In this document: positions 1 through 64,000 of the stretch, piece by piece | How the letters are laid out: the number at the start of each line of letters is the position of its first letter | How positions within the stretch are numbered: the first letter of the stretch is position 1 | Assembly (NCBI GenBank): GCA_021789915.1 | Contig: JAJYIV010000002.1 | Coordinates: 613 to 64,612 of the forward strand | Source: a bacterium | Lineage (GTDB): Bacteria; Patescibacteriota; Patescibacteriia; UBA9934; GWF2-40-263 | Length of the DNA: 64,000 nucleotides | Direction: 5' to 3' | Notes under the pieces: generated by a model | What the model saw: only the letters and a program-made list of their open reading frames with translations | Databases searched by the model: none | What the model was told of the DNA's origin: nothing | Position numbers and translations under genes: made by a program

Positions 1-1502
1 GCACGGACGCCGCGCGCACGCAGGTGAAGGATCCGGCGAACTGCCCGGCCGGCTCGGCGGCGCAGACGAAGTACGTCTGCACGAACGGTCAGACGGTCGA
101 CGACCCGTCCGCGTGCGAGCACGTCTGCCGCGGCGGGTACGCGCTCGACGAATCGACCGGCGCGTGCGTGAAAGTCTGCCCCGAAGGGCAGACGCTGGAT
201 TACGCTGGCGACTGCGAACCGCTGCCGCCGAACGACTGCCATGCGGACGCGGACTGCAGCGCCGGCGAGCGCTGCAACGTGAATGGCCACTGCGTCGTCC
301 CGTGCCATCGGGACGCGGATTGTCATGATCCGTCGCTCTGGTGCAACGCGCCGACGATCGTCGGCGACGACACGATGGGAAGCTGCCAGCCCGCCCCGTC
401 GGAAACGACGGGGACGGGGAAGCTCACCGTCACGACGGACGGAACGTCGCCGAAGTCGTCCATCGTGCTCGGCGGCAGCACGAGCGTTCCCGCCGCCGTG
501 TACGCTTTGGAAGCGACGAACAAGAACGCGACGATCCGCGGTCTGACGCTGTTCAACTGCGTCGGCATGCAGCCGGAACCGAAAGACGACTGCAGCGGCG
601 CAAACGAAAGCCACGAGGACGACGCGGCCGTCGAGGCCGTGTATCTGCACTACTTCGGAGCGGACGGGAATTCCGTAACCAAAACGGGGTTCCTGCAGTT
701 CGGCAAGGTGACGTTCGTCGGGCTCGACATGCCGGCGAACGTCGACGTGCACACGCTGCTGACGGTGACGGTGGACGCCGGCCTTGTTTCGTCCGTGAAC
801 GGCGTGCCGTCCGGCACGAAGTTCCAGCTGAACCTCGTCGCGACGGACTTCGATGCCGTCGCAACGGACGACGGGACGCCGATCCAGGCGACGTTCACGG
901 CCGCCGGCGACGCACAAGCGGTCGCCAGTCCGATGACGTTGCGCAAGACCAAGCCGACCGTGACGCTCGCCTCGGGTTCCCCGAGCGGCGCCGGAGTGCC
1001 CGGGTTCTCCGAGGTGCTTCGGTACAACGTGTCGGCGGCGTCGACCGGCTTCGTCGGCCTCGACATGATCACGTTCAAGCTCACGTCGACGGACATGGCT
1101 GGCAGCGGCTGGAACACGGACGCCCGGCTTGAGGGCAAGTTCCAGTTGTACGACATGGCGGATCCGTCGGCAGCAATCGGCGCGGCCGTGTGGCTGCACA
1201 ACTCCACCGGTGCGGTGGCGGGGCCGAATGACGTTGTGACCTACGTCACGTTCGTCTTCGACCCGGGCGAAGTACAAGTCTCCGCCGGCATGACGTCCAC
1301 CTTCTCGCTGAAGATGGACACGACGGGCGCGAACTCCGCGGACAACGACATCATCCGCATCGACATCCCGGCCCAGAGCGAGCTCGACCAGCTCGCGACG
1401 CCGCAGACATCGATCCGGTGGGAAGATGATATCGAAGCGCAAAGCCTCGACGGGACGCTCGTCAACAATCTTCCGATGACGGGCGGAACGATCGTCTTCT
1501 AA
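1..1502 (+). CDS. Secreted/surface protein, 5'-partial: Cys-rich N-terminal region followed by beta-rich repeats
   Basis: The frame is open from base 3, upstream of the GTG at 24. There are many CxxxC-type Cys pairs followed by T/S/V-rich repeats. GC3 is high. No homolog recognised. Confidence 0.55.
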   Translation, partial: TDAARTQVKDPANCPAGSAAQTKYVCTNGQTVDDPSACEHVCRGGYALDESTGACVKVCPEGQTLDYAGDCEPLPPNDCHADADCSAGERCNVNGHCVVPCHRDADCHDPSLWCNAPTIVGDDTMGSCQPAPSETTGTGKLTVTTDGTSPKSSIVLGGSTSVPAAVYALEATNKNATIRGLTLFNCVGMQPEPKDDCSGANESHEDDAAVEAVYLHYFGADGNSVTKTGFLQFGKVTFVGLDMPANVDVHTLLTVTVDAGLVSSVNGVPSGTKFQLNLVATDFDAVATDDGTPIQATFTAAGDAQAVASPMTLRKTKPTVTLASGSPSGAGVPGFSEVLRYNVSAASTGFVGLDMITFKLTSTDMAGSGWNTDARLEGKFQLYDMADPSAAIGAAVWLHNSTGAVAGPNDVVTYVTFVFDPGEVQVSAGMTSTFSLKMDTTGANSADNDIIRIDIPAQSELDQLATPQTSIRWEDDIEAQSLDGTLVNNLPMTGGTIVF

Positions 1503-1510
1503 GGCGCGAA

Positions 1511-1565
1511 CCCCTCCGCCTGCCAAAAAGGAAGCCAGCAGGCATCCTCCCCTTGGCAGGGGAGG
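1511..1565. repeat. GC-rich double-hairpin repeat, intergenic copy
   Basis: CCCCTCCGCCTGCC..GCCAGCAGGC..CCTCCCCTTGGCAGGGGAGG. It is the reverse complement of the copies at 15583 and 63803. Confidence 0.85.
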
Positions 1566-1586
1566 TTCTGCCGCGGACACTCTCTG

Positions 1587-1632
1587 CCGGCTCACGTGCG
1601 TGCAACGCGCGCGTGGGCCGGTTTTTCTTTTT
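1587..1632 (+). terminator. Rho-independent terminator
   Basis: 14-bp stem CCGGCTCACGTGCG/CGCGCGTGGGCCGG (2 G.U pairs) followed by TTTTTCTTTTT. Confidence 0.7.
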
Positions 1633-1696
1633 GCCCACGTCAGTCTTGCCAATCGCCCTTTTTCCGGCTACATTTCCGTCCGTTCCCGCCTTGCGT

Positions 1697-1767
1697 TCGG
1701 GGGTCGTCTAACGGCAGGACAGCAGCCTTTGAAGCTGTGAATCGTGGTTCGATTCCACGCCCCCGAA
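1697..1767 (+). tRNA. tRNA-Gln (anticodon TTG)
   Basis: Hand-folded cloverleaf: acceptor TCGGGGG/CCCCCGA (U1:A72), anticodon loop CTTTGAA, T-loop TTCGATT. CCA is not encoded. Confidence 0.85.
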
Positions 1768-1782
1768 CGTAGAGCAGGAACG

Positions 1783-1812
1783 CATCCGACCGGACAACCG
1801 GCCGGATGTTTT
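1783..1812 (+). terminator. Terminator after tRNA-Gln
   Basis: Stem CATCCG..CCGG/CCGG..CGGATG with loop ACAA, followed by TTTT. Confidence 0.6.
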
Positions 1813-2040
1813 CGTCGCCTGTTGATATCTCGCGCCGACGGGAAAAATGCGGCTTGTGGATAAGGTCGCCGACCGTCCGTTTTTCAAGCATTGACGGCAC
1901 GTTGAGAGGTTGCACGCGCGGCGGTATCCTAAAGAGTGTTCGATGCGATGACGCCCCGTCGTCCGATGGCCGCTGCCGCTCATGCGTGTTTCCCGCCGAG
2001 GAACGCCGCGGAGCGTTGGCTTGAAATCGCCCAGGGAGGC

Positions 2041-2078
2041 ACCGCGAAGGTTCCCCTTGTTCCTCTGGCGGTTTTTTT
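2041..2078 (+). promoter_or_regulatory. Hairpin plus T7 run in the nrdD leader (possible attenuator)
   Basis: ACCGC..GCGGT stem followed by TTTTTTT, 40 nt upstream of the nrdD ATG, at the end of a ~300-nt leader. Confidence 0.3.
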
Positions 2079-2117
2079 GCGCCGCCGATTCCCCTTTTTT
2101 CCGCGTTTATTCATCGT

Positions 2118-3944
2118 ATGTCCACCCAGACCCTCGTCCATCAAGACCCCGTCGTCTGCTCCATCGACCCGATCTCGACCATTGACGAGTATATCCACCA
2201 GGCCGACTGGCGGGTCAACGCGAACGCCAACCAGGGGTATTCGCTGGGCGGCATGATCCTGAACACCGTCGGCAAGGTGGTGGCGAATTACTGGCTTAAC
2301 AAGATTTACACCAAGGACATACGCGACGCGCATGTCCAGGGGGATTTTTACATCCACGATTTGGACGTGTTCGCCGGCTACTGCGCGGGGTGGAGCCTGC
2401 GCCAGCTGCTGGAGGAGGGCTTCAACGGCGTGCCGGGCAAGGTGGAATCGCTGCCGCCCAAGCACTTGGAGACGGCCGTGGCGCAGATGGTGAACTTCTT
2501 CGGCACGCTGCAGAACGAATGGGCGGGCGCCCAGGCGTTCTCCTCGTTCGACACGTACCTGGCGCCCTTCGTGAAGAAAGACCAGATGACCTACGAGGGC
2601 GTGAAGCAGTGCATCCAGCAATTCGTCTTCAACCTCAACGTCCCGTCGCGCTGGGGCACGCAGACGCCGTTCACCAACATCACGCTGGACTGGGTGTGCC
2701 CGGAGGACATGCGCGAGCGCCATCCGCTGGTCGGCGGCGAAGAGCAGCCGTTCACGTACGGCGATTGCCAAAAGGAGATGGACGCCATCAACAAGGCCTT
2801 CATCGAAGTCATGATCGCAGGCGACGCCAAGGGCCGCATCTTCACCTTCCCCATCCCGACCTACAACATCACGCGCGATTTCGACTGGGAAAACCCGAAT
2901 GTCCAGGGCCTGTTTGAAATGACGGCCAAATACGGCACGCCGTACTTCCAGAACTTCATCAATTCCCCGCTCAATCCGAGCGATGTGCGCAGCATGTGCT
3001 GCCGCCTGCAGCTCGACCTGCGCCAGCTGCGGCAGCGCGGCGGCGGCCTCTTCGGCTCGGCGGAGATGACGGGCTCCGTCGGCGTCGTCACCATCAACAT
3101 GGCGCGCCTGGGCCACGTTTCCAAGTCGAAAGAGGAGTTCTTCACGCGGCTGGACCGGCTGATGAAGCTGGCGAAAGAATCGCTGGAGCTCAAGCGCGAG
3201 ACGGTGGAGGACAATGTCCGACGCGGCCTGCTGCCGTTCACGCGCCGCTACCTGCCGTCGCTGCACAATCATTTTTCGACGATCGGCTTGAACGGCGTAA
3301 ACGAGGCGTGCCGGAATTTCTTCGGCGGCGACACGGACATCGCTTCGCCGGAAGGCAAGCAGTTCGCCGCGGACATCCTGGACTTCATGCGCAAGCGCTT
3401 GGCCGATTTCCAGGAAGAGACGGGGCACTTCTACAATCTCGAGGCCACGCCGGCGGAGGGCACGACGTACCGCTTCGCCAAGGAGGACCAGAAGCGCTTC
3501 CCCGACATCATCCAGGCCGGCACGACGGAGAATCCGTACTACACCAATTCGACGCACCTGCCCGTGACGCACACGGACAATCCGCTGGAAGCGCTGGACC
3601 ACCAGGACAGCCTGCAGACGATGTACACCGGCGGCACCGTGCTGCACCTGTTCCTCGGCGAACGCGTGCAGGATTGGAAGACGTGCCGCGCATTCGTGAA
3701 GAGCGTCGCCTACGGCTACCGCCTGCCGTATTTCACGATCACGCCGACGTTCAGCGTCTGTCCGTCGCACGGCTACCAATCCGGCGAACACCAGTGCTGC
3801 CCCACCTGCGGAGCCACCTGCGAAATCTGGTCGCGCATCGTCGGCTATTTCCGCCCTGTCGACCAGTGGAACCGCGGCAAGAAAGGCGAGTATGCCGAAC
3901 GCAAGGAATACGCGGTGCCGAACGCGTGCGAGACCTGCGTATGA
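2118..3944 (+). CDS. nrdD: Anaerobic ribonucleoside-triphosphate reductase (class III)
   Basis: 608 aa. C-terminal Zn-Cys cluster CPSHG..CCPTCG and glycyl-radical motif SRIVGYFRPV. nrdG follows directly. Confidence 0.95.
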   Translation: MSTQTLVHQDPVVCSIDPISTIDEYIHQADWRVNANANQGYSLGGMILNTVGKVVANYWLNKIYTKDIRDAHVQGDFYIHDLDVFAGYCAGWSLRQLLEEGFNGVPGKVESLPPKHLETAVAQMVNFFGTLQNEWAGAQAFSSFDTYLAPFVKKDQMTYEGVKQCIQQFVFNLNVPSRWGTQTPFTNITLDWVCPEDMRERHPLVGGEEQPFTYGDCQKEMDAINKAFIEVMIAGDAKGRIFTFPIPTYNITRDFDWENPNVQGLFEMTAKYGTPYFQNFINSPLNPSDVRSMCCRLQLDLRQLRQRGGGLFGSAEMTGSVGVVTINMARLGHVSKSKEEFFTRLDRLMKLAKESLELKRETVEDNVRRGLLPFTRRYLPSLHNHFSTIGLNGVNEACRNFFGGDTDIASPEGKQFAADILDFMRKRLADFQEETGHFYNLEATPAEGTTYRFAKEDQKRFPDIIQAGTTENPYYTNSTHLPVTHTDNPLEALDHQDSLQTMYTGGTVLHLFLGERVQDWKTCRAFVKSVAYGYRLPYFTITPTFSVCPSHGYQSGEHQCCPTCGATCEIWSRIVGYFRPVDQWNRGKKGEYAERKEYAVPNACETCV

Positions 3945-4627
3945 GGATCGCTGGGTTCCAGCCGCTGTCCCTGCTCGATTTCCCCGAACGCCCCTGCGCC
4001 GTCGTCTTCACGCAAGGGTGCCCCTTGCGCTGCCCGTTCTGCCATAATCCGGGGCTCATCCCGAACGGCCCGGGGAAGATGCGCGCGGACGAGGTCCTTT
4101 CCGAGCTGGAACGCCACGCGAACACCGTCGCCGCCGTCTGCGTCACCGGCGGCGAGCCGACCGTGCAGCCGGACCTTCCGGCCTTTTTGCGCCTGCTCAA
4201 GCTGCGCGGCTTCGCCGTGAAGCTTGACACCAACGGCGTGCACCCGCGCATGGTCGCCCGCCTGCTCTCCGACCGTCTGGTCGACTACGTCGCCATGGAT
4301 TTCAAACACCGGTGGAGCGCCTACGCGGGGCTTACGAAGGCCGCGGCGCCGGCCGTCGAACACATCCGCCGGACGTTTTCCCTGCTGCAGCAAAGCGGCG
4401 TTCCGCACGAGTTCCGCACGACCGTCGTCCCCGCCTTCCACACGGCGGAAGACCTTGAACGCATGGCCGTGGAGCTTGCGCCGGGAACGTCGTGGGCCTG
4501 GCAGCCGGTGCGCTACGGCATCACGTACGATCCGAACCTCCCGAAGGGGGAAATGCCGCCGCTGGAAGAGATCCGCAGCCGCATCCTGGCGGCGCATCCC
4601 GATCTCTCGATTACGATTCGCCGCTGA
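3941..4627 (+). CDS. nrdG: Anaerobic RNR activating protein (radical SAM)
   Basis: ATGA overlap with the nrdD stop. Radical-SAM motif CPLRCPFCHN near the N-terminus. Confidence 0.9.
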   Translation: MRIAGFQPLSLLDFPERPCAVVFTQGCPLRCPFCHNPGLIPNGPGKMRADEVLSELERHANTVAAVCVTGGEPTVQPDLPAFLRLLKLRGFAVKLDTNGVHPRMVARLLSDRLVDYVAMDFKHRWSAYAGLTKAAAPAVEHIRRTFSLLQQSGVPHEFRTTVVPAFHTAEDLERMAVELAPGTSWAWQPVRYGITYDPNLPKGEMPPLEEIRSRILAAHPDLSITIRR

Positions 4628-4658
4628 CAAAAACGGATCCGCGCGCGGATCCGTTTTT
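4628..4658. terminator. Bidirectional terminator between convergent nrdG and ftsX
   Basis: Perfect palindrome AAAAACGGATCCGCGCGCGGATCCGTTTTT. Confidence 0.85.
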
Positions 4659-4666
4659 GTTGCCTT

Positions 4667-5584
4667 TCACACCCGCAGGTACCGCCGCATGGCAAGCGAC
4701 GTCGCGATCAGGTTCAGGATGGCGAGCGCGGCGAATTGCCCGCCGAAGATGAGCAGCCAGTTCTGCTGGAAATACGCGACGAGCCCCGTCTGGTAGCCGG
4801 CGCCGAGGAACACGTCGAGCTTCGGCTCCATCACGGCCACGGTCGGCAGCACGATGGCGACGACCACGAGCGTCGCGAGCAGGCTGTAGAACACGGCCTC
4901 GGCCAGGAACGGCCCCTTGACGAAGCGATCGGTGGCGCCTACCAGCTTCATGATGCCGATTTCCTCGCGGTGGATGAAAATGCCCATGCGCACCGTGTTG
5001 AACACGATGAGGACGGCGATCGCGAGGAACAACGCGGCGATGCCGATGCCCAGCGCGCGCGCCCGGTCCGTCAGGAAGCGGATGCGGTCGATGAGCTGGG
5101 AATAATTGCCGAAGTCCTTCTCGCGGATCTGGTCCTGGAATTGCGGATCCTGCAGCGCCTGGAGGATCACCGGAAAATCGTCCGCCGCGCGCGCCTTGAC
5201 GATGAGCGACGGCCCGAACGGATTGCCGCCCACTTCCGCGAGCGATTTCATGATGGCGTCCTCGCCGGCGTGCCGCGCCTTGAACTGGGCCAGGGCCTGA
5301 TCCGCCGTGACCGTCTCCACGTCCCGCACCTGCGGCAGGTTGCGCAGCTGCCCGGCGGCGGCCGTCAACTGGTCCGTCGTCACCTCCGGCTTGAAGTATA
5401 CGGACACTTCGACGCGGTCCTCGACCGCCTGGATGGCTTTCTGCGCCACGTGGTTCAGGACGACGAGGATGTTCACTGACAGAAGCGTCAGGGCAAGCAT
5501 GCTGACGGTGACGACGGACAGCCAGAAATTGCGCCAAAAGTTCTGGAACGCGAATTTCAGCACGCGCAGGAGGGGCGCCGTCAT
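4667..5584 (-). CDS. ftsX: Cell division permease FtsX
   Basis: 305 aa. N-terminal FQNFWRNFWLS motif and 4 TM segments. Overlaps the ftsE stop. Confidence 0.85.
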   Translation of the reverse strand: MTAPLLRVLKFAFQNFWRNFWLSVVTVSMLALTLLSVNILVVLNHVAQKAIQAVEDRVEVSVYFKPEVTTDQLTAAAGQLRNLPQVRDVETVTADQALAQFKARHAGEDAIMKSLAEVGGNPFGPSLIVKARAADDFPVILQALQDPQFQDQIREKDFGNYSQLIDRIRFLTDRARALGIGIAALFLAIAVLIVFNTVRMGIFIHREEIGIMKLVGATDRFVKGPFLAEAVFYSLLATLVVVAIVLPTVAVMEPKLDVFLGAGYQTGLVAYFQQNWLLIFGGQFAALAILNLIATSLAMRRYLRV

Positions 5585-6261
5585 AGTCGGTATTTTCCCT
5601 CTTCGACGTCCGAGACGATCCGGCCGCCGTCGAGGGCGATCACGCGCTTTTTGAGGCCGTTCACGACTTCGCGATTATGCGTCACCAGCACGACCGTGGT
5701 GCCGAACTCGTTGATCTTGCGCAGCAGCTCCATGATTTCGCGCGTGTTGATGGTGTCCAGGTTGCCGGTGGGCTCGTCGGCCAGCAGGATTTTGGGGCGG
5801 TGGACGAGCGCGCGGGCGATCGCGATGCGCTGCTGTTCGCCGCCGGACAGCTGCCTGGGGAAACGGTCGGCCTTGTCCTGAAGGTTCACGATGCGCAGGA
5901 CCTGCGGGACGATGTCGCGCACGCGCTCCAGCGGCAATCCGGAGACTTCCAGCGCGAACGCGATGTTCTCCGCCACCGTTTTGCGCTGGAGGAGCTTGAA
6001 ATCCTGGAACACGACGCCGATCTGCCGGCGCAGGAGCGGAACGTCGCGCTCGCGGATGCGGGTGATGTCCCAGCCGCCGACCACCACCTGACCTTCCGTC
6101 GGATGCTCCTCCGCGAACATGAGCTTGGCGAGCGTCGTCTTGCCCGTGCCGCTTTGGCCCACGATGGAAACGAATTCCCCGGCCTTGATATGCAACGAGA
6201 CGTCGCGCACGGCCGCGACGTTCGGATGGTAGATTTTGGTGACGTTCTTGAAGCGGATCAT
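5581..6261 (-). CDS. ftsE: Cell division ATP-binding protein FtsE
   Basis: Start set at MIRFKNVTKIY. Walker A GQSGTGKTT and LSGGEQQR signature. The longer ORF to 6348 would overlap tRNA-Gly. Confidence 0.9.
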   Translation of the reverse strand: MIRFKNVTKIYHPNVAAVRDVSLHIKAGEFVSIVGQSGTGKTTLAKLMFAEEHPTEGQVVVGGWDITRIRERDVPLLRRQIGVVFQDFKLLQRKTVAENIAFALEVSGLPLERVRDIVPQVLRIVNLQDKADRFPRQLSGGEQQRIAIARALVHRPKILLADEPTGNLDTINTREIMELLRKINEFGTTVVLVTHNREVVNGLKKRVIALDGGRIVSDVEEGKYRL

Positions 6262-6311
6262 GCCGTCTTGCGATTGGTCGGAACGTCGGCTATTATAGCG
6301 CACGCCATCGC

Positions 6312-6385
6312 GCAGGTATAGTTTAGTGGCAAAACGACTGCTTCCCAAGCAGTAGTCGCGGGTCCGATTCCCGCTACCTGCTCCA
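6312..6385 (+). tRNA. tRNA-Gly (anticodon CCC)
   Basis: Acceptor GCAGGTA/TACCTGC, anticodon loop TTCCCAA, discriminator U73, CCA encoded. Confidence 0.85.
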
Positions 6386-6413
6386 AAAATCCCCGACTTG
6401 GTCGGGGATTTTT
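6386..6413 (+). terminator. Terminator after tRNA-Gly
   Basis: AAAAATCCCCGAC-TTG-GTCGGGGATTTTT. Confidence 0.8.
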
Positions 6414-6510
6414 GCTTGTAAACGGGATGGGGGGCGCAAAAAACGCCGCCTGTTCCAAGAGGGGAACGGGCGGCAGCGTCAGTCGGCGGAGGGCGGCGGC
6501 CGCAGAAACG

Positions 6511-7686
6511 CTATGGTTCGCCGCGCGGGCGCAACAGCCACAGGACGGCGGCGACAGCCGCGAGCAGCGCGCCGCAAACCGTCCATGTCAATCGGATCGT
6601 GTCCGGCCCGTCGAGAAAGCGGCGGTCGGCAAGCCACAAGACAAGCGGCACGACGGTGAAACCGGCTTTCGCGGCGAATGAATGAAGCGATCCGGCGGTG
6701 GCGCGGTAGGCGCTTTCCACGCGACGGTGGATGAAGCGGTCCGTAAGCGGTTGGAAGGATCCGCGCGGCAGCTCGTGCAGCGCGAGCAGCGCCAGGAAGC
6801 CGACGCGGCCGCCGGAGAGCGGCAAGGCCAGCATTGCCAGCCCTGCGACGCCCATCGATACCGCCGTCGCGGCCGCGTCGTGCATGCCGGCGTCGGCCAA
6901 CCGCGGCATCAACAGGCCGCCGATGGAAGAGGCGAGGCACATTCCCGCAAAGACCAGGCCCAGGCGCGCGCGGCCGAACAGCCGTTCGGCATACGGCGCC
7001 CAAAAATAATTGATCCCGGCCACGAGGCCAAACGCGAACAGGCAGGCGGCGATCCATCGCAGCGCGCGCTGCGCGCGCAGGGCGCCGATCGCGCGTGCGA
7101 ACGCCTCCGTGCATGGCAGGCGATGCGCCGGATCGCCACGTCCGCGCATGCGCGTGCGCACGAACGCGACGAGTACGGGCGCGCACAAGAGTTCGGGAAC
7201 CCAGATCGCCCGTAGATGCCATGCGCCCAGCCAGCCGCCAAACGCGCCACCGGCCATCATGGCCAGGCCGCGCGCCGCGGACGCGCGGCCAAGAACGCCG
7301 CCGATATTTTCTCCATGGCCTTCGGCATGCAGCGTATCTACGAGCCATGCCTGCAGCGCGCCCGACTCGAACGCGAGACCGGCGCCTAGGACGATCTCCG
7401 CCGTCAGCGCCGAACCGAGCCCGCGCGCCAGCAGGTACGCGAGCGCGCCGGCGAACCGGATGACAGCACCCACGGCTAGCGTTCGCGCGCGCCCGAAACG
7501 ATCCGCCGCGAGACTCGTCGGAACGTCCATGGCAATCACGGCCGCACTGAAGAAACCGTTGATGAGCGCCACCTGGCCCAAGGTCAGGCCGATGGATCGC
7601 AGGAACGGCACGTAGTCCGCCATGGACATGGCAATGCCGAACGTGCTCAAGAATGCGAACGTCACGTACGTGCGCGCAGCGCGCAT
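6511..7686 (-). CDS. MFS transporter
   Basis: 391 aa with ~12 hydrophobic segments. DRFGRAR loop motif between TM2 and TM3. Confidence 0.7.
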   Translation of the reverse strand: MRAARTYVTFAFLSTFGIAMSMADYVPFLRSIGLTLGQVALINGFFSAAVIAMDVPTSLAADRFGRARTLAVGAVIRFAGALAYLLARGLGSALTAEIVLGAGLAFESGALQAWLVDTLHAEGHGENIGGVLGRASAARGLAMMAGGAFGGWLGAWHLRAIWVPELLCAPVLVAFVRTRMRGRGDPAHRLPCTEAFARAIGALRAQRALRWIAACLFAFGLVAGINYFWAPYAERLFGRARLGLVFAGMCLASSIGGLLMPRLADAGMHDAAATAVSMGVAGLAMLALPLSGGRVGFLALLALHELPRGSFQPLTDRFIHRRVESAYRATAGSLHSFAAKAGFTVVPLVLWLADRRFLDGPDTIRLTWTVCGALLAAVAAVLWLLRPRGEP

Positions 7687-7883
7687 GGTTCCTCCTTGGA
7701 AGGATCAAAAACGGCCGGGGGGTTTCCCGGCCGTTCGGGTCCTGATGCGCGTCACGCGCCCATCAGACCCCTGCCGCCGGGAAACGAAAAACACATAGAC
7801 GGGCGTCAAGAAGAATGGTCAGATCTCTCAAACGGCCCTTGTCCGACCGGACGTTTCTTGATATGGTGCCCGCGCTCAAGACG

Positions 7884-7905
7884 GGTCAGTATATACATAC
7901 TGACC
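7884..7905. promoter_or_regulatory. 22-bp palindrome with an AT-rich core upstream of tRNA-Lys
   Basis: GGTCAGTATATACATACTGACC, 60 nt upstream of the tRNA. It may be an operator or part of a promoter. Confidence 0.25.
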
Positions 7906-7965
7906 TCTCGTCGTTCGGGCACGACTAATGCGTTTAGAACGCATTGGTCGCACCGCTCACTCCTT

Positions 7966-8040
7966 GGGTCAGTAGCTCAGTGGTAGAGCCAGGGCCTTTT
8001 AAGCCCGCGGTCGTGGGTTCGATCCCCACCTGACCCACCA
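7966..8040 (+). tRNA. tRNA-Lys (anticodon TTT)
   Basis: GGGTCAG..CTGACCC acceptor, D-arm GCTCAGTGGTAGAGC, anticodon loop CTTTTAA, T-loop TTCGATC, CCA encoded. Confidence 0.92.
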
Positions 8041-8041
8041 G

Positions 8042-8165
8042 AAAACCGCCTAAAGCAGCGATCTATCGGCTCAGGCCTCGCGTGCTCGCTCACCGTACAT
8101 ATCAGTACGGCTCGCTGCGCCCGCTTCGGCCTTCACCGATATCTCATCTGCTTTAGGCGGTTTTT
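8042..8165. repeat. ~124-nt imperfect long hairpin directly 3' of tRNA-Lys
   Basis: Outer arms AAAACCGCCTAAAGCAG / CTGCTTTAGGCGGTTTT are perfect. Inner arms are imperfect around GTACATATCAGTAC. Confidence 0.8.
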
Positions 8166-8402
8166 AAGATGGGATCGAACCGGAAGCCGGAGAATGGTCG
8201 AGTCTTGCAACGGTCTCAGTGCAGAAGCTTGACGGAATCCTCATTCCTGGTATCTTTCGTCCTTGCTCTTTTTATGTTTTCAACGTTTGATTGAGCCATG
8301 AGGCAAGCGTTTTTCCGATCTTTTCGAAGGCCGGCAAGCCGCTTGTCTCATGGAAATGAGTCAGCCGCACCGGGAGTCCCCCGACTGCGAAACAAAAGGA
8401 GA

Positions 8403-9296
8403 ATGACGATGCCGGCCACGCCGATCACGTCACCTCAGAAGCGCAAGATCGCAGCCCTCGTCTCCGAAGCGACCGAGAAGGTCATCGAGGAGATGGGACT
8501 CGACAAGGAAGGCGCACAGTGGGTCATAGAGATGAACGGCGACGAATTCGCCGCCGCCGTGCGCGAGAAGGTTCGCGAGCTGCTCACCCGTCTCTCCGTC
8601 TCCGACCAGTTCGCCGACGAGGAAGTCGCCTCGAACTACGGCTATCTCTCCGGCTACAAGCAGCCGAAAGGGATCACCGAGCAGACCAACCGCCTGCGTG
8701 AGCTGATCCGAGGCGTCGGGTTCGCGGACGAGAAGTTGGCGGAGCTCCCTCTGCCGAAGCTCGCGGAAGGCTTCTTCGCCATCCCGAAGTGGGAGACGGT
8801 CGCCCCGACCTACGGCGAGGCCGTCCAGAAGGTGCAGGATCTCCTGAGGGCCCAGCGCGGCGGCAAGTTCTACAGCTACCGCGAAGGCCAGCTCGGACCC
8901 CTGCACCTCCGGCAGAGCGCCCGCTCCGTCGCGTTCTGGAAGCGGCTCGCCGACGCGCAGAAGGGCTACGACATCCTCGTCGTTCCCGCTCAGTTCGGCA
9001 AGCGCGACGGGATCTCTCGTTCCGTCCGCCGCTCTCGTGTGGTCTTCACGGCGCAGGAGTTCGGTCTCGGGGCGTTCGCTTCCGGGATCATGCTCCTCAC
9101 CCACCCGGAGCGTCTGCAGCACTACGACGATCTCTGGATCGACTGTGCCGGAGACGAGTACGCTCCGGGGGCTGACGACCAATTCGTCAACGCGCCGTAC
9201 TTCTACTTCGACGTTGACGGGCTCGAGTTCGACGCGTTCGGTGTCGGCAGCTACTACGACTTCTGCGGGTCTGCGTCGGCCTTCTCCCCGGAGTAG
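8403..9296 (+). CDS. Hypothetical protein
   Basis: Start MTMPAT, chosen for the AAGGAG RBS at 8394-8399. Balanced composition. No family recognised. Confidence 0.6.
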   Translation: MTMPATPITSPQKRKIAALVSEATEKVIEEMGLDKEGAQWVIEMNGDEFAAAVREKVRELLTRLSVSDQFADEEVASNYGYLSGYKQPKGITEQTNRLRELIRGVGFADEKLAELPLPKLAEGFFAIPKWETVAPTYGEAVQKVQDLLRAQRGGKFYSYREGQLGPLHLRQSARSVAFWKRLADAQKGYDILVVPAQFGKRDGISRSVRRSRVVFTAQEFGLGAFASGIMLLTHPERLQHYDDLWIDCAGDEYAPGADDQFVNAPYFYFDVDGLEFDAFGVGSYYDFCGSASAFSPE

Positions 9297-9362
9297 AGTC
9301 CTCGTCCCTCAGTTCCTTTGTTACTCTTTCCGTTCTTTCCGTCTTGTCCCTTTTCGGGACAC

Positions 9363-9401
9363 TACCGGCGTTCGTTTCAACAAACGCCGGTATTTCTTTT
9401 T
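9363..9401 (+). terminator. Rho-independent terminator
   Basis: TACCGGCGTT..AACGCCGGTA stem followed by TTTCTTTTT. Confidence 0.75.
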
Positions 9402-9439
9402 CTTCGGCGGGGATCGGAGAGTGTTGTAAATCTCCTTTT

Positions 9440-9553
9440 CTCGTCATTGCGAGGAGCTGGTCCCAGTCGTGGCGACGAAGCAATCCTGCAGTTTCCTTCG
9501 AGAACGGAAGGATTGCTTCGCTCCGGCCTCCGGCTTTCGCTCGCAATGACGAG
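9440..9553. repeat. Nested palindromic element (GTCATTGCGAG type)
   Basis: Perfect 14-bp terminal inverted repeat CTCGTCATTGCGAG / CTCGCAATGACGAG, plus an inner inverted repeat CGAAGCAATCC / GGATTGCTTCG. Confidence 0.85.
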
Positions 9554-9659
9554 TTTTGCAACGGTCTCTGATCGAACGCTTGACGCGGCGCTTGACGCTC
9601 CCTTCCCTCCCGTTCAACGTCCTTTATAATGAAGGGATACTCAATCATCCTTTCATCCT

Positions 9660-9797
9660 ATGAACGATTTCGGGACGTGCGAAAACTGCGGTGCGGAAGA
9701 TCAGGAGCTTGACGAGAACGGCCTGTGTCCGGACTGCAGCGCGCAGGGACACACGGAGCGCGGCCCCGACATGGGCGACGAAGAAGAGAGCGCCTAG
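9660..9797 (+). CDS. Candidate 45-aa zinc-ribbon microprotein (below the ORF-track cutoff)
   Basis: MNDFGTCENCGAEDQELDENGLCPDCSAQGHTERGPDMGDEEESA. CxxC-14-CxxC pattern, high GC3, TATAAT at 9625-9630. No SD sequence. Confidence 0.4.
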   Translation: MNDFGTCENCGAEDQELDENGLCPDCSAQGHTERGPDMGDEEESA

Positions 9798-10885
9798 CGT
9801 CCGGCCAGGGCGCGCACGCGTTCCGCCAGGCGTTCCGCGGCGCCTCCCGGGAACAGCGCCCCGATCCGTTCGGACAGGCGGCGCTGTTTTTCTTTGTCTC
9901 CGACAAGCGCCGCGACCTGCGCGACGAGCGCGGTCCCGCCGCGCGCCTGCTCCACGGCCACCGCCGCCCCGCGGCGCAGGACGGCGCGCGCGTTTTCCTC
10001 CTGCGGCGAGCGCGGCAGCGGCACGAGCACGCACGGCTTGCGCAGCGCCGAGAGCTCCGCAAGCGTGCCCATGCCGGCGCGCGCGACCACGACGTCGGCA
10101 GCCGCCAAGGCGTCGGCCAAATCGCGGCCAAGGAGCAGCTCCACGGCGGCGTAGCCGGGCCCGGCCGCGCGCAGGCCCTCGGTGACTTTCCCGCGGCCCG
10201 TCACGTGGATGACGTCGGCGACGGCGCGCATGCGCTCCATCCCCGCCTCAAACGCCCGGTTGATCCACGCCGATCCGCCCCCGCCGCCCAGCACGAGCGC
10301 CACCGGACGCGCGCCGGAAAAGCCGTAGCGCGCGCGGGCGGCCGACGCATCGCCGCGCAGGATCGACGGCCGCACGGGCTGGCCGACGACGAGCGTTTTG
10401 TCCTTCGGGAACGCCGCGGCCGTCTCGGGCCACGCGACGGTGATGAGCGACGCGGCGCCCGCACACAGGCGGTTGGACAAGACCGGCCGCACGTCGGGCT
10501 GATGGATCCACGACGGAATCTTGAACCGGCGAGCCAGCAGGACGAACGGCACGCCGGTGAAGCCGCCGGCCGAGGCGACGACGTCCGGCCGTTCGCGGCG
10601 GAGCAGGCGCCACGCGGCGAACAGCGCCGCGGCGGCTTTGAACGGGAACACCAGCCACTCGGCGGACGCGTAGCGCGTCAGGCGCGCCACGGGCACGGCG
10701 TGGAACGGAATGCCCGCCTGCTCCACCAGCGCGCGCTCCGGCCCGCGCGCCGTTCCCGCCCACGCGAACGACGCGTCCGGATCGGACGCGCCATGCCTGT
10801 CGGCAGGCAGGCGCAACGCTTCGGCGACGGCGAGCAGCGGCGTGACGGGACCAAGCGTTCCTCCGCCGGCAAAGAGGATTTTCAT
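9794..10885 (-). CDS. murG: UDP-N-acetylglucosamine--N-acetylmuramyl-(pentapeptide) pyrophosphoryl-undecaprenol GlcNAc transferase
   Basis: Start MKILFAGGGTLGPV, the typical MurG N-terminus. dcw context. Confidence 0.9.
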   Translation of the reverse strand: MKILFAGGGTLGPVTPLLAVAEALRLPADRHGASDPDASFAWAGTARGPERALVEQAGIPFHAVPVARLTRYASAEWLVFPFKAAAALFAAWRLLRRERPDVVASAGGFTGVPFVLLARRFKIPSWIHQPDVRPVLSNRLCAGAASLITVAWPETAAAFPKDKTLVVGQPVRPSILRGDASAARARYGFSGARPVALVLGGGGGSAWINRAFEAGMERMRAVADVIHVTGRGKVTEGLRAAGPGYAAVELLLGRDLADALAAADVVVARAGMGTLAELSALRKPCVLVPLPRSPQEENARAVLRRGAAVAVEQARGGTALVAQVAALVGDKEKQRRLSERIGALFPGGAAERLAERVRALAGR

Positions 10886-10892
10886 AGCGGTA

Positions 10893-10917
10893 AGCCAACA
10901 GCCGTCAGCCGTCAGGG
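10893..10917. repeat. Heptamer array (GCCGTCA units)
   Basis: AGCCAACAGCCGTCAGCCGTCAGGG. Inverted relative to the array at 11322-11353. Confidence 0.85.
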
Positions 10918-11280
10918 ATTGGCCTTCGGCCTCGAAGAACACAAGACGTTCAACATACGCAAAACTTCATGCAAGAGACAGTCGGCTCGATCGTAATCGA
11001 GTGAACCGGTTCTCGGAAGCCGCCGAGCGATCGAGAGTTGCGTCTGAAGCTCGGCCGCCGAACCGTAAGCGATCGAGAGGAACCTGGCAAACTCATTGTC
11101 GTAGCCGCGCATCTTCCCTTCCGCGATATTCGATGGAATGGAAACCGCTGCTCGTCTCATTTGGCTTGTTAAACCGAATCGTTCGTCCGTCGGGAAAGAG
11201 TCGGTCAAGAGGTAAATCTCAAGGGAAAGATCCATGGCTTTTTGCCAGACAATGAGATCTTCGTATGGTCCTGTCGACAT
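10912..11280 (-). CDS. Four-helix-bundle protein (23S rRNA intervening-sequence protein family)
   Basis: YEDLIVWQKAMDL...IPSNIAEG...FLSIAYGSAAELQTQL is the family signature. The start could also be at 11292. Confidence 0.8.
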   Translation of the reverse strand: MSTGPYEDLIVWQKAMDLSLEIYLLTDSFPTDERFGLTSQMRRAAVSIPSNIAEGKMRGYDNEFARFLSIAYGSAAELQTQLSIARRLPRTGSLDYDRADCLLHEVLRMLNVLCSSRPKANP

Positions 11281-11321
11281 ATTGGTTCGCATGGTTGGCG
11301 TCAAATACGCGAGACGCTCGT

Positions 11322-11353
11322 GCCTGATGGCTGATGGCTGACGGCTGACGGCC
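11322..11353. repeat. Heptamer array (GCTGAYG units)
   Basis: GCCTGATGGCTGATGGCTGACGGCTGACGGCC. TGA recurs every 7 nt. Confidence 0.9.
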
Positions 11354-11360
11354 CGCCCCA

Positions 11361-12479
11361 TCACGCTATCTTCCGATGCTTCGAAATGTTCAGCACGACG
11401 CCGATCGCCGAGAGCAGCACCGCCAGCGACGTGCCGCCGTAGGAGACGAACGGCAGCGTAATGCCCGTCATCGGCATGATGGCGAGCATGGAACCGACGT
11501 TCACGAAGGCCTGCACGATGATCCACGCGGCGATGCCGACCACAACGTATTTCGAAAACGCGTCCGGCGCGCGCTTCGCCACCGTCAGCAGGCGCTGGAA
11601 CAGCAGGAGGAACAGGCCGATCAGGACCGCGCAGCCGATCAGGCCGAGCTCCTCGCCGATGACGGCGAAGATCGAGTCGCTGACGGCTTCCGGCAGGTAC
11701 TGGAATTTCTGGCGCGAATGGCCGTAGCCGAGCCCGAAGACGCCTCCGGAACCGATGGCCAAGAGCGCCTGGTTGACGTGATAGCCGATGCCCTGCGGAT
11801 CGAGCTGCGGGTTCAGGAACGTCATCAGGCGCGCGGCGCGGTACGGCGCGATCTTTATGAGCAGCGCCAGGCCGGAGGCGCCGGAAACCACCAGCCCCGC
11901 GATATACGGCAGCGGCGCGCCGGCGACGAAATACACCGCCAGGGCCTGCACGACGACGACGGACATCGTCCCGATGGCCGGTTGCGCGATCAGCAGGAGA
12001 AGGACGGCGCCGAGCGCGACGAGGAAGGGGACGAGGCCCGTGGAAAAACGGCGCATGCCGTCGGCGCCGCGGCGCTCGAGCCAGGCGGCGAGATAAAACA
12101 GAAAGGTCAGCTTGACGATTTCCGACGGCTGGAAGGAAAACCACGGACCGATGGAAATCCAGCTGTGCGCGCCGTTGATGTTGCCGGAGGAAATACCCGG
12201 GACGAAGACGAGCACGAGGAGTCCGAGCGAAGCCGCGAAGATCTTCATGGCGTGCCGGCGCCAGAACGTGTACGGCACGCGGCTGCACGCATACAGGCCG
12301 ATCAGCCCCGGCAGCAGGCCGAACACGAACTGGTGCTTGACGTAATAGGACGCGTCGCCGAACTGGTCGAGCCCCATGCCCGTGCCCGCCGACGCGAGCA
12401 TCAGCAATCCGAAAAGAAGGAGCGCCGCGACCAGGGCGAGCAGGACATAATCGACGCGATGAGGATCTTTCAGCGGCAT
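11361..12479 (-). CDS. ftsW: Peptidoglycan glycosyltransferase FtsW (SEDS family)
   Basis: Multi-TM SEDS-like sequence between mraY and murG. Start set at MPLKDPHRVDY because the upstream 19 codons are encoded by a heptamer array. Confidence 0.85.
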   Translation of the reverse strand: MPLKDPHRVDYVLLALVAALLLFGLLMLASAGTGMGLDQFGDASYYVKHQFVFGLLPGLIGLYACSRVPYTFWRRHAMKIFAASLGLLVLVFVPGISSGNINGAHSWISIGPWFSFQPSEIVKLTFLFYLAAWLERRGADGMRRFSTGLVPFLVALGAVLLLLIAQPAIGTMSVVVVQALAVYFVAGAPLPYIAGLVVSGASGLALLIKIAPYRAARLMTFLNPQLDPQGIGYHVNQALLAIGSGGVFGLGYGHSRQKFQYLPEAVSDSIFAVIGEELGLIGCAVLIGLFLLLFQRLLTVAKRAPDAFSKYVVVGIAAWIIVQAFVNVGSMLAIMPMTGITLPFVSYGGTSLAVLLSAIGVVLNISKHRKIA

Positions 12480-12510
12480 GAGAACGGAAAGATGCTGAAC
12501 AGGCTCTTGG

Positions 12511-12534
12511 GCGTTGGCTAATGGCGAACGGCTC
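12511..12534. repeat. Degenerate heptamer array
   Basis: GCGTTGGCTAATGGCGAACGGCTC, between the mraY stop and the ftsW start. Confidence 0.6.
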
Positions 12535-12543
12535 ATGACTTTT

Positions 12544-13602
12544 TCAAATCAGCGCGTCCAGCAGGGCAAGGGCGACGCCCAGCGCCGCGGCGACATACGC
12601 GACGACCCACAGGCGCATGACGATTTGCGGCTCCGGCCAGCCGCGCGCTTCCAAATGATGGTGGAACGGCGCGGACAGGAAGAGCTTGCGCTTGAACAGG
12701 CGCCGCCAGGCAAGCTGGAGCAGCACGGACAGCGATTCCAGCACGAACACGAATCCGATCACCGGCAACAGCAGGGCGGCGTTCGTCAGCATGGCGATGA
12801 CGCCCAGCGTGATGCCGAGCGACATGGATCCCGTATCGCCCATGAAGAAACGCGCCGGGTGGATGTTGAACCACAGGAAGGCGAGCAGGCCGCCGATGAC
12901 GGCGGCGCAGAAGACGGCCAAATCGTATTTGCCCTGCGCGAACGCGATCAAGGCGTAGGCGGCATAGGCGGGAAACAGGACGCCGCCGGCCAGGCCGTCC
13001 AGGCCGTCCGTCTCATTGACGGAGAAGGCCGTCGCGATGAGGACGGCCATGAAGACCGGCACGTACCACCAGCCGATGTCGAAGGTGCCGAAGAACGGCA
13101 CGTGCAGGATGCGCCAATCGAGCTTGACCGTGAACCACCAGGCGCCGACGGCGGCGATGGCCGCGTAAATGAGCAGGCGGTGGCGGGCGCGCAATCCGCC
13201 GCCATGCGCGCCGATGCGGCGGATGTTGAAATAATCGTCCACCAGGCCGACCAGCGCCGAGGCGACGAGGGCGCCGAGCGGCAGCAGCGTCTGCGCGCGC
13301 GTCAGGAAAGACAGCCGCGCGAACGCCGAATCCGGCAGCAGCCAGCCGAGCAGCGCGCACAGGAGGATCACGGCGAGCACCGTTCCCCACACGAGCAGCC
13401 CGCCCATGGTGGGCGTGCCCGCCTTCCTGGCATGCAGCCTGGCATAGACCGGCGTCTCTTCCGCCAGACGGATCGATTTGCCCATCTTGTGCGATTCCAG
13501 CCAATGCAGCAGCGCCGGCGCCCACAGGAACGCCAGCAGGAACGTAAGCGAGGCGATGACCAGAAGGCGGATCAGCTGGAAAGACGCGAGAGGGAGAGTC
13601 AT
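12544..13602 (-). CDS. mraY: Phospho-N-acetylmuramoyl-pentapeptide transferase
   Basis: 352 aa. Conserved MraY motifs NxxNxTDGLDGL and HHHxE (APFHHHLE). Confidence 0.95.
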   Translation of the reverse strand: MTLPLASFQLIRLLVIASLTFLLAFLWAPALLHWLESHKMGKSIRLAEETPVYARLHARKAGTPTMGGLLVWGTVLAVILLCALLGWLLPDSAFARLSFLTRAQTLLPLGALVASALVGLVDDYFNIRRIGAHGGGLRARHRLLIYAAIAAVGAWWFTVKLDWRILHVPFFGTFDIGWWYVPVFMAVLIATAFSVNETDGLDGLAGGVLFPAYAAYALIAFAQGKYDLAVFCAAVIGGLLAFLWFNIHPARFFMGDTGSMSLGITLGVIAMLTNAALLLPVIGFVFVLESLSVLLQLAWRRLFKRKLFLSAPFHHHLEARGWPEPQIVMRLWVVAYVAAALGVALALLDALI

Positions 13603-13609
13603 ACACGCT

Positions 13610-13722
13610 GAGACCCCTGAAAAACCGATGGGTGTTCGTTGTCCGCCGGAGGCGGATCCGGCTCTGCCGGAAATGGACTGCGGAACCCGCGAGACGAACA
13701 GGCGCGATTTTGCAGAGGTCTC
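13610..13722. ncRNA. Candidate structured RNA or MITE-like nested-hairpin element, copy X
   Basis: It fills the whole gap between two minus-strand genes. Closing stem GAGACCCCTG/CAGAGGTCTC. Homologous to 24253-24411 with compensatory changes. Confidence 0.35.
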
Positions 13723-14116
13723 ACAGGTTAAGCAGCACCATGAAGGTGGACGCGATGAGCAAGACGGTTTCGACGAACACGGTCAGGCCGAGAAAAAACA
13801 AGGCGATGAGGCGCTCGCGGCGGAAGGCCCAGGCGCCCACGGCGACATTCACCGCAAGGACGGCCAAGCCGAAGGCGGCCGGCGTGAAGAGCCGCCACCA
13901 CGGCCCGAACTGGTCCACGCCGAAATAAACCGTGCCGTGCAGCGGCACGTACATGCCCGGCGTCGCGCGCGGAAAGACTTTCCAAAACGGCAGGAAGGCC
14001 GTGAGCGCGACAAGCAGGAGAGAGACGGCGGTCAACCACCGGTAGGCGCGCGAACGGGCGAACAGATCGCGGAGAGAGGCGGCAGCGGCCCCCGACGCGT
14101 GACGGAGCGCGCGCAT
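13721..14116 (-). CDS. Hypothetical membrane protein
   Basis: 131 aa with 4 hydrophobic segments. Packed 1 nt after the nifU-like stop. Confidence 0.5.
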   Translation of the reverse strand: MRALRHASGAAAASLRDLFARSRAYRWLTAVSLLLVALTAFLPFWKVFPRATPGMYVPLHGTVYFGVDQFGPWWRLFTPAAFGLAVLAVNVAVGAWAFRRERLIALFFLGLTVFVETVLLIASTFMVLLNL

Positions 14117-14117
14117 A

Positions 14118-14402
14118 CTACTCGGCCGCAGGGATTTTTCGCCCGGCAGGGCCCGGGATGCCGACGTCTTCCGCCGTGGCCGACGCCGTCACTTCCTTCA
14201 CCCACGGCAACGCTTCCTGCAGCGCCATCTCAACGCCCATCCTGAGCGTGATCGCCGACATCGGGCAGCCGTGGCAAGCGCCCTGCAGGCGGACGCGCAC
14301 GACGCCCGTGGATTCGTCGAAATCGACCAGTTCGATGTCGCCGCCGTCCATGCGGAGCGCCGGCCGCACCCGTTTCAAGATTTCCTCGATTCGTTCGCGC
14401 AT
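14118..14402 (-). CDS. NifU-like Fe-S cluster assembly domain protein
   Basis: Start MRERIEEIL. Motifs RPALRMDGGDIELV and GACHGCPMS. Confidence 0.8.
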   Translation of the reverse strand: MRERIEEILKRVRPALRMDGGDIELVDFDESTGVVRVRLQGACHGCPMSAITLRMGVEMALQEALPWVKEVTASATAEDVGIPGPAGRKIPAAE

Positions 14403-14444
14403 AGGCGTGCAGAGTATAGCCCGAGGCGGGTCTTTGGCGCAATC

Positions 14445-14481
14445 AAAACGCCCCGTCTGCATGCAGGCGGGGCGCGTTTTT
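14445..14481 (-). terminator. Terminator after rpmA
   Basis: CGCCCCGTCTGC-AT-GCAGGCGGGGCG, flanked by A and T runs. Confidence 0.7.
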
Positions 14482-14482
14482 C

Positions 14483-14761
14483 TTACTTCGTTTCGACGCG
14501 GGCGAAGGTGCGCGTCTGCAGCTTGCCGGCGAAATTCGGCATGCGCTTCTTGGCGAACTTCACGATGCCGTCGACGGCCGCATACAGCGTGTCGTCGCCG
14601 CCTTGGCGCATGTTGGCGCCGGGATGGATCTTGGTGCCGCGCTGGCGCACCACGATCTGGCCGGCCTTGGTGACCTGTCCGTCGGCAATCTTCACGCCCA
14701 GGCGCTGACCATGGGAATCGCGGCCAAGGGTTGTGGAACCTGTCGCTTTTTTGTGAGCCAT
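14483..14761 (-). CDS. rpmA: 50S ribosomal protein L27
   Basis: [24 protein letters not shown]... is the canonical L27 sequence. Confidence 0.96.
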
Positions 14762-14769
14762 AAAGGAAA

Positions 14770-14800
14770 GCTTTTAGCCATTAGCCTTTAGCCATGAGCC
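14770..14800. repeat. Heptamer array (TTAGCCA units)
   Basis: GCTTTTAGCCATTAGCCTTTAGCCATGAGCC. TAG at offsets 6, 13 and 20 on plus; TAA at 11, 18 and 25 on minus. Confidence 0.9.
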
Positions 14801-14885
14801 GGAAAAACCGACAGACTGGCAAGCGAATGCGGGCAGTGTAGAGGAAGGACGGCCGGACGTCAAGGCACAACCTTAGAGCACAACC

Positions 14886-16211
14886 TTAGAGCCTGTTCAT
14901 CCGGCAGACGAAGCTCTTCAAATACGCCGCCTCGGGGAAATACACGGACAACGGATGATCCGGGCTCTGACGCACGACCTCGAGCACCTGCAGGTCGACG
15001 CCCGCCTGCACCGACGCGCGGCGCAGCAGGAAGACCAAGTCCTCCTCCGGCAGGAAATGCGAACAGCTGGACGTGATGAAGATGCCGCCGTCCTTCACGA
15101 GCTTGAGCGCGGCGCGGTTCAGGAAATGATAGGCCTTCTTCCCTTCCTCGGCGTCCTTCATCGACTTGATGAGCGCCGGCGGATCCATAACGACGACGTC
15201 GAAAGCGCCGGCAACCCCCTCAGACTCCCCCTTGGCAAGGGGGAGATGGTGCGGGTTGGCGAGCCACTGGAAGACGTCCGCTTTCTCCGTCGCGCAGACC
15301 TCGTCGGACAAGCCGGCCGCCGCCGCCTGCGCGCGCAGCGATGCCAGCGCTTCCTCGGATCCGTCGACGTTCAGGACGGATTTCGCCCCGCCGGCGAAAG
15401 CGGCGAAGGACGTGGCACCGGTGTATGAAAAGAGATTCAGAACCGTCTTCCCTTGCGCGAGCGCGGCGACCCGGTCGCGCAGGTCCTTCTGGTCGAGGAA
15501 GAATCCCGTCTTTTGTCCGTGAAGAGGATCGGCGACGCAACGCCGGCCGTGCTCGAGAAATTCGACTTGACCCAATGCGCGTCCTCCCCTTTCCAAGGGG
15601 AGGCTGCCTGCTGGCCGCTTTTCAGCAGGCGGAGGTGTTGCCGGCGTGTGAATTCTGACGACCGCCTCCAGGTTCTCCTCGCGCCGGCTCGGCATGTCGC
15701 TGCGCTCGACGATCGCGCGCGGCTTGAACGTCTCTTCCAGCGCGGCGACGACGTCGTCACGCAGCGCGTCGAGACCGGCGGTTGCGATCTGGCATACGAG
15801 CACGTCGCCGTAGCGGTCGACGACCAAGCCCGGAATCCCGTCGGACTCGCCGAACACGCAGCGGTAGCCGGTCGTGAACTTCTCCCCCTTTTCAAGGGGG
15901 AGACTCTGCTCCAGAGGGGGTCGAGGGCCGTATCCCATCAAAACCCGTTTCTGGTGCGCATCCGCGATCTTGGCCGCCAGCCAGGCGCGGTCGATGACGG
16001 CCTCTTTGAACGCAAACACGCGCACGGCGATGGACGAGCTGGCGGAGTACGTCCCCGTGCCGATGATGCGCCCCTGGCGGTCCGCGACGTGCACGAGGGC
16101 GCCATGCTCGGGTTTCTTCTGACCGTCGGCCAGCGCGCGCGAAAAAATCCACGGATGGCGGAAGCCGACATTGGCCTCCTTCCCTTCTTTGAGCTTCAGG
16201 ACGGGGTACAT
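14886..16211 (-). CDS. Class I SAM-dependent rRNA methyltransferase (RlmI/RlmK-like, PUA plus MTase)
   Basis: Start MYPVLKLKEGKE..FRHPWIF. VLNLFSYTG and VVMDPP motifs. The long 706-aa ORF prefix is R-rich shadow sequence. Confidence 0.75.
   Translation of the reverse strand: MYPVLKLKEGKEANVGFRHPWIFSRALADGQKKPEHGALVHVADRQGRIIGTGTYSASSSIAVRVFAFKEAVIDRAWLAAKIADAHQKRVLMGYGPRPPLEQSLPLEKGEKFTTGYRCVFGESDGIPGLVVDRYGDVLVCQIATAGLDALRDDVVAALEETFKPRAIVERSDMPSRREENLEAVVRIHTPATPPPAEKRPAGSLPLERGGRALGQVEFLEHGRRCVADPLHGQKTGFFLDQKDLRDRVAALAQGKTVLNLFSYTGATSFAAFAGGAKSVLNVDGSEEALASLRAQAAAAGLSDEVCATEKADVFQWLANPHHLPLAKGESEGVAGAFDVVVMDPPALIKSMKDAEEGKKAYHFLNRAALKLVKDGGIFITSSCSHFLPEEDLVFLLRRASVQAGVDLQVLEVVRQSPDHPLSVYFPEAAYLKSFVCRMNRL
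15225..15245. repeat. GC-rich hairpin repeat, in-frame within a CDS
   Basis: CTCCCCCTTGGCAAGGGGGAG, translated as PLAKGE. Confidence 0.85.
15583..15636. repeat. GC-rich double-hairpin repeat, in-frame within a CDS
   Basis: CCTCCCCTTTCCAAGGGGAGGCTGCCTGCTGGCCGCTTTTCAGCAGGCGGAGG. About 50/55 identical to 63803-63857. Confidence 0.9.
15881..15925. repeat. GC-rich hairpin repeat, in-frame within a CDS
   Basis: TCTCCCCCTTTTCAAGGGGGAGA.., translated as SLPLEKGEKF. Confidence 0.85.
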
Positions 16212-16333
16212 AGGAAATTCGTGAAGATAGATGCGCGAGAAGAAAGCGAGTATGACAGAACGCCGCCGTCTTGTCGAGGAGAAGGCCGCGCCAAGAAAAA
16301 GCCCTCGTCCAGCGCTGGACGAGGGAGAGTCTT

Positions 16334-18100
16334 TCAAGTGGCGTTCCCGATGTTGTGCCGGCAGTGATCCGGCAGCATCGGCTGCAGCTTCCTGCGGAAG
16401 GCGGACGGCACGCGCTGCCACAGCAGGCGCGCCGCTTCGGGCTCGGCGGCGAGTCCCCAGAAGAGATCCTTCCATCCGTCGAGGCCGACGCCCTTCACGA
16501 AATCGTCCGGCTGGTCGCGGGTAAGGAACGCGAGCAGCCACGCCAGGAAGCGGAAGTCCCCGCCCCACCGGACGCCGAATCCCGGACCGACGGCCTGTAC
16601 AAGTCGGTGCGGCGTCAGAGATCCGTCGAACGCGCCGGACGCGAACAGCGCGAGGATGCCGTCGCGCAGCGGTTGTTCGCCGGCTTCCCACGCGTGCATC
16701 CAGAACCCGAGATCGAGGCGCTTGTTGTCGGGCCGCAGAATTTCCGGACCGAGATGACGCACCGCCACGTTGAGGCACGCGTGCACATCCGACGGCGGCA
16801 GATCGCTCGCGATGACCGCCGCCCACGGATACTCGTCTCGCATGCGCCGCTTCACGTCCGACGGCCATCGTTCGGCCCCGCCGAGGTATTGGCGCAGCAG
16901 CTTGGGCGGCAGTCGCAGCAGCACGTTCGCGTCCGCCGTCGCGACGACCAGGTCGGCGATCGTGCGCGACGCGCCGACGCCGTGGACGAAGATCCAGGCC
17001 GACCACGTGCGCAGCACTTCCTCTTCGCCCACGTCGATGTCGTCGCTCGCGAGAAACCGCGCCTTCACGGCGTCCACGAACGCGAGGAACGACTCCCTGG
17101 CGAACGCGACGAACGCGTCTTCGTCGCGCGAATCGTCCAACGGAACCTTGTCAAAGATGCGCTCCGGTTCCATGCACACGGTCGACAGCCGCAGCCATCG
17201 GCGCAGCGCGTCGACGGCCGCCGGCAATCGGCGCGCCACGGCCTGCGGCTCGAAGAACGTCCGCTCGACCAGATCCTTGAGCGCCAGCGGCTCGACCTGG
17301 AAGTTCAAATCCATGAAGCGGTCGAGGGACGTGCCGAGCCCGCCCGACACCGGGAGGAACAACGCATCCGGAAGCGTGAGCGCCCGGACGAAGTAGCTGC
17401 GGACGAACAGGTCCAGCAAGCCGCCGTGCGGGCACGGCGCGTCGACAGCCGGACGCCGGAACAGCCGGCGGACGTACACGTTGATGATGTCGTCGCCGCT
17501 GAACCAGCCTCGGATCGGGAACTGCTCCGCCGCCCGGCGCAGCAGCCGTTCGTTCTCGTCGCACGAAGCGACAGCGGCCAGGTACGCGGCGCGATCGGAC
17601 GGCGCGGACGCGCCGCGCGCGAGCGAGGCCAGCGCCTGCTCGCGCCCGACGCTCAGAAGCCCGAAGGCCGAGCCGCTGAGTACGACGACGTTCCGCCGCG
17701 ACAGGGACGCGGCGCGCACGGCGAGCTCCGAAAGGAGCGCGGCGCCGACACCGTACATCTCGAACAGCGACGCGGCACGCAGCATCACGACCGCGGCGTC
17801 CGCGTCGCCCTCCGCCGCTTCTTCGAGGCCGAGCGACAGGCACGCGCCGACGCGTTCCATGGCGGCGCGCCGGCCGTCCGGCTGCAGGAGATCGAGCTTC
17901 CGCTCGGCCGCCGCCTGAACAAGGCAGGCCTGCACGGCGTCCGCATCCGCGTCGCGCGCGGCGAGCTCCGCGTCCTGCCGGGCCCGCGCGTACGCGGCGC
18001 GGAAGAACGCGGAGGCGGTGCCCGGCTCTCGGCATTCGGCGCTCGGCGCGCGGAACGACCGCGCGAGCGCGCCTCCCGCTTGAACAATCGCCGTGTTCAC
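16334..18100 (-). CDS. Hypothetical protein (588 aa)
   Basis: GTG start at 18100 forms a GTGA overlap with the upstream stop. Balanced W/F/Y/D-containing composition. No family recognised. Confidence 0.6.
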   Translation of the reverse strand: MNTAIVQAGGALARSFRAPSAECREPGTASAFFRAAYARARQDAELAARDADADAVQACLVQAAAERKLDLLQPDGRRAAMERVGACLSLGLEEAAEGDADAAVVMLRAASLFEMYGVGAALLSELAVRAASLSRRNVVVLSGSAFGLLSVGREQALASLARGASAPSDRAAYLAAVASCDENERLLRRAAEQFPIRGWFSGDDIINVYVRRLFRRPAVDAPCPHGGLLDLFVRSYFVRALTLPDALFLPVSGGLGTSLDRFMDLNFQVEPLALKDLVERTFFEPQAVARRLPAAVDALRRWLRLSTVCMEPERIFDKVPLDDSRDEDAFVAFARESFLAFVDAVKARFLASDDIDVGEEEVLRTWSAWIFVHGVGASRTIADLVVATADANVLLRLPPKLLRQYLGGAERWPSDVKRRMRDEYPWAAVIASDLPPSDVHACLNVAVRHLGPEILRPDNKRLDLGFWMHAWEAGEQPLRDGILALFASGAFDGSLTPHRLVQAVGPGFGVRWGGDFRFLAWLLAFLTRDQPDDFVKGVGLDGWKDLFWGLAAEPEAARLLWQRVPSAFRRKLQPMLPDHCRHNIGNAT

Positions 18101-18939
18101 GGCCGCTCCTTCTCCGCGACGACCGCCTGCGCACGCAGCCGCTCGATGAGCGACTTCGCACTGACGGCGCTCGTGCGCGTCTTCGCTTCCTCCTGCGTCC
18201 GGCGCAGCAGCGCGGCGGCGCCCTCGGTCACCTCGACCGTCGCCGGGTGCGCGTCGAGCCAGTCGAACCGCTCTTCGAGCACGTGCAACGCGAGCGTCTG
18301 CCGATCGCCGGTGTTCATCCAGTAGACCACGGCGGAAGCGGCATTGAACGCCGCGGCGGCGATCTGCGTCACCCGCTCTTCCGCGTCTTCCGCGTCCAGC
18401 AAGGCGAGCGCCCAGTACTCGGCAGGCATCGCCTCGAGCGCCGCGCGCTTCCACGCGGCGTCGTTGCCGCTGTCCAGGACGGCGACGAGACGCTCGTACG
18501 CCTCGCTCGCGCGCACCTGGCACGGAAAGTTGCGGACGCCCCACAGCGTCACGGACGTCCCGACTGGATTGAAGTGGAGCGGGACGAGCCGGTTCCCCAG
18601 CGTCTTCACGAGCCCGCGCGCCTTGAGCGCCGCGTACTCCGCCGCCGACAGCTCGAAGTACCCGCCGTCCGCCAGCTCGTCGCCAAACCGGCCGAAGACC
18701 GGATCGAACACGTGCGCATCGCGCCGCAACACCTCTGGCACCTGCCCGGTCGCAAGCGCGGCGATGACGGCGCTGCGCGCGCTGCGCGTCGGCAGCGTCA
18801 GGAGCGCGGCGGCGACCTGCACGGCCGGCAGCGACGCGACGGCCGCCAAGCCTTGCGGCGTGTCGAGCCGAACGATCGAAACCGGCACGCCCGCCGGACG
18901 CGCGAGAGCTTCCGTCTGGTTTTGAAGGGTCTCACCCAT
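18097..18939 (-). CDS. Hypothetical protein (280 aa)
   Basis: Start MGETLQNQ, with a GGAGGA RBS 6 nt upstream. No family recognised. Confidence 0.6.
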   Translation of the reverse strand: MGETLQNQTEALARPAGVPVSIVRLDTPQGLAAVASLPAVQVAAALLTLPTRSARSAVIAALATGQVPEVLRRDAHVFDPVFGRFGDELADGGYFELSAAEYAALKARGLVKTLGNRLVPLHFNPVGTSVTLWGVRNFPCQVRASEAYERLVAVLDSGNDAAWKRAALEAMPAEYWALALLDAEDAEERVTQIAAAAFNAASAVVYWMNTGDRQTLALHVLEERFDWLDAHPATVEVTEGAAALLRRTQEEAKTRTSAVSAKSLIERLRAQAVVAEKERP

Positions 18940-19007
18940 CTGTCTTCCTCCGAGGAAGCCTGGGCACCCGGGAATCGGATGCGCAGGCGGCCGAAGGAAG
19001 ACGGCGG

Positions 19008-19036
19008 ACCATAACAATAAAACCGCCGCGTGTCAA
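19008..19036 (-). promoter_or_regulatory. Sigma70-like promoter
   Basis: On the minus strand: TTGACA-17 nt-TATGGT, about 70 nt upstream of the 18939 start. Confidence 0.45.
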
Positions 19037-19051
19037 TCAAAAGCCGTCCGC

Positions 19052-19477
19052 TTACGACGCCAGCCCGAGCTTTGCCTCGACGACCTGCAAACGCCCCTCG
19101 AAGCGATCCATCCGCAAGGTCGGCGCGACCAGCTCCTGCTCGATCGTCAGCTGCAGCCGCGCCACCTGGTCGCTCACGGCAAGGACTTCCTGACGAACGT
19201 CTTGAAGATCCTCCTTTGTCGCGAAACGGTCGAAATCGTCTTTCGTGGCAAAGTTCTGCAGATCGTCTTTCGTGGCAAAGTTCTGCAGATCGTCTTTCGT
19301 GGCAAAGTTCTGCAGATCGTCTTTCGTGGCAAAACGGTCGAAATCGGCCTTCATTGCCACATTCTCCTTTACGAAACCGATGAATTCGTGCATTTCCGAC
19401 GTTAAACCTTCGACCTTCCGTTCAAGGCCATCGAACTTCTGCGCCAGCTGATTTGTCGTCAGGTGTTCCTCACTCAT
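19052..19477 (-). CDS. Coiled-coil protein with tandem FATKDDLQN repeats (DUF1640-like pattern)
   Basis: 141 aa. Five 9-aa repeats flanked by heptad-like helices. Confidence 0.7.
   Translation of the reverse strand: MSEEHLTTNQLAQKFDGLERKVEGLTSEMHEFIGFVKENVAMKADFDRFATKDDLQNFATKDDLQNFATKDDLQNFATKDDFDRFATKEDLQDVRQEVLAVSDQVARLQLTIEQELVAPTLRMDRFEGRLQVVEAKLGLAS
19208..19345. repeat. 27-bp tandem repeat (3 perfect and 2 degenerate units) inside a CDS
   Basis: ATCGTCTTTCGTGGCAAAGTTCTGCAG x3 at 19235-19315, with diverged flanking units. Confidence 0.9.
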
Positions 19478-19489
19478 ATATCGCTTCGA

Positions 19490-19518
19490 AGTATACGTCC
19501 TGAATTAAATCGCTTCAA
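19490..19518 (-). promoter_or_regulatory. Sigma70-like promoter giving a near-leaderless mRNA
   Basis: On the minus strand: TTGAAG-17 nt-TATACT. The -10 ends 12 nt before the ATG at 19477. Confidence 0.5.
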
Positions 19519-19521
19519 ACG

Positions 19522-19559
19522 AAAAGATCCCGCGTCTGTTTCAGACAGGGGATCTTTTG
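19522..19559 (-). terminator. Terminator after the methyltransferase gene
   Basis: AAAAGATCCCGCGTCTG..CAGACAGGGGATCTTTT. Confidence 0.65.
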
Positions 19560-19595
19560 TCTCTGTGTGCATTTAAGCGGAAAAAACGGGTTTCG

Positions 19596-20252
19596 TCAAT
19601 CGTCGTGTGTGGATATCTTCCGCTCCTTCAACAAGATAAGCGCCCGTCCAGACAACGGATTCTTAAGAATGCCTTCGATCTTCCACGCCGCCTCCTTGAA
19701 ATGAATGCCTTCCCCTTCCAATTGCTTCTTCCATCGAGTGAGCGGCACCGCATGCAGTCCGCCGTCTAAAGCGGCGGCAGGCGCATCGATTTCTTCCAGG
19801 TCCATCACGTGAATGGCGATGCCGCCTTCCCGTAACGCATTCCATGAATTCATCAGGACGTCCCACTGCTTTTCCGTCTCGATGAACTTCAAGAAGACGT
19901 GCGCGTACGTGATGTCGTACGGCCCGCCGGGGAAAGGTTTTGTCGCGTCATGTCGAATGACGCCAGGCGCCCCAGCAAGATGCTCGATAGCAATGTCCGA
20001 GGTCGTGAGATCGACGTCTCGACCCAACAATGACGAAAAGATGCGACGATGGTGATCGATGAAGCGCCTGTCCCCGCATCCGACGACGAAGATGCGAACG
20101 TGTTCATGCGCAGGATGACAAGGAACAACCGAAAAGATAGTTTTCAATTCCCGTTCCTTGATGTCTGCTCGGCGTTGAATTTCCGCATCGGACAGCGCCG
20201 CATACTTTTTGTGATAGTCGGAGAGGGCCATATGAATTTTTCTATTGCGCAT
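19596..20252 (-). CDS. Class I SAM-dependent methyltransferase
   Basis: VVGCGDRR motif I. Visibly more AT-rich than the neighbouring genes. Alternative start at 20231. Confidence 0.6.
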   Translation of the reverse strand: MRNRKIHMALSDYHKKYAALSDAEIQRRADIKERELKTIFSVVPCHPAHEHVRIFVVGCGDRRFIDHHRRIFSSLLGRDVDLTTSDIAIEHLAGAPGVIRHDATKPFPGGPYDITYAHVFLKFIETEKQWDVLMNSWNALREGGIAIHVMDLEEIDAPAAALDGGLHAVPLTRWKKQLEGEGIHFKEAAWKIEGILKNPLSGRALILLKERKISTHDD

Positions 20253-20253
20253 T

Positions 20254-21864
20254 CTATTTCGCGACCGCCTTCAGGAACGCCCTGAACAGCGGATGCGGCT
20301 TCAGGGGCGAAGACTGGAACTCGGGATGGAATTGCACGCCGACGAAAAACGGATGATCCTTCAGCTCGATGATCTCCACGAGCTGACCGTCCGGAGACGT
20401 GCCGGCGACCACCAGCCCCGCCTTCGTCAGCGTCTCGCGGTACGCGTTGTTGAACTCGTAGCGGTGGCGGTGGCGTTCGCGGATCGCCGCCGTCCCGTAG
20501 GCGTGGCGGCTCACCGTCCCGGGCTTCAGCGCGCAGTCCCAGCTGCCCAGGCGCATCGTCGCGCCGTATTCGCGGTTCAACAGCTTTTTTTCCTGATCAG
20601 GCATGATGTGGACGACGGCGTGCGGCGCCTGCGGATCGATTTCCGTCGTATGCGCGCCCTTCAGTTCGCACGCGTCGCGGGCGAATTCGACGGCGGCCAG
20701 CTGCATGCCGTAGCAGAGGCCGAAGTACGGAACTTTTTTCTCCCGCGCGTAACGGATCGCCGCGATCACGCCTTCGATGCCGCGCGAACCGAAGCCGCCC
20801 GGCACCAGGACGCCGTCATAGCCCGCAAGGATTTTCTCCGCTCCGTGCTTTTCGATGTCCGCCGCGTCGATCCACGTGATCGCCGGCTTGCGGCTGATGG
20901 CCCACGCGGCGTGCTTCACCGCTTCGATGACGGAGATGTACACGTCGGAAAGCATGAAATCGCCGACGGCGAAATACTTGCCGACGATGGCGATCTTCAC
21001 GTCCCTCTTTGCGCGCCGGATCGCGTCGACGACGTCGCGCCACGGCTTCAAATCGGCGCGCTTCGGCTTGAGGCCGAGCCGCGCGAGCAGCCGCTGCGCG
21101 AAGCGCTGGTCTTCCAGGATGAGCGGCACCTCGTAGATCGATCCGCAATCCGGGTTGCTGATGACGTCCTCCTTGGCGACGTTGCAGAACAGCGCGATGC
21201 GCTCCTTGCGGCGGCCGTCCATCGCCTGCGACGAGCGGCCGACGACGAAATCCGGCTCGATGCCCATGCCGTTCAGCATGCGGACGCTCTGCTGCACCGG
21301 CTTCGTCTTCATCTCGCCCAGCGCGCCGGGAATCGGCAGGTACGCGACATGCACGTGCGCGACGTTCTTCGGCTCGCGGCGGCCGAGCAGGCGCGCCGCC
21401 TCGAAGAAGATGCCGTTCTGGTACTCGCCGACGGTGCCGCCCAGCTCGACGACGCAGATGTCGGCGCCCTGCCCGCCCAGCTTGAAGCGGCGGATGATCT
21501 CGTCGGTGACGTGCGGAATCGCCTCGACATCTTCGCCTTCGTAGGCAAACGCGCGCTCGCGGCGCAGCACTTCCGCGTACACCTGGCCCGTCGTCGCGTA
21601 CTGCGCGCGATGCAGCGGCCGGCCGATGAAGCGCTCGTAGTTGCCCAGGTCCTGGTCGGTTTCCAACCCGTCTTCCGTGACGAACACTTCCCCGTGTTCC
21701 GAAGGGCGTATGGTGCCGGCGTCCTGGTTCAGGTACATGTCCACCTTCATCGGCGCGACGCGGTAGCCGCGCGCTTCCAAGAGCGCCGACAACGACGCGG
21801 CGGTGATGCCTTTGCCGAGGCCGGAGATGACGCCGCCGGAGACGAACACGTACTTGGTGGGCAT
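20254..21864 (-). CDS. pyrG: CTP synthase
   Basis: MPTKYVFVSGGVISGLGKGI.., with a GATase domain containing GLCYGMQ. Confidence 0.97.
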   Translation of the reverse strand: MPTKYVFVSGGVISGLGKGITAASLSALLEARGYRVAPMKVDMYLNQDAGTIRPSEHGEVFVTEDGLETDQDLGNYERFIGRPLHRAQYATTGQVYAEVLRRERAFAYEGEDVEAIPHVTDEIIRRFKLGGQGADICVVELGGTVGEYQNGIFFEAARLLGRREPKNVAHVHVAYLPIPGALGEMKTKPVQQSVRMLNGMGIEPDFVVGRSSQAMDGRRKERIALFCNVAKEDVISNPDCGSIYEVPLILEDQRFAQRLLARLGLKPKRADLKPWRDVVDAIRRAKRDVKIAIVGKYFAVGDFMLSDVYISVIEAVKHAAWAISRKPAITWIDAADIEKHGAEKILAGYDGVLVPGGFGSRGIEGVIAAIRYAREKKVPYFGLCYGMQLAAVEFARDACELKGAHTTEIDPQAPHAVVHIMPDQEKKLLNREYGATMRLGSWDCALKPGTVSRHAYGTAAIRERHRHRYEFNNAYRETLTKAGLVVAGTSPDGQLVEIIELKDHPFFVGVQFHPEFQSSPLKPHPLFRAFLKAVAK

Positions 21865-21872
21865 AGGGGGAA

Positions 21873-21914
21873 GCGGTTAGCCATTAGCTGTTAGCCGTTA
21901 GCTTCTAACTGTTG
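21873..21914. repeat. Heptamer array (TTAGCYN units)
   Basis: GCGGTTAGCCATTAGCTGTTAGCCGTTAGCTTCTAACTGTTG, directly upstream of the pyrG start. Confidence 0.9.
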
Positions 21915-21950
21915 ACGAGAAACGGAAACACCTGCGGCGAGCGCAGGTGG
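21915..21950 (-). terminator. Terminator-like hairpin after rplI
   Basis: CACCTGCG-GCGA-GCGCAGGTG, followed on the minus strand by a T-rich tract. Confidence 0.5.
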
Positions 21951-22397
21951 TCAAGGAGACGGTTCGACAATGAGGGTGAATGAGGCTTCCGCCGTCGGGG
22001 CGAGGCGTGCGACGATCTTCGAGGTACCGGCGTTCTTCACGGGCTTGAACCCGGCGAGCGCGTGCTCGGGAACGGCGAACCCGGCTTTCGCGAGCGCCTC
22101 CGCGACCGTGCGCGGCGTGACGGCAGCGTAGAGATGTCCGGTTTCGGTGGCGGATTCCTTGAGGACGAGGCGGAACCCGTTCAGCCGCCGCGCCGTCTGC
22201 TGCACGGTCCCCGTCGCCTGCTTTGCCCGGCGGGCTTCGGCGTCCTTCTTTTCCTTGAGTCGGCGCCGCGCGTCCGCCGATGCCGGCACGGCCGCGCCCG
22301 AGGGGAGCAGCTGGTTGCGCGCCTGGCCGTCGGAGACCGTCACCATGTCCCCGGCCCGACCCAATCCTTTGACGGCCTTCACGAGAATGACATCCAT
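21951..22397 (-). CDS. rplI: 50S ribosomal protein L9
   Basis: MDVILVKAVKGLGRAGDMVTVSDGQARN.. is an L9 N-terminal domain. Confidence 0.9.
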   Translation of the reverse strand: MDVILVKAVKGLGRAGDMVTVSDGQARNQLLPSGAAVPASADARRRLKEKKDAEARRAKQATGTVQQTARRLNGFRLVLKESATETGHLYAAVTPRTVAEALAKAGFAVPEHALAGFKPVKNAGTSKIVARLAPTAEASFTLIVEPSP

Positions 22398-22484
22398 AGC
22401 ACGGCGGCAGTATACGCCCGCGCGGCGTCAGCGGGAAATCGCGGGCGGTGGATAACGCGGACGGGGACAGTTCTATTTCCGTTT

Positions 22485-22652
22485 GACATCTGCGTGTTCG
22501 CCGGTCTTCCCGCCTTCTGTACATCCGAGAAGGACGGCATGGTCGTCACCCTCCCCTACCCGTTAGCGAACGGTCGGGAGAATTCTGTCAGCTTCCGACT
22601 CCGCGGGAAGACAACGGTCCTCGCCGCGCCGCACATCGTCTACGTCCACTGA
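22485..22652 (+). pseudogene. 3' fragment of a paralog of the 24824..25207 gene
   Basis: DICVFAGLPAFCTSEKDG..APHIVYVH aligns with KACVFGGLPAICETSKRG..APHIIYVP. No N-terminal part or start is present. Confidence 0.45.
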
Positions 22653-22706
22653 CGCACGCGCGTCCGCGCGGTTCGTGAGCCCGACGCTCACGGCCGCCGC
22701 GGGCGC
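22626..22706 (+). repeat. 81-bp direct repeat, copy A
   Basis: 78/81 identical to 25181-25261. Covers the last 8 codons, the stop and hairpins. Confidence 0.9.
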
Positions 22707-22749
22707 GATCTTTTTTGTAAACCAAACCCCGCCAGGTTTCTTTTTTGCC

Positions 22750-23205
22750 TCATGTCACTTCGTCGCGAACCGCCGCCAGCAAATCTTCCAACCGCGCGAA
22801 CAGCGGCAACCGGAACCGGTCGCAAACCATCTCGACGTTTCCCTTGCGCCAGAATCCGTCCGGGCAGCACACCAGGACGTGCTTGTCCTTCACCAAGCCG
22901 AGCTCGAGCAGGCTGATCGGACTCTTGGTCGCCGGATCGAAATAAAACGCGACGACGTCCGCCCGGTCGAGTCCGTCCATCTCCCACGTGACCTGCCGGT
23001 TGAACTCGGGGTTCGCCATGGATTGCTTCCAGGAGGCGTCCCATGCGGCACGCCGCGGATTCAGCACGGTCGCGTCGGTGTCCGCGAGCGCGGCGACCGC
23101 TTTCGCCTGCCAGGGTTCGGCGGCCCCCATCTCGATGCTGCCGGCGAGGAAGACGACGGGGGACGCGGCGTCGGCGAAGGAATCGGGCGGCTGGATGTGG
23201 CGCAT
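22750..23205 (-). CDS. Nucleoside 2-deoxyribosyltransferase-like protein
   Basis: 151 aa. VFLAGSIEMG..NPRR..VTWE..ADVV..SPISLLELGL..GFWRKGNV pattern, recalled from the Nuc_deoxyri_tr2-type family. Confidence 0.6.
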   Translation of the reverse strand: MRHIQPPDSFADAASPVVFLAGSIEMGAAEPWQAKAVAALADTDATVLNPRRAAWDASWKQSMANPEFNRQVTWEMDGLDRADVVAFYFDPATKSPISLLELGLVKDKHVLVCCPDGFWRKGNVEMVCDRFRLPLFARLEDLLAAVRDEVT

Positions 23206-23343
23206 AGGAAGGAGACGGCCGTCTTTGTACCACGGCGCCCCGATCGGCGCGAGCCGCGGATGGCAGGCGGCGATTGACAAGGTGCGAAAAAAGACCGAAG
23301 GTACCCGCGGTTCATCGCGGCCGCAAGCCGCACGGAGGGAACC

Positions 23344-24144
23344 ATGATTTCCGAGACGAAGATCGAGATCGTCACGCACGTAACGATAGAGGAACAGCCC
23401 GGCCGGAACGTCTGCGCGAACGACTATCGCAGCATTCTGCCACGACCCAACGACGACGGCATCCTGCTCGACCGGGAGACGGTCGAGCGCTTGTTCGCCG
23501 CGACGGATCTCGATGCGTTCCTCTCGTCCCTGCCGGGAATCTCGACGGATACGTGGCACCGTCACGCCGTCCTCGCGAACGTCATCAAGTTCTCGGAACC
23601 GACGGACGGAAACGCGTTCGGCATCGTCCTCGCCTGGACGACGAAGCGCCACCCCGCCTTCGGCGGCGATCCGACGAGCATGATGGATTACGCCATCGGC
23701 GTGCTCCCCGTGCCGACCGAAACGGCGGCGGTGGCCGCGAAGCTCTTCGCGCGCCGCTCGCTCCTGGCGGACTTGAAACTCGACGACCGCGGCCAGCGCG
23801 AACGGCAGGAGGAAATCCTGAAGGCCATCGGATGGGACGACGGAGCCGAGACCGCGCAGGCGCTGCGCGCGCTGCGCGAGGAGATGATGAGACGCTTGGA
23901 CGAGCTCACAAAAGCGCTCGAGGCGCGCGAGCGGGCGCGGGTGCAGGCCGTCCTCGGCTTGGCCGGCGTGTCGAGCGCTCAGCTCGACGCGCGCGTCGCG
24001 GACGTCGATGGTCAGCTCGACGCGGCGTTCAATGCGATGGCGACGGATCCGAAGCGGCTCGAACCTACGGCGCTCGCGAAGTGCGAGCTCGACATCTACG
24101 GCGCCGTTCCGCCCATCCTGCACGCAAGACTCACGGCCCAATAG
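23344..24144 (+). CDS. Hypothetical protein (266 aa)
   Basis: GGAGGGA RBS 5 nt upstream of the ATG. Balanced composition with a coiled-coil C-terminal half. Confidence 0.65.
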   Translation: MISETKIEIVTHVTIEEQPGRNVCANDYRSILPRPNDDGILLDRETVERLFAATDLDAFLSSLPGISTDTWHRHAVLANVIKFSEPTDGNAFGIVLAWTTKRHPAFGGDPTSMMDYAIGVLPVPTETAAVAAKLFARRSLLADLKLDDRGQRERQEEILKAIGWDDGAETAQALRALREEMMRRLDELTKALEARERARVQAVLGLAGVSSAQLDARVADVDGQLDAAFNAMATDPKRLEPTALAKCELDIYGAVPPILHARLTAQ

Positions 24145-24153
24145 CCGTTCTCG

Positions 24154-24180
24154 ACGCCTCTCCGCGAGGCGTTTTTCTTT
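24154..24180 (+). terminator. Rho-independent terminator
   Basis: ACGCCTC-TCCGC-GAGGCGT followed by TTTTCTTTT. Confidence 0.7.
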
Positions 24181-24252
24181 TCGGGTTCGAAAAAGCTCCA
24201 ACGGGATCGCCACCGCGGCGGGTATCGCTTTCTTTGGAGCTAAAGAAAGATT

Positions 24253-24411
24253 GAGACCTCTGAAAAACTGATGGATTTTCGTTGTCAGCCAAAGGCTGAT
24301 CAGCCTCTGGCTGAAATGGGCTGCCGAGCCCCGCGAACCCTACTGAAACGTAGGGAGAGCGGGGTCGGCGGGCGCCCATGAAACGAAAAGACGCCGTTTT
24401 GCAGAGGTCTC
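24253..24411. ncRNA. Candidate structured RNA or MITE-like nested-hairpin element, copy Y
   Basis: Perfect closing stem GAGACCTCTG/CAGAGGTCTC. Same hairpin order as copy X, with an extra ~45-nt insertion. Confidence 0.35.
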
Positions 24412-24420
24412 GATTCTTTG

Positions 24421-24452
24421 CAAACCAAACCCCGCCTGGCCTGCAGGCGGGG
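24421..24452 (-). terminator. Terminator of the tRNA-like RNA
   Basis: On the minus strand: CCCCGCCTGCAGGCCAGGCGGGG followed by TTTGGTTTG. Confidence 0.65.
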
Positions 24453-24469
24453 CGGTTGGTCCCGGGTCG

Positions 24470-24545
24470 TGGTGGACCTGATGGGAGTCGAACCCACATC
24501 TTATGGTGCTAACTCAGGCGAGGTTACCGTTTCCTCCACAGGCCC
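24470..24545 (-). ncRNA. tRNA-like RNA (tRNA-Ala-like, degenerate anticodon stem)
   Basis: GGGCCTG-TG-GAGG-AAACGGTAA-CCTC..GTGGG-TTCGACT-CCCAT-CAGGTCC-ACCA. G3:U70 is present. The anticodon arm CCTGA/GTTAGCA/CCATA does not pair. Confidence 0.5.
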
Positions 24546-24654
24546 CTATCCCTTCCCCGGGTCATTGGATAACGAAAAATCCCTCAGGCCCTTTCGGACC
24601 ATGGGGGATTCTTCTAGCACCAGGAGCAAGCCGTATGCTCACCTGAGTGACTCA

Positions 24655-24683
24655 AGTAAAACAGATATTTCCGTATTTGTCAA
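24655..24683 (-). promoter_or_regulatory. Sigma70-like promoter of the tRNA-like RNA
   Basis: On the minus strand: TTGACA-17 nt-TTTACT, about 105 nt upstream of the tRNA-like 5' end. Confidence 0.5.
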
Positions 24684-24823
24684 TCGTCGCGTGTGGACAA
24701 AATGGCGGGCGGAGGTTGACAAATGACTGGGAAGGGGCCATGTTTATGCGTCCCACGCTCGGCGTTCGGGACGAACAAGCCACCTTCCGGCCCTGCGGGG
24801 GCCTCACACAGAAGGAGAAAGCC

Positions 24824-25207
24824 GTGATCCACAGAATCGTGATTGGAACAGTCGTCGCCGTCGGTGTTCTCTACCTCGCAAAGCCCATCGTCGGGTACTT
24901 CCACGAACAGGACGTGAAGGTACGCGCCGAGACCGACGTCGTGTGCGCGCACGTGACCCCGGCCAACTGGGGCGGCGAGGACAGCGCAACCTGCCGTAAG
25001 CTCGTGGCCAAGTTCATCAACATCGACCTCAAGCCGAAGGCCTGCGTCTTCGGCGGACTCCCGGCCATTTGCGAGACGTCGAAGAGGGGCACCGATGTCG
25101 CCGTGTTCCTCAAACGAAAAGACGGGCCGCTCCAGTACAGCCTGCTGCCCATCATGACCAAGGAACAGCTGGCGAACTCGGCGCCGCACATCATCTACGT
25201 CCCCTGA
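24824..25207 (+). CDS. Small membrane-anchored or secreted protein (127 aa)
   Basis: GTG start 7 nt after AAGGAG. N-terminal TM segment IVIGTVVAVGVLYL. Four Cys residues. Confidence 0.6.
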   Translation: MIHRIVIGTVVAVGVLYLAKPIVGYFHEQDVKVRAETDVVCAHVTPANWGGEDSATCRKLVAKFINIDLKPKACVFGGLPAICETSKRGTDVAVFLKRKDGPLQYSLLPIMTKEQLANSAPHIIYVP

Positions 25208-25261
25208 CGCACGCGCGTCCGCGCGGTTCGTGAGCCCAACGCTCACGGCCGCCGCGGGCGC
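25181..25261 (+). repeat. 81-bp direct repeat, copy B
   Basis: 78/81 identical to 22626-22706. Confidence 0.9.
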
Positions 25262-25604
25262 TTCTTTATTTTGAATCGAGAGATCCCTTCGGCGCCATGC
25301 TCCGTCCGCCGTATCATTCAGTCCCGCGGCACCATTGCCCCGCGGACGGAACGGGCCCGGCACAAGCGAGCCGTTCAGAGCCGCATCGGCCCGGCTCGCG
25401 ATGACGGAGACCGTCCGGCCAAGCGGGGCCTGGTGCCAAGATCTTTCTTTCTCCGGTTTCTTGGGATCGGCCAAGAAACCGGACCGCCGGAGGCTTCCGG
25501 CTTAAGAGGGTCTCGTGATCCCTCGCCCCGCCTGCATGCAGGCGGGGTCGGGACGACACAAGAAGGATGGCGCGCGTCGCCGGAGGCCTCCGGCGAAAAA
25601 AGAT

Positions 25605-26861
25605 TTATTCATACCGCAGCGCCTCGACGGGATCCAGGCGCGCGGCGTTGCGCGCGGGCAGGACGCCGAACACGATGCCGATGGCGGCGGAGACGCCGAC
25701 GCCGAGCAGGATGGCGGAAGGCGGGACGGCGAAGGTCCATGCCAACTGGTTGGCGCGCGCCACGGCGGCCACGATCCACCCGAGCAGGGCGCCCCAGGCG
25801 ATGCCCAAAGAGCCGCCGAGCACGGTCAGCAGCACGGCTTCCAGCAGGAACTCGCGCAGGATGGCGCCGCGCGTGGCACCGACGGCCTTCTTGAGGCCGA
25901 TCTCCGCCGTCCGTTCCGTCACGACGACGTACATGATGTTCATGATGCCCACCCCGCCCACCAGCAGCGAGATGGCGGCGATCGCGATCAGCAGGGCCGT
26001 GATGCCACTGAAGATCACGTTGAACGTATCAAGCGCCTGCGTCTGCGTCTGCACCTCGAAATCGTCCTTCGCCGGATCCGTGATCCGGTGATTGCGCTCC
26101 AGCGTGCTCCGGATTTCCGCCGCCGTCGCGTCGCCGAGCGACGTGTCGCGCATCTGCACGATGCCGACCGAGAGATAGTCGATGCCGAGCATCTTCTTCT
26201 GCGCCGTGGCGAGCGGGATGTAGGCGGAGCTGTCCGCCGTTCCGCCGAACGCCAGCCCGCCCTGCGGGGCGTACACGCCGATCACCTGGAAATTCAGCGT
26301 GCCCAGACGCACCAGCCGGCCGACCGGCTCGTTCTGGCCGAAGAGATCCTTGGCCAGGTCGCTGCCGAGGATGATGACCTGCGCCGCGCCCGCATCCTCC
26401 GCGGGCGTGTAGAAACGCCCTTCCTGCAGCGTGTGCTGGTCGATGCGGAAGCGCTCGGCCCCGGCGCCGTAGTAGATGACGCTTTTCTGATGGTTGCCCT
26501 CGCTGGCCTCCGCCTGGCCCGTCACCATGCCGTAGGCGTCCACGACATTCGGCAAACGGCGGATATCGTCCAAATCGCGCGTCTTGAACGTGTTGATGAC
26601 GATGCCCGTCACGCCGCCGCCCACGCCGGCCGAGAACTTCTGCGCGCGGCTCTTCGTCGTCGGCGGCACGCGCGTGCTGACGAACAGCGTGTTGCTGCCC
26701 AGGGCGTTCACCTGCGACGTGACGAGGCTGCGGAAGCCCGCGCCCGCGGACAGCACCAAGATCACCGTCGAAATGCCGATGACGATGCCGAGGGTCGTCA
26801 AGACCGTCCGGACGGGATTGGACGCGAGGCCGCGGAGGGATTGGCGAAAGGCGGGGAACAT
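25605..26861 (-). CDS. ABC transporter permease (MacB/FtsX-like)
   Basis: 418 aa. N-terminal TM segment, a large extracytoplasmic domain and a C-terminal FtsX-type 3-TM bundle. Confidence 0.85.
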   Translation of the reverse strand: MFPAFRQSLRGLASNPVRTVLTTLGIVIGISTVILVLSAGAGFRSLVTSQVNALGSNTLFVSTRVPPTTKSRAQKFSAGVGGGVTGIVINTFKTRDLDDIRRLPNVVDAYGMVTGQAEASEGNHQKSVIYYGAGAERFRIDQHTLQEGRFYTPAEDAGAAQVIILGSDLAKDLFGQNEPVGRLVRLGTLNFQVIGVYAPQGGLAFGGTADSSAYIPLATAQKKMLGIDYLSVGIVQMRDTSLGDATAAEIRSTLERNHRITDPAKDDFEVQTQTQALDTFNVIFSGITALLIAIAAISLLVGGVGIMNIMYVVVTERTAEIGLKKAVGATRGAILREFLLEAVLLTVLGGSLGIAWGALLGWIVAAVARANQLAWTFAVPPSAILLGVGVSAAIGIVFGVLPARNAARLDPVEALRYE

Positions 26862-26865
26862 AGAT

Positions 26866-26896
26866 GGCTGTAGGCTTTTAGCTTTTAGCTGTTAGC
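26866..26896. repeat. Heptamer array, left arm of an imperfect inverted pair
   Basis: GGCTGTAGGCTTTTAGCTTTTAGCTGTTAGC. Confidence 0.85.
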
Positions 26897-26913
26897 CGAA
26901 ATAGTTCCCATCC

Positions 26914-26945
26914 GGCCAGTAGCCAATGGCTAATGGCCAAAAGCC
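26914..26945. repeat. Heptamer array, right arm of an imperfect inverted pair
   Basis: GGCCAGTAGCCAATGGCTAATGGCCAAAAGCC. Confidence 0.85.
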
Positions 26946-26949
26946 TCGA

Positions 26950-28212
26950 TCATTCATATCTCAGCGCCTCGATCGGATCCAGCCGCGCGGCCTTGAGCGC
27001 CGGATACAATCCGAAGCCGACGCCGGTCAGGACGGAGATGACCAGCGCCAGGACGACGGAAAACGGCGAGACGACATACGCCCACTCATAGCCCAGCGCG
27101 TGCATGACGAGAGCGGCTGCGAGCGCGATCGCGGCCCCGAGCGCGACGCCGACGAGCCCGCCTGCGCCCGTGAGCGCCGCGGCCTCCAGCAGGAATTGCC
27201 GTGCGATGGCGCCGTTGGTGGCGCCGACGGCCTTGCGCAGCCCGATCTCGCGCGTGCGCTCGGCCACCGTCACCAGCATGATGTTCAGGATGCCGACGCC
27301 GCCGACCACCAGCGAGATGGCCGCCATCGCGGCAAGGAACAGGCTGAGAGCCGACGTGATGGATGACAGGATGTTCATGATGTCGGCCTGGCTGCGCACC
27401 GTGAAATCCTCCTGGTCCTGCGTCCGCACGTGATGGCGTTCGTCCATCACCCGCGTGACGTCCGCGATGGCCTGCGGCACGTGCGCGGCGGCGTCGACCT
27501 TCAGGTCGATGAGCTGCAGATGGCGGATGCCGAGCAGCTGCTGCTGGCCGATCGGCAGCGGGAGGAAGACCTGGTCGTCCATGTTCACCACGGCGATGTT
27601 GCCGCGCGGATTGATCACGCCGACGACGCGCAGCGGCACGCCGCCGGCTTGCGCCTGCGCCGCGTTGCGCACCTTGATGACCTGCCCCACCGGATCCACG
27701 CCGCGGCTGCCGAACAATTCGTCGGCCACGGTGGAGCCGAGCACGGCGACGTTGGCGCCTGCGTCCGCCTGGGCGACGCTGAAATACGTCCCTTCGCGCA
27801 TGGTGAACGTCAGCACGTCCGGATGATAGCCGTCCGTGCCGAAAAAGTTGGTGTCGATGCTCTGATTGCCCCACGTCACCGTGGCCGTCCCGAGCACCAT
27901 CGCATCCGCCGCCTTGATGTGAGGCACGCGGCGCAAGGCGTCCGCGTCCGCGTTCGTCAGCGTCGTGACGACGATGCCGAAGAGCTGGACGGGCGGGCCC
28001 TTCTCGTTGCTCTTGCCCGGCTGCACGCTGAGCAAGTCGCTCCCAAGCTTGGTCACCTGCCCCAGGATGAGAGACTGCGCGCCGGCGCCCAATGCCAAAA
28101 TCACGATGACGCCGGAGACGCCGATCACGATGCCGAGCATGGTCAGCAAGGACCGCCCCTTGCGCGCCAACAGGGTGCGGGAGACGAGGCCGAACGTGTC
28201 GCGGACGTTCAT
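26950..28212 (-). CDS. ABC transporter permease (MacB/FtsX-like), second copy
   Basis: 420 aa with the same architecture as 25605..26861. Confidence 0.85.
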   Translation of the reverse strand: MNVRDTFGLVSRTLLARKGRSLLTMLGIVIGVSGVIVILALGAGAQSLILGQVTKLGSDLLSVQPGKSNEKGPPVQLFGIVVTTLTNADADALRRVPHIKAADAMVLGTATVTWGNQSIDTNFFGTDGYHPDVLTFTMREGTYFSVAQADAGANVAVLGSTVADELFGSRGVDPVGQVIKVRNAAQAQAGGVPLRVVGVINPRGNIAVVNMDDQVFLPLPIGQQQLLGIRHLQLIDLKVDAAAHVPQAIADVTRVMDERHHVRTQDQEDFTVRSQADIMNILSSITSALSLFLAAMAAISLVVGGVGILNIMLVTVAERTREIGLRKAVGATNGAIARQFLLEAAALTGAGGLVGVALGAAIALAAALVMHALGYEWAYVVSPFSVVLALVISVLTGVGFGLYPALKAARLDPIEALRYE

Positions 28213-28225
28213 AGACAGGAGTCAA

Positions 28226-28939
28226 CTATTTTCCCAACTCCCCTCGGTCCCCTGCCCGCGTGCGCTTTTTCACGACGACGTCCGAAACGACGAGGCCGTC
28301 CTTGAGGCGGATGATGCGCTTGGCGTGGTTGGCGGTGTCCGTCTCGTGCGTCACCAGGATGATCGTGCGTCCCTGGTCGTTCAGCGTCTGCAGGATGTCC
28401 ATCACGACGTTGCCGGATTTGGAGTCCAGATTGCCCGTCGGCTCGTCGGCGAAGATCACGGCCGGATCGCCCACGAGCGCGCGGGCGATCGCCACGCGCT
28501 GCTTCTCGCCGCCGGAGAGCTGGTTGGAGAGATGGCCCAGCCGATGCGTCAGCCCGACCGCCTCCAGCGCCCGGCGCGCCAGCGCGTCTTGGTTCCTCTT
28601 CGTCCCGTACAGCAGCGGCAGGCGCACGTTGTCGAGCACGGTCGTGCGCGGCAGCAGGTTGAACGCCTGGAACACGAAACCGACCCGCTCGTTGCGCAAG
28701 CGGGCCAGCTCGGCGTCCGTGAACGTGCGCGTGTCGCGGCCTTCGAAGAAATACGCGCCCGCCGTCGGGCGGTCCAGGAACCCGAGGATGTGCATCAGCG
28801 TGGATTTTCCAGAACCGGACGGTCCCATGACGGCGAGAAATTCGCCCGGCTCCACGGTGAAGCTGACGCCGTGGAGCACGGGCGTCACGACGTCCCCGTT
28901 GACGTAGTCCTTGCGCAGGTTTTCGACGCGGATGAGCAT
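28226..28939 (-). CDS. ABC transporter ATP-binding protein (MacB/LolD type)
   Basis: Walker A GPSGSGKST, LSGGEKQR signature, Walker B IIFADEPTGNLD. Confidence 0.93.
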   Translation of the reverse strand: MLIRVENLRKDYVNGDVVTPVLHGVSFTVEPGEFLAVMGPSGSGKSTLMHILGFLDRPTAGAYFFEGRDTRTFTDAELARLRNERVGFVFQAFNLLPRTTVLDNVRLPLLYGTKRNQDALARRALEAVGLTHRLGHLSNQLSGGEKQRVAIARALVGDPAVIFADEPTGNLDSKSGNVVMDILQTLNDQGRTIILVTHETDTANHAKRIIRLKDGLVVSDVVVKKRTRAGDRGELGK

Positions 28940-28947
28940 GGGGGGAG

Positions 28948-30501
28948 TCAGTCAATCGCCACCACGACCGTCTGCCCTTCCGACAGGCCGCGGACAATCT
29001 CGTCCAGACCGTCGTCGGCCATCAAGCCGACCGTCACCGGCACCTCGTGGTAGGCGCCGCGCGCGGCATCGTCCACGACGCGCACGACCTGGGAGCCGTT
29101 GCGGTCGATCACCGCCGCCGACGGCACGGCCAGAACCTGCGAACGCTCGGCCGTGAGCACCGTCAGGTTGGCGGTCATGCCCGGCTTGATGTCCGGCGCA
29201 CCCTCGATGGACGCCTTCACCTTGTAGTCCACCACGCCCGCGATCACGGTCGAAGCGGGATTGATGGACGTGACGACGCCGGAGAAGTGCCGGTCCGGGC
29301 CGAGCGCGTCGAACGTGTCGTCGACGCTCTGGCCGACCGCAAGCGACGCGATGTCGGCCTCGCTGACCTGCGCTTCGGCGTACAGGTCGCCCACGTCCTG
29401 CAGCACCATCGCCTCCTGCAGCGCCGTCGCCTGCTCGCCCGCCTTCACGCTGACCGACGTGATCGTGCCGTCCGCCGGCGAGGCCAGCACCGTGTTGTCG
29501 AGCGCGGATTGCGCCGTCTCCACCTGGCCCTGGGCCGACAGCACGGCGGCGGCGGCCGCGGCGAGATCCGCCTGCGTCGGCGCCGCCTGCGCCTGCGCGA
29601 GCGACGCCTGCGCCTGCGCGCGCGACGCCTGGGCGGCGTTCACGCTCGCCTGCGCCGCGGCGACCTGCGTGTCGCGCGTCTTCTGCGCCGCGTCATACGC
29701 GTTCCTGTTCGTCACGTACGAGGCGTCCGTCGTGTTCGGCACGGCGATGGTCCAGGTATCGTTCGAGGAAGGCGACGACGTGCTGAATTTGATGAACAGC
29801 CCGTGCGTGCCGAGCGCCACCGGCTGCGTGCTGACGAATCCGTTGGCCGTCTCGAGGCCGGTCGCGTTGAATTGGATGCCGTTGCCGGTCTGGTACAGGA
29901 CGACGTCGTACGTCCCCTGCGCGGTACCGGCGTACGTGCCGCTCACGGTGATGGCCGCGCCGTCCGCATTGGCCGTGCCCGGCACGGCGGTGAACGTCGT
30001 GTTCATCAGCGCGGCTTGCGCGTTGGCGACGGCCGTGTCCTGCTGCGCCTGGACGGCCGCCAGATTGTCCTGCGCGTTTTGCAGCGTCACGTTGGCCGCA
30101 TCGACGGCTTTCTGCGCCACGGCGATCTGCTCGCTCGTACTGCCTTGCCGCACCTTCTCTTCGTTCGCCTGGGCCTGGGCGAGCGCGCCTTGCGCCGTGG
30201 TCAGCGCCGCGTGCGCGGACGCCTGGTCGATCACGGCGAGCGTCTGTCCCTTTTTCACGCGGTCGCCTTCGGCCACGTCGACCTCCCGCACCAGGCCGCT
30301 CGTCTGAAACGCCAGCGACAAATCAACCGTGCTCGTCACCTGTCCGGTGGCGAGAACCGTCGCGCGCAAATCCTGCCGCGTCACGGCGGCCGTCTGCAGC
30401 TTCGGCGCCTTTCCGCGGCGCGCCCAAGCGGCGATGCCGCCGCCGGCGACAAGGACGACGAGCATCCAAAACCACCAACGCTTGAGGAAGGAGAACTTCA
30501 T
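28948..30501 (-). CDS. HlyD/MacA-family periplasmic adaptor with a long Ala/Gln coiled coil and an inserted beta-rich segment
   Basis: N-terminal TM segment, biotinyl-lipoyl-like VREVDVAEGDRVKKGQTLAVID, and C-terminal barrel motifs. The start could be at 30516. Confidence 0.75.
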   Translation of the reverse strand: MKFSFLKRWWFWMLVVLVAGGGIAAWARRGKAPKLQTAAVTRQDLRATVLATGQVTSTVDLSLAFQTSGLVREVDVAEGDRVKKGQTLAVIDQASAHAALTTAQGALAQAQANEEKVRQGSTSEQIAVAQKAVDAANVTLQNAQDNLAAVQAQQDTAVANAQAALMNTTFTAVPGTANADGAAITVSGTYAGTAQGTYDVVLYQTGNGIQFNATGLETANGFVSTQPVALGTHGLFIKFSTSSPSSNDTWTIAVPNTTDASYVTNRNAYDAAQKTRDTQVAAAQASVNAAQASRAQAQASLAQAQAAPTQADLAAAAAAVLSAQGQVETAQSALDNTVLASPADGTITSVSVKAGEQATALQEAMVLQDVGDLYAEAQVSEADIASLAVGQSVDDTFDALGPDRHFSGVVTSINPASTVIAGVVDYKVKASIEGAPDIKPGMTANLTVLTAERSQVLAVPSAAVIDRNGSQVVRVVDDAARGAYHEVPVTVGLMADDGLDEIVRGLSEGQTVVVAID

Positions 30502-30596
30502 AATGAATGCGCCCATTCTAGGCCGGCGGGCGGCCAAAAACAAGACGCCGGATCGCTCCGGCGCCTTGGGAATCCGTTCTTCTTCGTCCTGCGCGC

Positions 30597-33353
30597 TCAC
30601 GGCCTGACATTGCGGCTTTCCAACGCCTGCGAAAGCGTACGGATGTTCCGTTCGTTCATGTCCACCAGGTTTTGCCAGTCGGCCTTCAGGGTGAATGGAG
30701 CGGATGCCAGGGATCGTTGCGCTTGAGCCAATTGCTGATGGGCCGTCTCCAATGCCTGTTGGAGATGCGGCACCGTCCATGCGGAGATGTCTTCGCCGGT
30801 GCGCTGAGTGATGTCGGTAACCCCCATGGCCTGTTCCGCACCGCTTGACGTCTGCGTCTCGACGACCTTGTCGCCTGACACGCGTGACACAGCCGTTGGG
30901 CGTTCGAAGAATGAAGAGCTGGCGGCATGTCCAGCTGCTGTGTGCGCGGCCGCGGTTTCGGCGACAGGATGCGCGGCGGCAACCGTCTCCGCGGCGGTCT
31001 GCGCGCGCGCCGCGACCGCGGCGGCCGCCTGTTCGTGGAACGGCGCGACGGCGGGAATGCGCGCCAGCCTGTCCTGCCATCCTTGCGGAAGCAGACGGCC
31101 GAACGGCCCATGTTGCAGCGCGAGGACTTGCTGCGTCAAGGCATCGACCAACGGTTCCCTTTGACCAGGCGCGGCGGCAGTGGCCTGCTCCAGCGTTTCG
31201 CGGACCTCCATGAGCTGTTTTCCGAAGGCGGCCTGATCCGCGGCGGACAGATGCTCGAACGCGTTCTTCCCCAGCATCGCCTCGCCCGCGGCATGCTCGT
31301 GCGCGGCGACCTGCGCCAGCACTTCCGCGTGGTGCTGCGCGAGCTGCGCGGCTTCCGCAGCCTGGTCAATGGCCGCGTGCGGCACGGGCGCCGCCGTCTC
31401 TACGGCTGCATGCGTGGCCGTTGCTGTTTTCGCCGCCGTCTCCACGGCTGCCTGCGCGTGCGTTCCGACGGCCGCCGCCGCTTCGGCCGCGTGGCCTTGG
31501 AGTTCCGCCAGGGTCTTCCCCGGCGCCAGGAATCCTTCCTTGACCGCTTCGGCGACGCTCATGCGGACGCCCTTGGCCGATTCCAGCACCAGCTTGCCGC
31601 CGACTTCGCCGACTTGGAAATTGCCGATCGCCTTGCTCGTGAGAAACAGGTCCGGCACGCCGCCTTTGCCCCACGCGCCGGCCGCTTCGACGACGTCGTG
31701 CGCGTGCTGCGCCGCGTCGATGTCCGTCGGATGCAGGCGCTCGATGATGCCGCTCAAGCTGTCGCCCTTGTGCACCATGACGAAGCCCTGGGCGCCCGCC
31801 TCGACATGCGCGCCCGCCGCGGCCGCGCCGGCCTCCGCGGCATGATGCGCCGGCGCACCGGCCGCCGCACCCGCCTCGCGGGTGTGACCCAGCAGACGAT
31901 GAAGCGTGTCGCCCAAAACGCCGCCGCCGACGAAGAGGCCCATCATGGTGCCGAAGAGCTTGGCGCGGCGTTCGTTGACGTTGTTCTTTTCACGCAAATC
32001 CGCCATCTGCCCGTCGGTTCTGTTCATCGCCTCGGTCATCTGTCTTTCGGTGCCCTGGAATGTTTTTTCCGCGAGCGCTTGTTCGAGTTTCCTGTACTGG
32101 GCGCGGAAATGTTCCTGGGTTGCATCGACTTTGCCTTCAAGGCCTTCTTTTGGTTCCCCAAGACTTACACCGTCGAAAACCGCGCGCTCGTTCATCCGCG
32201 TGAGCCGCGTCATGATGTCCTCGGCGCTCATCTTTGAGATATCCGCATCGGTAAACTTCTCGGCGTCGCGATTTTCGCCCGCTCTGCGGACGGCGTCCAT
32301 GCTGCCGTAGCCCATGCCGAGCCCGGAAGCGGCGCGGTTCATGGCCATGATGCCTCCCGTTACCGCAAGTCCGGCGCCGCTCACGGCAGCAGCGCCCATG
32401 AGTCCGTAGGTAATTGCCGTGCGCGCGTTCAAGGCCTTCTCACTGATTTTCGTGATGCCGTATCGAAGCGCTTGCGCGTACATGAGCGGATTGAACCAGC
32501 TCTTTTCCCTGATATCCGCCCGCACGTTCCGCATGCTCTCCTCGTACAGTTCCTTCTGTCTCTTTCCAAACAAATTCGAAATATTGAACGCACCGAGCTT
32601 GCGATAGCCCTCGTAGAATTTGCGGCCGAATCCTTTGTCCTTGCTCAATTTCCCGGCACGGACATCCGCGAGTTCGCGCAGTTCTTCGGTAAACTTTTTG
32701 GCATCGGCGCCAATCGCTTCCGAGCGCATGCCGAGATATTCCTGGCGCGCCGCCTCGAGCTCCGCTTGCGCCTGAACGTATCCCTTTTTCGTCTCTGAGA
32801 AAATGCCTCGGCGCACGCCGCCGGTTACGCCGCCGTATGTCTTTTCCATCTGGGCAAGCAACGTCGCATAGCGGTCGCGAGCGTTGGAAAGACTTTCACG
32901 CGACGGCTTGGGGGGTTCTCCCTCAATGACGTCCACATATCCAGGCGGATGCGGATCGCGCCCACCTCCAGGGGTCGTCTCTCCACCTCCGCCTTGCGGC
33001 TCGACAATGGTTGGCGGCTCTGTCTCTCCGCCTCCGCCTGGCGGCGTAGGTTCATCTTGTTTCAACGCCGACTTTTCCCGCGCCGTGGCAATCTCATCAT
33101 CGATTTTGGCAAGCGCAATTTCATAGCTCAGCACGTCCTTGAACAGTTCCGTGTGTCCGTAGATCTCCTGTCGCCGCTTGTTCAATGCATCCATTTTCGC
33201 CTTGATGGCGTCTGTCGAATCCTTCGGCCTTTCCGCTTCGTCCGCCTTAAGATCCGGCGCTTCCACGCCGTTCAACTCCCGCGGATCCCCGAATTTCCTT
33301 CCGGGCTCCAAATCCGGGGCCATCCCCATGTTCGGTCCCTCGTACCCTGCCAT
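30597..33353 (-). CDS. Large hypothetical protein (918 aa): coiled coil, two hydrophobic segments, a LysM-like motif and a His/Ala-rich C-terminal half
   Basis: Long ORF with coding-like composition. GGGGET repeats. VMVHKGDSLSGIIERL resembles LysM. Confidence 0.6.
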   Translation of the reverse strand: MAGYEGPNMGMAPDLEPGRKFGDPRELNGVEAPDLKADEAERPKDSTDAIKAKMDALNKRRQEIYGHTELFKDVLSYEIALAKIDDEIATAREKSALKQDEPTPPGGGGETEPPTIVEPQGGGGETTPGGGRDPHPPGYVDVIEGEPPKPSRESLSNARDRYATLLAQMEKTYGGVTGGVRRGIFSETKKGYVQAQAELEAARQEYLGMRSEAIGADAKKFTEELRELADVRAGKLSKDKGFGRKFYEGYRKLGAFNISNLFGKRQKELYEESMRNVRADIREKSWFNPLMYAQALRYGITKISEKALNARTAITYGLMGAAAVSGAGLAVTGGIMAMNRAASGLGMGYGSMDAVRRAGENRDAEKFTDADISKMSAEDIMTRLTRMNERAVFDGVSLGEPKEGLEGKVDATQEHFRAQYRKLEQALAEKTFQGTERQMTEAMNRTDGQMADLREKNNVNERRAKLFGTMMGLFVGGGVLGDTLHRLLGHTREAGAAAGAPAHHAAEAGAAAAGAHVEAGAQGFVMVHKGDSLSGIIERLHPTDIDAAQHAHDVVEAAGAWGKGGVPDLFLTSKAIGNFQVGEVGGKLVLESAKGVRMSVAEAVKEGFLAPGKTLAELQGHAAEAAAAVGTHAQAAVETAAKTATATHAAVETAAPVPHAAIDQAAEAAQLAQHHAEVLAQVAAHEHAAGEAMLGKNAFEHLSAADQAAFGKQLMEVRETLEQATAAAPGQREPLVDALTQQVLALQHGPFGRLLPQGWQDRLARIPAVAPFHEQAAAAVAARAQTAAETVAAAHPVAETAAAHTAAGHAASSSFFERPTAVSRVSGDKVVETQTSSGAEQAMGVTDITQRTGEDISAWTVPHLQQALETAHQQLAQAQRSLASAPFTLKADWQNLVDMNERNIRTLSQALESRNVRP

Positions 33354-33385
33354 AGGACAAGAACATTAAAAAGTAAGGTCTGCTC

Positions 33386-33721
33386 TCAGACGGCCGGATG
33401 ATGTTCGGCGTTTTCCACCAGTTCGGCCTTGACCTTTTCGGTTTCTTCGGACAGGAGTCTTGGCATGTCGAACCTTTCGCTTAAAAATGCCATGAGCTTA
33501 TCCGAATCATCCGACAGATCCTCGGCTTTTTTGGCGTCCGCCCCATCGAGCTGGGTCATGACGTCCAGCATCACCCGCTTAAGGACGAGATCGGCCATCT
33601 GATCCAAAAGAGCGACTTTCTTCTCATCTGGCAAGGCCTCAATTCCGAGCAAAGCAATGATGTTTTGGTTTTCCGTGCTCGTTTGTTCGGTCATAAAATG
33701 AGAGAGTGAATAAGTTTCCAT
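33386..33721 (-). CDS. Small acidic hypothetical protein
   Basis: LLGIEALPDEKKVALLDQMADLVLKRVMLDV pattern. The start is at 33721 or 33694. Confidence 0.5.
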   Translation of the reverse strand: METYSLSHFMTEQTSTENQNIIALLGIEALPDEKKVALLDQMADLVLKRVMLDVMTQLDGADAKKAEDLSDDSDKLMAFLSERFDMPRLLSEETEKVKAELVENAEHHPAV

Positions 33722-33833
33722 TAAGATTAAACTGGCACATTGTCGGGAAACGTTAAGAATGCCCGTATGGTAAAACAGCCGCGCGGACTTCGCAATGGAA
33801 AAGACGCAAACGGCGGCGCACGGCGGTCTTCCG

Positions 33834-34736
33834 TCACGCCTTGGTCGCGTGCCCGCCGAATTGGCCGCGCAGCGCGGAGAGCAGCCGGCCGGCATAGCTC
33901 GGCGCGGCGGCGGAATCCTTGCGGAATTGCAGGGCGTCCGCAATGACGGGCACGGGCACGCCAAGATGCCTTGCCGCCTCGACCGTCCATGCGCCTTCGC
34001 CCGTGTGCGCGACGGAGCCCGTGACGCCTTCCATGTCCGGTCCGTAGGTTTCAAAAGCGGACTTCATCCAGCCAACGAGGCGCGACTCGACGACGCTGCG
34101 GTGCTGGTACACGTCGGCGACGCGGGCCAAGTCGAGCTGGAACGGCGCGGCTTTCATGACGGCGAAGCCTTCGGCGATGGCCTGCATCATGCCGTACTCG
34201 ATGCCGTTGTGGACCATCTTCACGAAATGCCCGGCGCCGGCCCCGCCGAAGAATCGATAGCCGTCCGGCACGGCCGCGTCCTTGAACAACGGTTCGAGTT
34301 CCGCGAACGCCGCGCGGTCGCCGCCGATCATGAGACAGGCGCCGGCGCGCGCGCCGCCGGGGCCGCCCGACGTGCCGCAATCCAGAAAGCGTATGCCTTC
34401 GGCCGCAAGCGCCGCGGCATGGCCCGCGTCATCGGCGTAATGCGTGTTGCCGCCGTCGACCACCGTGTCGCCGGGCGCGAGCAGCTCCGCCAGTTCCGCG
34501 ACCGCCTCGTCCGTCGGGGCGCCCGCGGGCAGCATGAGCCAGACGGTGCGCGGCGCTCCCAGAGCGGCGACGAGATCCTGCGGCGTACGCGCGGGGACGA
34601 GCCCTTCCGCCGCCATGCCTTCGGCGACCGTGAACGTGCGGTTCCATCCGATAACGCGCCAGCCCCGTTCCATCCAATGCCGCGCGAGGTTCGCTCCCAT
34701 CTTTCCGAGGCCGATGATGCCAAGTTCTTTGCGCAT
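33834..34736 (-). CDS. gnd: 6-phosphogluconate dehydrogenase (decarboxylating, short form)
   Basis: Start MRKELGIIGLGKMGANLA, a Rossmann fold. HFVKMVHNGIEYGMMQ motif. Confidence 0.85.
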   Translation of the reverse strand: MRKELGIIGLGKMGANLARHWMERGWRVIGWNRTFTVAEGMAAEGLVPARTPQDLVAALGAPRTVWLMLPAGAPTDEAVAELAELLAPGDTVVDGGNTHYADDAGHAAALAAEGIRFLDCGTSGGPGGARAGACLMIGGDRAAFAELEPLFKDAAVPDGYRFFGGAGAGHFVKMVHNGIEYGMMQAIAEGFAVMKAAPFQLDLARVADVYQHRSVVESRLVGWMKSAFETYGPDMEGVTGSVAHTGEGAWTVEAARHLGVPVPVIADALQFRKDSAAAPSYAGRLLSALRGQFGGHATKA

Positions 34737-34779
34737 AGGTTCTGACAGGACCTGTCGGTCCAAGAGGTTTACGTCTCTC

Positions 34780-36015
34780 TCACACCGGTTCCGTTCCGGG
34801 CGCATACGTCCCCAGCGGCGTTTCGTTATTCCTCCACGCGCGCTCGATCGGATCCGTCCATGCCCACAATGCGTCGATTTCCTCCACGCTCAGGAACGGC
34901 GTCTGGTCGCCCGCGAAGGCGGCGAGGAACAGGGATTCGTACTCAACGACGTATTGCGCCCGCGCCTGCCTGGAATAGTCGAAGTCGAAGGTCTTGGACG
35001 AGCCGTCCTTGAAGGTGACGACGACGTCCTTTCTGGTCTCCGGCATGCGCTTGCCGGCTTCCAGGATGATCTCGACGCCCTGCCAGCGGCGCGGCGACAG
35101 CCAGGTCTTCGCGCGGAAATACGTTTCCGTGTCCGAGGCCGGGTCGACGCCGACGATGGCGCGGTAGCCTTCGTACTGCGCGCGGAACGTCTCGGCCGGC
35201 TGCGGCGGGACGAGGCCGCGCAGCAGTTCCACGCGCCGCGCGCGGACGGGGGCCGCGTCGAAGGACGCGGGCTTTTCCATCGTCGCGTACGCCAGCATTT
35301 CCAGCAGATGGTTCTGGCCGACGTCGCGCAGCGCGCCGAGGCGGTCGTAGAAGGCGCCGCGCTTCTCCACGCCGAGCGTCTCCCACAGGCGCACGCGGAT
35401 GCGCGCGACGCGCTCCGCATTCCAGCGCGGCTCGCCAGGGCCGTCCGCGAAACGGAAGCCGGCGAGCGCGCGCAGGGCGTCCTTGGCCAGATAGTGGTCG
35501 ACGCGGTAAATCTGCTCCTCCGCGAAGCAGCCGGCGAGCGCGGCGTCGAGGGCGCGGGCGCTCTCGCCGTCCCAGCCGATCGGCTTCTCCAGCATGACGC
35601 GCGTCCATGCGCCCGGCCGCCGCCCGATGCACAAGCGGGAGAACTGGGACAGGATCGGCGGCACGGACGCCGTCGGGACGGACAGGTACAGCAGCGCGTT
35701 CTGCCCCTGGATGTCCCGCCGCAGGCGGTCATATCCCTCCGGCGCTTCAAAATGCCCGCGGACATACGCGCACCGCCCCAGGAACGCATCGACGCTTTCC
35801 GCATCCGCCCGGGGCGCATGGCCGCGGAGGATGCCGCGCACGTGGACGCGGAAATCCTCGTCCGACCAGTCGCGGCGGGCGAAACCGATCAGCCGGAAAT
35901 CCGCCGGCAGGCGATGTTCCGCGTGGAGCTGGAACAAGGCGGGGGCGATTTTTCTGGCCATGAGGTCGCCGGTGGCGCCGAATACGACGAAAGCGGTGGG
36001 CAAAGAGGCAGACAT
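34780..36015 (-). CDS. zwf: Glucose-6-phosphate 1-dehydrogenase
   Basis: FVVFGATGDLMARK, EKPIG and RVDHYLAK (RIDHYLGK-type) motifs. Confidence 0.9.
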   Translation of the reverse strand: MSASLPTAFVVFGATGDLMARKIAPALFQLHAEHRLPADFRLIGFARRDWSDEDFRVHVRGILRGHAPRADAESVDAFLGRCAYVRGHFEAPEGYDRLRRDIQGQNALLYLSVPTASVPPILSQFSRLCIGRRPGAWTRVMLEKPIGWDGESARALDAALAGCFAEEQIYRVDHYLAKDALRALAGFRFADGPGEPRWNAERVARIRVRLWETLGVEKRGAFYDRLGALRDVGQNHLLEMLAYATMEKPASFDAAPVRARRVELLRGLVPPQPAETFRAQYEGYRAIVGVDPASDTETYFRAKTWLSPRRWQGVEIILEAGKRMPETRKDVVVTFKDGSSKTFDFDYSRQARAQYVVEYESLFLAAFAGDQTPFLSVEEIDALWAWTDPIERAWRNNETPLGTYAPGTEPV

Positions 36016-36598
36016 AGGCGAGAAGATGATGGGAACATCGAACCGAAACGGCATGAACGCCGGATGAAGCGGCGGAACCATTCTACCTTGCGATACGGCG
36101 GCGTCGAGGGATGAAAAACGCCCGGAAAAACCAGGCGAGACGTCCGTCGAGATACGGCGCGGCCAAGATCAGACCGGCGAGCGCATCCGCCTGGACACAG
36201 ATGAACAAAGCGTCCGGCAGGCCGGCGACGCCTCGCAAGCAGCCGCGGACGTATCGTGCAGGACGTCCACCGGCTTTTCCGGAGCGTTCGTCGATCCTCC
36301 TTGCTCCGCACGATGACGAAGCGCCCCGACCCTATGCCGTGCGCCGGGAAAAGAAAAAGCGCCGGGAACCCTTGCGGGAACCCGACGCAAGAAGCGTCGC
36401 GGCGTGAAGCGCCTAGAACTTCGGACCGCGCGGCGGGACGCCCTCCTCGCCGAAGGCGTCGCGGCGCGAACGGCCAACGGACGGCCTCGGCGGCGCGCCG
36501 GTTCCGACGAGCGCCGCCCACGGGATGGTCGCGCCGACCTGGCGCACGCCGATGACGGCAGGAAGGCCCGCTTCTTCTTCGTCGCCGAGGAAGGCCAC

Positions 36599-37354
36599 AT
36601 GGTGTGGTTCGACCTCAACCCGAATGCCGATGGTCCCCACGAGGTGGCCGCGCTTGTCTCGGCCCGGGGCGTCAACGCTCTCACGGGCCAGCGCCTGACC
36701 CCGCCGCCGCGATTGGAGCAGTACGCGCACCAGTGTCCCGTGCACGCCGTGCCGTTCACGCGCGTGGGGACGGAAACGAAGTTCTGCCCGACCTGCAACT
36801 TCGGCTGGGCGCCCCAGAACTACTTCTCGACCACGTCGGTCGGCCGCGGCCTCTTCTGGCGCGACGGCTTTCGCGGCCCCGACGGGAACACGCGCGAATT
36901 CGTCTTCACCGCGGAGCGGAATCGCGGCGTCGCGCGCGCCGTGATCGGCGACGACGCCGTGGACGCGTTCGGCGTCGCGCTGTTTCGCTCCGCGAAGTCC
37001 AAGGCGCCGCCCGTCGCATACCGCACGCCGTACGCGTTCAAGGGTTCGCCCTTTTCATTCGGAGGCGAATTCGGCGGCGTCCGACTCGAATCGTCCGCCA
37101 GTCACCGTCGGCACCTCGGGATTGCCGAACGGAACGAAGCGCTCGAGGTAGCCGCCGGCGCCGTCGTCGATCAGGGTGTCAGGCCGGACGAACACCGGCT
37201 CGACTTTTGGAGGGAAGCGCCCGACGCCTGCCTCATCCTGTACTACGTCGGACCGCATGCCTTCCGCGACATCGCCGGTTTCGACGGCACGGAAAATCCC
37301 GCCGACGAAGGCTGGCTCGGCAAAGCCGGCGTGCCGGTGGGCAACGACGCGTAG
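36599..37354 (+). CDS. Hypothetical protein (251 aa) with a CPxH..CPTC motif
   Basis: Start MVWFDLNP, with a GAGGAAGG RBS. W/F/Y-rich composition. Confidence 0.6.
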   Translation: MVWFDLNPNADGPHEVAALVSARGVNALTGQRLTPPPRLEQYAHQCPVHAVPFTRVGTETKFCPTCNFGWAPQNYFSTTSVGRGLFWRDGFRGPDGNTREFVFTAERNRGVARAVIGDDAVDAFGVALFRSAKSKAPPVAYRTPYAFKGSPFSFGGEFGGVRLESSASHRRHLGIAERNEALEVAAGAVVDQGVRPDEHRLDFWREAPDACLILYYVGPHAFRDIAGFDGTENPADEGWLGKAGVPVGNDA

Positions 37355-37371
37355 AGCCTGTTCTCCCTTCC

Positions 37372-37398
37372 GCCCGTGCCATGTGCACGGGCTTTTTT
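37372..37398 (+). terminator. Rho-independent terminator
   Basis: GCCCGTGC-CATGT-GCACGGGC followed by TTTTTT. Confidence 0.8.
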
Positions 37399-37703
37399 AG
37401 AGCCTGTCCAGCATCTTTCTTCCAGGGACATTCGGATGACGTTTTGTGCGAAACATGTGATGGCTGACGAAGCGTAGCCAACGCTACGGTGAGGAGGCCA
37501 GCGCATGTTGCAGCCAAAACGGCGCCAAATGGAGCCGGGAGAGGAGATGTTGAACAGGCTCTTACGGACGCGCAAGACCGAAGGCTTGCCCTATGCGCGC
37601 CGATGCGCCGGCCCGCGAAGCTGCCATGGGCCGTACGGGATCGACCCGCCGCCCTTCTCTTCTCTTCCGCCGCCTCTTCCGGACCGGCGGTTTTCAGATA
37701 ACG

Positions 37704-37735
37704 AAAGGCACCCTCTCGCACGAGAGGGTGCCTTT
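37704..37735. terminator. Bidirectional terminator
   Basis: AAAGGCACCCTCTCG-CA-CGAGAGGGTGCCTTT. Confidence 0.8.
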
Positions 37736-37741
37736 GACAGG

Positions 37742-38857
37742 CTAGGATCGTGGCGCGGCCGCGGCTTTCACGGCGGCGTCGCGCGTCGAGCGCGCGGAGG
37801 CGAGGGCGGCTTGCTCATCGCCGTATGCCTTGGCCAAGGCCTGGCGATACGACGCCTGCGCCGACCTCACGGCGGCGAGATAGGCCTGGAGGGCGGCCTT
37901 CCGGGAAGCGGCGTCCTTCGCGGATGCGCGCGCGGCGGCCAGGGCCGTGCGGGCGGATGCGAAGGCCTGCTGTCGGGCCGAAAGAGCGGAGGCGTCGGCG
38001 CTGCGACGAGCGCTCACGGCCGCGGCGACCGCCTTTTCGAAGGCGCCGTGCGCCGCCTGAAGCGCGGCTTTGCGAGCTTGGACGGCGGCGGCAGCGGCCG
38101 TCTTTGCGGAAGCCACGGCCGCCTGCAGCGCCTGCTTCGCGGAAGCGACGGCGGCGTCATAGGCGTCCTGCGCGGCCTTCAGCGCGGCGCCGCGGGCCGT
38201 ACGGGCGGAGGCGAGCGCGGCCTGCTCGTCGCTTTGGGCTTTGGCGACGGCCTGTTGGAAAGCCGTCTGCGCCGCCTTCACCGCGGCGAGATAGGCCTGG
38301 CGCGCCGTCGTTTGAGCGGACGCGTCCGTTCCGGCGCAGGCGCTCTGCCAGGCGGCGAGCGCGGCGTCCACGGCATCTCGGCGGGCCTTCAAAGCCGCAT
38401 CCACGGCATCTCGGCGGGCGCTGACCGCGGCGTCCTGCGCCGCGCGGAACGCGTCGACGGCCGTCTTCACGGCTGCCTCGCGCGTCTGCGCCGCCGACTG
38501 GACGGCCGCCTGAAAGGCGGACACGGCCTCTCCGACGGAGGCCGGCGCCTTCGACGTCTCCCGTTTCTGCCACGCCGCCGTCAGGCGTTGCGCCAGCTTC
38601 GCGGGCGCATCCGCCGAACGCGCGTCCGCGGCTTCACGCGCCGACGCGATCCTCGCGTCGATGTCCGCGCGCCGCGACGCGAGCTTGGCGTCGGCGTCCG
38701 CGCGGGCGGCGTCAAGCGCATGTTCGCGATTCATCAGAGCCGACGGACAGGCGGCCGGAACCCTGGATGGCGCGCGCCCGGGCGGGGCCGCAAAGGCGGG
38801 AACGGCGAGCGACAGCACGGACGAAACCGTCACGATGGAAGCAAGGAGCTTCTTCAT
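37742..38857 (-). CDS. Secreted alanine-rich repetitive coiled-coil protein
   Basis: Signal peptide MKKLLASIVTVSSVLSLAVPAFA. Long internal repeats (..AYLAAV(K/R)(A/S)AQ..DEQAALASAR..). Confidence 0.7.
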   Translation of the reverse strand: MKKLLASIVTVSSVLSLAVPAFAAPPGRAPSRVPAACPSALMNREHALDAARADADAKLASRRADIDARIASAREAADARSADAPAKLAQRLTAAWQKRETSKAPASVGEAVSAFQAAVQSAAQTREAAVKTAVDAFRAAQDAAVSARRDAVDAALKARRDAVDAALAAWQSACAGTDASAQTTARQAYLAAVKAAQTAFQQAVAKAQSDEQAALASARTARGAALKAAQDAYDAAVASAKQALQAAVASAKTAAAAAVQARKAALQAAHGAFEKAVAAAVSARRSADASALSARQQAFASARTALAAARASAKDAASRKAALQAYLAAVRSAQASYRQALAKAYGDEQAALASARSTRDAAVKAAAAPRS

Positions 38858-38932
38858 AGAAAGATGGAAACGGCCCGAAACGGGCGTATGCCATATGATA
38901 CCCGTCCCGCCGCCAAAACGTTACTGAGACCT

Positions 38933-39523
38933 CTACCGTCGGTTCCGATCTTTCGGAACGGAGGAACTTTTCAACAGCGTGGCGTCGGGCCGAGGCCCGC
39001 GATCCGGCTTCTCAAGACGGCGCCGGATGCGCACTTCGAGATCGGCCGTCGCCGGGTCGTCCCGGTCAAGCTTCGCGGAAACCGTGCGCAATCGCGTCTT
39101 GAGGGATTTGATCTCGGCTTCCGTCATGCGCGTCGATTTATGTTCGATCCGTTCCACGACGGCCTCCGATTCGCGCTTCCGTATCGTCTTCAAATAGAAT
39201 TCCGCCTTGGCATTCGGCGTGCGCTGCAGACGCTCCTCGACGGTTTCGATCTGGCGTTTGACCGGATACAGGATGGAATCGGGCCCGACCGTCGGACTGG
39301 CATAGGCGTATGCGCCCGTGGCAAAGCTCGCGCAGACGGCCAGCGAGGAAAACGAGGATATGGCCAGGCGGAAGCCGCGCGTGCGGTACCAGACGGACGA
39401 CGGCACGCGCCGCGCCTGCAGGGTCGCCGAAAGACGCCCCCACAGACGGCGGCGGAACGGGCGGGACGGGACGGCGCGGCGGCGGGCGAGCCGGAGGCGC
39501 GCGCGGAACAGCCAGGAGTTCAT
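38933..39523 (-). CDS. Putative anti-sigma factor or membrane protein (DUF5667-like)
   Basis: ATGA overlap with the sigma gene stop. One TM segment. PDSILYPVKRQIE motif. Confidence 0.5.
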   Translation of the reverse strand: MNSWLFRARLRLARRRAVPSRPFRRRLWGRLSATLQARRVPSSVWYRTRGFRLAISSFSSLAVCASFATGAYAYASPTVGPDSILYPVKRQIETVEERLQRTPNAKAEFYLKTIRKRESEAVVERIEHKSTRMTEAEIKSLKTRLRTVSAKLDRDDPATADLEVRIRRRLEKPDRGPRPDATLLKSSSVPKDRNRR

Positions 39524-40035
39524 ACGGAAGACCGAAGGCGCTTCAAGGCGCGGTGGACGGCGACTTTGACGGCCGTCTCCGTCATGCCGACGGCGGCGGC
39601 GACGTCCTTGTATCCATACCCGTCCAGATAGTGCATCGTTACAAGTTCGCGGTCTTTCGCGGGCAGGAGGCCCAGCAGCCAGGCGAGTTCGCGGACGGCC
39701 ACGTCGCGGGACTGGTGCAGCAGGCTGCGGGCCAGCAAAAGCCGGTCGGCCTCCAGGATCGCCTCTTCCCCGTCCGTCTTTTCCTCAACCAGGGACAAGG
39801 TCTCCTTGCGCGCGCGCCAAAAATTGATGAGATGGTTGCGCGCGATCGTCATGATCCAGGCGCTGCGGCTGATGGACGGATCATAGGCGTCGAAATGATC
39901 CAGGGCCTTCAAGAAAACGTCGGAGGTCAAATCCTCGGCTATGGCCCGGTCCTGCCCGCAGCGGAAAAACAGGAACCGATACACGCGGTCCATGTGGCGG
40001 CGATAAAACGCTTCGAACTCGCGGGCGTCGCGCAT
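39520..40035 (-). CDS. ECF-type RNA polymerase sigma factor
   Basis: Region 2 (YRFLFFRCG..AEDLTSDVFLKA) and region 4 HTH (YKDVAAAVGMTETAVKVAVHRA). Confidence 0.85.
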   Translation of the reverse strand: MRDAREFEAFYRRHMDRVYRFLFFRCGQDRAIAEDLTSDVFLKALDHFDAYDPSISRSAWIMTIARNHLINFWRARKETLSLVEEKTDGEEAILEADRLLLARSLLHQSRDVAVRELAWLLGLLPAKDRELVTMHYLDGYGYKDVAAAVGMTETAVKVAVHRALKRLRSSV

Positions 40036-40080
40036 GCCGACGCATGGTCGAGGAAACATCCGGATCCGTCAAGGACGGAC

Positions 40081-40106
40081 CAAAACCCCGCCGTCTCCGG
40101 CGGGGT
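40081..40106 (-). terminator. Terminator after rpmB
   Basis: CCCCGCCG-TCTC-CGGCGGGG, with a T-run on the minus strand. Confidence 0.75.
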
Positions 40107-40114
40107 CGGCGGCC

Positions 40115-40348
40115 TCAAGCCTTGGCCATCTTTGCCAGGTCGTATGTCTTTCCCTCCGCGTCCCACTTTTTGAGCGTGCGCAATCCGCGGGACGTAATGA
40201 ACACGCGGACCATCCGGCCGGTGGCCGGATTGCGCAATCTCCGCTGCTGCAAATTCGGATACAAGCGGCGCTTTGTGTGGCGGTTGCTATGGCTCACGTT
40301 GAAGCCCGTGGTGACTTTCTTGCCGGTGACGACGCAGGATTTGGTCAT
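40115..40348 (-). CDS. rpmB: 50S ribosomal protein L28
   Basis: MTKSCVVTGKKVTTGFNVSHSNRHTKRR is the canonical L28 sequence. Only the last 77 codons of the 617-aa ORF are L28. Confidence 0.93.
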   Translation of the reverse strand: MTKSCVVTGKKVTTGFNVSHSNRHTKRRLYPNLQQRRLRNPATGRMVRVFITSRGLRTLKKWDAEGKTYDLAKMAKA

Positions 40349-40470
40349 AAACGTGGAACGTAGAGCGTAGAACGGCGGGACGGGGAACGGGGATGTTCGC
40401 GAATGAGATGGCGGAAGGATAACAAGAAGGAAAAAACTTGGCAAGGGGAGCAGAGATGTGAGACAGGCTC

Positions 40471-41595
40471 TCAGGAGACGAGGGGACGCGCGATCGCGGC
40501 GGCGAGCGCTTCCATCCCCTGCCCCGTCGCCGCGGACACCGGCGCCACGGCCGCGAAGGCCCCCGCGTCGAACGCCGGGCCAAGGCGTCGCCGCCAATCG
40601 GCGCCGGCGGCGTCGATCTTGTTCACCGCGAGCACGCGCGGCGTTTCCGCGGCGCCCAAGCGCTTCAGGATCTCGTCCACCACGCGCAGATGGTCCGCCG
40701 CATGCGCGTCGGCGGCATCCACGACCTGCACGAGCACGTCGGCGTCCGCCGCCTCCGAGAGCGTCGATGCGAACGCGTTCAAGAGCTCGGGCGGCAGATT
40801 TTGGATGAAGCCGATCGTGTCGGAGACGAGCACCTGGCGCGGCGGCTCGTTCTCTTTCCTTGCGACGTACAGCGAGCCAACGCGCGTGTCGAGCGTGGCG
40901 AAGAGCTCGTCGGCCGCATACTCGCGCCGGCGCGTGAGCCGGTTCAGCAGCGACGTCTTGCCGGCGTTCGTGTAGCCGACGAGCGCCGCCGTGGGCAGGC
41001 CCTGCCGCCGACGCCGTTCCTGGCGCGCGCGACGCATCGTCTGATACCGCGCGAGCTTCTCCCCGACCGCTTCGGCGCGCTCGCGCAGGTGCCGGCGCAT
41101 GATCTCCGTGTTCGTCTCGCCCTTGCCGCGCGTACCGGTGCCGCCGCCCTGGCGCGACAATTCCAGGCCCATGCCGTAGATGCGCGGGCCCATGTGCCGG
41201 ATGCCGGCCAACTCGATCTCCAGCCGCGCCTCCGTCGTGCGCGCGTGCTTGGCGAAGATCTTCAAGATGAGATCGAGGCGGTCCCACACCTGGAGGCCGG
41301 CCGGGCGCAGCGCTTCCGAGAGAAGATAGACTTGCCGCGGCTTGAGCCGGTCGTTGATGACCACGAGCGCCGCCCCGAGCCGCTTCCCTTCCTCGGCCAG
41401 CTGCTCGATCTTTCCCGTACCGAGGAATGTCGCCGGATGCGGCGCCGCGCGGCGCTGATGCGTCTTCACGACGACGATGCCGCCGTACGTGCGCACGAGT
41501 TCTTCCAATTCCTGCAGCCGATCCAAACTCTCCGCCTTCGTGAGCCGCGGCGGGATCAGATCGACGAGAATGGTTTTGAGGAGACGGTCGGCCAT
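40471..41595 (-). CDS. hflX: GTPase HflX
   Basis: HflX N-domain followed by G1 GYTNAGKTSL and G3 DTIGF. Confidence 0.9.
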   Translation of the reverse strand: MADRLLKTILVDLIPPRLTKAESLDRLQELEELVRTYGGIVVVKTHQRRAAPHPATFLGTGKIEQLAEEGKRLGAALVVINDRLKPRQVYLLSEALRPAGLQVWDRLDLILKIFAKHARTTEARLEIELAGIRHMGPRIYGMGLELSRQGGGTGTRGKGETNTEIMRRHLRERAEAVGEKLARYQTMRRARQERRRRQGLPTAALVGYTNAGKTSLLNRLTRRREYAADELFATLDTRVGSLYVARKENEPPRQVLVSDTIGFIQNLPPELLNAFASTLSEAADADVLVQVVDAADAHAADHLRVVDEILKRLGAAETPRVLAVNKIDAAGADWRRRLGPAFDAGAFAAVAPVSAATGQGMEALAAAIARPLVS

Positions 41596-41634
41596 GCGGA
41601 GACAGCGTTTCAAAAAGATTGACGGGCGTCAAAC

Positions 41635-41668
41635 GAAAAAAGCCCGGCGGTTCGCTCAACCGCCGGGG
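41635..41668 (-). terminator. Rho-independent terminator
   Basis: CCCGGCGG..CCGCCGGG, with TTTTTT on the minus strand. Confidence 0.7.
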
Positions 41669-41694
41669 CGTGGACGTCGTCGCGGCGGTTTGCG

Positions 41695-42027
41695 TCATCT
41701 GCCGAACGCTCGACGCCGTTCCCGTGCCTGCGCGTTCAAAAGCGCCGTCAGCTCTTCGGCCATCGTACGATCGTCCTCGGCCACGACGGGGACTGACGCC
41801 GACGGCAGGTCCGGATGCCCCAAGTAATCGAGGAAGTGGGTTACGCCTCCGTCTCGCCGACGGACGACGGTTTCCCGCGGGACGAAAAACGTCTGCTTCG
41901 TCTTGCCCGTGCTTCGCCTCCTTTCTAGACGCGGATACGTGCCTGCACAAAGGTACCCGACGCAGCATGTTCCGACAAACTCGCGTCCGCGCCCATCAAA
42001 AATCCCCGCGCGAGCAGTGCCAAACAA
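41695..42027 (-). CDS. Possible small hypothetical protein (start uncertain)
   Basis: GC3 is ~75% in the C-terminal 65 codons and the ORF is followed by a terminator. Only a TTG start is available. Confidence 0.3.
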   Translation of the reverse strand: MFGTARAGIFDGRGREFVGTCCVGYLCAGTYPRLERRRSTGKTKQTFFVPRETVVRRRDGGVTHFLDYLGHPDLPSASVPVVAEDDRTMAEELTALLNAQARERRRAFGR

Positions 42028-42029
42028 AA

Positions 42030-42072
42030 AACGCTCCGTCCTTGTCCGGTGAGAGACGAGAACGGAGCCGTC
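42030..42072 (-). terminator. Rho-independent terminator
   Basis: On the minus strand: CGGCTCCGT..ACGGAGCG followed by TTTTTT. Confidence 0.65.
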
Positions 42073-42074
42073 GT

Positions 42075-42731
42075 TTAATCAGCCATGAAGACGCGGACTG
42101 TCTCGGCCAGAGACCGGCAGTCGTCCATGTCGGCGAGCCCGTACAACCGATGCCCAGTCCGCAAAACAATCAGGCAGTGGGCGTACACGTTCCCGCGCGG
42201 GCCTTGGAAACCGGGAGCGAAGTAATCACAGCTCCGATCGACCGGTTCGAGTCCCCTCGGGAACATCTCGCTCTCGAACAGCGCCCGCAGGACGTTGGAA
42301 GGCAGGCAGCGCGGCGAGCGCAGCGCCTTCACGAAGACGTCCAAGTCGAACCGACGGAGTCCCTTCGCATCGTCGAAGGGGTTGCGGGGCCAATACGCCT
42401 TGCCGTCGATGCTCACGCCAGTTTTGCCTGGCCCGATGGATTGAACGGCGACCCAGTGCGGCTCTTTCACTGGCTCATCCGGCGGATGCGGCGAACCGAC
42501 GACGGTTTCGTCGAACCACTGCGGACAATTCAGATCGACTTCCACCGTCTCCGCATCCGCGAGCCGCCACCTGGGAAAGAACTCGCGCTGAAGCGCGGCG
42601 AGCGCGCGTTCCACGCCATTCCTCCGGCGGATCTCACGGCCAAGCGCGGCCGTGAAACGGAAGTCGTGCACGAGCTGCACAACCGTTTCGAGCCCTTCGC
42701 CGAAGGGCCTGTCGAGCAGGCGTGCCGTCAT
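42075..42731 (-). CDS. Hypothetical protein (218 aa)
   Basis: Start MTARLLDRPF, with an AAGGAAGAGAGG RBS. No family recognised. Confidence 0.55.
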   Translation of the reverse strand: MTARLLDRPFGEGLETVVQLVHDFRFTAALGREIRRRNGVERALAALQREFFPRWRLADAETVEVDLNCPQWFDETVVGSPHPPDEPVKEPHWVAVQSIGPGKTGVSIDGKAYWPRNPFDDAKGLRRFDLDVFVKALRSPRCLPSNVLRALFESEMFPRGLEPVDRSCDYFAPGFQGPRGNVYAHCLIVLRTGHRLYGLADMDDCRSLAETVRVFMAD

Positions 42732-42871
42732 GGCGTACCTCTCTTCCTTTGCGCATGCCGTCGGCGTACCACGGACGAGACGCATTCCCGTCGAGGTGGC
42801 GTACCCGTTTGTTGAATACGGCACCAACGTCGTATCACGACCGTGAACCTGCGTCAAGAATCGCGTCCATC

Positions 42872-42899
42872 AAAAATCCCCGCATGCGCGGGGATTTTT
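42872..42899. terminator. Bidirectional terminator
   Basis: AAAAATCCCCGC-ATGC-GCGGGGATTTTT. Confidence 0.85.
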
Positions 42900-42909
42900 C
42901 TGTCGACGT

Positions 42910-43191
42910 TTACAGCAGCGCGTCCTTGGCGGCCTTCGCGACGCGGAACTTCACCACCGTCTTGGCCGGGATCTGGATCGTGGCGCCCGTGGCCGGGTTG
43001 CGGCCCTGGCGCGCGGCGCGATGGACCTTCACCAGCTTGCCAATGCCAGGCAGGGCGAACTCGCCGGAAGACTTCACTTCCTTGTACGCCAGGTTGACGA
43101 GCTTCTCCATGAACATCGCCACGTCTTTTTTCGACATGCCGGACGCGTCCGCGAGAGCGCTCATCACCTGACTCTTCGTCATCTTGGCCAT
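42910..43191 (-). CDS. hup: DNA-binding protein HU
   Basis: MAKMTKSQVMSALA..FALPGIGKL..RNPATGATIQIPA is the HU/IHF signature. Confidence 0.93.
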   Translation of the reverse strand: MAKMTKSQVMSALADASGMSKKDVAMFMEKLVNLAYKEVKSSGEFALPGIGKLVKVHRAARQGRNPATGATIQIPAKTVVKFRVAKAAKDALL

Positions 43192-43262
43192 AAAGGCTGT
43201 GGATAAGATTAATTTTACGCAAATAGTATAGCAAGGCCTCTGAAAACGGGCCAGAAACGCCG

Positions 43263-43844
43263 TCAAGAGGATCTCGAGGGAACGGCCTTCCGATGCCCGA
43301 AGACGTATTCCATGCCCTTGCGCAGGATCGGGATCATGTCCGAATAACTGGAGGCCTGCAGAACCCGCTTGGCATTGACCCATCGCGCTTCGTACGCATG
43401 CTGGGTCGGATCCGGATGCAAGGCCGCCTGTTCCGGAGCCTCGAACAGATAATAATGAATGTCCTTGTGGACAAGGGCGCCGTGCTTCTCGAAGCGATCC
43501 CTGAACCAGATGTCAATCTTGCCCAGGTATTCCAGCAGGCGTATCTGCTCGAGGCCGAGCTCTTCCAAGGTCTCGCGCGCCGCGGCCTCCTCCAGCGTCT
43601 CCCCGTTTTCCACGCGGCCCTTCGGGAAGGCCCACTTGCCGTAGGAGTCGAGCATCACGGCGAAAAACACGCCGCGGGAAGTGCGCTTGAAGACGACGCC
43701 GCCTGCCGACACTTCCTGCACCGCCCGCTCGCCCGCCTGCCGGCCGCCGGACGGGCGGCCGGACAAGGAACGATCAACGCTTCCCGGCAAGGGCGGCCTG
43801 GATGATCGCAACGGCTTTTTCCTTTTGTACATCCCGCTTGTCAT
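43263..43844 (-). CDS. NUDIX hydrolase
   Basis: Nudix box GKWAFPKGRVENGETLEEAARETLEELG. The start may instead be the GTG at 43721, which avoids a 70-nt overlap. Confidence 0.8.
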   Translation of the reverse strand: MTSGMYKRKKPLRSSRPPLPGSVDRSLSGRPSGGRQAGERAVQEVSAGGVVFKRTSRGVFFAVMLDSYGKWAFPKGRVENGETLEEAAARETLEELGLEQIRLLEYLGKIDIWFRDRFEKHGALVHKDIHYYLFEAPEQAALHPDPTQHAYEARWVNAKRVLQASSYSDMIPILRKGMEYVFGHRKAVPSRSS

Positions 43845-45042
43845 GAATGTCCTTGTCCGTGAGGGCGACGACGACGTCCGGCGTGATGCCCGTGCCGTTG
43901 ATGCTGCGGTCTTTCGGCGTGTGCCACGCGGCGATGGTGACTTTCACCGCCGAGCCGTCGGAAAGGTCGATGAGATCCTGCACGGAGCCCTTGCCGAAGG
44001 TCTGCGTGCCCACCAGGGTCGCGAAGCCGTCATCCTGCAGGGCGCCGGCGACGATTTCGGACGCGGATGCGGATCCGCCGTCCACCAGGACGACGGTCGG
44101 CAACCCTGCCAGGCGCGCCGGCCCGTGGCCGTCGTATGTCTGGTCGTCGTTCGGCCCCTTCTCGCGCACGACGGTCCGGTCGCCCACCCAAGCGGACGCC
44201 ACGTCGATGGCGTCCGTGAGCAAGCCACCCGGATTGCCGCGCACGTCGAGGATGACGCCCTTCGCTCCCTGGGCCAGGGCGTCGGTCACCGCTTTGGAAA
44301 ACAGCGATGGCGTATCCGGCCCGAAGATGGAAATGGTGATGGTGGCGATCCCGTGATCCACGTTCGACGTCACGCTGTCCACCGTGATCGTGGCGCGGGT
44401 GATCGCGACGTCCTTCGGCGCCTCCTTGCCATGGCGCACCGTCAGGGTCACCTGCGTCCCGGCCTGGCCGCGGATCTTGCTCACCGCCTCGTCGACGGAC
44501 ATGCCCTGCGTGGACGCCTTGTCGATGGCCAGGATGGCGTCCCCGGCCGCCAGGCCGGCGCGCATCGCCGGCGTGTCCGGCAGCGGGGCGATGATCTGCA
44601 GCTGGCCGTTCTTGACGCCGATCTCGGCGCCGATGCCGTCGAAGGCGCCGTCCAGATCGTCCGTGAACTGCTTCGCTTCGTCCGGCGTCATGAACAGCGT
44701 GTAGGGGTCGCCGGCGCCTGCCACCAGCCCCTTGACGGCGCTGTCGTACAGGTTCTTGTCATCGAGCGGTTTGTAGAACCGCTGTTTCAGGATGCCCCAC
44801 ACCTCCCAAAACTGGTTGAAATCGACGTCTTTGCCGAGATGCAGGGAGGCCGGAGCCGATGCGCCCTGATTCGCGACGTCCGACGGGCGGGCGGAGGCGG
44901 GGGGCGCTTCCCCGCGGCCGACGACCATGCCGCTTGCGAATGAAAGCCCGACGGCAAAAAGGACGATCAGGGCGAGGAGCGCGCGCGGGAACGGCGGGCG
45001 CGGGCGTGGAAGGAAGGCGGAGTCGGGCATGGGCCACAGCAT
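43774..45042 (-). CDS. Carboxyl-terminal processing protease (S41)
   Basis: N-terminal TM segment, PDZ domain (GIGAEIG..AGLAAGDAILAID), and GNPGGLL with a catalytic Ser region. Confidence 0.9.
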   Translation of the reverse strand: MLWPMPDSAFLPRPRPPFPRALLALIVLFAVGLSFASGMVVGRGEAPPASARPSDVANQGASAPASLHLGKDVDFNQFWEVWGILKQRFYKPLDDKNLYDSAVKGLVAGAGDPYTLFMTPDEAKQFTDDLDGAFDGIGAEIGVKNGQLQIIAPLPDTPAMRAGLAAGDAILAIDKASTQGMSVDEAVSKIRGQAGTQVTLTVRHGKEAPKDVAITRATITVDSVTSNVDHGIATITISIFGPDTPSLFSKAVTDALAQGAKGVILDVRGNPGGLLTDAIDVASAWVGDRTVVREKGPNDDQTYDGHGPARLAGLPTVVLVDGGSASASEIVAGALQDDGFATLVGTQTFGKGSVQDLIDLSDGSAVKVTIAAWHTPKDRSINGTGITPDVVVALTDKDIHDKRDVQKEKAVAIIQAALAGKR

Positions 45043-45108
45043 ACCGGAACGGACGCGCTTCCGTCAAAAACTTCTCTTCTTCCCGCCGGCGCGTTACACT
45101 GCCTCGGT

Positions 45109-46440
45109 ATGTCCACGGGGATGCGCCGCGGCCTGGCTTGGGCGTTTGTCATCCTGTTCCTCATCAGCGCCCCGGTTGTCGTCCTGTACACGGCCGGGTA
45201 CCGGCTCAACCTCCCGTCCGGCCGCCTCGTGCAGACCGGCATCCTTTCCATCAGCAGCGTCCCGTCCGGCGCGCGGGTGCTGGTGGACGGCGTTTTGTCC
45301 GGCACGACGTCGGCGCTCGTCAAGAATCTGCTGCCGGGATCCCACCGCGTCGAGCTGCGCAAGGACGGCTATCTGCCGTGGAGCAAGACGCTGCCGATCG
45401 AAAGCCAGCGGACGACGTTCGTGCAGAACGCCGTCCTGAACGCGGACAAGCCGGCCGTGCTGCAACGCGCGGCTTCGGCCGGCGCGGGCGCGTTCGCCCG
45501 CGCGACGGGAAACGCCGCGTACGTGCGGCAGGGCAAGGTCTGGAATGAGATCTGGTCCTATCAGCCGCAGGACGGCGGCGACCGTTTGGTCGCGCGGCGG
45601 CCGTCTTCCGACGGCATGCCGGCGCTCGCCTGGTCGCCGGACGGCACCACGCTGGCGATTTCAACGGGTTCCGGCCCGTCGCGTTCCGTCTCGCTGGTCA
45701 ACGTGGACGACGGACGGCGCTTCGACCTTCCCGCCAAATCGGGAACGCCCGCCGGCTGGGATGCGGGCACGGGCGCGGCGTATCTTCTTTCGGCGAAGGA
45801 CGGGATCTCGAGCGCGGACGTGGACGGCGACGTGGTTTCCATCGCGCCGTCGCCCGCCCTGGCGCTCGAAACGTCCGCGGACGGCTCCTATGCCATCGTG
45901 GCGGCGGAAGGCGAGCGCCTTGCCGTCGTCCATCGGCAGGCGAACGGCGTTTCGCTGGTCGGCTATGTCCCGATGGGGAATTACCGGTTCGCGCCGGCGC
46001 CGGACGGCTGGCTTGCGCTGGACGACGCCGACCGCCAATCGCTCATCGTCCTGGACGGAAACGGATCGGGGGCCGCCGTGCTGACGGCGAATGCGTCGCA
46101 ATGGCAGTGGGAGCCGAAGGGACGCCGCCTGCTGTACACCGACGGACATGAGTTGCACCTGTTCGATCCGCTCGGCGGCGGAGACGAGACCTTGACCCGC
46201 GTCTCGGATCCCATCACCGGCATCGCCTGGCGCGTCGGGCTTGACGCCGCCTTGTACGCGCAAGGGGCGCAGCTCGTTTCGATCGAGTTCGACCGGCGCG
46301 ACGGGCGCGAAACGGCGACGCTGGCGCAAGGCAACGGCTTCCAAAGCCTGTGGACGGACCCGTCGGGAAAGACGGCATTCACGTTCGGAAGCTTGGACGG
46401 CGGAAAGACGAGCGGGCTGATCAGCCGGGGGCTGGAGTGA
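45109..46440 (+). CDS. PEGA-domain protein with a beta-propeller-like C-terminal region
   Basis: TM segment followed by a PEGA-like motif (SVPSGARVLVDG..GSHRVELRKDGYLPW). Confidence 0.65.
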   Translation: MSTGMRRGLAWAFVILFLISAPVVVLYTAGYRLNLPSGRLVQTGILSISSVPSGARVLVDGVLSGTTSALVKNLLPGSHRVELRKDGYLPWSKTLPIESQRTTFVQNAVLNADKPAVLQRAASAGAGAFARATGNAAYVRQGKVWNEIWSYQPQDGGDRLVARRPSSDGMPALAWSPDGTTLAISTGSGPSRSVSLVNVDDGRRFDLPAKSGTPAGWDAGTGAAYLLSAKDGISSADVDGDVVSIAPSPALALETSADGSYAIVAAEGERLAVVHRQANGVSLVGYVPMGNYRFAPAPDGWLALDDADRQSLIVLDGNGSGAAVLTANASQWQWEPKGRRLLYTDGHELHLFDPLGGGDETLTRVSDPITGIAWRVGLDAALYAQGAQLVSIEFDRRDGRETATLAQGNGFQSLWTDPSGKTAFTFGSLDGGKTSGLISRGLE

Positions 46441-46590
46441 TGGAGTCAGAAGTCAGAAGTCAGAAGTCAGGGCGGAGGAGTAGCCAGGAGCATGTAGTTC
46501 GTAGTCAGGGCGAGACACGCGGGCTAAAGCCTAACACCTGCCGAATGCCGAATGCCGCCGGCTGAAACCTAGAACCTGAAACCTAAAGCC
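46441..46590. repeat. Mosaic of 7-nt-periodic repeats
   Basis: AAGTCAG x4, CTAAAGC/CTAACAC, CCGAATG x2, then TGAAACC-TAGAACC-TGAAACC-TAAAGCC. Confidence 0.85.
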
Positions 46591-46601
46591 CAACGCCTCA
46601 C

Positions 46602-46643
46602 AAAAAATCGCCCCGCCTCCTCGTCGTGAGGAAGCGGGGCTTT
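46602..46643. terminator. Terminator hairpin between convergent genes
   Basis: GCCCCGCCTCCTC..GAGGAAGCGGGGC, flanked by A6 and TTT. Confidence 0.6.
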
Positions 46644-46659
46644 GCGTTGGAGCGCCGGT

Positions 46660-47520
46660 CTAGACGAGCGGCGGGAACACGTCGGGCTGCCGCGCGACGG
46701 CGCGCGTGTAGCGGTGCAGAGCCGCGAGCGTGAAGCCGTCGTAGAACGCGCCGCGCTCCTCGAGTTCGTCCGCCTGCGCCTGCGTGAAGTACTGCACACG
46801 CAGGATGGCCTCGTTGGGGTCGGTCATGTCCGGCGGCAGCGTGCGGGACGGATCGACGACGGCCGCCATCAAGTCCACGAGGTGGACCGACTGGCCGGTG
46901 TTGTCGCAGACCTGGCCGAGCGAACCGACGACGCGCACGGCCGTCCCCATCTCCTCCTGCGCCTCGCGGACGGCCGCGTCCGTACCGGCCTCGCCCGCCT
47001 TGGCGTAGCCGCGCGGGATTTCCCAGACCTCGCGGCCGAGCACGTCGCCGACGAACAGGCCGTCGAACGCCCGTCGAAACGCGCCGGCGGCGTACGCTCC
47101 GTTCTGCGAATCCGCAGCGAACGCCTTGGCGAAGGAGGAAAACCCTCCGGCCATCGCGAAATCGGCCAGCTCGCGCTTGAAACGCGCCCAAGCCGCGCGC
47201 ACGTCTTCCTCGCGCTCGGGCTTGATCTGGTAGCGCACGCGCTTCTGCAGGCCGAGCAGGCCGCCCGCTCGCACGTCGGCCTGGTCGATGAGTTTGACGA
47301 CGAGGGTCGCGCCGCCGCCGGCCTCGAGCCGCATGAGGTGCCTGTACTTGTGGCGCTCCACGCCGTCGGCACCGACGTCCACGAAGTCCAAACCGAGATA
47401 CCCCACCGGCACGGCGGGCTTCAGCAGGAGCAGAGCGGAGTCCACCCCCTCAGGACACAGCACCCACTCAGGCTTGTCGAAGAACGCATTGCCGCGAACT
47501 GCCTTGATTGCTTCCGTCAT
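46660..47520 (-). CDS. NUDIX-domain protein with an N-terminal extension
   Basis: Start MTEAIKAV, with a GGGAGGA RBS. Nudix-like box GYAKAGEAGTDAAVREAQEEMG. Confidence 0.6.
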   Translation of the reverse strand: MTEAIKAVRGNAFFDKPEWVLCPEGVDSALLLLKPAVPVGYLGLDFVDVGADGVERHKYRHLMRLEAGGGATLVVKLIDQADVRAGGLLGLQKRVRYQIKPEREEDVRAAWARFKRELADFAMAGGFSSFAKAFAADSQNGAYAAGAFRRAFDGLFVGDVLGREVWEIPRGYAKAGEAGTDAAVREAQEEMGTAVRVVGSLGQVCDNTGQSVHLVDLMAAVVDPSRTLPPDMTDPNEAILRVQYFTQAQADELEERGAFYDGFTLAALHRYTRAVARQPDVFPPLV

Positions 47521-47655
47521 CGTTCCTCCCGTTCCATCCGGACCCCATGTCAGGACTCGGCCTGCCACTCAGGGCAAAACCGAGGCGGTACTTTAGCAAG
47601 CACGCCGAATCCGTCAATGGACAGGATGCGAGAGCATTGTTAGCATGGCCGGGCT

Positions 47656-48579
47656 ATGCGCATCATCCTTCTCGGCGCCGACGGGCGGCTCGGCACGGCG
47701 CTGCGGCGCGTGCTGCCGCAGTATGCGTGGATCGCGCCGACACGCGAGGCGCTCGACGTCCTCGACCGCGCGGCGGTCGACGCGTATCTTGCGGCGCATC
47801 CCGCGGACGTGCTCGTGAACGCGATCGCGGACAACCGCGTGGACGATGCGGAGACGGATCCGGCGCCGGCGCAGCGGCTCAACGCCGACCTTCCCGGCCT
47901 GCTCGCGGAAGCCGCGGCCGCGCACGACATGCCGTTCGTCCACTTCTCGACGGACTACGAGTTCGACGGGACGAAGCGCGACGGCTATGTCGAGAGTGAC
48001 GAACCGCATCCGCTCAGCGTCTACGGCCGCACGAAAGCGGAAGGGACGAAACGCGCGCTCGGAAAAAATCCGCGCGCGTACGTCGTCCGCCTCTCGCGTC
48101 TCTACGGCGAGCCTGGGACGTTCCCGGGCGCGAAGCGCAGCTTCGTGGAAATCATCCTGGACCAGGCCTCGCGCGAAGCGCGCTTCGAGGTGAACGACGC
48201 GGAAGTTTCCGCGCCGACGTGGGTGGATGACGTCGCGCGGCATTTGGACCAGTACATCCTGCAGCCCTCGTCCCTTCTACCCACTACCCACGACCCAAGA
48301 CCCCTTTCCCCCGGCCTCTACCACATGGCCAATCAAGGCGGCGCCACATGGTACGAGTGGGCCAAGGCGATCATCGAGCTGAAGGGGTTGCCCAACGAGA
48401 TCGTGCCGCGCGCGCCGACGGCGCGGCCGGCCAAGCGTCCGGCGTTTTCCGCGCTGCGCTCGACGAAGATTCCGCCCATGCGTCCGTGGCGCGAAGCGCT
48501 TGAGGAGTATCTTTGTTGTCATCCCGAGGGAGCACAGCGACCGAGGGATCCGCTAGATTCTTCGCTTTGCTCAGAATGA
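47656..48579 (+). CDS. rfbD: dTDP-4-dehydrorhamnose reductase
   Basis: MRIILLGADGRLG.., STDYEFDG and YGRTKAEG motifs. The last ~20 codons and the stop are supplied by a palindromic repeat. Confidence 0.85.
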   Translation: MRIILLGADGRLGTALRRVLPQYAWIAPTREALDVLDRAAVDAYLAAHPADVLVNAIADNRVDDAETDPAPAQRLNADLPGLLAEAAAAHDMPFVHFSTDYEFDGTKRDGYVESDEPHPLSVYGRTKAEGTKRALGKNPRAYVVRLSRLYGEPGTFPGAKRSFVEIILDQASREARFEVNDAEVSAPTWVDDVARHLDQYILQPSSLLPTTHDPRPLSPGLYHMANQGGATWYEWAKAIIELKGLPNEIVPRAPTARPAKRPAFSALRSTKIPPMRPWREALEEYLCCHPEGAQRPRDPLDSSLCSE

Positions 48580-48580
48580 C
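48518..48580. repeat. Palindromic element (GTCATCCCGAG..CTCAGAATGAC type)
   Basis: Terminal inverted repeat GTCATCCCGAGG / GCTCAGAATGAC. Contains the rfbD stop codon. Confidence 0.8.
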
Positions 48581-48588
48581 AAAGGATT

Positions 48589-49152
48589 ATGCCCATTCTT
48601 CCTCCCATCGAACTCGGCATCGCCGGCTGCCGGCTGGAACCCCAGCCGCTGTTCGGCGACGCGACCGGCGGCGTGCAGCACATTCTTTCCGGCGGCGAGA
48701 AAAACCCGCAATGGTTCGGCGGACCGATTCTCGACGTCTACGCCTGCTTCAGCACGCCCGGTACGTCGCGCGGCGGGCATTATCATCCCGTCCTAAACGA
48801 GCTGTTTGAAACGGTGTCCGGCACGTCGTTGTGGATCGTTTCCGATTTCCGAGACGATTCCCCGACCAAGGGGAAGACCGCCGCGTGCATCATAGGATGG
48901 AAGAAGCCGGCGGACGCGCACGGGCTTCCCTGCCACACGTTCGAAGGCGAAGGATCGCTCGCGCGCCTGCGCATCCCCGCCGGCGTGTATCACGCCGTCT
49001 TCGCGCTCGGCACCGGGCCTTCCTTGTCCGTGGCGCTCGGCACCACCGGCTTTGACGCGAACGATTACCGCTACCCCGCTCCCGAGGACGTCCCCGGCAT
49101 GAAAGAAATCCTGGACCGTTTCGGCCTGAAGATGCCGGCGAAGAAAACATAA
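48589..49152 (+). CDS. Cupin-fold sugar epimerase/isomerase (RmlC/FdtA-like)
   Basis: AAAGGA RBS. RGGHYHP..ELF..SG cupin motif. Adjacent to rfbD. Confidence 0.55.
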   Translation: MPILPPIELGIAGCRLEPQPLFGDATGGVQHILSGGEKNPQWFGGPILDVYACFSTPGTSRGGHYHPVLNELFETVSGTSLWIVSDFRDDSPTKGKTAACIIGWKKPADAHGLPCHTFEGEGSLARLRIPAGVYHAVFALGTGPSLSVALGTTGFDANDYRYPAPEDVPGMKEILDRFGLKMPAKKT

Positions 49153-49181
49153 AAACCGCGTCTCTGACGATTGAGACGCGG
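49151..49181 (-). terminator. Terminator for the minus-strand gene 49199..50092
   Basis: CCGCGTCTC..GAGACGCGG, with TTTTT on the minus strand. Confidence 0.65.
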
Positions 49182-49198
49182 GGAGGTTCATCGACGAG

Positions 49199-50092
49199 TC
49201 AGCCGGCGATTTTTTCGTCCGCGGACCGAACCTCGAGACGCTGCACCTCGAACAGTTCCGCTGTACGGGGACAGCGCTTCCACAGATCACTGATCAATGC
49301 GCACACATCCTCACCCTCACGGAAGAGGAGGTACGGCGGAGCGCCGTAGCGCCAGCGGCAGGCGATGATACCCGTCGTATGCCCGTGAACCGGCTGATGA
49401 CGCCGCCAACTCGTGTAACAGTAACTGTCCCAGTGTGCCTTCCGTCCATCATGCTCCGAGAGCTGTTCGACCGTCTTCTCCGGATCGCCGTCGTCGGCGC
49501 CCTGTTCCGGCAGATCGACGGCTTCGACATGCAGTTCCTCCGACGTCGGGTGCTCCACGGGCGGCGGGACGTTCAGGCTGCACACCGCGAACAGCTTGGC
49601 CGTGCGGGGGCAAAGCCTCCACAGCTTTTCGTACACTTCGTCGGGACTTTCGCCGAAAAGGAGAAACGGCGGGGCCCCGTAACGCCACCGACAGGCGAAC
49701 CATCCTTCCGCGTGTCCGTTGATCGGCCGTTGATCTCGCCACGACGCGTACTCCCTGCTGAGGTAAAGCACGCGCGTGCCGTCCTCCAAGAGCTGCTCGG
49801 TCGTCCTCTGCGGATCGCCCCTGTCGCCGCCCATGTCTGGAAGATCGACGGCTTCGACATCCATGGCATGAGCATCGTTCACGTTCACCGGCAGGCTTAC
49901 CTCGTCGCACTCGAGCCTTTCGCCCGTTCTGTGCGCCGTAAGGAAGACGCGCCAGCGCAGAACATCGACGGCGCTGTCGAGGTTTCCTTCCCTTCGCCAC
50001 ACCTCCATCATGGCCGTAACGAGGCTCTTGGTGAACCTCTTCTCGAAGAAGAGCGCCCAGAAAATCCTGACCTTCCAAAAGAACGCTCGCAT
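49199..50092 (-). CDS. Hypothetical protein with an internal ~100-aa tandem duplication
   Basis: Two copies of VEAVDLP..GDP..EQL..SWR..GH..ACRWRYGAPP.LLF..LW..CPRTA.LF. Confidence 0.6.
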   Translation of the reverse strand: MRAFFWKVRIFWALFFEKRFTKSLVTAMMEVWRREGNLDSAVDVLRWRVFLTAHRTGERLECDEVSLPVNVNDAHAMDVEAVDLPDMGGDRGDPQRTTEQLLEDGTRVLYLSREYASWRDQRPINGHAEGWFACRWRYGAPPFLLFGESPDEVYEKLWRLCPRTAKLFAVCSLNVPPPVEHPTSEELHVEAVDLPEQGADDGDPEKTVEQLSEHDGRKAHWDSYCYTSWRRHQPVHGHTTGIIACRWRYGAPPYLLFREGEDVCALISDLWKRCPRTAELFEVQRLEVRSADEKIAG

Positions 50093-50235
50093 GACGGCCT
50101 CCAGACCGCCGGATGGCGGTCGAATCCTTCGGCTGTCGGACGACGCGCCGACCGCCTGGCCATACCGTAGAAAAAGGCGGCGGCCCTGTCAATCCGCGTC
50201 GCTTCGGTGTCGCTTCGGCCTGCCGCTGCCGGTGT

Positions 50236-51348
50236 TCACCACCTTACGATCGCCAGCACCAGCGCCTTGAAGGCCGCCAGCAGCGGATCGACCAGCGCGC
50301 GCTTCCAGGCGGGCGACACTTGCGCGGATTCCACCGTCGACGCCATCAGGCGCAGGAGATCGCGGTCAGGCACGGTGCGGATCTGCGCGGCCAGCGCCCG
50401 ACGCTCGGCGATCCACGCCCACGTACTCGGCTTCCAAAAGAACGCCCACGCCCGCAGTTTCTTGCCCGCCCAGCCGGAACGCAGCGCGAAGAGAAACGTC
50501 ACGGCGTCCGCCGCGAGCATCGGCAGCAGCAGCACGGCGAGCGTCTTCGCCTTGAGATTGGACAGCGCGCACACCCAGCGGTTGCGCTCCATCCAATAGA
50601 ACTTCTTCATGCTGCGGTTGAACTCGTAGTGATGGGACACGACCGACCGGTCCGCATAGCCGATGCCGAGCCCCGCAAGCCGCGCGCGCCACGAGAGGTC
50701 CGTGTCCTCGTGGTACATGTAGTAGCGCGCGTCGAAAATCCCGCCGATCTTTTCGAGCGCGGACATCCGCACCAGCACCGCGGCGCCGGACGCGTAGAAT
50801 ACGGGCGCCTGCCTGCCGGCAGGCAGGTCTTTGATCTTCGCCGCCGCCTCGGGCGTCAGGTTTTCGCCAAGCGCATAGCCGTAGCCCAGGATCTGCAGCG
50901 CGTTGCCGATCGAGTTGAGCTTCTCCGGATCCTGCAGCAGCATGAGACGCGACTGGATGACGGCGTCCTGGGGATGCATTTCCGCGTACGCGACAGCCTC
51001 GCGCAGAAACCCAGGATCCACCGCCGTATCCTGGTTGAGCAGATAGACGTACTCGGCGCCCCAGGCACGCGCGTGCTCCACGCCGACGACGTTCGCGCCG
51101 GCGTAGCCGAGGTCGCGCACGTTCGGATGCAGCTCCATCTCCGGCAACGTCTTCCCTGCTTTGGGCAGCCAGTCGCTCGTGAGGAATGGGATGGACGCCC
51201 CGTGCGGCGACGGATTCTCCACGTCGATGATGCGCCAACATTCCTTTGGGTAATCGACATGCTCGAGCGACGCCAAACATCGCCCGATTTCCTCCGGCGA
51301 GCTCGGCGTGTAGTACGAAAGGTAGATGACGGCGACCTTGGGAGGCAT
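50236..51348 (-). CDS. Glycosyltransferase family 2
   Basis: Start MPPKVAVIYLSYY. DxD-type YLLNQDT and YMYHEDTDLSWR motifs. Confidence 0.85.
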   Translation of the reverse strand: MPPKVAVIYLSYYTPSSPEEIGRCLASLEHVDYPKECWRIIDVENPSPHGASIPFLTSDWLPKAGKTLPEMELHPNVRDLGYAGANVVGVEHARAWGAEYVYLLNQDTAVDPGFLREAVAYAEMHPQDAVIQSRLMLLQDPEKLNSIGNALQILGYGYALGENLTPEAAAKIKDLPAGRQAPVFYASGAAVLVRMSALEKIGGIFDARYYMYHEDTDLSWRARLAGLGIGYADRSVVSHHYEFNRSMKKFYWMERNRWVCALSNLKAKTLAVLLLPMLAADAVTFLFALRSGWAGKKLRAWAFFWKPSTWAWIAERRALAAQIRTVPDRDLLRLMASTVESAQVSPAWKRALVDPLLAAFKALVLAIVRW

Positions 51349-51349
51349 A

Positions 51350-53398
51350 TCACCGCACGCGCGTCCGGAACAGCTCGTCCGGCCACTTGGCGAAATACTT
51401 GAGGAAGCTGATCGAGTGCGCGCGGGCCATCCGGTTGACGAGCAGCGTGCGCAGCAGGCTGCCCTGGCGCACCGATCCCTTGCCGTAGGCATGCTGCAGC
51501 GCCGCATCGGCCACATAGTACACCGGCCGGTGCATCGCCCACGAGCGGCGGCACAGATCCACGTCCTCGAAGTACATCCAGAAGCGCTCGTCGAAGCCGC
51601 CCAGCGCGCGCCAGTGCTCCATCGGCAGGAACAGCGCGGAGCCCTGCGCCCAATCCACCATGCGCGTTTCGCCTGGCGGCGTGTCGCGCATCAGGAAACG
51701 ATGGAGGTAGCGGCGGCCGAAGGCCGTGCCGCCGAGCGTCGTGCGCTGGACGAGCGGCAGCGGCCACGACGGGAAGCGGCGCACGGTTTCCTGCGCCTGT
51801 CCGTCGGGATAGACGATCTTGGGCGCGGCGATGCCGGCGCGCGGATGCGCGCGCATGAACGCGACGAGCTTGGCGAAGAGCCGATCGTCGACGAGTTCCG
51901 TATCCGGGTTCAGCACGAAGAGGAACTCGGCGTCGAGCTCGGCGGCGCCGCGGTTCACGGAGCTGCCGTAGCCGGCGTCCCAGTTGCGCTGGACGACCAC
52001 GCCGTCGGGAATCGCGTCCCACAGCACGGCCGCGGCATCGTACGCCGTCGACGCGTTGTCCACGACGACGACGCCGACGCGCAGGCCGGACGCCTTGCGC
52101 GCGCGATCGAGCGAACGCAGACACGCGGCGCTCAAATCGTCGTGCGAGACGATGACGACGGCGATGTCGAGGTAAGTAGCTGGCGGCTGGGGGCTGGCGG
52201 CTGGGGGAGAAAACGGGAGCGGGGCCTGCGCGCGCGCCGCGTCCGCGGGCGACGGCACGGCGCGAACCGCGCCGAACCGCGCGGCGTACGCGCGCCGCTT
52301 CGTGATCAGCTCATGCCGATGCTCCCACGTTTCCCGCCACGCCTCGGTGCACACGCGCGGCCGCATGACGAGCCAATATGCCGCCTTCGCCGCCTCATAC
52401 GGAAGCACGGCCCATGCGCGCGCCGGCGCCGAACGGAACTCCCCCTGGCTCCCTCTTGAAAAGAGGGGGAAGTGCATCGCCAGCGTCCAAAGATGGTTGC
52501 GGTACGAGTGGAACACCGGCCGCCAGGTTTGCGCGGTGCGGCCGATTCCCCCCCTGCCTGCCTCGCATACCCCCCGCCTGCCAAAATGCGGCCAGCAGGC
52601 AGCCCCCCTTGGCAGGGGGGCAATCCTGGCCGTGCCGAAGCTGCGGCGATGGTACGCGACGGCGTCGGACACGACGCCGGAGGCGAAGCCCGCGCGGCGC
52701 AATCTCCACGCAAGCTCGACGTCTTCCTTGTACGAGACGAACGACGGGTCAAACAAATTCCCGTCCAACGACGCCGCCTCTACCGCCGCACGGCGATACA
52801 TCGGCAGGCAGCCCGACACCCCGAACGCCTCGTGCACGCCCTCATGCAGCTGCGCCGTCGAAACACGCTCCCCTGCTCCGATGTCGCGCACGGCGCCCGT
52901 TGCCGACATCGCCAAGCCGAAACTGTCGATCACGTCCGTGCGCCCGCCGGACCCCTCTGCCCAGCTGAGCTGGGCCGTCCCCCCTTGGCAGGGGGGGACG
53001 ACACACGCCGCCCGATCGAAATCCCATCGATACACGCGCCCGGCGACGGACCCGAGCCGCGCGTCCGCGTCCAGCGCGGCGACGAGCCGCTCGAGATACG
53101 CCGGTTCCAGGATCGCATCGTCGTTGTGCAGCATCACGTACGCCGCCTGATGCTTGGAGAACAGCAGGTTATGCGCGCCGGCAAAGTCGACGTTGCGCGG
53201 CCCGACGTCCACGTACACGGCGCGGTCGCCGAGTTCCCGCGCGAACGCGCGCACCGCCTCGGCCTGCACGGGATCCGACGCATTGTCCGTCACGTACAGC
53301 GTCCAATCGCGGAACGTCTGCGCGCGCAGGGACGCCAAAATATGCGGCAGGTACCGCGCGCCGTCGTAGCAGGAAAGTTGGATGGCGAGTTTGGACAT
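51350..53398 (-). CDS. Fused double GT2 glycosyltransferase (682 aa)
   Basis: Two GT2 modules (LSCYDGARYL..HNDDA and VIVSHDD..LNPDT..YFEDVDLC). Carries two repeat inserts. Confidence 0.8.
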   Translation of the reverse strand: MSKLAIQLSCYDGARYLPHILASLRAQTFRDWTLYVTDNASDPVQAEAVRAFARELGDRAVYVDVGPRNVDFAGAHNLLFSKHQAAYVMLHNDDAILEPAYLERLVAALDADARLGSVAGRVYRWDFDRAACVVPPCQGGTAQLSWAEGSGGRTDVIDSFGLAMSATGAVRDIGAGERVSTAQLHEGVHEAFGVSGCLPMYRRAAVEAASLDGNLFDPSFVSYKEDVELAWRLRRAGFASGVVSDAVAYHRRSFGTARIAPLPRGAACWPHFGRRGVCEAGRGGIGRTAQTWRPVFHSYRNHLWTLAMHFPLFSRGSQGEFRSAPARAWAVLPYEAAKAAYWLVMRPRVCTEAWRETWEHRHELITKRRAYAARFGAVRAVPSPADAARAQAPLPFSPPAASPQPPATYLDIAVVIVSHDDLSAACLRSLDRARKASGLRVGVVVVDNASTAYDAAAVLWDAIPDGVVVQRNWDAGYGSSVNRGAAELDAEFLFVLNPDTELVDDRLFAKLVAFMRAHPRAGIAAPKIVYPDGQAQETVRRFPSWPLPLVQRTTLGGTAFGRRYLHRFLMRDTPPGETRMVDWAQGSALFLPMEHWRALGGFDERFWMYFEDVDLCRRSWAMHRPVYYVADAALQHAYGKGSVRQGSLLRTLLVNRMARAHSISFLKYFAKWPDELFRTRVR
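52548..52621. repeat. GC-rich double-hairpin repeat (G6 subfamily), in-frame within a CDS
   Basis: ..CCCCCCGCCTGCCAAAATGCGGCCAGCAGGCAGCCCCCCTTGGCAGGGGGG. Reverse complement of the 60812 copy. Confidence 0.9.
52959..52999. repeat. GC-rich hairpins, in-frame within a CDS
   Basis: GCCCAGCTGAGCTGGGC plus GTCCCCCCTTGGCAGGGGGGGAC, translated as PPCQGGTAQLSWA. Confidence 0.85.
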
Positions 53399-53411
53399 AG
53401 ATCGCTGGCAA

Positions 53412-53530
53412 CCCCTCCGCCTGCCGATGGTCGGCCAGCAGGCAGCCTCCCCTTGGGGGGGCGCGTTTTTCCGCGTCCCCTCTTTTCCAAGAGCCTGTCC
53501 TGAGCGAGCGGAGCGAGTCGAAGGAAGGGG
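53412..53530. repeat. Composite repeat filling an intergenic gap
   Basis: Double-hairpin copy (53412-53461) plus a CCTGTCCTGAGCGAGCGGAGCGAGTCGAAGGAAGGGG module. Confidence 0.85.
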
Positions 53531-53551
53531 TCAAGGGGTGGTTGCCGCATT

Positions 53552-54418
53552 TTACGCTCTCGCCTTTCCCTTCAGGCCGAGCTCGTCCACGACGCAGGCG
53601 CCCAAGATCATCGGCCATCGCAGCGCGGCGAAGACGGCCGCCTGCCACCACGGATGCCACTTCGCAAAGTAGTGGACCATGCTGGCGGTGAAGATCGCCT
53701 GGGTTTCCGCGCGCGGCATCTTGGACGTGCCGCGGCCGACCAAGTCGTGGCAGGACACGTCCGCCAGATAACGGACGCGCAGCCCCGCTTCCTTCGCGCG
53801 CCGGCAATAGTCCACTTCCTCGAACCAAATGAAGTAGCCTTGGTCGAGATAGCCGACGCGGTTCAGCATCTCGCGCCGGAAGGCGAAGAACGAGCCGCGC
53901 ACCGCGTCGACGTCCTGCGATTTCGCGTAGTCGAAATCCGCCGGGATGTAGCGATCCAGCGCGTGCGGAAACAGATGCGGGATCTTGAGCAGCGTGACGA
54001 GCTGGTCGGCGAAGCCGGGAAAACGGCGGACCGACTTCAGCGGCTTGCCTTCCGCGTCGTTGAGCCGCACGCCGAGCACGCCGATGTCGCGCGCGGCCGT
54101 CAGCGTCTCGTACGCCGCATCCACGGCGCCGTCGCCCACGATCATGTCGGGGTTCAGCAGGATGACGACCTCGCCTTGAGCCAACCGCAACGCCTGGTTG
54201 TTCGCGTGCGAAAATCCGCTCCCCCAATCGTTTTGGACGTACTTTACCTGCGGAAATTCCTCGCGCACCATCTTCCCCGTCCCGTCGGCGGACGCGTTGT
54301 CCACCACGAAAACCTCAAAGGAATGCCGCGGCGGGTGCGCAAACAACCGGGCCAGGTTTTCGCGCAAATGCTCCCGGACGTTCCAGCTCACGATGACGAT
54401 CGAAATGTCCTTGACCAC
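53552..54418 (-). CDS. Glycosyltransferase family 2
   Basis: ISIVIVSWNVREHL, VVDNASADGT and LLNPDMIV motifs. Confidence 0.87.
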   Translation of the reverse strand: MVKDISIVIVSWNVREHLRENLARLFAHPPRHSFEVFVVDNASADGTGKMVREEFPQVKYVQNDWGSGFSHANNQALRLAQGEVVILLNPDMIVGDGAVDAAYETLTAARDIGVLGVRLNDAEGKPLKSVRRFPGFADQLVTLLKIPHLFPHALDRYIPADFDYAKSQDVDAVRGSFFAFRREMLNRVGYLDQGYFIWFEEVDYCRRAKEAGLRVRYLADVSCHDLVGRGTSKMPRAETQAIFTASMVHYFAKWHPWWQAAVFAALRWPMILGACVVDELGLKGKARA

Positions 54419-54463
54419 AAAGGTGTTTGGCGTCTAGGATAAGCCTGTTATCGTCCGAATCCT

Positions 54464-55273
54464 ATGGAAACAGCCGCCGTCCGTCAACCCGTGCCCGTCG
54501 TCATTTTCTGCGGCGGCAAAGGCTCGCGCCTGAAGGAAGAAACCGATTTCCGCCCGAAGCCGATGGTCACGATCGGCGGCCGGCCCGTCCTCTGGCACAT
54601 CATGAAGGGCTTCGCCCGCCACGGGCACAACCGGTTCATCCTGGCGCTCGGGTACAAGGGCCAGATGATCAAGGAATATTTCCTGAACCACCGGCTGCTG
54701 GCGTCGGATTTTCACCTGGAAACCGGCAACGGCTTCGTGACGCTGCCGCACGGGTCGGCGCGGGATGATTTCCAGATCACCTTCGCCGACACCGGCGAGG
54801 AGACGCTGACCGGCGAGCGCCTGCTCAAGGTGATGAAATACATCCCGGGCGACCGCTTCATGGCGACGTACGGCGACGGCGTGACGGACTTGGACATCAA
54901 TGTCCTGCTCGCGCACCACGAGGCGCAGCGCACGACATACGGCACCGTCGGCATCGTCACGGGCGTGCATCCGCGCTCCAAGTACGGCCTGGTGCAGACG
55001 GACGAGCGCGGCGTCATCCGCGAGTTCCGCCAATATCCGGTGATGAAGGAATACACCAACGGCGGCTTCATGGTGTTCGAGAAGGCGGGCATCCTGCCGT
55101 ACCTCAAGGAGGGCGAGATGGTCGAGGACGCGCTGATGCGCATGGCGGCGGACGGCAAGCTCGCCCTGTACAACCATGACGGCTATTGGCACTGCATGGA
55201 CACGTACCAGGACATGAAGGAGCTCAACGCGCAGTGGGAAAGCGGGCCGAAGTGGAAAACGTGGACGGAGTAA
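54464..55273 (+). CDS. rfbF: Glucose-1-phosphate cytidylyltransferase
   Basis: VVIFCGGKGSRLKEET..PKPMV.IGGRP.LWHIMK is the RfbF signature. Confidence 0.9.
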   Translation: METAAVRQPVPVVIFCGGKGSRLKEETDFRPKPMVTIGGRPVLWHIMKGFARHGHNRFILALGYKGQMIKEYFLNHRLLASDFHLETGNGFVTLPHGSARDDFQITFADTGEETLTGERLLKVMKYIPGDRFMATYGDGVTDLDINVLLAHHEAQRTTYGTVGIVTGVHPRSKYGLVQTDERGVIREFRQYPVMKEYTNGGFMVFEKAGILPYLKEGEMVEDALMRMAADGKLALYNHDGYWHCMDTYQDMKELNAQWESGPKWKTWTE

Positions 55274-55319
55274 AACAACACCGCCTCTCTTCCGTGTCAC
55301 AGGGAGAGGCGGTGTTTTG
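55274..55319. terminator. Bidirectional terminator
   Basis: AACACCGCCTCTC..GAGAGGCGGTGTT, flanked by A and T runs. Confidence 0.8.
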
Positions 55320-55757
55320 TCATTCCAGCGGCCAGGTTTCCAGCGGCAGGTTCACGCTTTCGTCCGGCTCCCAGGCGACGGTCGCCCCGTTGCAGACGAT
55401 CGCGGCGCCTTCGCCGGCGCAGCGCCACGCATAGGCCACGCCCGGCGGGATCGTCAGCAGGAAGGACTTCCCTTCCGCCGGCGCCAGCTCGTACGTCTCC
55501 GCCGCGCCCCTGGCCGGCGAACCGTCGCGCTCGTCGCGGATCCAGAAGCGCATCGCGCCGGAGACGACCGCCATGTTGGACGTGGAACGGGCGTGCCGTT
55601 TCCATCCTTTCGTCACGCCCGGGTTCACGGTCGAAAAATACACCTCGCCGAAGCGCGTGAACGGCGCGCGCCCCTCGCGCAGGAAATGCATCACGCTTCC
55701 CCGCTCGTCGCGGACGATCTTGAGGGGCGTCAGCAGGACGCCGGGAATGGAGGACAT
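55320..55757 (-). CDS. Sugar-nucleotide 3,5-epimerase-like cupin (RmlC family)
   Basis: 145 aa. DERGSVMHFLRE..GEVYFSTVNPG..KGWKRH pattern. Confidence 0.7.
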   Translation of the reverse strand: MSSIPGVLLTPLKIVRDERGSVMHFLREGRAPFTRFGEVYFSTVNPGVTKGWKRHARSTSNMAVVSGAMRFWIRDERDGSPARGAAETYELAPAEGKSFLLTIPPGVAYAWRCAGEGAAIVCNGATVAWEPDESVNLPLETWPLE

Positions 55758-55761
55758 AGAA

Positions 55762-55788
55762 GTTCGCCGTTAGCCGTTAGCCGTTAGG
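55762..55788. repeat. Heptamer array (GCCGTTA units)
   Basis: GTTCGCCGTTAGCCGTTAGCCGTTAGG. Confidence 0.9.
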
Positions 55789-55810
55789 AAAAAGGACGCG
55801 CAGCCCCCCA

Positions 55811-55835
55811 AAGCCAAAGGCTAATGGCTAATGGC
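55811..55835. repeat. Heptamer array (GGCTAAT units), inverted partner
   Basis: AAGCCAAAGGCTAATGGCTAATGGC. Confidence 0.9.
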
Positions 55836-55840
55836 TTTTT

Positions 55841-56884
55841 CTACGACATCAGCGCGTCCGGGCTCGCGACCGCCGCGTGGTCCTGCGCGCGGAAATAATT
55901 CTTGTACCACTCGACCGTCTCGGCCAATCCTTCCTCCAGCGTATACGACGGCTTCCAACCGAGCAGCCGGCCGGCCTTCTCGCTGGAGAGCGTCTGGTCG
56001 TGGATTTCCGCCTTGGCCTGGTTCAGGATGACGGGCTGCAAGTCCGAACGGCCGACGGCGCGCAGGACGGCGCCGACGATCTCCGTCACCTTCATCCCGT
56101 TGCCCGTGGACAAATTGAACGCCTGGCCGGCGATTTCCGGACGATCCATGTTCTCGGCGATCGTGAGATAGCCGAGCGCCGCGTCGCGCATGAAGAAATA
56201 GTCGCGCACGAAGGTGCCGTCGGAACGAATGACCGGCGCCTCGCCGGCGAGCGCGTGCTTGATCGTCTCGGGCACCACGCGGCTGAAATTCAGGTCGCCA
56301 GGGCCGTAAAGATTGCCGCAGCGCGTGACGCACACGGGCAGCTTGTAAGTTTTGACGTACGCCTGCGCCAACAGATCGGCGCAGGACTTGGAGACGTCGT
56401 ACGGATGCCGCCCCTGCAGCGGCGCGTCCTCCGTGTACGGCAGCACCGGCTGGTCGCCGTAGGCCTTGTCGGAGGAAGCGACGAGCACGCGCTTCACCGT
56501 CGGCGCCAGGCGCGCGGCTTCCAGTACGTGGGCCGTGCCCAGGATGTTCGTGCGCAGCGTCGGCAGCGGCGCGCGGTTGGCGATCGGGGCGATGGCCTGC
56601 GCGCCCACGTGGAAGACCGTCTCGATCTCGTAGTCCGCGAGCGTGCGCAGGACGAGATCGAAATCCTCGAAGTCGCCGCGCACGACGGCGACCTCGCCGT
56701 GCGCGCCCGTCTCGAACAGGCGGCTGGTCGGGACGTGGTCGCGCTGCAGCACGACGACGGCGGCGCCGCACTCGACGAGGAACTCCGTGATGGTGGAGCC
56801 CAGCAGCCCGAAGGCGCCGGTCACGAACGCGCGCCGGCCGTTCCAGAACGCCATCCGCTCCTTGGTTTTGAACGCGGGTTTCAT
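55841..56884 (-). CDS. rfbG: CDP-glucose 4,6-dehydratase-like NAD-dependent dehydratase
   Basis: FW.GRRAFVTGAFGLLGS Rossmann fold and YDVSK catalytic motif. rfbF is nearby. The start could be at 56890 or 56932. Confidence 0.8.
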   Translation of the reverse strand: MKPAFKTKERMAFWNGRRAFVTGAFGLLGSTITEFLVECGAAVVVLQRDHVPTSRLFETGAHGEVAVVRGDFEDFDLVLRTLADYEIETVFHVGAQAIAPIANRAPLPTLRTNILGTAHVLEAARLAPTVKRVLVASSDKAYGDQPVLPYTEDAPLQGRHPYDVSKSCADLLAQAYVKTYKLPVCVTRCGNLYGPGDLNFSRVVPETIKHALAGEAPVIRSDGTFVRDYFFMRDAALGYLTIAENMDRPEIAGQAFNLSTGNGMKVTEIVGAVLRAVGRSDLQPVILNQAKAEIHDQTLSSEKAGRLLGWKPSYTLEEGLAETVEWYKNYFRAQDHAAVASPDALMS

Positions 56885-56971
56885 GGGCATAGGAAGAAAG
56901 GAGAGTCCAACCTTAAACCAGCGGGCCGGCATCCGTCAAAAAAACGCCGCCCATCCAGAGGGAACGAGCGG

Positions 56972-57382
56972 CTAGGGATCGAAGAGCACCAGGCGCACGG
57001 CAAACTCCCACCGCTTCGGCGCTGGATCCGCGCCGGATTCCGGCGGCGGCGCGGGCGGCGTGGCATCGGCGAGCTTGAGGCGGCCGTACAGGACGGCGGC
57101 GGCGAGCCGCACGGCCGCGTCGCCGACGAGCCAGGCGAGATGGAACTCCTGGTGCGCGTCGAACGTCACGCCGGGCGGAAAGACGAAGTCGGTGTTTTCC
57201 CTCAGCACGTGGTCGAGCGCCACGTCATTGCCGCCCCCGTCCACGCGTTTCTGGACCTGCGCGTCCAGCCGCGCAAGAAAGGAGCTGAGAACGGCGAAGC
57301 GATGCCGCGCGTTTTCGATGCGTTCCTTGGCCGTGCTCCCGTACGGCGTCCCCGGGACGGGCGTGCCTTTCGTCGCGATCAT
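56972..57382 (-). CDS. Hypothetical protein (136 aa), paralog A
   Basis: GGAGGAAG RBS. Starts MIAT and ends VRLVLFDP. Paralogous to 57474..57857. Confidence 0.6.
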   Translation of the reverse strand: MIATKGTPVPGTPYGSTAKERIENARHRFAVLSSFLARLDAQVQKRVDGGGNDVALDHVLRENTDFVFPPGVTFDAHQEFHLAWLVGDAAVRLAAAVLYGRLKLADATPPAPPPESGADPAPKRWEFAVRLVLFDP

Positions 57383-57473
57383 GTCTTCCTCCTTCCGGAT
57401 CGTCTGGAAACCGGCGGACGGCATCGTGCCGCAGACGTAAAAAGACGTCAAGAAAAAACCGCCCGAAGGACGG

Positions 57474-57857
57474 TCAAGGCTCCTGGTAGAAGACGATGCG
57501 GACGGTGAAACAGCGTCCGATCGGCGTCGCTCCTTCGTCGACGAACTCCACGGCCCCGAAGAGCTGCGCCGCCGCGAGCCGAATGCGGGCAGCGGCGTCG
57601 AAGATCCACGACGGGTCGAACGCATCCTCGTCGTCGATCAGCGTCCCGTCCGGGAATCGGAAATCGACGGTCTCGATGAGGCGGAACACGTCGGCATGCG
57701 CGCGGCCTTCCTGTTGGGCGCTCTCGACGGCCCGACCAAACGTCTGGGCCGCATGGAGAGCCGTCAAGCGGCGGCGGCGCGCCTCGGCTTTGCGCTCGTC
57801 GAGCGTGGCGTCGCGCGGCAGGTCTCTCCCTCCCGGCAGAACGTGCGTGGCGATCAT
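57474..57857 (-). CDS. Hypothetical protein (127 aa), paralog B
   Basis: GAGGGA RBS. Starts MIAT and ends VRIVFYQEP. Confidence 0.6.
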   Translation of the reverse strand: MIATHVLPGGRDLPRDATLDERKAEARRRRLTALHAAQTFGRAVESAQQEGRAHADVFRLIETVDFRFPDGTLIDDEDAFDPSWIFDAAARIRLAAAQLFGAVEFVDEGATPIGRCFTVRIVFYQEP

Positions 57858-57943
57858 GGCGTCCCTCGTTTGCCGACAGCCGGCCGTCATGGCGGGCTGA
57901 TCGGAACACCCTAGAGAAAAATCCGGCCGCCGTCAATCGGCGT

Positions 57944-58354
57944 TCACGCGAGCGCGGCGCGGATCTTCGCGGCGACGTCGGATAAATGATGATCCCCTTC
58001 CGGCCCGTGCCACATCTTGTATCCGTCGGCGGCGAAACGCGGCATGAAATGGAAATGCGTGTGGAAGACGAGCTGCCCCGCCGCGCGGCCGTTGTTGGCC
58101 GTGAAGTTGAACGCATCGGCGCCGACGGCCTTCAGAATGGCCGGCGAGAGCGTCTGCGCCGCGCGCATCACCGCCGCCACGTCCTCCGGCGGCGTCACGG
58201 CGAAGGAATCGCTGTGGCGTTTCGGGATGATCAGCGTGTGGCCGGGATTGATCGGATGAATGTCGAGAAAGGCCAGCGTGCCGTCATCCTCGTATACGAT
58301 TTCGGCTGGAATTTCCCTGGCGATGATTTTGCAGAAGAGACAATCAGAGGGCAT
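57944..58354 (-). CDS. HIT-family (histidine triad) protein
   Basis: CLFCKII N-terminal motif and HIT motif HTHFHFMPR. Confidence 0.9.
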   Translation of the reverse strand: MPSDCLFCKIIAREIPAEIVYEDDGTLAFLDIHPINPGHTLIIPKRHSDSFAVTPPEDVAAVMRAAQTLSPAILKAVGADAFNFTANNGRAAGQLVFHTHFHFMPRFAADGYKMWHGPEGDHHLSDVAAKIRAALA

Positions 58355-58370
58355 AGGTTTCCTATATCGC

Positions 58371-58419
58371 GTGATCCTTCGACTTCGCTCGCCTTCGGCT
58401 CGCTGCGCTCAGGATGACA
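58371..58419. repeat. Palindromic element (GTCATCCTGAGCG type, reverse orientation)
   Basis: GTGATCCTTCGACTTCGCTCGCCTTCGGCTCGCTGCGCTCAGGATGAC. Supplies the stop of the 58409..58624 ORF. Confidence 0.8.
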
Positions 58420-58624
58420 CAGGGACGGGCTCTTCGTGAAGAGCCCCCCACCACGAGGCAAAGACGATCGCGGCGAGCAAAAACCAATGCACGGAAAAAT
58501 AATCCGAGACGAAGCCGGCGCGGATCGCGTCGCAGGCCCAGAAGACCGCGTATGAAACGATCGACGCGTAAAACCCGGTGCGGGCGACGGCTTGCTGGGC
58601 AGGGCTATCAAGGTGCAAGGTCAT
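58409..58624 (-). CDS. Small membrane protein (71 aa)
   Basis: ATGA overlap with the upstream stop. Two hydrophobic segments. Confidence 0.5.
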   Translation of the reverse strand: MTLHLDSPAQQAVARTGFYASIVSYAVFWACDAIRAGFVSDYFSVHWFLLAAIVFASWWGALHEEPVPVSS

Positions 58625-59460
58625 ACGTGCAGGAGCGTTTTCAGCGTGTCGGCAAGATTCGGCCGCGTCATCGTCACGTCCATGCGGTGGATGACGAAGG
58701 AAATTGGGGGCAGGGGGGGATTCGCCACGCCGGGCACCGACAGGACGATCTTCCATGCGCCGTTCTGCCGCAGGGCCGTCTTCGGGTTCACGGTGAACGT
58801 CGCAACCGTCCAGCCGTCCACCGTCCGCGGCGTCGCGTAGCGCGCGATCACGAAATCGATTCCCGCCGCGTCCAGATCCAAGCTCGGCAGCAGGCGCGAC
58901 GCGCCGGCGGGCAGCAAGCCGTCGTAGCGGTACTGCGCCATGCGGCTCCCCGCCGGCGGATGCGCGAGGAAATCCGCGATCGACGCGTACGTCGGCGTGC
59001 GCTGCAGCAGCACGAGGCCGTCCGCATCCAGCCGATGCCACGGCGAATCGTCGATCAGGGTGTTTTCCAGCGGTTGCAAATCATACTGCTCGTCCGGTCC
59101 TGGCTTCGTCAATGCGCCCGCCTCGACGATCGGCACGCCGGCATCCTTGAACCACACGTTGACCGTGACCGCGTCGAAGCGGCGCAGCGGATGCACGAAC
59201 GTGTATACCGGATCGCCGACGACGGCCTGCGCCGCAAGATTTCCCCCCTGCCAAGGGGGGAACGCCCGGCCCGGCTGGGCAAGGGGGGTCGGTGCCTGAA
59301 CGCGCTGGTCCGGCCGCAGCGGATCGACGAAGGCGCTGCGTTCTCCCGGCTCCCAGGAGACGCGGAACGTTCCCGTCGGCACGAGGAATTGCCAGCCCAA
59401 CCAGCCGAAGATCGCGATCGGCACGGCGATGATCAGGATTTGGAACGGACGTGGGGACAT
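58621..59460 (-). CDS. Hypothetical membrane-anchored protein (279 aa)
   Basis: N-terminal TM segment ILIIAVPIAIFGWLGW. Carries a repeat insert, FPPWQGGN. Confidence 0.6.
   Translation of the reverse strand: MSPRPFQILIIAVPIAIFGWLGWQFLVPTGTFRVSWEPGERSAFVDPLRPDQRVQAPTPLAQPGRAFPPWQGGNLAAQAVVGDPVYTFVHPLRRFDAVTVNVWFKDAGVPIVEAGALTKPGPDEQYDLQPLENTLIDDSPWHRLDADGLVLLQRTPTYASIADFLAHPPAGSRMAQYRYDGLLPAGASRLLPSLDLDAAGIDFVIARYATPRTVDGWTVATFTVNPKTALRQNGAWKIVLSVPGVANPPLPPISFVIHRMDVTMTRPNLADTLKTLLHV
59241..59262. repeat. GC-rich hairpin repeat, in-frame within a CDS
   Basis: TTCCCCCCTGCCAAGGGGGGAA. Confidence 0.85.
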
Positions 59461-59465
59461 GGGAA

Positions 59466-59495
59466 GCGTTTAGCCATTAGCCGTTAGCCTTTAGC
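59466..59495. repeat. Heptamer array (TTAGCCN units)
   Basis: GCGTTTAGCCATTAGCCGTTAGCCTTTAGC. Confidence 0.9.
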
Positions 59496-59506
59496 ATGTG
59501 TCTCTC

Positions 59507-59530
59507 GCCTGACGGCTGACGGCTAATGGC
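59507..59530. repeat. Heptamer array (GGCTGAC/GGCTAAT), inverted partner
   Basis: GCCTGACGGCTGACGGCTAATGGC. Contains the stop codon of the 59523..61409 ORF. Confidence 0.9.
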
Positions 59531-61409
59531 TTGCAATGACATACAGCGTCTCGATCCCGAACGTCTGCACCGGCACGAACGTAAGGCCGTCGGCCTTCAG
59601 TTTGTCCGTGTTGAGATAGTTCAGATCTTGCGCCGGCAGCGTGATGCCGAAGTAGTACGTCGGCGCGTGCGCGACGAGCGCGGGCAGCAGCGCATAGGTC
59701 CGCGGATCGCGCAGCGGATAGCGCACGGCGCGATCCGGAAAGAAGATTTTGTCGTCGCGGTCAACGACGATGACGGCGTCCGCCGGCGTCAGGCGCATCA
59801 CGGCGTCATGCACGGCGCGCTCTTGCGCCAACACCTGCGCCTCAGCGAACAAGCCGTCCTCCGGGGTCAGGAACGCCGTGCGGAACCCGAGCGCCGCCCA
59901 GGCGACCCAGCCGACGACGAGCACGACGGAGCCGAGGCGCTTCGCACGCGCGGCAAGCTCGTCGAGCGCCACGGCCGCGAGCGGCACCCAGGCGACGAAG
60001 ATCGGCAGCCAGTACCGCACGTGCGAATTGCCGACGGTGATCTGCGTCGGATCCGGATTGTCCGTGAACGTCCAGCTGCCGTACATCAGCACGAGCCAGA
60101 CCGTCACGACGAGGGCGACGAGGAGATAGGGCCAAAAGCAGCTGGCAGCTGGCAGCTGGCAGCTGGGGGAAGAACCGCGACGGCGCTTCGACAAGACGCG
60201 GACGGCCAACAAGATGATGCCGAGCGCCGCCAGGACGAACTCCCACCAGAACATCCTCAAGCCATAGGCGACGAACTGCCGCCAGGCCAGGCGCGGATGG
60301 ATGCCGAAGGGAAAGACGAAGGAGAGCGCTCGCTCCATGGCGCGCCGCCACGCGGGCATGGAGGCTCCGGGGGCGAGCGCTGCCGCAGACGTGGATGATT
60401 CCCCCCCTGCCAAGCCTGTCCTGAGCGAAGTCGAAGGAGGGGGGCTGCCGGCTGACTCCATGACGGCCGGCGGGGGGGTATGCGCCACGGCTATGGCCGG
60501 CACGGAGACGAGATCGCCGCCGGACGCGTCCGCCGCCGCCTGGTAGCCCGTCGTCCACGGCGAACCGTACAGACGCTGGTTCAAAAACGGCATGGGCGAG
60601 AGGACGACGAGGAACCCAAGCACGCCGGCGGCGACGAAGCGGCGATCCAGCTGCCGCCATTGCCAGGCGAAGGCGGCCGCCGCGGGAACGACCAACCACA
60701 CGGCTTCCGACGCGCGGATGAAGAGCGCGAGCCCCAGCAGCGCGCCCGCGGCGAAACCGTCGAGCGCATGGTGCCAGCGCCCCGCGGATGCACGGGAAGC
60801 GCCCGCGAGGATTGCCCCCCTGCCAAGGGGGGCTGCCTGCTGGCCGTCATGCGGCAGGCGGGGGGTATGCGAGGTGGACGTGGTGGAAGCGTTTTGAAAC
60901 GGCCGCGCGAGGAAAAACCAGAAGGCGAAGCCCACGCATGCGAGGAACGGCACATTGGGCATGAGCGAGCGGGCCGTGTAGAACCACCACGCCGGCTGCA
61001 GCGCGAGCAGCGCGCCCGCGATCCATCCCGCGCGCCGGCCGAACAGGCGCCCGAAGACGGCCGCCCACGCGAGCACGCCGAGCGCGGAGAGCAGGATCGG
61101 CACGTACGGGATCGCCCGGGCGCCGAACGCCTTCGCCGCGACGCCGAGCGCGAGCGGCAAGCCGAGGAAGCTCGCGGGAACGAGCGCGCCGCGCGTCGCA
61201 AGCACGCTGCGCGGATGCAGCGCGTCGCCGAGCGCGGCGGCGAGCGGCTCGGGCGCGGACAGCGTCGACGTCGCCGCGTACGCCCCGGCGAAGAACGACA
61301 CGGCCGTTTCGTCCGGCGACACGAAGATGGCTCCCGACGCGCGCAGCGCGAGGGAACCGAGGACGAGCAGCAGGCAGGAAGAGGCGAGCAGCCAGCGGAC
61401 GGGGTTCAT
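59523..61409 (-). CDS. Polytopic membrane protein, probable ArnT/PMT-like glycosyltransferase
   Basis: 628 aa with more than 10 TM segments and a soluble C-terminal domain. Sits in a glycosylation cluster. Two repeat inserts. Confidence 0.5.
   Translation of the reverse strand: MNPVRWLLASSCLLLVLGSLALRASGAIFVSPDETAVSFFAGAYAATSTLSAPEPLAAALGDALHPRSVLATRGALVPASFLGLPLALGVAAKAFGARAIPYVPILLSALGVLAWAAVFGRLFGRRAGWIAGALLALQPAWWFYTARSLMPNVPFLACVGFAFWFFLARPFQNASTTSTSHTPRLPHDGQQAAPLGRGAILAGASRASAGRWHHALDGFAAGALLGLALFIRASEAVWLVVPAAAAFAWQWRQLDRRFVAAGVLGFLVVLSPMPFLNQRLYGSPWTTGYQAAADASGGDLVSVPAIAVAHTPPPAVMESAGSPPPSTSLRTGLAGGESSTSAAALAPGASMPAWRRAMERALSFVFPFGIHPRLAWRQFVAYGLRMFWWEFVLAALGIILLAVRVLSKRRRGSSPSCQLPAASCFWPYLLVALVVTVWLVLMYGSWTFTDNPDPTQITVGNSHVRYWLPIFVAWVPLAAVALDELAARAKRLGSVVLVVGWVAWAALGFRTAFLTPEDGLFAEAQVLAQERAVHDAVMRLTPADAVIVVDRDDKIFFPDRAVRYPLRDPRTYALLPALVAHAPTYYFGITLPAQDLNYLNTDKLKADGLTFVPVQTFGIETLYVIASH
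60399..60485. repeat. Composite GC-rich repeat, in-frame within a CDS
   Basis: TTCCCCCCCTGCCAAG plus CCTGTCCTGAGCGAAGTCGAAGGAGGGGGG plus CTGCCGGC..GCCGGCGGGGGGGTATGCG. Confidence 0.85.
60812..60874. repeat. GC-rich double-hairpin repeat (G6 subfamily), in-frame within a CDS
   Basis: TTGCCCCCCTGCCAAGGGGGGCTGCCTGCTGGCCGTCATGCGGCAGGCGGGGGGTATGCGAGG. Confidence 0.9.
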
Positions 61410-61430
61410 ACCATCACTCCACCACTTTTC

Positions 61431-62012
61431 TCACAACCCATACGTGAACAAGCTGATCACGGCCAGCATGAGGGCGATCACGAGGATGGCGACGGACCAG
61501 GCGAACAGCATGGCGTTGCCCGCCCACACGGACACCAGCAGCAAACTGACGCCGAGCGCCTGCGCGAACATCTTGGCCTTGCCGAAGACGTTCGCGCGCA
61601 TGTGGCGGCCGTGCCGTTTGCCCCAATAGCCGCCCAGCGCGATCAGCACGTCCACGCCGAGGATGGACAGCGCGAAGCGCATGCCGACATAACGGGCCAC
61701 GATGAGCAGGATGACGGAGCCGATGAGAAGCTTGTCGGCGACGGGATCGTAAAACGACCCCCAGTCCGTGATCTGGCGGCGGACGCGCGCGAGGGAACCG
61801 TCCAGCGCATCCGTCAATGCCGCAAAGACGAAGAGCGGCACGCCCCAAGCCCATCGTCCGGCGACAAGCAGCGCCAGGACGATCGGCGTCAGCGCGAAAC
61901 GCAGCCCCGTGACCATGTTCGGCGTCACCGAGTCCGGAATGAACGGCAAGATCGTGCGCGCCAGCACCCGGTCGTGCGGATACAGGGCGCGCGGGTCTCG
62001 TTGCAATGGCAT
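61431..62012 (-). CDS. CDP-alcohol phosphatidyltransferase family protein
   Basis: Start MPLQRDP. Motif DALDGSLAR-x8-G-x3-DPVADK. Confidence 0.85.
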   Translation of the reverse strand: MPLQRDPRALYPHDRVLARTILPFIPDSVTPNMVTGLRFALTPIVLALLVAGRWAWGVPLFVFAALTDALDGSLARVRRQITDWGSFYDPVADKLLIGSVILLIVARYVGMRFALSILGVDVLIALGGYWGKRHGRHMRANVFGKAKMFAQALGVSLLLVSVWAGNAMLFAWSVAILVIALMLAVISLFTYGL

Positions 62013-62040
62013 ACGACGGACGTGATACACTCTTTGCGCT

Positions 62041-64000
62041 ATGCCTCGCGGACGGTTTGTCGTTAAATCTACCACCATTTGGACGATTTTTCCATTCGTT
62101 TTTGCCGTGAACGCGCTTTGGGTGAAAAACGCGGCCCTGGGCCTCGTACTGCTTGCGGCGTTTTTGGCGCTGCTCGGCTCGGCCGTCGGGCGCGCGGCGG
62201 CGCCCGAGGAGGGACGCGCGGTGCGCTGGTGGCTGGGCGTCTGGCAGCTGCTGTCCGCCCTCATCATTGTCGCCGCAGCGATGTATTATGCCATGCCGTT
62301 TTCGCCGGCGGCGGCCGATGTGCTCGTCATCCTCGCCCTCGCCGCTGCCTGGACGATCCGCGGGCGCGCGAAGACGCCGCCGCCTCGCCGGGCGGACGCT
62401 CCGGCGCAGCGCGGATGGCCTTTGGCCGCCGGGCTCGCCGCGCTCGCGGGTTTCGCCTCCACGCTGTTCCTGCTGCGCGCCTCCGCGACCGTCCGCGCGG
62501 TCGCGTCGCCGTGGGACGTCGTGTCCCCGTGGACATTCGTCGCGTTCGGCGCGGGTGTCTTGGCGCTGTCCGCTCTCTGGTTCCAGGGCCGCGGACGCGC
62601 GTCCGTTCCTCCGCCGGGATCGCCCCCCTGCCAAGGGGGGCTGCCTGCTGGCCTTGCCCCCCTGCCAAGGCCTGTCCTGAGCGAAGTCGAAGGAGGGGCT
62701 GCCCGCTGTCCGCACGGCGCCGGGCGGGGGGTTCCGTCGGCAGGCGTGGGGTTCATCGTCCCGCTCACGATTCTGGCGCTGTTCGTCTTTCTCAGCGTGA
62801 ACCTCGCCGTCTTCCCGCTGGGCGCCGGCTTCGACGCCTTCATCCATCGCGCGACGGAAGCGCACATCGCCGCGACCGGCAGCATCACGCCCAAGCCGCT
62901 TTACTACGCCGGCCAGTACGCGCTCGTCGTCCTCCTGCACCACGCCTTCGCGCTGCCCGTGGACGCCGTCGATCTCTGGCTGCTGCCGCTGCTCGCCGCG
63001 TTCCTGCTCCCGTCGGCGTGGACGGATGCGGCCGACCGTCTTCTTCCCGAGCGCCGCTGGGCGCCGTTCACGCTCGCGCTCCTGTTCCTGCTGCCGCTCG
63101 GCGCGTTCGCCACGACGACGCCGCAAGGTCTGGCGGATCTTTGGATTCTGCTGCTCGTGCTGGCAAGCGTGCCGCTGCTGGCGGCGTCTCCGCTTGACGG
63201 CCCGGCGCGGCGGCGGCGCCTGTGGCTGCTCGCGCTCTCCGCGCTGGCGACCGCGGCCATTCATCCGCTCGCCGGACTGCCCGCGCTTGCCTTCGTCGCG
63301 TATCTTGCCGCCGCGCGCACGCGATGGTTGCGCCGCGCGATCATCGCCGTCGGCGCGCTGCTGCTGCCCGTCAGCTTCCTCGTGGAGAACCGCGGCCTGG
63401 GCGGACGCGGGCTGGATCTTGCCGGGCTCTGGACGAAGCTCGCCGCGCTGTTCCCCGCCCCGCCCGCGCTGGGCGCGCCGTACCATCCGGCGCTGGATTT
63501 CGCCGCGGCGCTCGGCTGGGCGGCGGGATGGATCGTCCTGCTGCTGGCCATCCTCGGCTGGCGGCGCGCGCCGAACCGCCTGCGCTGGGCGGCGGCGGCG
63601 ATGGCGGGCCTGTTGCTGGCGGATTACGTGTTACTCGGCACCATCGTGGATTTTTCGTACCTGATCGACTATGAACGCGCGAGCTATGCCGCGCGCCTGC
63701 TGCCGCTCGCGCTGTTCTTTCTCGCGCCGCTCGCCATGGTCGGGTTGGGACGGATCCGGCAGCGGCTGGATGGATTCCCCCGCGCACGGGAGTCTGCCTC
63801 GTCCTCCCCTTTCCAAGGGGAGGCTGCCTGCTGGCCGCTTTCTGGCAGGCGGAGGGGTTGCCGGCGCAGCGAACAGGAAGGAAGGAAAGCGCCGCGCGCG
63901 GTGCGCTGGTTCGCCGTCGCGCTCGCCGCGGGAGCCGTGCTCGGCGCGTGGTATGCCGCCTATCCGCGCGACGACGCCTATCTCAAAGGCCACGGCTACA
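62041..64000 (+). CDS. Large polytopic membrane protein, 3'-partial (absent from the ORF track)
   Basis: I read all 653 codons from the ATG at 62041 to the window end and found no stop. There is an in-frame TGA at 62023. Many L/A/W-rich TM segments. Confidence 0.7.
   Translation, partial: MPRGRFVVKSTTIWTIFPFVFAVNALWVKNAALGLVLLAAFLALLGSAVGRAAAPEEGRAVRWWLGVWQLLSALIIVAAAMYYAMPFSPAAADVLVILALAAAWTIRGRAKTPPPRRADAPAQRGWPLAAGLAALAGFASTLFLLRASATVRAVASPWDVVSPWTFVAFGAGVLALSALWFQGRGRASVPPPGSPPCQGGLPAGLAPLPRPVLSEVEGGAARCPHGAGRGVPSAGVGFIVPLTILALFVFLSVNLAVFPLGAGFDAFIHRATEAHIAATGSITPKPLYYAGQYALVVLLHHAFALPVDAVDLWLLPLLAAFLLPSAWTDAADRLLPERRWAPFTLALLFLLPLGAFATTTPQGLADLWILLLVLASVPLLAASPLDGPARRRRLWLLALSALATAAIHPLAGLPALAFVAYLAAARTRWLRRAIIAVGALLLPVSFLVENRGLGGRGLDLAGLWTKLAALFPAPPALGAPYHPALDFAAALGWAAGWIVLLLAILGWRRAPNRLRWAAAAMAGLLLADYVLLGTIVDFSYLIDYERASYAARLLPLALFFLAPLAMVGLGRIRQRLDGFPRARESASSSPFQGEAACWPLSGRRRGCRRSEQEGRKAPRAVRWFAVALAAGAVLGAWYAAYPRDDAYLKGHGY
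62621..62740. repeat. Composite GC-rich repeat, in-frame within a CDS
   Basis: CCCCCCTGCCAAGGGGGGCTGCCTGCTGGCC plus CCCCCCTGCCAAGG plus CCTGTCCTGAGCGAAGTCGAAGGAGGGG.., translated as PPCQGGLPAGLAPLPRPVLSEVEGG. Confidence 0.9.
63803..63857. repeat. GC-rich double-hairpin repeat, in-frame within a CDS
   Basis: CCTCCCCTTTCCAAGGGGAGGCTGCCTGCTGGCCGCTTTCTGGCAGGCGGAGGGG, translated as SSPFQGEAACWPLSGRRRG. Confidence 0.9.

Follow-up and report, generated by a model that had tools for sequence, protein, structure and literature searches.

The window analysed here, a 64-kb stretch of a metagenome-assembled contig (records NCBI GCA_027328745.1, ENA ERZ27233565 and Logan SRR13170411), comes from an organism with a GC content of 65.5%. 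The nearest named homologues of its MurG and S23p proteins are all from Patescibacteria/CPR (Uhr-, Giovannoni-, Ryan- and Nomurabacteria), which makes a high-GC, uncultured CPR bacterium the probable source. The window carries 11 arrays of the heptamer GGCTRAY, or its reverse complement RTYAGCC, at 8 loci, all in non-coding gaps adjoining minus-strand genes. By Pfam and NCBIfam the adjoining genes are murG, ftsW, mraY, rpmA (L27), rplI (L9) and pyrG, together with two MacB/FtsX-type permease genes, an RmlC-like gene and a GDP-mannose-dehydratase-like gene. Shine-Dalgarno motifs are generally rare among the genes of the window. An Rfam search of the window returned tRNAs only, with no RNA family at the arrays. 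The features are these:

10886-10917, minus strand: 3' (start-proximal) arm of the S23p element, CCC TGACGGC TGACGGC TGTTGGC TTACCGC T on the mRNA, reaching the murG ATG (10885-10883)
10912-11292, minus strand: S23p cargo gene in the loop, a PF05635/TIGR02436 four-helix-bundle protein ("23S rRNA intervening sequence protein")
11322-11353, minus strand: 5' (stop-proximal) arm of the S23p element, GGCC(GTCAGCC)2(ATCAGCC)2-like on the mRNA, starting 8 nt after the ftsW stop (11361-11363)
12511-12534, minus strand: solo stop-proximal arm, degenerate, flanked by the mraY stop (12544-12546) and the ftsW start (12479)
14770-14800, minus strand: solo start-proximal array in the rpmA 5' UTR, GGCTCAT GGCTAAA GGCTAAT GGCTAAA, ending 8 nt before the ATG (14761)
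21873-21914, minus strand: solo start-proximal array of pyrG, about 5 units (AGCTAAC/GGCTAAC/AGCTAAT...), stopping 8 nt short of the ATG (21864)
26866-26896, minus strand: 3' arm of an ORF-less hairpin, GCTAACA GCTAAAA GCTAAAA GCCTACA GCC, separated by 4 nt from the ATG (26861) of the second permease gene
26897-26913, minus strand: loop of this hairpin, unlike the loops of the other copies
26914-26945, minus strand: 5' arm of this hairpin, separated by 4 nt from the stop (26950-26952) that ends the upstream MacB/FtsX-type permease gene
55762-55788, minus strand: 3' arm of an ORF-less hairpin, CCTAACG GCTAACG GCTAACG GCGAAC, separated by 4 nt from the ATG (55757) of the RmlC-like gene
55811-55835, minus strand: 5' arm of this hairpin, separated by 5 nt from the stop (55841-55843) that ends the GDP-mannose-dehydratase-like gene
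59466-59495, minus strand: 3' arm of an ORF-less hairpin, GCTAAAG GCTAACG GCTAATG GCTAAAC GC, ending 5 nt before the ATG (59460) of a 279-aa ORF
59507-59530, minus strand: 5' arm of this hairpin, GTCAGCC and ATTAGCC units mixed, holding the stop (59523-59525, TAG on the mRNA) of the upstream 628-aa ORF

Heptamer arrays had been reported at these loci by a first-pass annotation, and the report holds. The two-unit GGCTRAY pattern GGCTRAYGGCTRAY, allowed at most 1 mismatch, has 18 matches in the 64-kb window where 0.17 are expected from dinucleotide-preserving shuffles (n = 100), and 0 of the 100 shuffles attained 18. TRF and a lag-7 scan recovered a period-7 array at every coordinate that had been reported. 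The window also has period-7 arrays of other units, namely AGTCAGA x4, TGCCGAA, AAACCTR at 46441-46600, and GCAGCTG x4 inside an ORF. In a pan-bacterial scan we found (GGCTRAY)3 in at least 120 stretches across many phyla, including Acidobacteriota, Gemmatimonadota, Poribacteria, Planctomycetota, cyanobacteria, Saprospiraceae and Streptomyces.

What was first said about the placement of the arrays has to be narrowed in some respects. They do lie in gaps at minus-strand genes, but not every one is between operon genes, as the rpmA array is in a 5' UTR behind a promoter-like site (TTGACG-17-TACACT, 14863-14835) that is kept in relatives. Arrays 11322 and 12511 are not directly upstream of a start but come directly after the ftsW and mraY stops, about 30 nt before the next start. 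The pyrG array sits 3' of a terminator-like hairpin (21949-21929) that comes after rplI. The intergenic placement is partly forced, because a unit with stops on both strands cannot occupy an ORF, and we judged it in a window whose divergent and convergent gaps are too few for a statement on operon specificity. Two remarks on reading frames proved right: the stop of ORF 59523-61409 is inside an array, which thus supplies the real stop codon, and the over-long ftsW ORF (to 12536) enters the array 12511-12534, the called start being at 12479. For annotation, the arrays account for over-long ORF calls and missed small genes.

The orientation of the arrays follows a strand rule. Read on the mRNA, arrays that come after a stop codon are RTYAGCC and those that come before a start codon are GGCTRAY, and we found no exception in the four pairs of the window, the two pairs of a distant relative (L165, below), L029 or the CPR S23p elements. 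All six start-proximal arrays end 4-8 nt 5' of the ATG, with a pyrimidine-rich linker and no Shine-Dalgarno in between. The claim that the arrays place stops in all three frames is true of five of these six in the mRNA (minus) frames (14770, 21873, 26866, 55762 and 59466), but not of the sixth (10893), which has stops in 2 mRNA frames, nor of the stop-proximal arms, which have stops in 0-2 mRNA frames, with none in 11322.

Three imperfect inverted pairs with stems of about 25 bp had been suspected, and folding agrees. The three ORF-less paired loci are predicted to form bulged stems of 22-30 bp, built of 6-bp helices with a 1x1 mismatch at each seventh nucleotide. Compared with shuffles, the hairpin at 26855-26955 has -37.5 kcal/mol (z -3.6), the one at 55750-55845 has -40.1 kcal/mol (z -4.4) and the one at 59455-59535 has -34.3 kcal/mol (z -5.0). 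Their loops (26897-26913, 55789-55810 and 59496-59506) are mutually unrelated, and the heptamer unit alone is common to the ORF-less copies. The solo arrays showed no significant structure when folded against shuffles, and 12511-12534 has no significant fold alone.

The fourth pair encloses a gene. This S23p gene, present at 1 of the 8 array loci (the remaining loci are ORF-less), matches its family with E 1.5e-37 in Pfam and E 2e-35 for TIGR02436, and the closest solved structure is Xanthomonas XCC0516 (PDB 2gsc, E 3e-25). Its true start is likely the second ATG, at 11280, judging from the ortholog in a relative (L236), which begins at the equivalent position. The stop TGA (10912-10914) falls within the 3' arm. 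Both flanking arrays are built from the TGA form of the unit, GTCAGCC on one side and GGCTGAC on the other. In the MFE structure of 10880-11365 on the minus strand (486 nt), 11322-11353 pairs with 10886-10917, giving 40 long-range pairs and a z of -3.3, and the predicted stem has the ftsW stop codon at one end and the murG start codon at the other. The gene is missing from the public gene calls for contigs of this population.

The closest relatives with the gene order RlmI-L27-NifU-X-mraY-ftsW-murG are L233 (GC 65%, MurG 72% identical) and L234. Their ftsW|murG junction is TGA-T-ATG or overlapping, and many more distant relatives have TAATATG there. Heptamer arrays are absent throughout this cluster in L233 and L234, and the rpmA array is missing from their otherwise alignable UTRs. 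From these bare junctions we read the 472 nt between TGA and ATG in the window as an insertion into a once-coupled junction. The first-pass annotation had counted absence from close relatives with the same operon structure against a role for the arrays, and such absence was found in part, namely in L233 and L234. That the closest syntenic relatives have no arrays favours insertions that were gained over a regulatory device that the host conserves.

Other relatives have the junction filled. L236 and L237 share the ftsW|S23p|murG arrangement, with an S23p 78% identical and a MurG N-terminus 78% identical, and their arms also pair in the MFE structure. The arms of L236 are TTAGCY/RGCTAA where those of the window are GTCAGCC/GGCTGAC, a compensatory U-A to C-G change in both arms. 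The same is seen among elements between a gene X and prgI, where the arms are TAGCT/AGCTA in some and TAGGC/GCCTA in others, with complementarity kept. The element is thus present in the window and L236 and absent in L233, a pattern that MurG N-terminal identities of 78, 75 and 80% do not place on a tree. A much more distant relative, L165 (GC 42%), has ORF-less hairpins at ftsW|murG, of the GGCTAAY family, and after a NifU-like gene. Two further relatives have the stop-arm-loop-arm-start layout at ftsW|murG with other periods: L134 with period 8 (GTCGTTGA and TCAGCGAC, z -6.8) and L135 with period 9 (GTGGATAAG and CTTATCCAC, z -10.9). Start-proximal arms of relatives with the units CTACAAG, ACTCAGCG and CTTATCCAC contain no stops, and in a period-9 arm a stop stays in one frame. 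Within the population itself, four assemblies of 99.8-100% identity show no copy-number change in the five arrays that they cover, while a 27-bp repeat does vary. We rejected a phase-variable contingency locus on the same comparison of five arrays in four assemblies, which is a small sample.

S23p genes elsewhere are set in the same way, between genes whose functions are coupled. Six different gene pairs are split by an S23p gene with inverted heptamer arms; besides ftsW|murG, the genes were found as follows:

L215: S23p gene in a pyrophosphatase|ferredoxin pair
L207, L219 and L228: S23p gene in X|prgI, in a type-IV-secretion-like cluster
L225: S23p gene in an rpiB|rpe pair
L230: S23p gene in an ABC ATPase|permease pair
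L029: S23p gene between an upstream gene and a precorrin-methylase-like gene

In these elements the 5' arm starts from the stop of the upstream gene. The 3' arm, complementary to it, takes in the final codons of S23p together with the S23p stop and leaves 0-5 nt to the following ATG. The arm units differ (TAGGCNN/GCCTARN, TAGCTT/AGCTAA, CTTGTAG/CTACAAG and GTAAGCC/GGCTTAC) and are complementary every time. The global MFE structure joins both arms in 9 of 9 S23p elements, with 14-40 long-range pairs (at least 26 in seven of them). The 332 control windows have a mean of 7 such pairs and a 95th percentile of 22, and end-to-end pairing is fairly common in MFE predictions, at least 14 such pairs being present in 20% of the control windows. 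For L225, L228 and L230, the 20-kb flanks have arrays of at least 3 family units beside the S23p gene and nowhere else.

We also took an independent sample of S23p genes from IMG/VR, with 40 loci, 34 of them distinct and 31 usable. Upstream flanks pair better with the downstream flank of their own locus than with flanks taken from other loci (Mann-Whitney p 1e-8). The own downstream flank is likewise a better partner than about 19 control segments from the same locus (Wilcoxon p 2e-6), and in 15 of the 31 loci it beats all of them. The absolute RNA duplex energies look inflated, so we used matched-versus-control comparisons only. Tandem periodicity in these flanks is at lag 7 in 12 upstream and 6 downstream flanks and at lag 8 in 2 and 1. 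No flank shows it at lags 4-6 or 9-11, and the coding controls do not show it.

On sequenced plasmids the S23p genes are mostly from heterocystous cyanobacteria (Nostoc 14, Calothrix 4), and we inspected four such loci. Inverted heptamer arms flank the gene on the plasmids of N. punctiforme and Anabaena sp. 90 (cas6|S23p|cas4), the Calothrix PCC 7716 plasmid gene has an AGCTAAA array at its 3' end, and pGamma of Nostoc PCC 7120 has heptamers on both sides that are not complementary. Complementary arms are also lacking at the S23p genes of L238, L243 and L053, the last an armatimonadotal groES|S23p|groEL locus with no clear inverted heptamer arms. Among about 200 fetched loci, jackhmmer found S23p only in the window and L204-L206 (copies of its population), L029 and L053. 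The family itself is large: 7908 matches have E <= 1e-10 among the 8000 candidates scored. Taken together, the association of the S23p family with heptamer arrays is apparently general.

Our preferred explanation, to which we give somewhat better than even chances, is that the arrays are the terminal arms of IVS-like palindromic insertion elements that were gained and are possibly selfish. A complete element would have (RTYAGCC)n as its 5' arm and (GGCTRAY)n as its 3' arm, with a loop between them. The window would then hold one copy with S23p in the loop (ftsW|murG), three ORF-less hairpins and three orphan arms. In the transcript the arms would pair and bring the upstream stop and the downstream start to the base of the stem. 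From there, RNase III might cut the stem, as it does in the Coxiella and Leptospira IVS, and leave a short unstructured leader on the downstream cistron. Alternatively, a ribosome terminating on the upstream cistron might melt the stem and expose the downstream AUG. By either route, an insertion into an overlapping, translationally coupled junction could be tolerated, and the start-proximal arm would additionally halt stray ribosomes, in every frame, just 5' of the AUG.

Stem formation, cleavage and any effect on translation in this organism are what we infer from the sequence. The predicted stems of 22-30 bp would be compatible with RNase III substrates; an RNase III signature motif was not found within the 64-kb window, which is uninformative. 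Several roles had been proposed for the arrays at the outset, and RNase III-type stems fit best among them, given long bulged stems of which one encloses a PF05635 gene as in the Coxiella IVS. Proteins may bind to the arrays as well. As far as their distribution goes, the elements look like DNA that was gained and is possibly selfish, not like a regulator conserved by the host. Because S23p is at 1 of the 8 loci and the loops are unrelated, we only infer the descent of the ORF-less copies from S23p cassettes, and S23p genes landing in pre-existing hairpins would be equally compatible. For the elements we found neither a transposase nor a target-site duplication, and no near-identical copy set elsewhere in another context. 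Candidate reasons for the period of 7 are a slippage preference, register-tolerant stems or recognition by pentameric S23p.

There are several other ways to read the arrays. One is that the start-proximal array is a host translational operator or enhancer that replaces the Shine-Dalgarno, either binding S1, a Csp-like or another protein or acting as an unstructured A/U-rich standby site, so that the downstream genes form a post-transcriptional regulon. The six sense arrays ending 4-8 nt before an ATG without a Shine-Dalgarno, in a window whose genes mostly have none, are what such an operator would look like, as are the unstructured solo sense arrays and the resemblance to the TAACTGA repeats, which are mostly forward, usually end 1 nt before the start, have no Shine-Dalgarno and include ribosomal-protein genes (PMC4679880). 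We think this reading unlikely, though. The closest relatives do without the arrays despite having the same genes and the same conserved rpmA promoter, other relatives fill the same position with unrelated units of period 8 or 9, and the downstream genes (murG, rpmA, pyrG, a permease gene, an RmlC-like gene) share no function. It also leaves the antisense arms after stops and the S23p cargo unexplained. The arrays might instead be products of neutral slippage that favours 7-nt units, with units that have stops on both strands tolerated at gene ends and the pairs and the S23p adjacency incidental. The further period-7 arrays with other units would be expected from slippage, the upstream stop codon is often the first repeat unit, and the heptamer copy number differs among Coxiella strains (PMC4990558). 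What makes this distinctly unlikely to us is that one unit family is found at 8 loci in 64 kb, as independent events would not all arrive at a single heptamer out of 16384. The arrays are strictly oriented with respect to transcription, the arms co-vary in orthologous elements with complementarity kept, and the S23p association is statistically supported. The four assemblies do not differ in copy number either, though their 27-bp repeat does.

Selection for all-frame translational insulators, which would end out-of-frame or read-through ribosomes between cistrons, would account for the start-proximal arrays that stop all three mRNA frames (5 of 6) and for the arm that supplies a real stop codon. 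It does not account for the stop-proximal arms, which read-through ribosomes would meet first and which cover only 0-2 frames, or for the equivalent arms of relatives that are stop-free or, with period 9, have stops in one frame. The all-frame stops come automatically from a CTAA/TTAG core at period 7, and since other unit families are without them they are not general, though they may help. We therefore consider insulators very improbable as the selected function. Intrinsic terminators or attenuators between genes have next to no chance in our opinion. The paired loci are indeed stable predicted hairpins, but their stems are A/U-rich with periodic mismatches and no U tract after them, and they separate genes with coupled functions, for example ftsW from murG and one permease subunit from the other. 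A terminator scan flagged none of the arrays on the coding (minus) strand while finding canonical terminators elsewhere (46640-46610, 21949-21929).

We also rejected a promoter role for the arrays, and MITE/REP-like palindromes, as the loops are unrelated and the copies are not alignable over their full length.

Returning to IVS-like insertions, a wider claim would be that inverted tandem-heptamer arrays define widespread and hitherto unrecognised S23p cassettes in rRNA helices and in the stop/start junctions of essential operons (CPR, cyanobacteria and others), that many orphan arrays (GGCTRAY, perhaps STRR/TAACTGA) are relics of them, and that pentameric S23p acts on the arms. We offer this tentatively, as a possibility that we lean against.

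Several known systems can be compared with these elements. REP/BIME, ERIC and the Correia elements of Neisseria are intergenic imperfect palindromes transcribed in operons, and Correia elements are RNase III substrates. Copies of those elements are alike over their full length, whereas the copies in the window share the 7-nt unit only and have tandem arms. The heptamer repeats of cyanobacteria known as STRR, reportedly described by Mazel in 1990, and other heptamer-rich repeats are short tandem heptamers, intergenic and co-transcribed, with several unit families per genome. The STRR-rich Nostoc, Calothrix and Anabaena also hold most of the plasmid-borne S23p genes, which are heptamer-flanked, and four plasmid loci only would suggest a link between STRR and S23p. 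The canonical STRR units differ, and STRR have not been described as having a hairpin or cargo architecture.

The first-pass annotation knew of no described equivalent of the arrays. That was mistaken, given the heptamers of the Coxiella IVS (PMC4990558), the TAACTGA repeats (PMC4679880) and the excess of heptamers among long simple repeats, of which they are the commonest in bacteria (Mrazek 2007, as summarised in PMC4679880). TAACTGA repeats are heptamers just upstream of start codons, with no Shine-Dalgarno, in Beggiatoaceae, cyanobacteria and Bacteroidetes (MacGregor 2015, PMC4679880). Like the arrays of the window, they are 2-6 tandem stop-containing heptamers, mostly forward and a few nt before starts, ribosomal-protein genes included, and the phylogenetic distribution is patchy in both cases. 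Unlike them, the arrays of the window have the unit GGCTRAY, and half of the loci are inverted pairs, where the BOGUAY TAACTGA sets are direct in 169 of 170 cases and inverted in one; no S23p link is reported for TAACTGA repeats (PMC4679880).

The closest match is the 23S IVS, known from Coxiella burnetii and also from Leptospira and Brucella (PMC4990558). The helix-45 IVS of Coxiella has an S23p ORF with tandem GACAGAT heptamers in front of it, two or three according to the strain. Its terminal inverted repeats make a 28-bp stem, inside which RNase III cuts at the first heptamer repeat (PMC4990558). The likeness to the window lies in the S23p four-helix-bundle ORF in the loop (at one locus), in termini that form a long stem around it, and in the tandem heptamers of the arm. 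Moreover, the 23S IVS is regarded as selfish or horizontally acquired, and ORF-less versions exist, as in the window. Unlike the 23S IVS, the copies in the window are between protein-coding genes or in a 5' UTR and not in an rRNA helix. Their arms are longer than in Coxiella (3-6 units) with arrays on both sides, and the S23p stop falls within the 3' arm, which adjoins the start codon of the following gene. Excision by RNase III has been demonstrated for the Coxiella IVS, while the element of the window is known from its sequence and predicted fold.

As far as we found, IVS-like elements of this type in mRNAs or operons were previously undescribed. In a literature coverage that was incomplete, no paper linked operon S23p genes to inverted heptamer arrays, and the Coxiella paper was the sole relevant match. 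Intergenic heptamer arrays have been an unexplained curiosity since the STRR and TAACTGA reports, and S23p/PF05635 is a very large family without known function. The link between the two leads to a concrete model, in which heptamer-armed hairpin cassettes between stop and start would be neutralised at the RNA level. This would show how streamlined CPR operons, whose cistrons overlap and are coupled, could tolerate insertions in pairs such as ftsW|murG, rpiB|rpe and an ABC ATPase with its permease.

Heptamer arrays in the window are not restricted to the GGCTRAY unit. Just 3' of the stop codon of the plus-strand gene 45109-46440, several arrays with a period of 7 but a different unit lie within 46441-46600, and a canonical bidirectional terminator comes after them at 46610-46640. 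The arrays with other units are:

within 46441-46600, AGTCAGA, 4 copies, period 7
within 46441-46600, TGCCGAA, 2.7 copies, period 7
within 46441-46600, AAACCTR, 3 copies, period 7
60136-60169, GCAGCTG, 4.1 copies, units 100% identical, within the 628-aa ORF 59523-61409 (minus strand)

The S23p element of Nostoc punctiforme pNPUN02 has the AGTCAGR unit of 46441-46600 in its 5' arm. The GCAGCTG array is a heptamer array without stops that lies in coding sequence.

We also found heptamer arrays in other genomes. On the Anabaena sp. 90 plasmid pANA02 (43892-45033), a CRISPR-Cas locus carries a gene for the S23p four-helix-bundle protein between cas6 and cas4, and this gene is flanked on both sides by heptamer arrays, (CAGGTGA)n and (TGTCACC)n. 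A contig of a relative (L191) has a very long TGCTACG/TGTTACG array of more than 35 units from position 8806 on.

Longer direct repeats are present as well. The ORF 19052-19477 (minus strand) contains a perfect 27-bp tandem repeat with 3.7 copies at 19235-19333, whose copy number varies among assemblies of the same population (gene calls of 141 aa versus 123 aa); this was the sole length polymorphism that we saw between those assemblies. An 81-nt direct repeat occurs at 22626-22706 and 25181-25261, with copies that are 96% identical and 2.5 kb between them. At 14865-14892, a 13-nt direct repeat (GCACAACCTTAGA, 2.2 copies) overlaps the RlmI stop codon and is immediately 5' of the -35 element of the promoter-like site of rpmA.

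One same-population contig (L204, NCBI MAG contig DAHWTR010000018.1) matches the window down to position 9417, and beyond this point its sequence at 11484-11640 is 97% identical to window 24253-24409. Either the DNA has been rearranged here or the assembly is chimeric at a repeat.

ARAGORN called a tRNA-Ala(AGC) at 24470-24545, for which Rfam support was weak (39.8 bits), and a 94-nt tRNA-Ala(GGC) at 40523-40616, which is inside a predicted ORF and had no Rfam support. We consider both calls doubtful.

There is a second repeat family in the window that is unrelated to the GGCTRAY heptamers. It is a GC-rich double palindrome of 45-70 nt, made up of CCCCTTTCCAAGGGGAGG + CTGCCTGCTGGCC...GGCAGGCGG and found in both orientations:

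1505-1564, double-palindrome copy
15580-15646, double-palindrome copy, inside the RlmI-like gene
52561-52630, double-palindrome copy
53403-53464, double-palindrome copy
60803-60875, double-palindrome copy
62611-62653, double-palindrome copy
63794-63866, double-palindrome copy

The copy in the RlmI-like gene is inserted in-frame, and the corresponding residues 189-211 are a 20-aa gap in the ortholog from the syntenic close relative (L233). This copy and two more short insertions, all in the RlmI-like protein, have an LPLxKGE motif in common. This arrangement is reminiscent of the palindromic elements that occur in-frame in Rickettsia.

Follow-up and report, generated by a model that had tools for sequence, protein, structure and literature searches.

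A stretch of 150 bases immediately downstream of a gene for a PEGA-domain protein (positions 46441-46590) is built from several different seven-base repeats and ends with the triplets TGA, TAG, TGA and TAA in even spacing. This raises the question of whether the pattern has been selected – as a regulatory element or a ladder of stop codons, for example – or is simply a product of how the DNA was generated. It lies in a contig of the Patescibacteria, of which we analyzed a stretch of 64,000 nucleotides (hereafter the window) with a GC content of 65.5%; the nearest lineage is Candidatus Uhrbacteria, and the closest pyrG matches are to Uhrbacteria and other Patescibacteria MAGs. The stretch is a genuine patchwork of short tandem repeats with 7-base units, located in the untranslated tail of the PEGA gene, and represents a new example of a known tendency of bacteria to carry 7-base repeats in non-coding DNA. 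The even spacing of its stop triplets appears incidental.

Gene calls were GC3-based, domains were assigned with Pfam, and tandem repeats were located with TRF and by exact-run scans, an array being counted as perfect at a length of at least 17 nt. Non-coding DNA amounts to 8.1 kb, or 12% of the window. The sole other assembly of the organism that we found, Logan assembly L001, was made independently from a single run and is 100% identical to the window across 8641 nt that include the mosaic; this excludes a one-off error of assembly, though it does not bear on variation within the population.

Layout of the repeats downstream of the PEGA gene

The PEGA gene (45109-46440, plus strand; Pfam PF08308, E 1.7e-12) was called from GC3, and its C-terminus aligns with those of three homologues (P0002-P0004). 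The mosaic begins directly 3' of its TGA stop codon (46438-46440) and is bounded on the other side by a terminator hairpin with a 13-bp stem at 46610-46640, recognized by a terminator scan, by its fold (z -3.5) and by alignment to the related locus L085. The hairpin is a strong terminator for the convergent NUDIX-domain gene on the minus strand (46660-47520; Pfam PF00293; tail GATTTTTTGT) and a weaker one for the PEGA gene (tail TTTGCGTT). The NUDIX gene has no homology to the gene at the same position in L085. Translation of the mosaic as a PEGA extension or as a small ORF was rejected, because the homologues share the C-terminal end point and stops occur within 18 codons.

All of the component repeats are given as read on the plus strand. 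Array A (46442-46470), with the form (G(G/A)AGTCA)x4, consists of one GGAGTCA unit, three of GAAGTCA and a final G, and includes a perfect run at 46444-46470; TRF reports AGTCAGA x3.9 with 100% matches and a score of 54, and the minus strand reads CTGACTT. Its first unit is a one-mismatch copy, at an 8-nt offset, of the final seven bases of the ORF (GGAGTGA, 46434-46440). Block B (46479-46506) is weak, a set of degenerate NNNGTAG-like heptads (AGTAGCC, AGGAGCA, TGTAGTT and CGTAGTC) placed by register layout that adds to the lag-7 and lag-14 signal and has no TRF call. Block C (46522-46536) contains two degenerate units, GGCTAAA and GCCTAAC, of the GGCTRAY family that recurs in the window; read as GCTAAAG and CCTAACA (46523-46536), the copies match weakly, at 4/7 bases. 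Array D (46539-46557) is a perfect (TGCCGAA)x2.7 found both by TRF and as a perfect run, and array E (46560-46590), with the sequence GGCTGAAACCTAGAACCTGAAACCTAAAGCC, was identified by TRF (AAACCTA x3.3, 75% matches) and is laid out in register as GGCTGAA, ACCTAGA, ACCTGAA and ACCTAAA followed by GCC.

The heptamer repeats that a sequence-only reading of this DNA had described are therefore present. That reading had also taken their units to differ from the GGCTRAY arrays of the window while retaining the 7-nt period; the period is indeed retained, and the distinction holds only for part of the mosaic, as the GGCTAAA/GCCTAAC and ACCTRAA blocks at its right-hand side are degenerate relatives of GGCTRAY and no separate motif. 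Array E is a decaying GGCTRAY-like array, and blocks C and E reach 66% identity when their registers are shifted by 3 nt. When blocks are compared with each other, the best shifts differ and the sub-arrays have no common register. This rules out a single-register ancestral array over all 150 nt, which had been hinted at by the G that occupies the second position of 16 of 22 units.

Self-identity across 46441-46600 reaches 0.569 at lag 7 and falls to 0.466 at lag 14 and to 0.424 at lag 21, compared with 0.263 +/- 0.035 for shuffled sequence (z = 8.8, 5.6 and 4.4, respectively). The mosaic shows no extra structure when folded against shuffles (z +0.84 and +0.56), and no second copy occurs in the window or in approximately 2 Mb of fetched loci, the duplicate assembly L001 aside. 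Rfam 15 gives no match at gathering score in the region, and the lone weak match (E 0.43, at chance level) is on the terminator. No promoter-like sites were called near the mosaic, and it lacks the GC-rich hairpin and T-run of an intrinsic terminator, which the adjoining hairpin at 46610-46640 fits.

Searching genome contigs with the PEGA protein returned no relative, and relatives were reached through a protein database and contig look-ups. The nearest PEGA homologue found, in L085 (50% amino acid identity; 67% GC), has a near-identical hairpin within a few bases of the stop codon, and the window has approximately 165 extra nt at that site. Because the hairpin adjoins the stop in L085, the mosaic represents a lineage-specific addition of this length; it is absent from L082-L084 as well. 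Gene order also varies, with PEGA followed by rmlD in L082, whereas the opposite-strand NUDIX gene lies between them in the window.

Heptamer arrays in the window and in other genomes

The non-coding DNA of the window contains seven perfect period-7 arrays, compared with 0.025 in 200 dinucleotide shuffles, and no perfect arrays of periods 4-6 or 8-10. Thus the period-7 excess over shuffled intergenic DNA that the sequence-only reading had expected is borne out at the scale of the window. After correction of the murG start and of a four-helix-bundle gene, eight of the nine perfect arrays are non-coding. By spacer type, arrays are found in 2/9 convergent, 6/42 co-directional (seven with the corrected murG start) and 0/9 divergent spacers, which gives convergent gene ends no special marking. 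The GGCTRAY motif itself is 10-fold denser in non-coding (2.9 per kb) than in coding DNA (0.30 per kb).

Several of the other arrays abut gene starts. A GGCTGAC array before murG (10899-10915, minus strand; exact-run scan, with MurG identified by its Pfam domains) is in register with the start codon, through the heptads GGCTGAC, GGCTGTT, GGCTTAC and CGCTATG. A (CTGAYGG)x4 array (11324-11352, plus strand; TRF and exact run) is located between the stop of ftsW and the start of the four-helix-bundle gene, and TRF locates GGCTAAN x4 upstream of rpmA, encoding L27 (14774-14800, minus strand), and (R)GCTAAY x4 upstream of pyrG (21872-21902, minus strand). Each of the six arrays preceding start codons in the window has GGCTRAY on the mRNA-sense strand, and in four of them the register continues into the ATG; this non-random placement could reflect function for the GGCTRAY sub-family, to which array E belongs. 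A GAACGGG x3.3 array (40370-40393, plus strand; TRF) occupies a convergent spacer, just 3' of the point where a small plus-strand ORF stops.

Other arrays form inverted pairs. The pair GCTTTTA/GTTAGCC … AATGGCT between two MacB-like permease genes (26868-26945; TRF) folds as a hairpin (z -4.4 and -3.4), as does (GCCGTTA)x3 … (GGCTAAT)x2.6 (55762-55836; TRF and exact run; z -3.3 and -4.4), which fills the spacer between two rhamnose-pathway genes. The fold of a further pair, (TTAGCCR)x3.7 … (CTGACGG)x2.3 (59470-59524; TRF), does not reach significance (z about -1.1 to -1.3), and the TAG stop of the gene at 59523-61409 falls within its first unit. A coding array, GCAGCTG x4, lies at 60138-60166. 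The four-helix-bundle gene has a low GC content and is itself flanked by inverted heptamer arrays.

Period 7 also predominates elsewhere. In 80 unselected Patescibacteria loci (1.37 Mb) there are 39 perfect arrays with period 7 and no more than 19 at any other period, with TRF counts of 97 for period 7, 48 for period 6, 41 for period 8 and 58 for period 9; relative to GGCTRAY, the units of these loci show the distribution of random heptamers. It is also the commonest period in 120 metagenome contigs (0.70 Mb), selected for carrying one GGCTRAY array, where 54 further arrays with many unrelated units are at least two mismatches from the GGCTRAY family and every other period has at most 18 arrays. 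Motif does matter within a genome: 35% of the further arrays in these contigs are single-mismatch relatives of GGCTRAY, compared with 6% expected.

Units change readily between genomes. The pyrG leader carries GGCTAAY in the window, AGTGAGT/ACTCACT in L006 and AAATCAG in L018 – three unrelated units in three lineages – and has no array in L002-L005. Loci L117 and L204 are 82% identical over a 3-kb alignment, and their matching spacers differ in both the number and the sequence of the units while retaining an inverted architecture. The absence or divergence of the arrays in relatives gives indirect support to copy-number instability. Mosaics similar to that of the PEGA gene are found on other contigs, including L089 (TATCAGC x9 abutting GCTGACG x8), L102 and L188. 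With different units side by side, different units in the same spacer of related genomes, and random-looking units in unselected loci, the bias follows period and not sequence, as the sequence-only reading had supposed.

Origin of the mosaic

We consider it probable that the mosaic is a set of four or five short heptanucleotide simple sequence repeats (SSRs), each in a register of its own, that were born by slippage in the untranslated spacer 3' of the PEGA gene; we infer both slippage as the generator and the neutrality of the product. Replication slippage would preferentially duplicate 7-nt units, here as in many other bacteria, and an array reaching two or three copies could then expand and contract. 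Point mutations, mostly A/G transitions, would subsequently erode it, and variant units could be re-amplified beside the old ones. The expected outcome would be perfect young arrays (AGTCAGA x4, TGCCGAA x2.7) next to decaying ones (GGCTAAA-GCCTAAC, ACCTRAA x4). Arrays would persist only where they are harmless, in non-coding spacers, reaching as far as start codons, stop codons and terminators kept in place by selection. We assign no function to the mosaic, and the preference for 7 over 5, 6 or 8 is without an established mechanism.

The sequence-only reading had emphasized the coverage of all three frames by stop triplets, and array E indeed has TGA at 46563, TAG at 46570, TGA at 46577 and TAA at 46584, spaced exactly 7 nt apart and hitting each frame. 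Any stop-bearing heptamer repeated three times provides a stop in every frame, and arrays could be imagined as ladders selected to catch frameshifted or read-through ribosomes or to force termination before the next start, especially as off-frame stops are rare at such a GC content and the GGCTRAY units before six start codons contain a sense-strand TAA or TGA. We find this highly improbable. The units of array E are T-R-R variants, and because a T-R-R triplet is a stop in three of its four possible forms – four in succession having an estimated P of about 0.32 – the pattern is no evidence of selection; it would be a by-product of R/R variation at the T-R-R position of one decaying unit. Nor is the mosaic well placed as a ladder, as the first stops in the three frames 3' of PEGA, in the mRNA sense, are at 46495, 46481 and 46563 (41-123 nt past the PEGA stop), leaving one frame open to 46563. 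On the sense strand, neither array A nor array D contains a stop, and the minus-strand TGA of CTGACTT falls downstream of the NUDIX terminator. Many long arrays in other genomes, such as the longest ones of L018 (TCCACAG x8.5 and TCCAAAG x8), are stop-free on both strands, the usual sense-strand unit before starts in the metagenome contigs (ATCAGCC or GTCAGCC) contains no stop, and partial data already point against an enrichment of stop-containing units among arrays. Evenly spaced stops inside heptamer arrays require no adaptive explanation.

A broader functional interpretation treats the arrays, and with them the GGCTRAY-like blocks within the mosaic, as cis-elements – RNA or DNA read by a factor in a 7-nt register, tunable intercistronic hairpins, or translation-initiation pads – with the mosaic modulating PEGA mRNA stability or 3' end formation, much as function has been proposed for the TAACTGA repeats of Beggiatoaceae (PMC4679880). 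The non-coding density of GGCTRAY, the orientation and register of the start-adjacent arrays, the folding of the inverted pairs (z between -3.3 and -4.4) and the retention of inverted architecture in L117 and L204 as units change are all consistent with such a role. Moreover, most genes of the window lack a Shine-Dalgarno sequence, as do the repeat-bearing genes of BOGUAY (PMC4679880), and TAACTGA rotated to CTGATAA matches CTGATGG at five of seven in-register bases. However, the mosaic is unstructured, lacks an inverted partner, leads into no gene start and is missing from every relative examined, and its three or more unit types in differing registers would be intolerable to a sequence-specific reader. 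The flanking genes elsewhere (pyrG, rpmA, murG, ftsW, ABC permeases, sugar-pathway genes) share no functional theme. The 6/6 sense orientation before start codons in the window is reversed in the independent metagenome contigs, with 18 antisense and 6 sense arrays, and there is thus no general orientation rule. The hairpin wobble and mismatch patterns (G·U versus A·C asymmetry) give no consistent favor to the transcribed strand, and RNA-level selection on the inverted pairs was rejected on these grounds. A function of this kind is therefore unlikely for the mosaic. An extension of the idea places CTRAY-type arrays in a single functional class of leader and spacer elements that spans phyla. A conserved translation or replication component would read them in a 7-nt register, they would often occur as inverted pairs in register with start or stop codons, and the PEGA mosaic would be a decayed member. 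We regard this as unlikely; members may include GGCTRAY and CTGACTT here, GGCTGAY in many metagenome contigs (35-76% GC) and, in Beggiatoaceae and Cyanobacteria, TAACTGA (rotated CTGATAA).

Two more specific assignments of the arrays were rejected. A HutP-like (UAG-N4)x3 protein-binding site, considered for the TTAGCCA arrays, does not fit, as units and strands vary and many units have no UAG. The last CTAAYN hexamer is at -16 to -11 in three leaders, the place of TATACT boxes in other genes; as -10 promoter elements, the arrays lack the conserved final T of the hexamer (position -7), and the mosaic has no promoter-like site nearby.

The altered gene order, with the NUDIX gene inserted on the opposite strand between PEGA and rmlD, invites a further explanation, namely that the mosaic is the remnant of a mobile or dispersed element (MITE- or REP-like) or a scar left by the NUDIX placement, and the low-GC four-helix-bundle gene between inverted heptamer arrays could be cited as a parallel. 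We give this very little credence, as the mosaic has neither terminal inverted repeats nor target duplications, does not fold, has no second copy in the window or the fetched loci, and has tandem 7-mers as its whole internal organization. The neighboring terminator also matches that of the L085 PEGA gene, and so seems to belong with PEGA. For annotation, heptamer arrays are by default neither genes, terminators nor regulatory sites.

Comparison with known repeat systems

The heptamer SSRs that underlie phase variation are likewise tandem 7-nt units, with a copy number that shifts through slippage (PMC12721329, PMC8262952, 10.1101/2021.05.14.444153), with examples in the 5' region of H. influenzae hmw1A/hmw2A (PMC12721329, PMC8262952) and the TTTTGAT heptads of V. 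cholerae ctxAB (bioRxiv 10.1101/2021.05.14.444153). These are located in promoters or 5' UTRs with shown regulatory effects, whereas the mosaic is downstream of a stop codon, with no promoter-like site, and thus has no plausible role as an on/off switch; the GCAGCTG x4 array in coding DNA would fit that class better. REP and BIME sequences are likewise short repeats in spacers at gene 3' ends, and the inverted GGCTRAY pairs of the window similarly form hairpins; however, REP units are dispersed palindromes, and the mosaic is tandem and neither palindromic nor dispersed, its fold and single copy likewise placing it outside the REP/BIME and MITE-like groups.

The GGGAATC repeats of Xanthomonas and GGGGAYT repeats of Nostoc (Rehm et al. 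2015, PMC4692102) resemble the window arrays in their intergenic bias near ORF ends, occasional inverted pairs, scarcity between divergent genes, and variation in length and sequence among close relatives, but these are G-tract repeats that form G-quadruplexes, and the window units have no G-tracts. The TAACTGA repeats of marine Beggiatoaceae, some Cyanobacteria and Bacteroidetes (MacGregor 2015, PMC4679880) are stop-containing heptamers in 2-6 copies, mostly intergenic and abutting the starts of Shine-Dalgarno-less genes, with no functional theme among flanking genes, and the rotated form CTGATAA resembles the CTGAYGG and CTGACTT of the window. They differ in having a single dominant unit rather than several and in lying in 5' leaders; the mosaic sits at a gene's 3' end with no gene start after it (other window arrays do lie directly before starts), and TAACTGA has zero occurrences in the window. 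The cyanobacterial STRR sequences of Calothrix, Nostoc and Anabaena similarly comprise several intergenic heptanucleotide repeats per genome and are transcribed with their neighbors, although in another phylum, with other units and usually in longer arrays; the STRR units CCCCAAT, TTGGTCA and CAACAGT have no tandem copies in the window.

The closest counterpart is the heptamer SSRs of prokaryotes (Mrazek, Guo and Shah 2007), a class that also takes in the cyanobacterial STRR, Xanthomonas GGGAATC and Beggiatoaceae TAACTGA repeats. According to the accounts in PMC4679880 (section 3) and PMC4692102, no class of long SSR is more abundant in prokaryotes than the heptamers, and polymerase slippage on segments of roughly 7 nt was proposed as their cause (Mrazek et al. 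2007). The precedence of periodicity over motif is thus not new, having been published as this polymerase-slippage hypothesis, and the over-representation of heptamers in bacterial tandem repeats has been known since 2007 without a proven cause. The literature that we searched contains no earlier report of heptamer SSRs in Patescibacteria or the candidate phyla radiation and nothing relevant on GGCTRAY-type units. The window adds a candidate-phyla-radiation lineage to the heptamer-rich genomes, and these small, streamlined genomes form a convenient comparative set for the polymerase-slippage idea. As described in the same accounts, the prokaryotic SSRs are dominant tandem heptamers concentrated in non-coding DNA, with many units per genome and a sporadic distribution across phyla. 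The mosaic has the same head-to-tail 7-nt units (AGTCAGA x3.9, TGCCGAA x2.7, AAACCTA x3.3), the same excess over base composition, and, in the window as a whole, the same non-coding bias of units that are not a multiple of 3; it differs from them in that its arrays are short, at 2.4-4 copies, and sit together as a mosaic within a single 3' spacer.

The heptamer mosaic and its setting

The window has a GC content of 65.5%, and its CTP synthase shares 72-74% identity with homologues in metagenome-assembled genomes of Candidatus Uhrbacteria and other Patescibacteria; we therefore treat it as coming from a Uhrbacteria-like, high-GC lineage within the candidate phyla radiation (CPR). The independently built Logan assembly of run SRR13170411 matches at 100% identity over 8641 nt, including the mosaic region. 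The mosaic – a patchwork of heptamers at positions 46441-46590 – sits in a 219-nt convergent spacer between a PEGA-domain gene (45109-46440, plus strand; PF08308) and a NUDIX-domain gene (46660-47520, minus strand; PF00293). It fills the space from the PEGA stop to a GC-rich hairpin with a 13-bp stem (46610-46640), which makes a strong terminator for the NUDIX gene (tail GATTTTTTGT) and a weaker one for the PEGA gene.

All of the heptamer blocks and stop triplets listed in the sequence-only reading are present at 46442-46590. They comprise GGAGTCA-(GAAGTCA)x3 (array A, 46442-46470), GCTAAAG-CCTAACA (block C, 46523-46536), (TGCCGAA)x2.7 (array D, 46539-46557) and GGCTGAAACCTAGAACCTGAAACCTAAAGCC (block E, 46560-46590), the last with TGA at 46563, TAG at 46570, TGA at 46577 and TAA at 46584; the middle, which that reading left unlabelled, holds the weak heptamers AGTAGCC, AGGAGCA, TGTAGTT and CGTAGTC. 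Self-identity across 46441-46600 reaches 0.569, 0.466 and 0.424 at lags of 7, 14 and 21 nt, respectively, relative to 0.263 +/- 0.035 in shuffles, and block-against-block comparison gives differing best shifts, such that the sub-arrays occupy different registers. The two CTRA-containing blocks, GGCTAAA/GCCTAAC and ACCTRAA, are 66% identical at a 3-nt shift, and are degenerate kin of the window's GGCTRAY arrays (R, A or G; Y, C or T). The last seven bases of the PEGA ORF (GGAGTGA) differ at one position from the first unit of array A (GGAGTCA), offset by 8 nt, which is compatible with the ORF end having served as a local seed for array A, although we give this little weight. Folded as RNA, neither strand of the mosaic is more structured than shuffled sequence (z +0.84 and +0.56), an Rfam search of the region returned no match except a chance-level one on the terminator, and no promoter-like site was found within the mosaic. 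Apart from the duplicate assembly, the mosaic recurs neither elsewhere in the window nor in the approximately 2 Mb of other loci examined.

The best PEGA homologues are only 46-50% identical, and their contigs retain the neighborhood of S41 peptidase, PEGA and rhamnose/glycosyltransferase cluster. In L085 (67% GC), which carries the closest homologue, a hairpin lies within a few bases of the PEGA stop and aligns closely with the window terminator over about 50 nt; the stop-to-hairpin distance is thus about 165 nt greater in the window than in L085. No counterpart of the mosaic is present in the related contigs L082-L084 either, and it is therefore a lineage-specific addition.

Period-7 arrays within and beyond the contig

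A GC3-based gene map leaves 8.1 kb in 42 spacers of 30 nt or longer, and these hold seven perfect period-7 arrays with a length of 17 nt or more, versus a mean of 0.025 and a maximum of one in 200 dinucleotide-preserving shuffles; periods 4, 5, 6, 8, 9 and 10 gave zero perfect arrays in the same spacers. The outcome that would have refuted the sequence-only reading, a lack of any period-7 excess, was therefore not observed, and within this contig the excess is genuine. An array at 10899-10915, at first scored as coding, belongs to the murG leader, given the murG start at MKILFAGGG. Convergent gene ends carry no special mark: arrays are present in two of nine convergent, 6-7 of 42 co-directional and none of nine divergent spacers.

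The bias extends to 80 Patescibacteria pyrG loci (1.37 Mb) chosen without regard to repeats, where perfect arrays number 39 at period 7, 17 at period 8, 19 at period 9 and 10 at period 6, with fewer at other periods; TRF reports 97 at period 7, 48 at 6, 41 at 8, 58 at 9, 13 at 10 and two at 5. Relative to GGCTRAY, the units in these loci are distributed like random heptamers. Density varies widely, with few arrays in the window's closest pyrG relatives and a richness far above that of the window in L018 (contig CAZQWH010000006.1), which has ten heptamer arrays of up to nine copies in 21 kb, all between long ORFs (e.g. 264-329, 12824-12883, 17740-17795 and 20852-20902) and built from units including CAGTAGA, TCCACAG, TCCAAAG, TCTAAAG and AAACTAT. 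At the pyrG leader itself, the window has four (R)GCTAAY units, L006 an AGTGAGT/ACTCACT inverted pair and L018 AAATCAG x2.4, and L002-L005 have no array.

A metagenome scan for (GGCTRAY)x3 yielded at least 120 contigs (35-76% GC, 0.70 Mb); as these were chosen on the motif, they are uninformative on overall GGCTRAY frequency. Among the matches listed they hold 83 further heptamer arrays, 54 of them at least two mismatches from GGCTRAY, and no other period exceeds 18 arrays. Adjacent unlike heptamer units form mosaics in three of the contigs (L089, L102 and L188), and inverted pairs also occur. Two contigs, L117 and L204, are 82% identical over a 3-kb alignment and have GGCTGAT…ATCAGCC arrays in matching spacers, with differing unit number and sequence. 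In these high-GC contigs the inverted arrays lie at 1280-1480 (L117) and ~1697-1717 (L204, reverse complement), the inverted architecture being retained despite the differing units; the outermost bases ATCATGGCT / AGCCATGAT pair, and the start codon of the downstream gene lies inside the pairing.

Arrays at start codons and other elements

The GGCTRAY sub-family is placed non-randomly in the window. All six start-adjacent arrays (GGCTAAY/GGCTGAC), in the leaders of murG (~10890), rpmA (14761), pyrG (21864) and the genes at 55757, 59460 and 26861, read GGCTRAY in the mRNA sense up to the start codon, and in four (murG, rpmA, pyrG and gene 55320-55757) degenerate units keep the register on into NNCTATG. 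Inverted array pairs occupy three spacers; folding is significant for two of them (z -3.3 to -4.4) but not for the third. Only about a quarter of window genes have a Shine-Dalgarno-like sequence; starts in the CTATG context are common, and CT stands before roughly one in three ATG starts. The situation resembles that in Beggiatoaceae, where TAACTGA repeats adjoin the start codons of genes lacking a Shine-Dalgarno (PMC4679880), and a functional role for heptamer arrays could be argued, although it would concern these arrays more than the mosaic. Three observations speak against a general rule: arrays in independent metagenome contigs mostly have the opposite orientation (18 versus 6 among the matches listed, (ATYAGCC)n directly followed by ATG being the commoner form), hairpins have no consistent preference for the transcribed strand, and no theme is common to the flanking genes. 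We therefore keep function as a minority explanation and consider it unlikely.

Several other features were noted. In several genes a TATACT-like box is present, its end usually 10-13 nt before the start codon (e.g. genes 14118-14402, 21951-22397 and 5581-6303), which suggests very short leaders, although that of 42910-43191 lies much further upstream. Between ftsW and murG, a lower-GC gene (10930-11292, minus) coding for a 23S-rRNA-intervening-sequence (four-helix-bundle) protein (PF05635) has inverted GGCTGAY arrays on both sides (10899-10915 and 11324-11352). An RNA-like structured element is present in two copies (13603-13725 and 24245-24414, plus), both closed by a long stem (GAGACC.CUG … CAGAGGUCUC) and both with two small hairpins, in which four base pairs differ between the copies by compensatory changes; Rfam gives no match for it, even at E<=1, and it may be an undescribed small RNA. 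Its second copy lies, with two ORFs and a tRNA-Ala (24470-24545) of low score whose anticodon, AGC, is unusual, in ~2.5 kb between 81-nt direct repeats of 96% identity (22626-22706 and 25181-25261), which looks like an insertion or segmental duplication. A perfect 27-nt tandem repeat (ATCGTCTTTCGTGGCAAAGTTCTGCAG, x3.7; 19235-19333) inside a small ORF (19052-19477, minus) codes for a 9-aa repeat, and its lack of mismatches suggests very recent expansion. Lastly, a perfect GCAGCTG x4.1 array at 60138-60166 is truly within a coding region, that of gene 59523-61409 (minus), which adjoins the glycan gene cluster and whose product, a multi-pass membrane protein of 628 aa, has no Pfam match; because adding or losing a single unit would change the reading frame, the array is a candidate on/off switch driven by slippage.

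Interpretation and known heptamer repeats

The best-supported reading is that the mosaic is a cluster of heptanucleotide simple sequence repeats (SSRs) born by slippage, tolerated in a 3′ untranslated spacer and at differing stages of decay. The proposal that period rather than motif counts is supported, and matches a published slippage hypothesis. The coverage of all frames by stops appears to carry no meaning: the four triplets of block E are T-R-R variants of one unit, and since stops make up three of the four possible T-R-R triplets, four in a row would arise with P ~0.32. Moreover, the first sense-strand stops past PEGA in the three frames fall late, at 46495, 46481 and 46563, arrays A and D have no sense-strand stops, and the longest L018 arrays have none on either strand.

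Among long SSRs, heptanucleotide repeats are described as the most abundant class in most prokaryotic genomes, with a sporadic distribution, and the 7-nt period may mirror the length of DNA contacting the polymerase during slippage (Mrazek et al. 2007, as cited in PMC4679880 and PMC4692102). Described cases include the cyanobacterial STRR heptamers, as well as GGGAATC in Xanthomonas and GGGGAYT in Nostoc, which lie in intergenic DNA close to ORF ends, can be inverted, are scarce between divergent genes, and differ among close relatives (PMC4692102). Neither these units nor TAACTGA occur in tandem in the window, and the literature searched yielded no report of CPR heptamer repeats or GGCTRAY-type units. 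The mosaic adds a new lineage and new units to these known features, and its chief value is as comparative material on why seven is favored.

Follow-up and report, generated by a model that had tools for sequence, protein, structure and literature searches.

A 64-kb stretch of Patescibacteria DNA (the window) contains a gene for a double GT-A glycosyltransferase that is interrupted by palindromic repeats of C- and G-runs. We asked whether these repeats created the gene by fusing two separate GT2 genes or entered a gene that was already fused, and what kind of element they represent. The features on which the answer rests are collected in Table 1.

Table 1. Repeat copies and associated features in the window
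Feature	Positions	Strand	Details	Evidence
Double GT-A (GT2+GT2) glycosyltransferase	51350..53398	minus	682 aa	ORF, domain search
Insert 1 in double GT2 gene	52961..53008	minus	48 nt, 16 codons, ACVVPPCQGGTAQLSW	Homologue and codon alignment, pLDDT, fold
Insert 2 in double GT2 gene	52541..52624	minus	84 nt, 28 codons, IAPLPRGAACWPHFGRRGVCEAGRGGIG; residues 259-286	Homologue and codon alignment, pLDDT
Insert 3 in double GT2 gene	52436..52462	minus	About 27 nt, 9 codons, FSRGSQGEF region	Homologue and codon alignment, fold, pLDDT
Heptamer-based tandem repeat, true interdomain linker	52179..52207	.	GCTGGCGGCTGGGG x2, encodes SPPAASPQPP	
Composite element, whole gap between 288-aa GT2 gene and double GT2 gene	53399..53551	minus		Alignment, fold
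Intergenic copy upstream of tRNA-Gln	1505..1568	minus		
Hairpin-A unit, RlmI-type methyltransferase gene	15222..15248	.	Encodes HHLPLAKGESEG	Alignment
Full CCTCCCC-subfamily unit, RlmI-type gene	15580..15646	plus	Antisense to gene, encodes TPPPAEKRPAGSLPLERGG	Pattern match, alignment
Unit, RlmI-type gene	15879..15921	plus	Encodes PPLEQSLPLEKGEK	Alignment
Stand-alone module 3 relative	58372..58418	minus	GTCATCCTGAGCGCAGCGAGCCGAAGGCGAGCGAAGTCGAAGGATC	3' end of small gene
Unit, 279-aa protein gene (58621..59460, minus)	59238..59290	plus	Insert TPLAQPGRAFPPWQ	Missing in L001 orthologue
Unit, 628-aa membrane protein gene (59523..61409, minus)	60397..60476	plus	Hairpin B variant, CTGCCGGC...GCCGGCGG	
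Full CCCCCC-subfamily unit, 628-aa gene	60809..60875	plus		92.5% identical to double GT2 copy
Two adjacent units, membrane protein gene starting at 62041 (plus)	62616..62733	plus		Alignment
Full CCTCCCC-subfamily unit, membrane protein gene starting at 62041 (plus)	63800..63866	plus		Alignment

Three in-frame inserts in loops of a double GT2 glycosyltransferase

The ORF with two GT2 modules described in the initial annotation is real, and the translations quoted for its inserts are correct. Both repeat copies reported within the gene are present, but a third, insert 3, had been overlooked. As assessed by codon alignment, the inserts are gaps in the orthologues of two relatives (L003 and L001). 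When the protein was aligned with 47 full-length homologues (594-655 aa, 98-99% coverage, 40-66% identity, Patescibacteria/Uhrbacteria labels), the positions of insert 1 were occupied in none of them and those of insert 3 in at most one. The protein is the longest of these 48 sequences, the median being ∼608 aa. An exact look-up of the protein returned no existing record. In an AlphaFold model with a mean pLDDT of 84.7, the only segments below 50 are inserts 1 to 3 (residues 133-148, 255-287, and 316-322, respectively) and the linker (residues 391-406). The three inserts, which add 16, 28, and 9 residues, are in frame, in loops, and lineage-specific.

Each insert is built from hairpins. In the mRNA sense, insert 1 consists of CGTC, a C-run, TGCCAA, a G-run, a hairpin (GCCCAGC-TCA-GCTGGGC), and a second G-run. 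Insert 2 is a full unit (hairpin A, hairpin B, and G-run) with an additional 3' arm; it has 15-nt terminal inverted repeats (GATTCCCCCCCTGCC / GGCAGGGGGGCAATC), the arms of which (52544-52558 and 52611-52625) are 93% complementary, and an MFE of -53.9 kcal/mol. In insert 3, a CCCCCTC-TTTTCAA-GAGGG hairpin precedes a GGGGGAG run. The sequence CCCCCCTTGGCAGGGGGG occurs exactly at 52603-52620 and 52979-52996. In the codon alignment with L003 and L001 the insert boundaries are ambiguous, and the flanking GGCC is itself palindromic.

The 153-nt gap next to the gene is entirely repeat, as had been claimed; the orthologous genes are 3 nt apart in L001 and 1 nt apart in L003. The parts of this composite are a double hairpin (53405-53464), a set of small hairpins (53464-53492), and, at 53492-53530, a third module (module 3) in expanded form. 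Inverted ends (GCTGGCAACCCC / GGGGTGGTTGCCGC) delimit the composite and pair in its fold, which has an MFE of -68.5 kcal/mol.

Age of the GT2 fusion

The initial annotation placed the copy at 52548-52621 in the linker between the two GT2 modules, and raised the possibility that recombination between repeats had fused two separate genes. Although one copy does sit between both Pfam GT2 matches, it is not in the linker. Instead, the insert follows the final strand of the N-terminal GT-A domain and precedes a conserved helical region; the variable interdomain linker (residues about 380-406) comes ∼100 residues further downstream and holds a different repeat, the heptamer-based one. Moreover, comparison with orthologues revealed the same fusion without repeats, all 47 homologues sharing the double-GT2 architecture and being repeat-free at the insert positions, an outcome that the initial annotation itself had listed as speaking against its proposal. 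The best matches in a structure search (Foldseek) are the classic two-domain polymerases K4CP (chondroitin polymerase) and PmHS2 (heparosan synthase), which likewise have two GT-A domains per chain, although identity is just 9-14% and the domain orientation is unlike (TM about 0.3). This common architecture fits an old, functional fusion. Because the 47 homologues have the same architecture and no insert, a fusion produced by the repeats is highly improbable; judged from these alignments, the fusion is older than the inserts and is conserved without them.

A modular repeat family interrupts five genes

The repeat family first noticed around the double GT2 gene is real (the copies at 52562-52621 and 53405-53464 share 75% identity across 60 nt), but it is not limited to that gene, since four further genes carry it in frame. 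In total, ∼12 in-frame insert blocks, in both orientations and several frames, are found in five genes of the window, the other hosts being an RlmI-type rRNA methyltransferase (three inserts), two membrane proteins, and a 279-aa protein. The RlmI inserts are gaps with respect to the solved RlmI structure (PDB 3C0K) and 12 homologues, and those of the 628-aa protein are gaps when aligned with its orthologue and homologues in relatives. In the membrane protein starting at 62041, the L001 orthologue lacks a ∼49-residue block corresponding to 62616..62733, in which the second unit carries module 3 read as PVLSEVEG, and a 38-residue block corresponding to 63800..63866. The copies are thus insertions, in frame, in loops, and specific to the host lineage.

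A unit consists of a C-run, a TTNNCAA-type loop, and a G-run (together forming hairpin A), followed by a variable hairpin B, a second G-run, and a short tail. Units are 27-131 nt long, the shortest copies being bare 17-21-nt hairpins, with stems of C/G runs (5-7 bp) and loops of 4-7 nt. In the copy at 15879..15921, CTCCCCC-TTTTCAA-GGGGGAG is followed by CTCTG-CTC-CAGAG and then GGGGG. The two stem subfamilies previously proposed, CCCCCC/GGGGGG and CCTCCCC/GGGGAGG, are borne out. Allowing up to 3 mismatches, the 18-mer CCCCCCTTGGCAGGGGGG has 10 matches versus 0.07 expected by chance, and a second-hairpin pattern has 5 versus 0.00 expected. Hairpin B is 96.9% paired with compensatory changes, one pair appearing as UA, CG, and GC. 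The folding z-scores reach only -0.5 to -2.6, since base composition by itself already gives a strong fold.

About 11 of the 15 copies are in coding sequence. Five are sense and five antisense, at least four reading frames are used, and stop codons are absent from all frames that are read and from most of the others. All ∼12 blocks preserve the frame, for which the chance without selection is roughly (1/3)^12. Some copies are 92-94% identical to each other (63800..63866 and 15580-15646, for example, are 94% identical), so their spread is recent. The copies fall into groups (1.5 kb; 15-16 kb; 52-64 kb), and the interval from 16 to 52 kb yielded no copy. Such clustering could reflect local spread, local tolerance, or function.

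A relative, L147, carries hairpin-A modules at the same RlmI protein site as 15222..15248. Related hairpins are thus found at this site in the more distant L147, yet it is empty in closer relatives, which hints at a site preference, or at an old insertion followed by loss.

Origin and maintenance of the copies

We consider it likely that the copies belong to a non-autonomous, hairpin-forming repeat of the REP/RPE/MITE type that has multiplied in one high-GC Patescibacteria lineage, which is probably related to Uhrbacteria. C-runs are read as Pro and G-runs as Gly whatever the frame, and each unit encodes Pro...Gly loops in all frames used. With Pro/Gly in any frame and few stops, an insertion with a length divisible by three therefore adds a flexible Pro...Gly loop, which makes the C-run/G-run hairpin suited to an intragenic life. 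Insertions that shift the frame, or that fall in structured parts of proteins, would presumably be lost, leaving copies in surface loops of working genes or in intergenic gaps. The copies may be selfish or neutral, and they may move via single-stranded hairpin intermediates or with the help of a trans-acting transposase; a Pfam scan of 37 ORFs of the window revealed neither a transposase nor a RAYT gene.

The idea that the inserts are artefacts of assembly or of chimeras can be given practically no weight. Although two assemblies of the organism diverge at a palindromic repeat, the three RlmI copies recur in an independent assembly (GCA_027328745.1) and an ENA contig with 99.9% identity and one stem SNP, all copies keep the reading frame, and they are not identical to each other. 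Two further candidates were set aside. Uptake-signal motifs were rejected because those arise by point mutation whereas these are insertions of 27-131 nt, and post-transcriptional removal is unlikely, as every copy preserves the frame and is free of stops in the frame read.

Two other explanations invoke selection. The hairpins might be selected nucleic-acid structures, acting in mRNA (pausing, stability, or cistron coupling) or in DNA (protein binding or antisense termination), which would account for the compensatory changes in hairpin B, for a fold of the intergenic composite that brings the stop codon and the next start codon together, for a terminator-like hairpin with a T-run on the antisense strand (53445-53462), and for the clustering of copies in cell-envelope genes. 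However, conservation of the hairpin is equally expected if mobility needs it, orientation is unbiased, and Rfam has no family for the repeats or module 3, the sole matches being far below threshold. Moreover, the orthologous loci of the syntenic relatives L001-L003, in which no copies were found and genes abut, work without the elements. We regard such selection as unlikely. Less probable still is that the Pro/Gly-rich peptides have been recruited time and again as adaptive modules of proteins, for instance as surface loops or modification sites. All inserts are indeed in loops, several hosts are membrane or envelope proteins, and two lineages carry hairpins in one and the same RlmI loop, but the same DNA yields different peptides in at least four frames and both orientations, one host is a cytoplasmic rRNA methyltransferase, and some copies are intergenic. 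The balanced orientation and variety of frames argue against both a specific peptide and a strand-specific RNA role.

If the copies are indeed such a mobile repeat, very small, streamlined Patescibacteria genomes can host selfish palindromic DNA inside working genes, including those for an rRNA methyltransferase and cell-envelope enzymes. The inserts lengthen proteins and produce spurious "novel" regions, may mislead the inference of domain fusions (as for the double GT2 protein), and break assemblies, but they are usable as strain markers.

Comparison with known palindromic repeats

Precedents are well established both for Rickettsia palindromic elements (RPEs) lying in frame and for REPs lying inside genes (PMC10969869, PMC3733652). 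RPEs are palindromic, occur in frame in many unrelated functional genes (sometimes several per gene) and also between genes, encode peptides at fold-compatible positions, and have no known transposase of their own (Ogata et al. 2000, summarised in PMC10969869 and PMC3733652). The Patescibacteria repeat is similarly palindromic, in frame in five genes at fold-compatible positions, present several times per gene, and also intergenic. However, RPEs, which are confined to Rickettsia, are AT-rich and measure about 100-150 bp, whereas the units described here are 27-131 nt, modular, and made of C- and G-runs, in a free-living or episymbiotic Patescibacteria lineage with 65% GC. Compared by composition and size with Rickettsia RPE families 1-10, they differ in both. 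Their local density is also far higher, with about 12 coding inserts in 64 kb, whereas the complete R. conorii genome has 44 genic RPE insertions (PMC10969869).

Some intragenic REPs of the GTAG and CGTC superfamilies lie wholly in ORFs, adding 20-30 residues, and some supply stops; CGTC-type REPs, which occur without a dedicated transposase, have an 8-9 bp stem opening with A-T pairs, a 4-5 nt loop, and a CCA tail (Di Nocera et al. 2013, PMC3733652). The Patescibacteria units resemble both in being short stem-loops, often paired, with copies that lie inside ORFs or provide stops. Unlike GTAG REPs, the aligned copies have no GTAG tag, and unlike CGTC REPs, they have CGTC ahead of the stem in just 3 of about 13 copies (63800, 15580, and 52959), stems that do not open with A-T pairs, and no CCA tail. 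Moreover, most are intragenic, whereas REP/REPIN elements are mainly extragenic. With bacterial MITEs (Correia/NEMIS, ERIC, BOX, and Nezha) the units share small size, lack of coding capacity of their own, strong folding, terminal inverted repeats on longer copies, and in-frame fusion to host ORFs, which is occasional in MITEs. Unlike MITEs, the shortest copies are bare hairpins. The ambiguous insert boundaries gave no clear target-site duplication, and from the 64 kb plus 4.5 kb of this genome that could be read, no parent IS sharing the ends is known. We found no report of REPs or MITEs in Patescibacteria in the literature.

Beyond the window, the combined core pattern of hairpins A and B, GGCCAGCAGGCAGCCN{0,1}CCCCTTGG, had no match in 185,579 species genomes and JGI metagenomes. 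A hairpin-B-only pattern had no match in viral contigs and 23 single matches in metagenome contigs, which we judged to be chance occurrences in GC-rich DNA because none adjoins hairpin A. Concatenated insert peptides matched nothing in a protein database, source proteins included, which is likely due to composition filtering and leaves this search uninformative.

Module 3 is a separate, widely distributed motif

As the initial annotation noted, the third module (53494-53530) recurs at 60413-60442 and 62669-62698, the copies differing by a 9-nt internal expansion. Its suggestion of modular assembly also holds, as module 3 is nested within the loop of the first hairpin, hairpin A, at 60397-60444 (part of the unit at 60397..60476) and 62653-62698. 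No match to the module 3 string, or to peptides such as LSEVEG or FDFAQG, was found in the literature. Its 18-mer CCTGAGCGAAGTCGAAGG is a separate motif that occurs in viral contigs as well as in many phyla, and the same flank, GCCTG[CT], often accompanies it. It is conceivable, if rather doubtful, that the repeats of the window are a local assembly of a wider "micro-palindrome" system, in which a universal CCTGAGCGAAGTCGAAGG module would move between phyla, possibly on phages, nest in lineage-specific hairpins, and be spread by widespread machinery, Patescibacteria being unusual in tolerating translated loops in essential genes. The stand-alone relative of module 3 at 58372..58418 provides the stop codon of a small gene, just upstream of a HIT gene.

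Organization and copy number of the repeat family

The 682-residue open reading frame with two GT2 modules described in the initial annotation (51350..53398, minus strand) was recovered, and the translations given there of its repeat copies proved right. In-gene and intergenic copies are related, with 75% identity over 60 nt between 52562-52621 and 53405-53464. Exact matches to the 18-mer CCCCCCTTGGCAGGGGGG lie at 52603 and 52979; with up to three mismatches allowed, it is found 10 times in the whole window (0.07 expected), which has a GC content of ~65% throughout. The second-hairpin pattern occurs five times versus 0.00 expected. The 153-nt gap upstream of the double GT2 gene consists of repeat throughout, and its separate motif, module 3 (53494-53530), has further copies at 60413-60442 and 62669-62698, with an internal 9-nt expansion as the difference among them. 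Taken together, the correct translations, the related copies, their excess over expectation and the recurring module confirm the original observation.

Aligned copies share a common plan, i.e. hairpin A, then hairpin B, a second G-run and a tail (TATGCGAGG or TTGCCGGCG). Hairpin A consists of a C-run, a TTNNCAA-type loop (TGCCAA, TTTCCAA, TTGCCAA, or TTTTCAA) and a G-run. As proposed, it has two stem subfamilies, CCCCCC/GGGGGG and CCTCCCC/GGGGAGG, a compensated T-A pair being the difference between them. The sequence of hairpin B varies between copies (CTGCCTGC...GCAGGCGG, CTGCCGGC...GCCGGCGG, CTGCCCG...CGGGCGG, GCCCAGC...GCTGGGC, or just a few bases). It is 96.9% paired, with UA, CG and GC all seen at one pair. 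Longer copies carry terminal inverted repeats. The folds are predicted to be very stable, yet their z-scores are modest because composition by itself favors folding. Modular assembly is borne out by two copies in which module 3 lies within the hairpin-A loop.

Repeat-derived and related features in the window
Feature	Position	Strand	Remarks
Intergenic copy	1505-1568
Intergenic copy	53399-53551
Insert 1, double GT2 protein	52961-53008	-	residues 131-146
Insert 2, double GT2 protein	52541-52624	-	residues 261-283, inside a 28-codon block
Insert 3, double GT2 protein	52436-52462	-	residues 313-321
RlmI-type 23S rRNA methyltransferase	14886..16211	-	3 copies
279-aa protein	58621..59460	-	1 copy
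628-aa membrane protein	59523..61409	-	2 copies
Membrane protein	start 62041	+	3 copies; 2 blocks, ~49 and ~38 residues
Module 3 core sites	53498-53524, 60419-60437, 62675-62693
Module 3 relative	58372-58418
GGCTAAN repeats	10883-10923, 14759-14799, 21862-21902, 26856-26896, 55755-55795, 59455-59495		upstream of minus-strand genes

In-frame inserts and the fused glycosyltransferase

When aligned in sets of 16 and 48 sequences, the window protein exceeds all others in length and contains three runs common to no, or almost no, homologue. These are inserts 1-3; aligned codon by codon, the two nearest orthologues show clean gaps opposite inserts, 16 and 28 codons long. The true interdomain linker (residues ~380-406) holds a fourth variable run (residues 394-401), which originates from a different heptamer tandem repeat, (GCTGGCG)n at 52179-52207. 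In an AlphaFold model of the protein (mean pLDDT 84.7), pLDDT falls below 50 at residues 133-148, 255-287, and 316-322, which correspond to the three inserts, and at the linker. In this model the inserts behave as flexible loops upon an intact fold.

The idea that a copy of the family occupies the interdomain linker did not hold, insert 2 coming after the final strand of the N-terminal domain (residues 239-250) and ahead of a conserved helical region (residues 292-380). Nor did repeat-mediated recombination as the origin of the fusion. A protein search returned ~50 full-length relatives (594-655 aa, coverage 98-99%, identity 40-66%), labeled, where named, as Patescibacteria and Candidatus Uhrbacteria, and homologues are fused alike without repeats. 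Since the inserts are missing from them, the fused architecture is kept in the absence of repeats, the outcome named beforehand as speaking against this origin. The nearest solved structures are the polymerases K4CP and PmHS2, which have two GT-A domains, a resemblance that fits an old functional fusion. Three relatives are syntenic with the window at 50-64 kb: L001 and L002 (58% identity, 54% GC) and L003 (66% identity, 64% GC). The double GT2 gene and the 288-aa GT2 gene upstream of it are 3 nt apart in L001/L002 and 1 nt apart in L003, versus 153 nt in the window, and none of the three loci contains C-run/G-run hairpins.

Four other genes harbor copies, each of which is a gap in the L001 orthologue, Escherichia coli RlmI (PDB 3C0K), or 12 RlmI homologues. 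Including the double GT2 gene, there are ~12 insert blocks in five genes, with the frame kept in all.

Nature of the element

Five copies are in sense and five in antisense orientation relative to local transcription. At least four reading frames are in use, yielding peptides that include PLPRGA, PPCQGG, PPWQGG, PLGRGA, PLERGG, and PFQGEA, and most frames of every copy are devoid of stop codons. The even split of orientations and the variety of frames both speak against a specific function at the RNA or peptide level; a structural role in nucleic acid is a minor possibility. The repeats are best interpreted as a palindromic, non-autonomous element of REP/RPE/MITE type. Such a sequence is intrinsically loop-coding, which lets in-frame copies survive in permissive loops. 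Because no transposase was found among 37 window ORFs scanned against Pfam, and no target-site duplication was demonstrable at the inserts when codons were aligned against the two nearest orthologues, we can only infer its means of spread. Precedents exist in the in-frame palindromic elements of Rickettsia and in GTAG/CGTC REPs located within genes (PMC10969869, PMC3733652). The window repeats resemble both in their way of working but do not conform to the sequence definitions of the GTAG and CGTC families. Such elements are not described for Patescibacteria in the literature searched.

Distribution of the modules

One genome per species for 185,579 species, and the JGI metagenomes, contain no match to the joined hairpin A + B pattern. 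Matches to hairpin B only were chance-like. The same organism is represented by a second assembly, GCA_027328745.1 (NCBI), whose contig matches window 9417-24329 (99.88%). All three RlmI copies recur there, apart from one SNP in a stem. At 9443-9552 (also L149 14780-14895) there is a long intergenic palindrome of the type GTCATTGCGAG...CTCGCAATGAC. The two assemblies disagree in its inner part and diverge completely just beyond it, owing either to a break in the assembly or to a repeat-associated rearrangement.

In L147, a more distant relative (54% GC; RlmI 59% identical), two hairpin-A modules, CTCCCCTTGGTAAGGGGAGG and TCCCCCTGCCAAGGGGGA, lie in frame at 6440-6505, so hairpin A predates the composite or is spread more widely. 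They occupy the same RlmI loop as the third RlmI insert of the window, and closer relatives have no insert there; this loop is either a preferred target or the site of an old insertion repeatedly lost. The exact hairpin-A 18-mer CCCCCCTGCCAAGGGGGG is present in five IMG/VR contigs, each with a second G-run 2-5 nt downstream, a layout as in the window units.

The module 3 core, CCTGAGCGAAGTCGAAGG, is not specific to the window genome. This 18-mer is found exactly in many phyla, with at least 120 occurrences in species genomes (GC 32-71%), and in 101 IMG/VR contigs versus 0 for a shuffled control. Among the matches listed, a GCCTG[CT] flank is frequent, and 24-nt tandem arrays occur in some cases. 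Module 3 corresponds to no Rfam family and to no paper in the literature searched. In L101, a locus with the core, inverted GTCATCCTGAGCGAAGTCGAAGGATC copies (2706-2723, plus; 4704-4721, minus) lie on both sides of a complete group II intron (Rfam matches 2816-4624), whose insertion site was apparently the loop of a GTCATCCTGAGCGAAGTCGAAGGATC-type hairpin. In the window, a stand-alone module 3 relative provides the stop codon of a small gene.

Other repeats and tRNA genes in the window

Within the 628-aa protein gene, a (GCAGCTG)x4 heptamer tandem repeat is found at 60138-60166; in its place the L001 orthologue carries a separate insert, LLRRMPSRNDEGEGHGDVGD, that resembles a different family of repeats translated in frame. 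Six minus-strand genes are preceded, 8-12 nt before their start codons, by heptamer tandem repeats of 3-5 units (GGCTAAN on the coding strand). At 59461-59522, GGCTAAN-type repeats fill a 62-nt gap as an inverted pair, the gap being 1 nt in L001. Two unusual tRNA-Ala genes were predicted by ARAGORN, one at 24470-24545 (anticodon AGC; weak in Rfam, 39.8 bits) and one of 94 nt at 40523-40616 (anticodon GGC; not reported by Rfam). A minus-strand ORF contains a five-copy 27-nt tandem repeat (19196-19365), and an 81-nt direct repeat (22626-22706 and 25181-25261; 96% identity, 2.5 kb spacing) has a partial copy matching L149 1614-1704.
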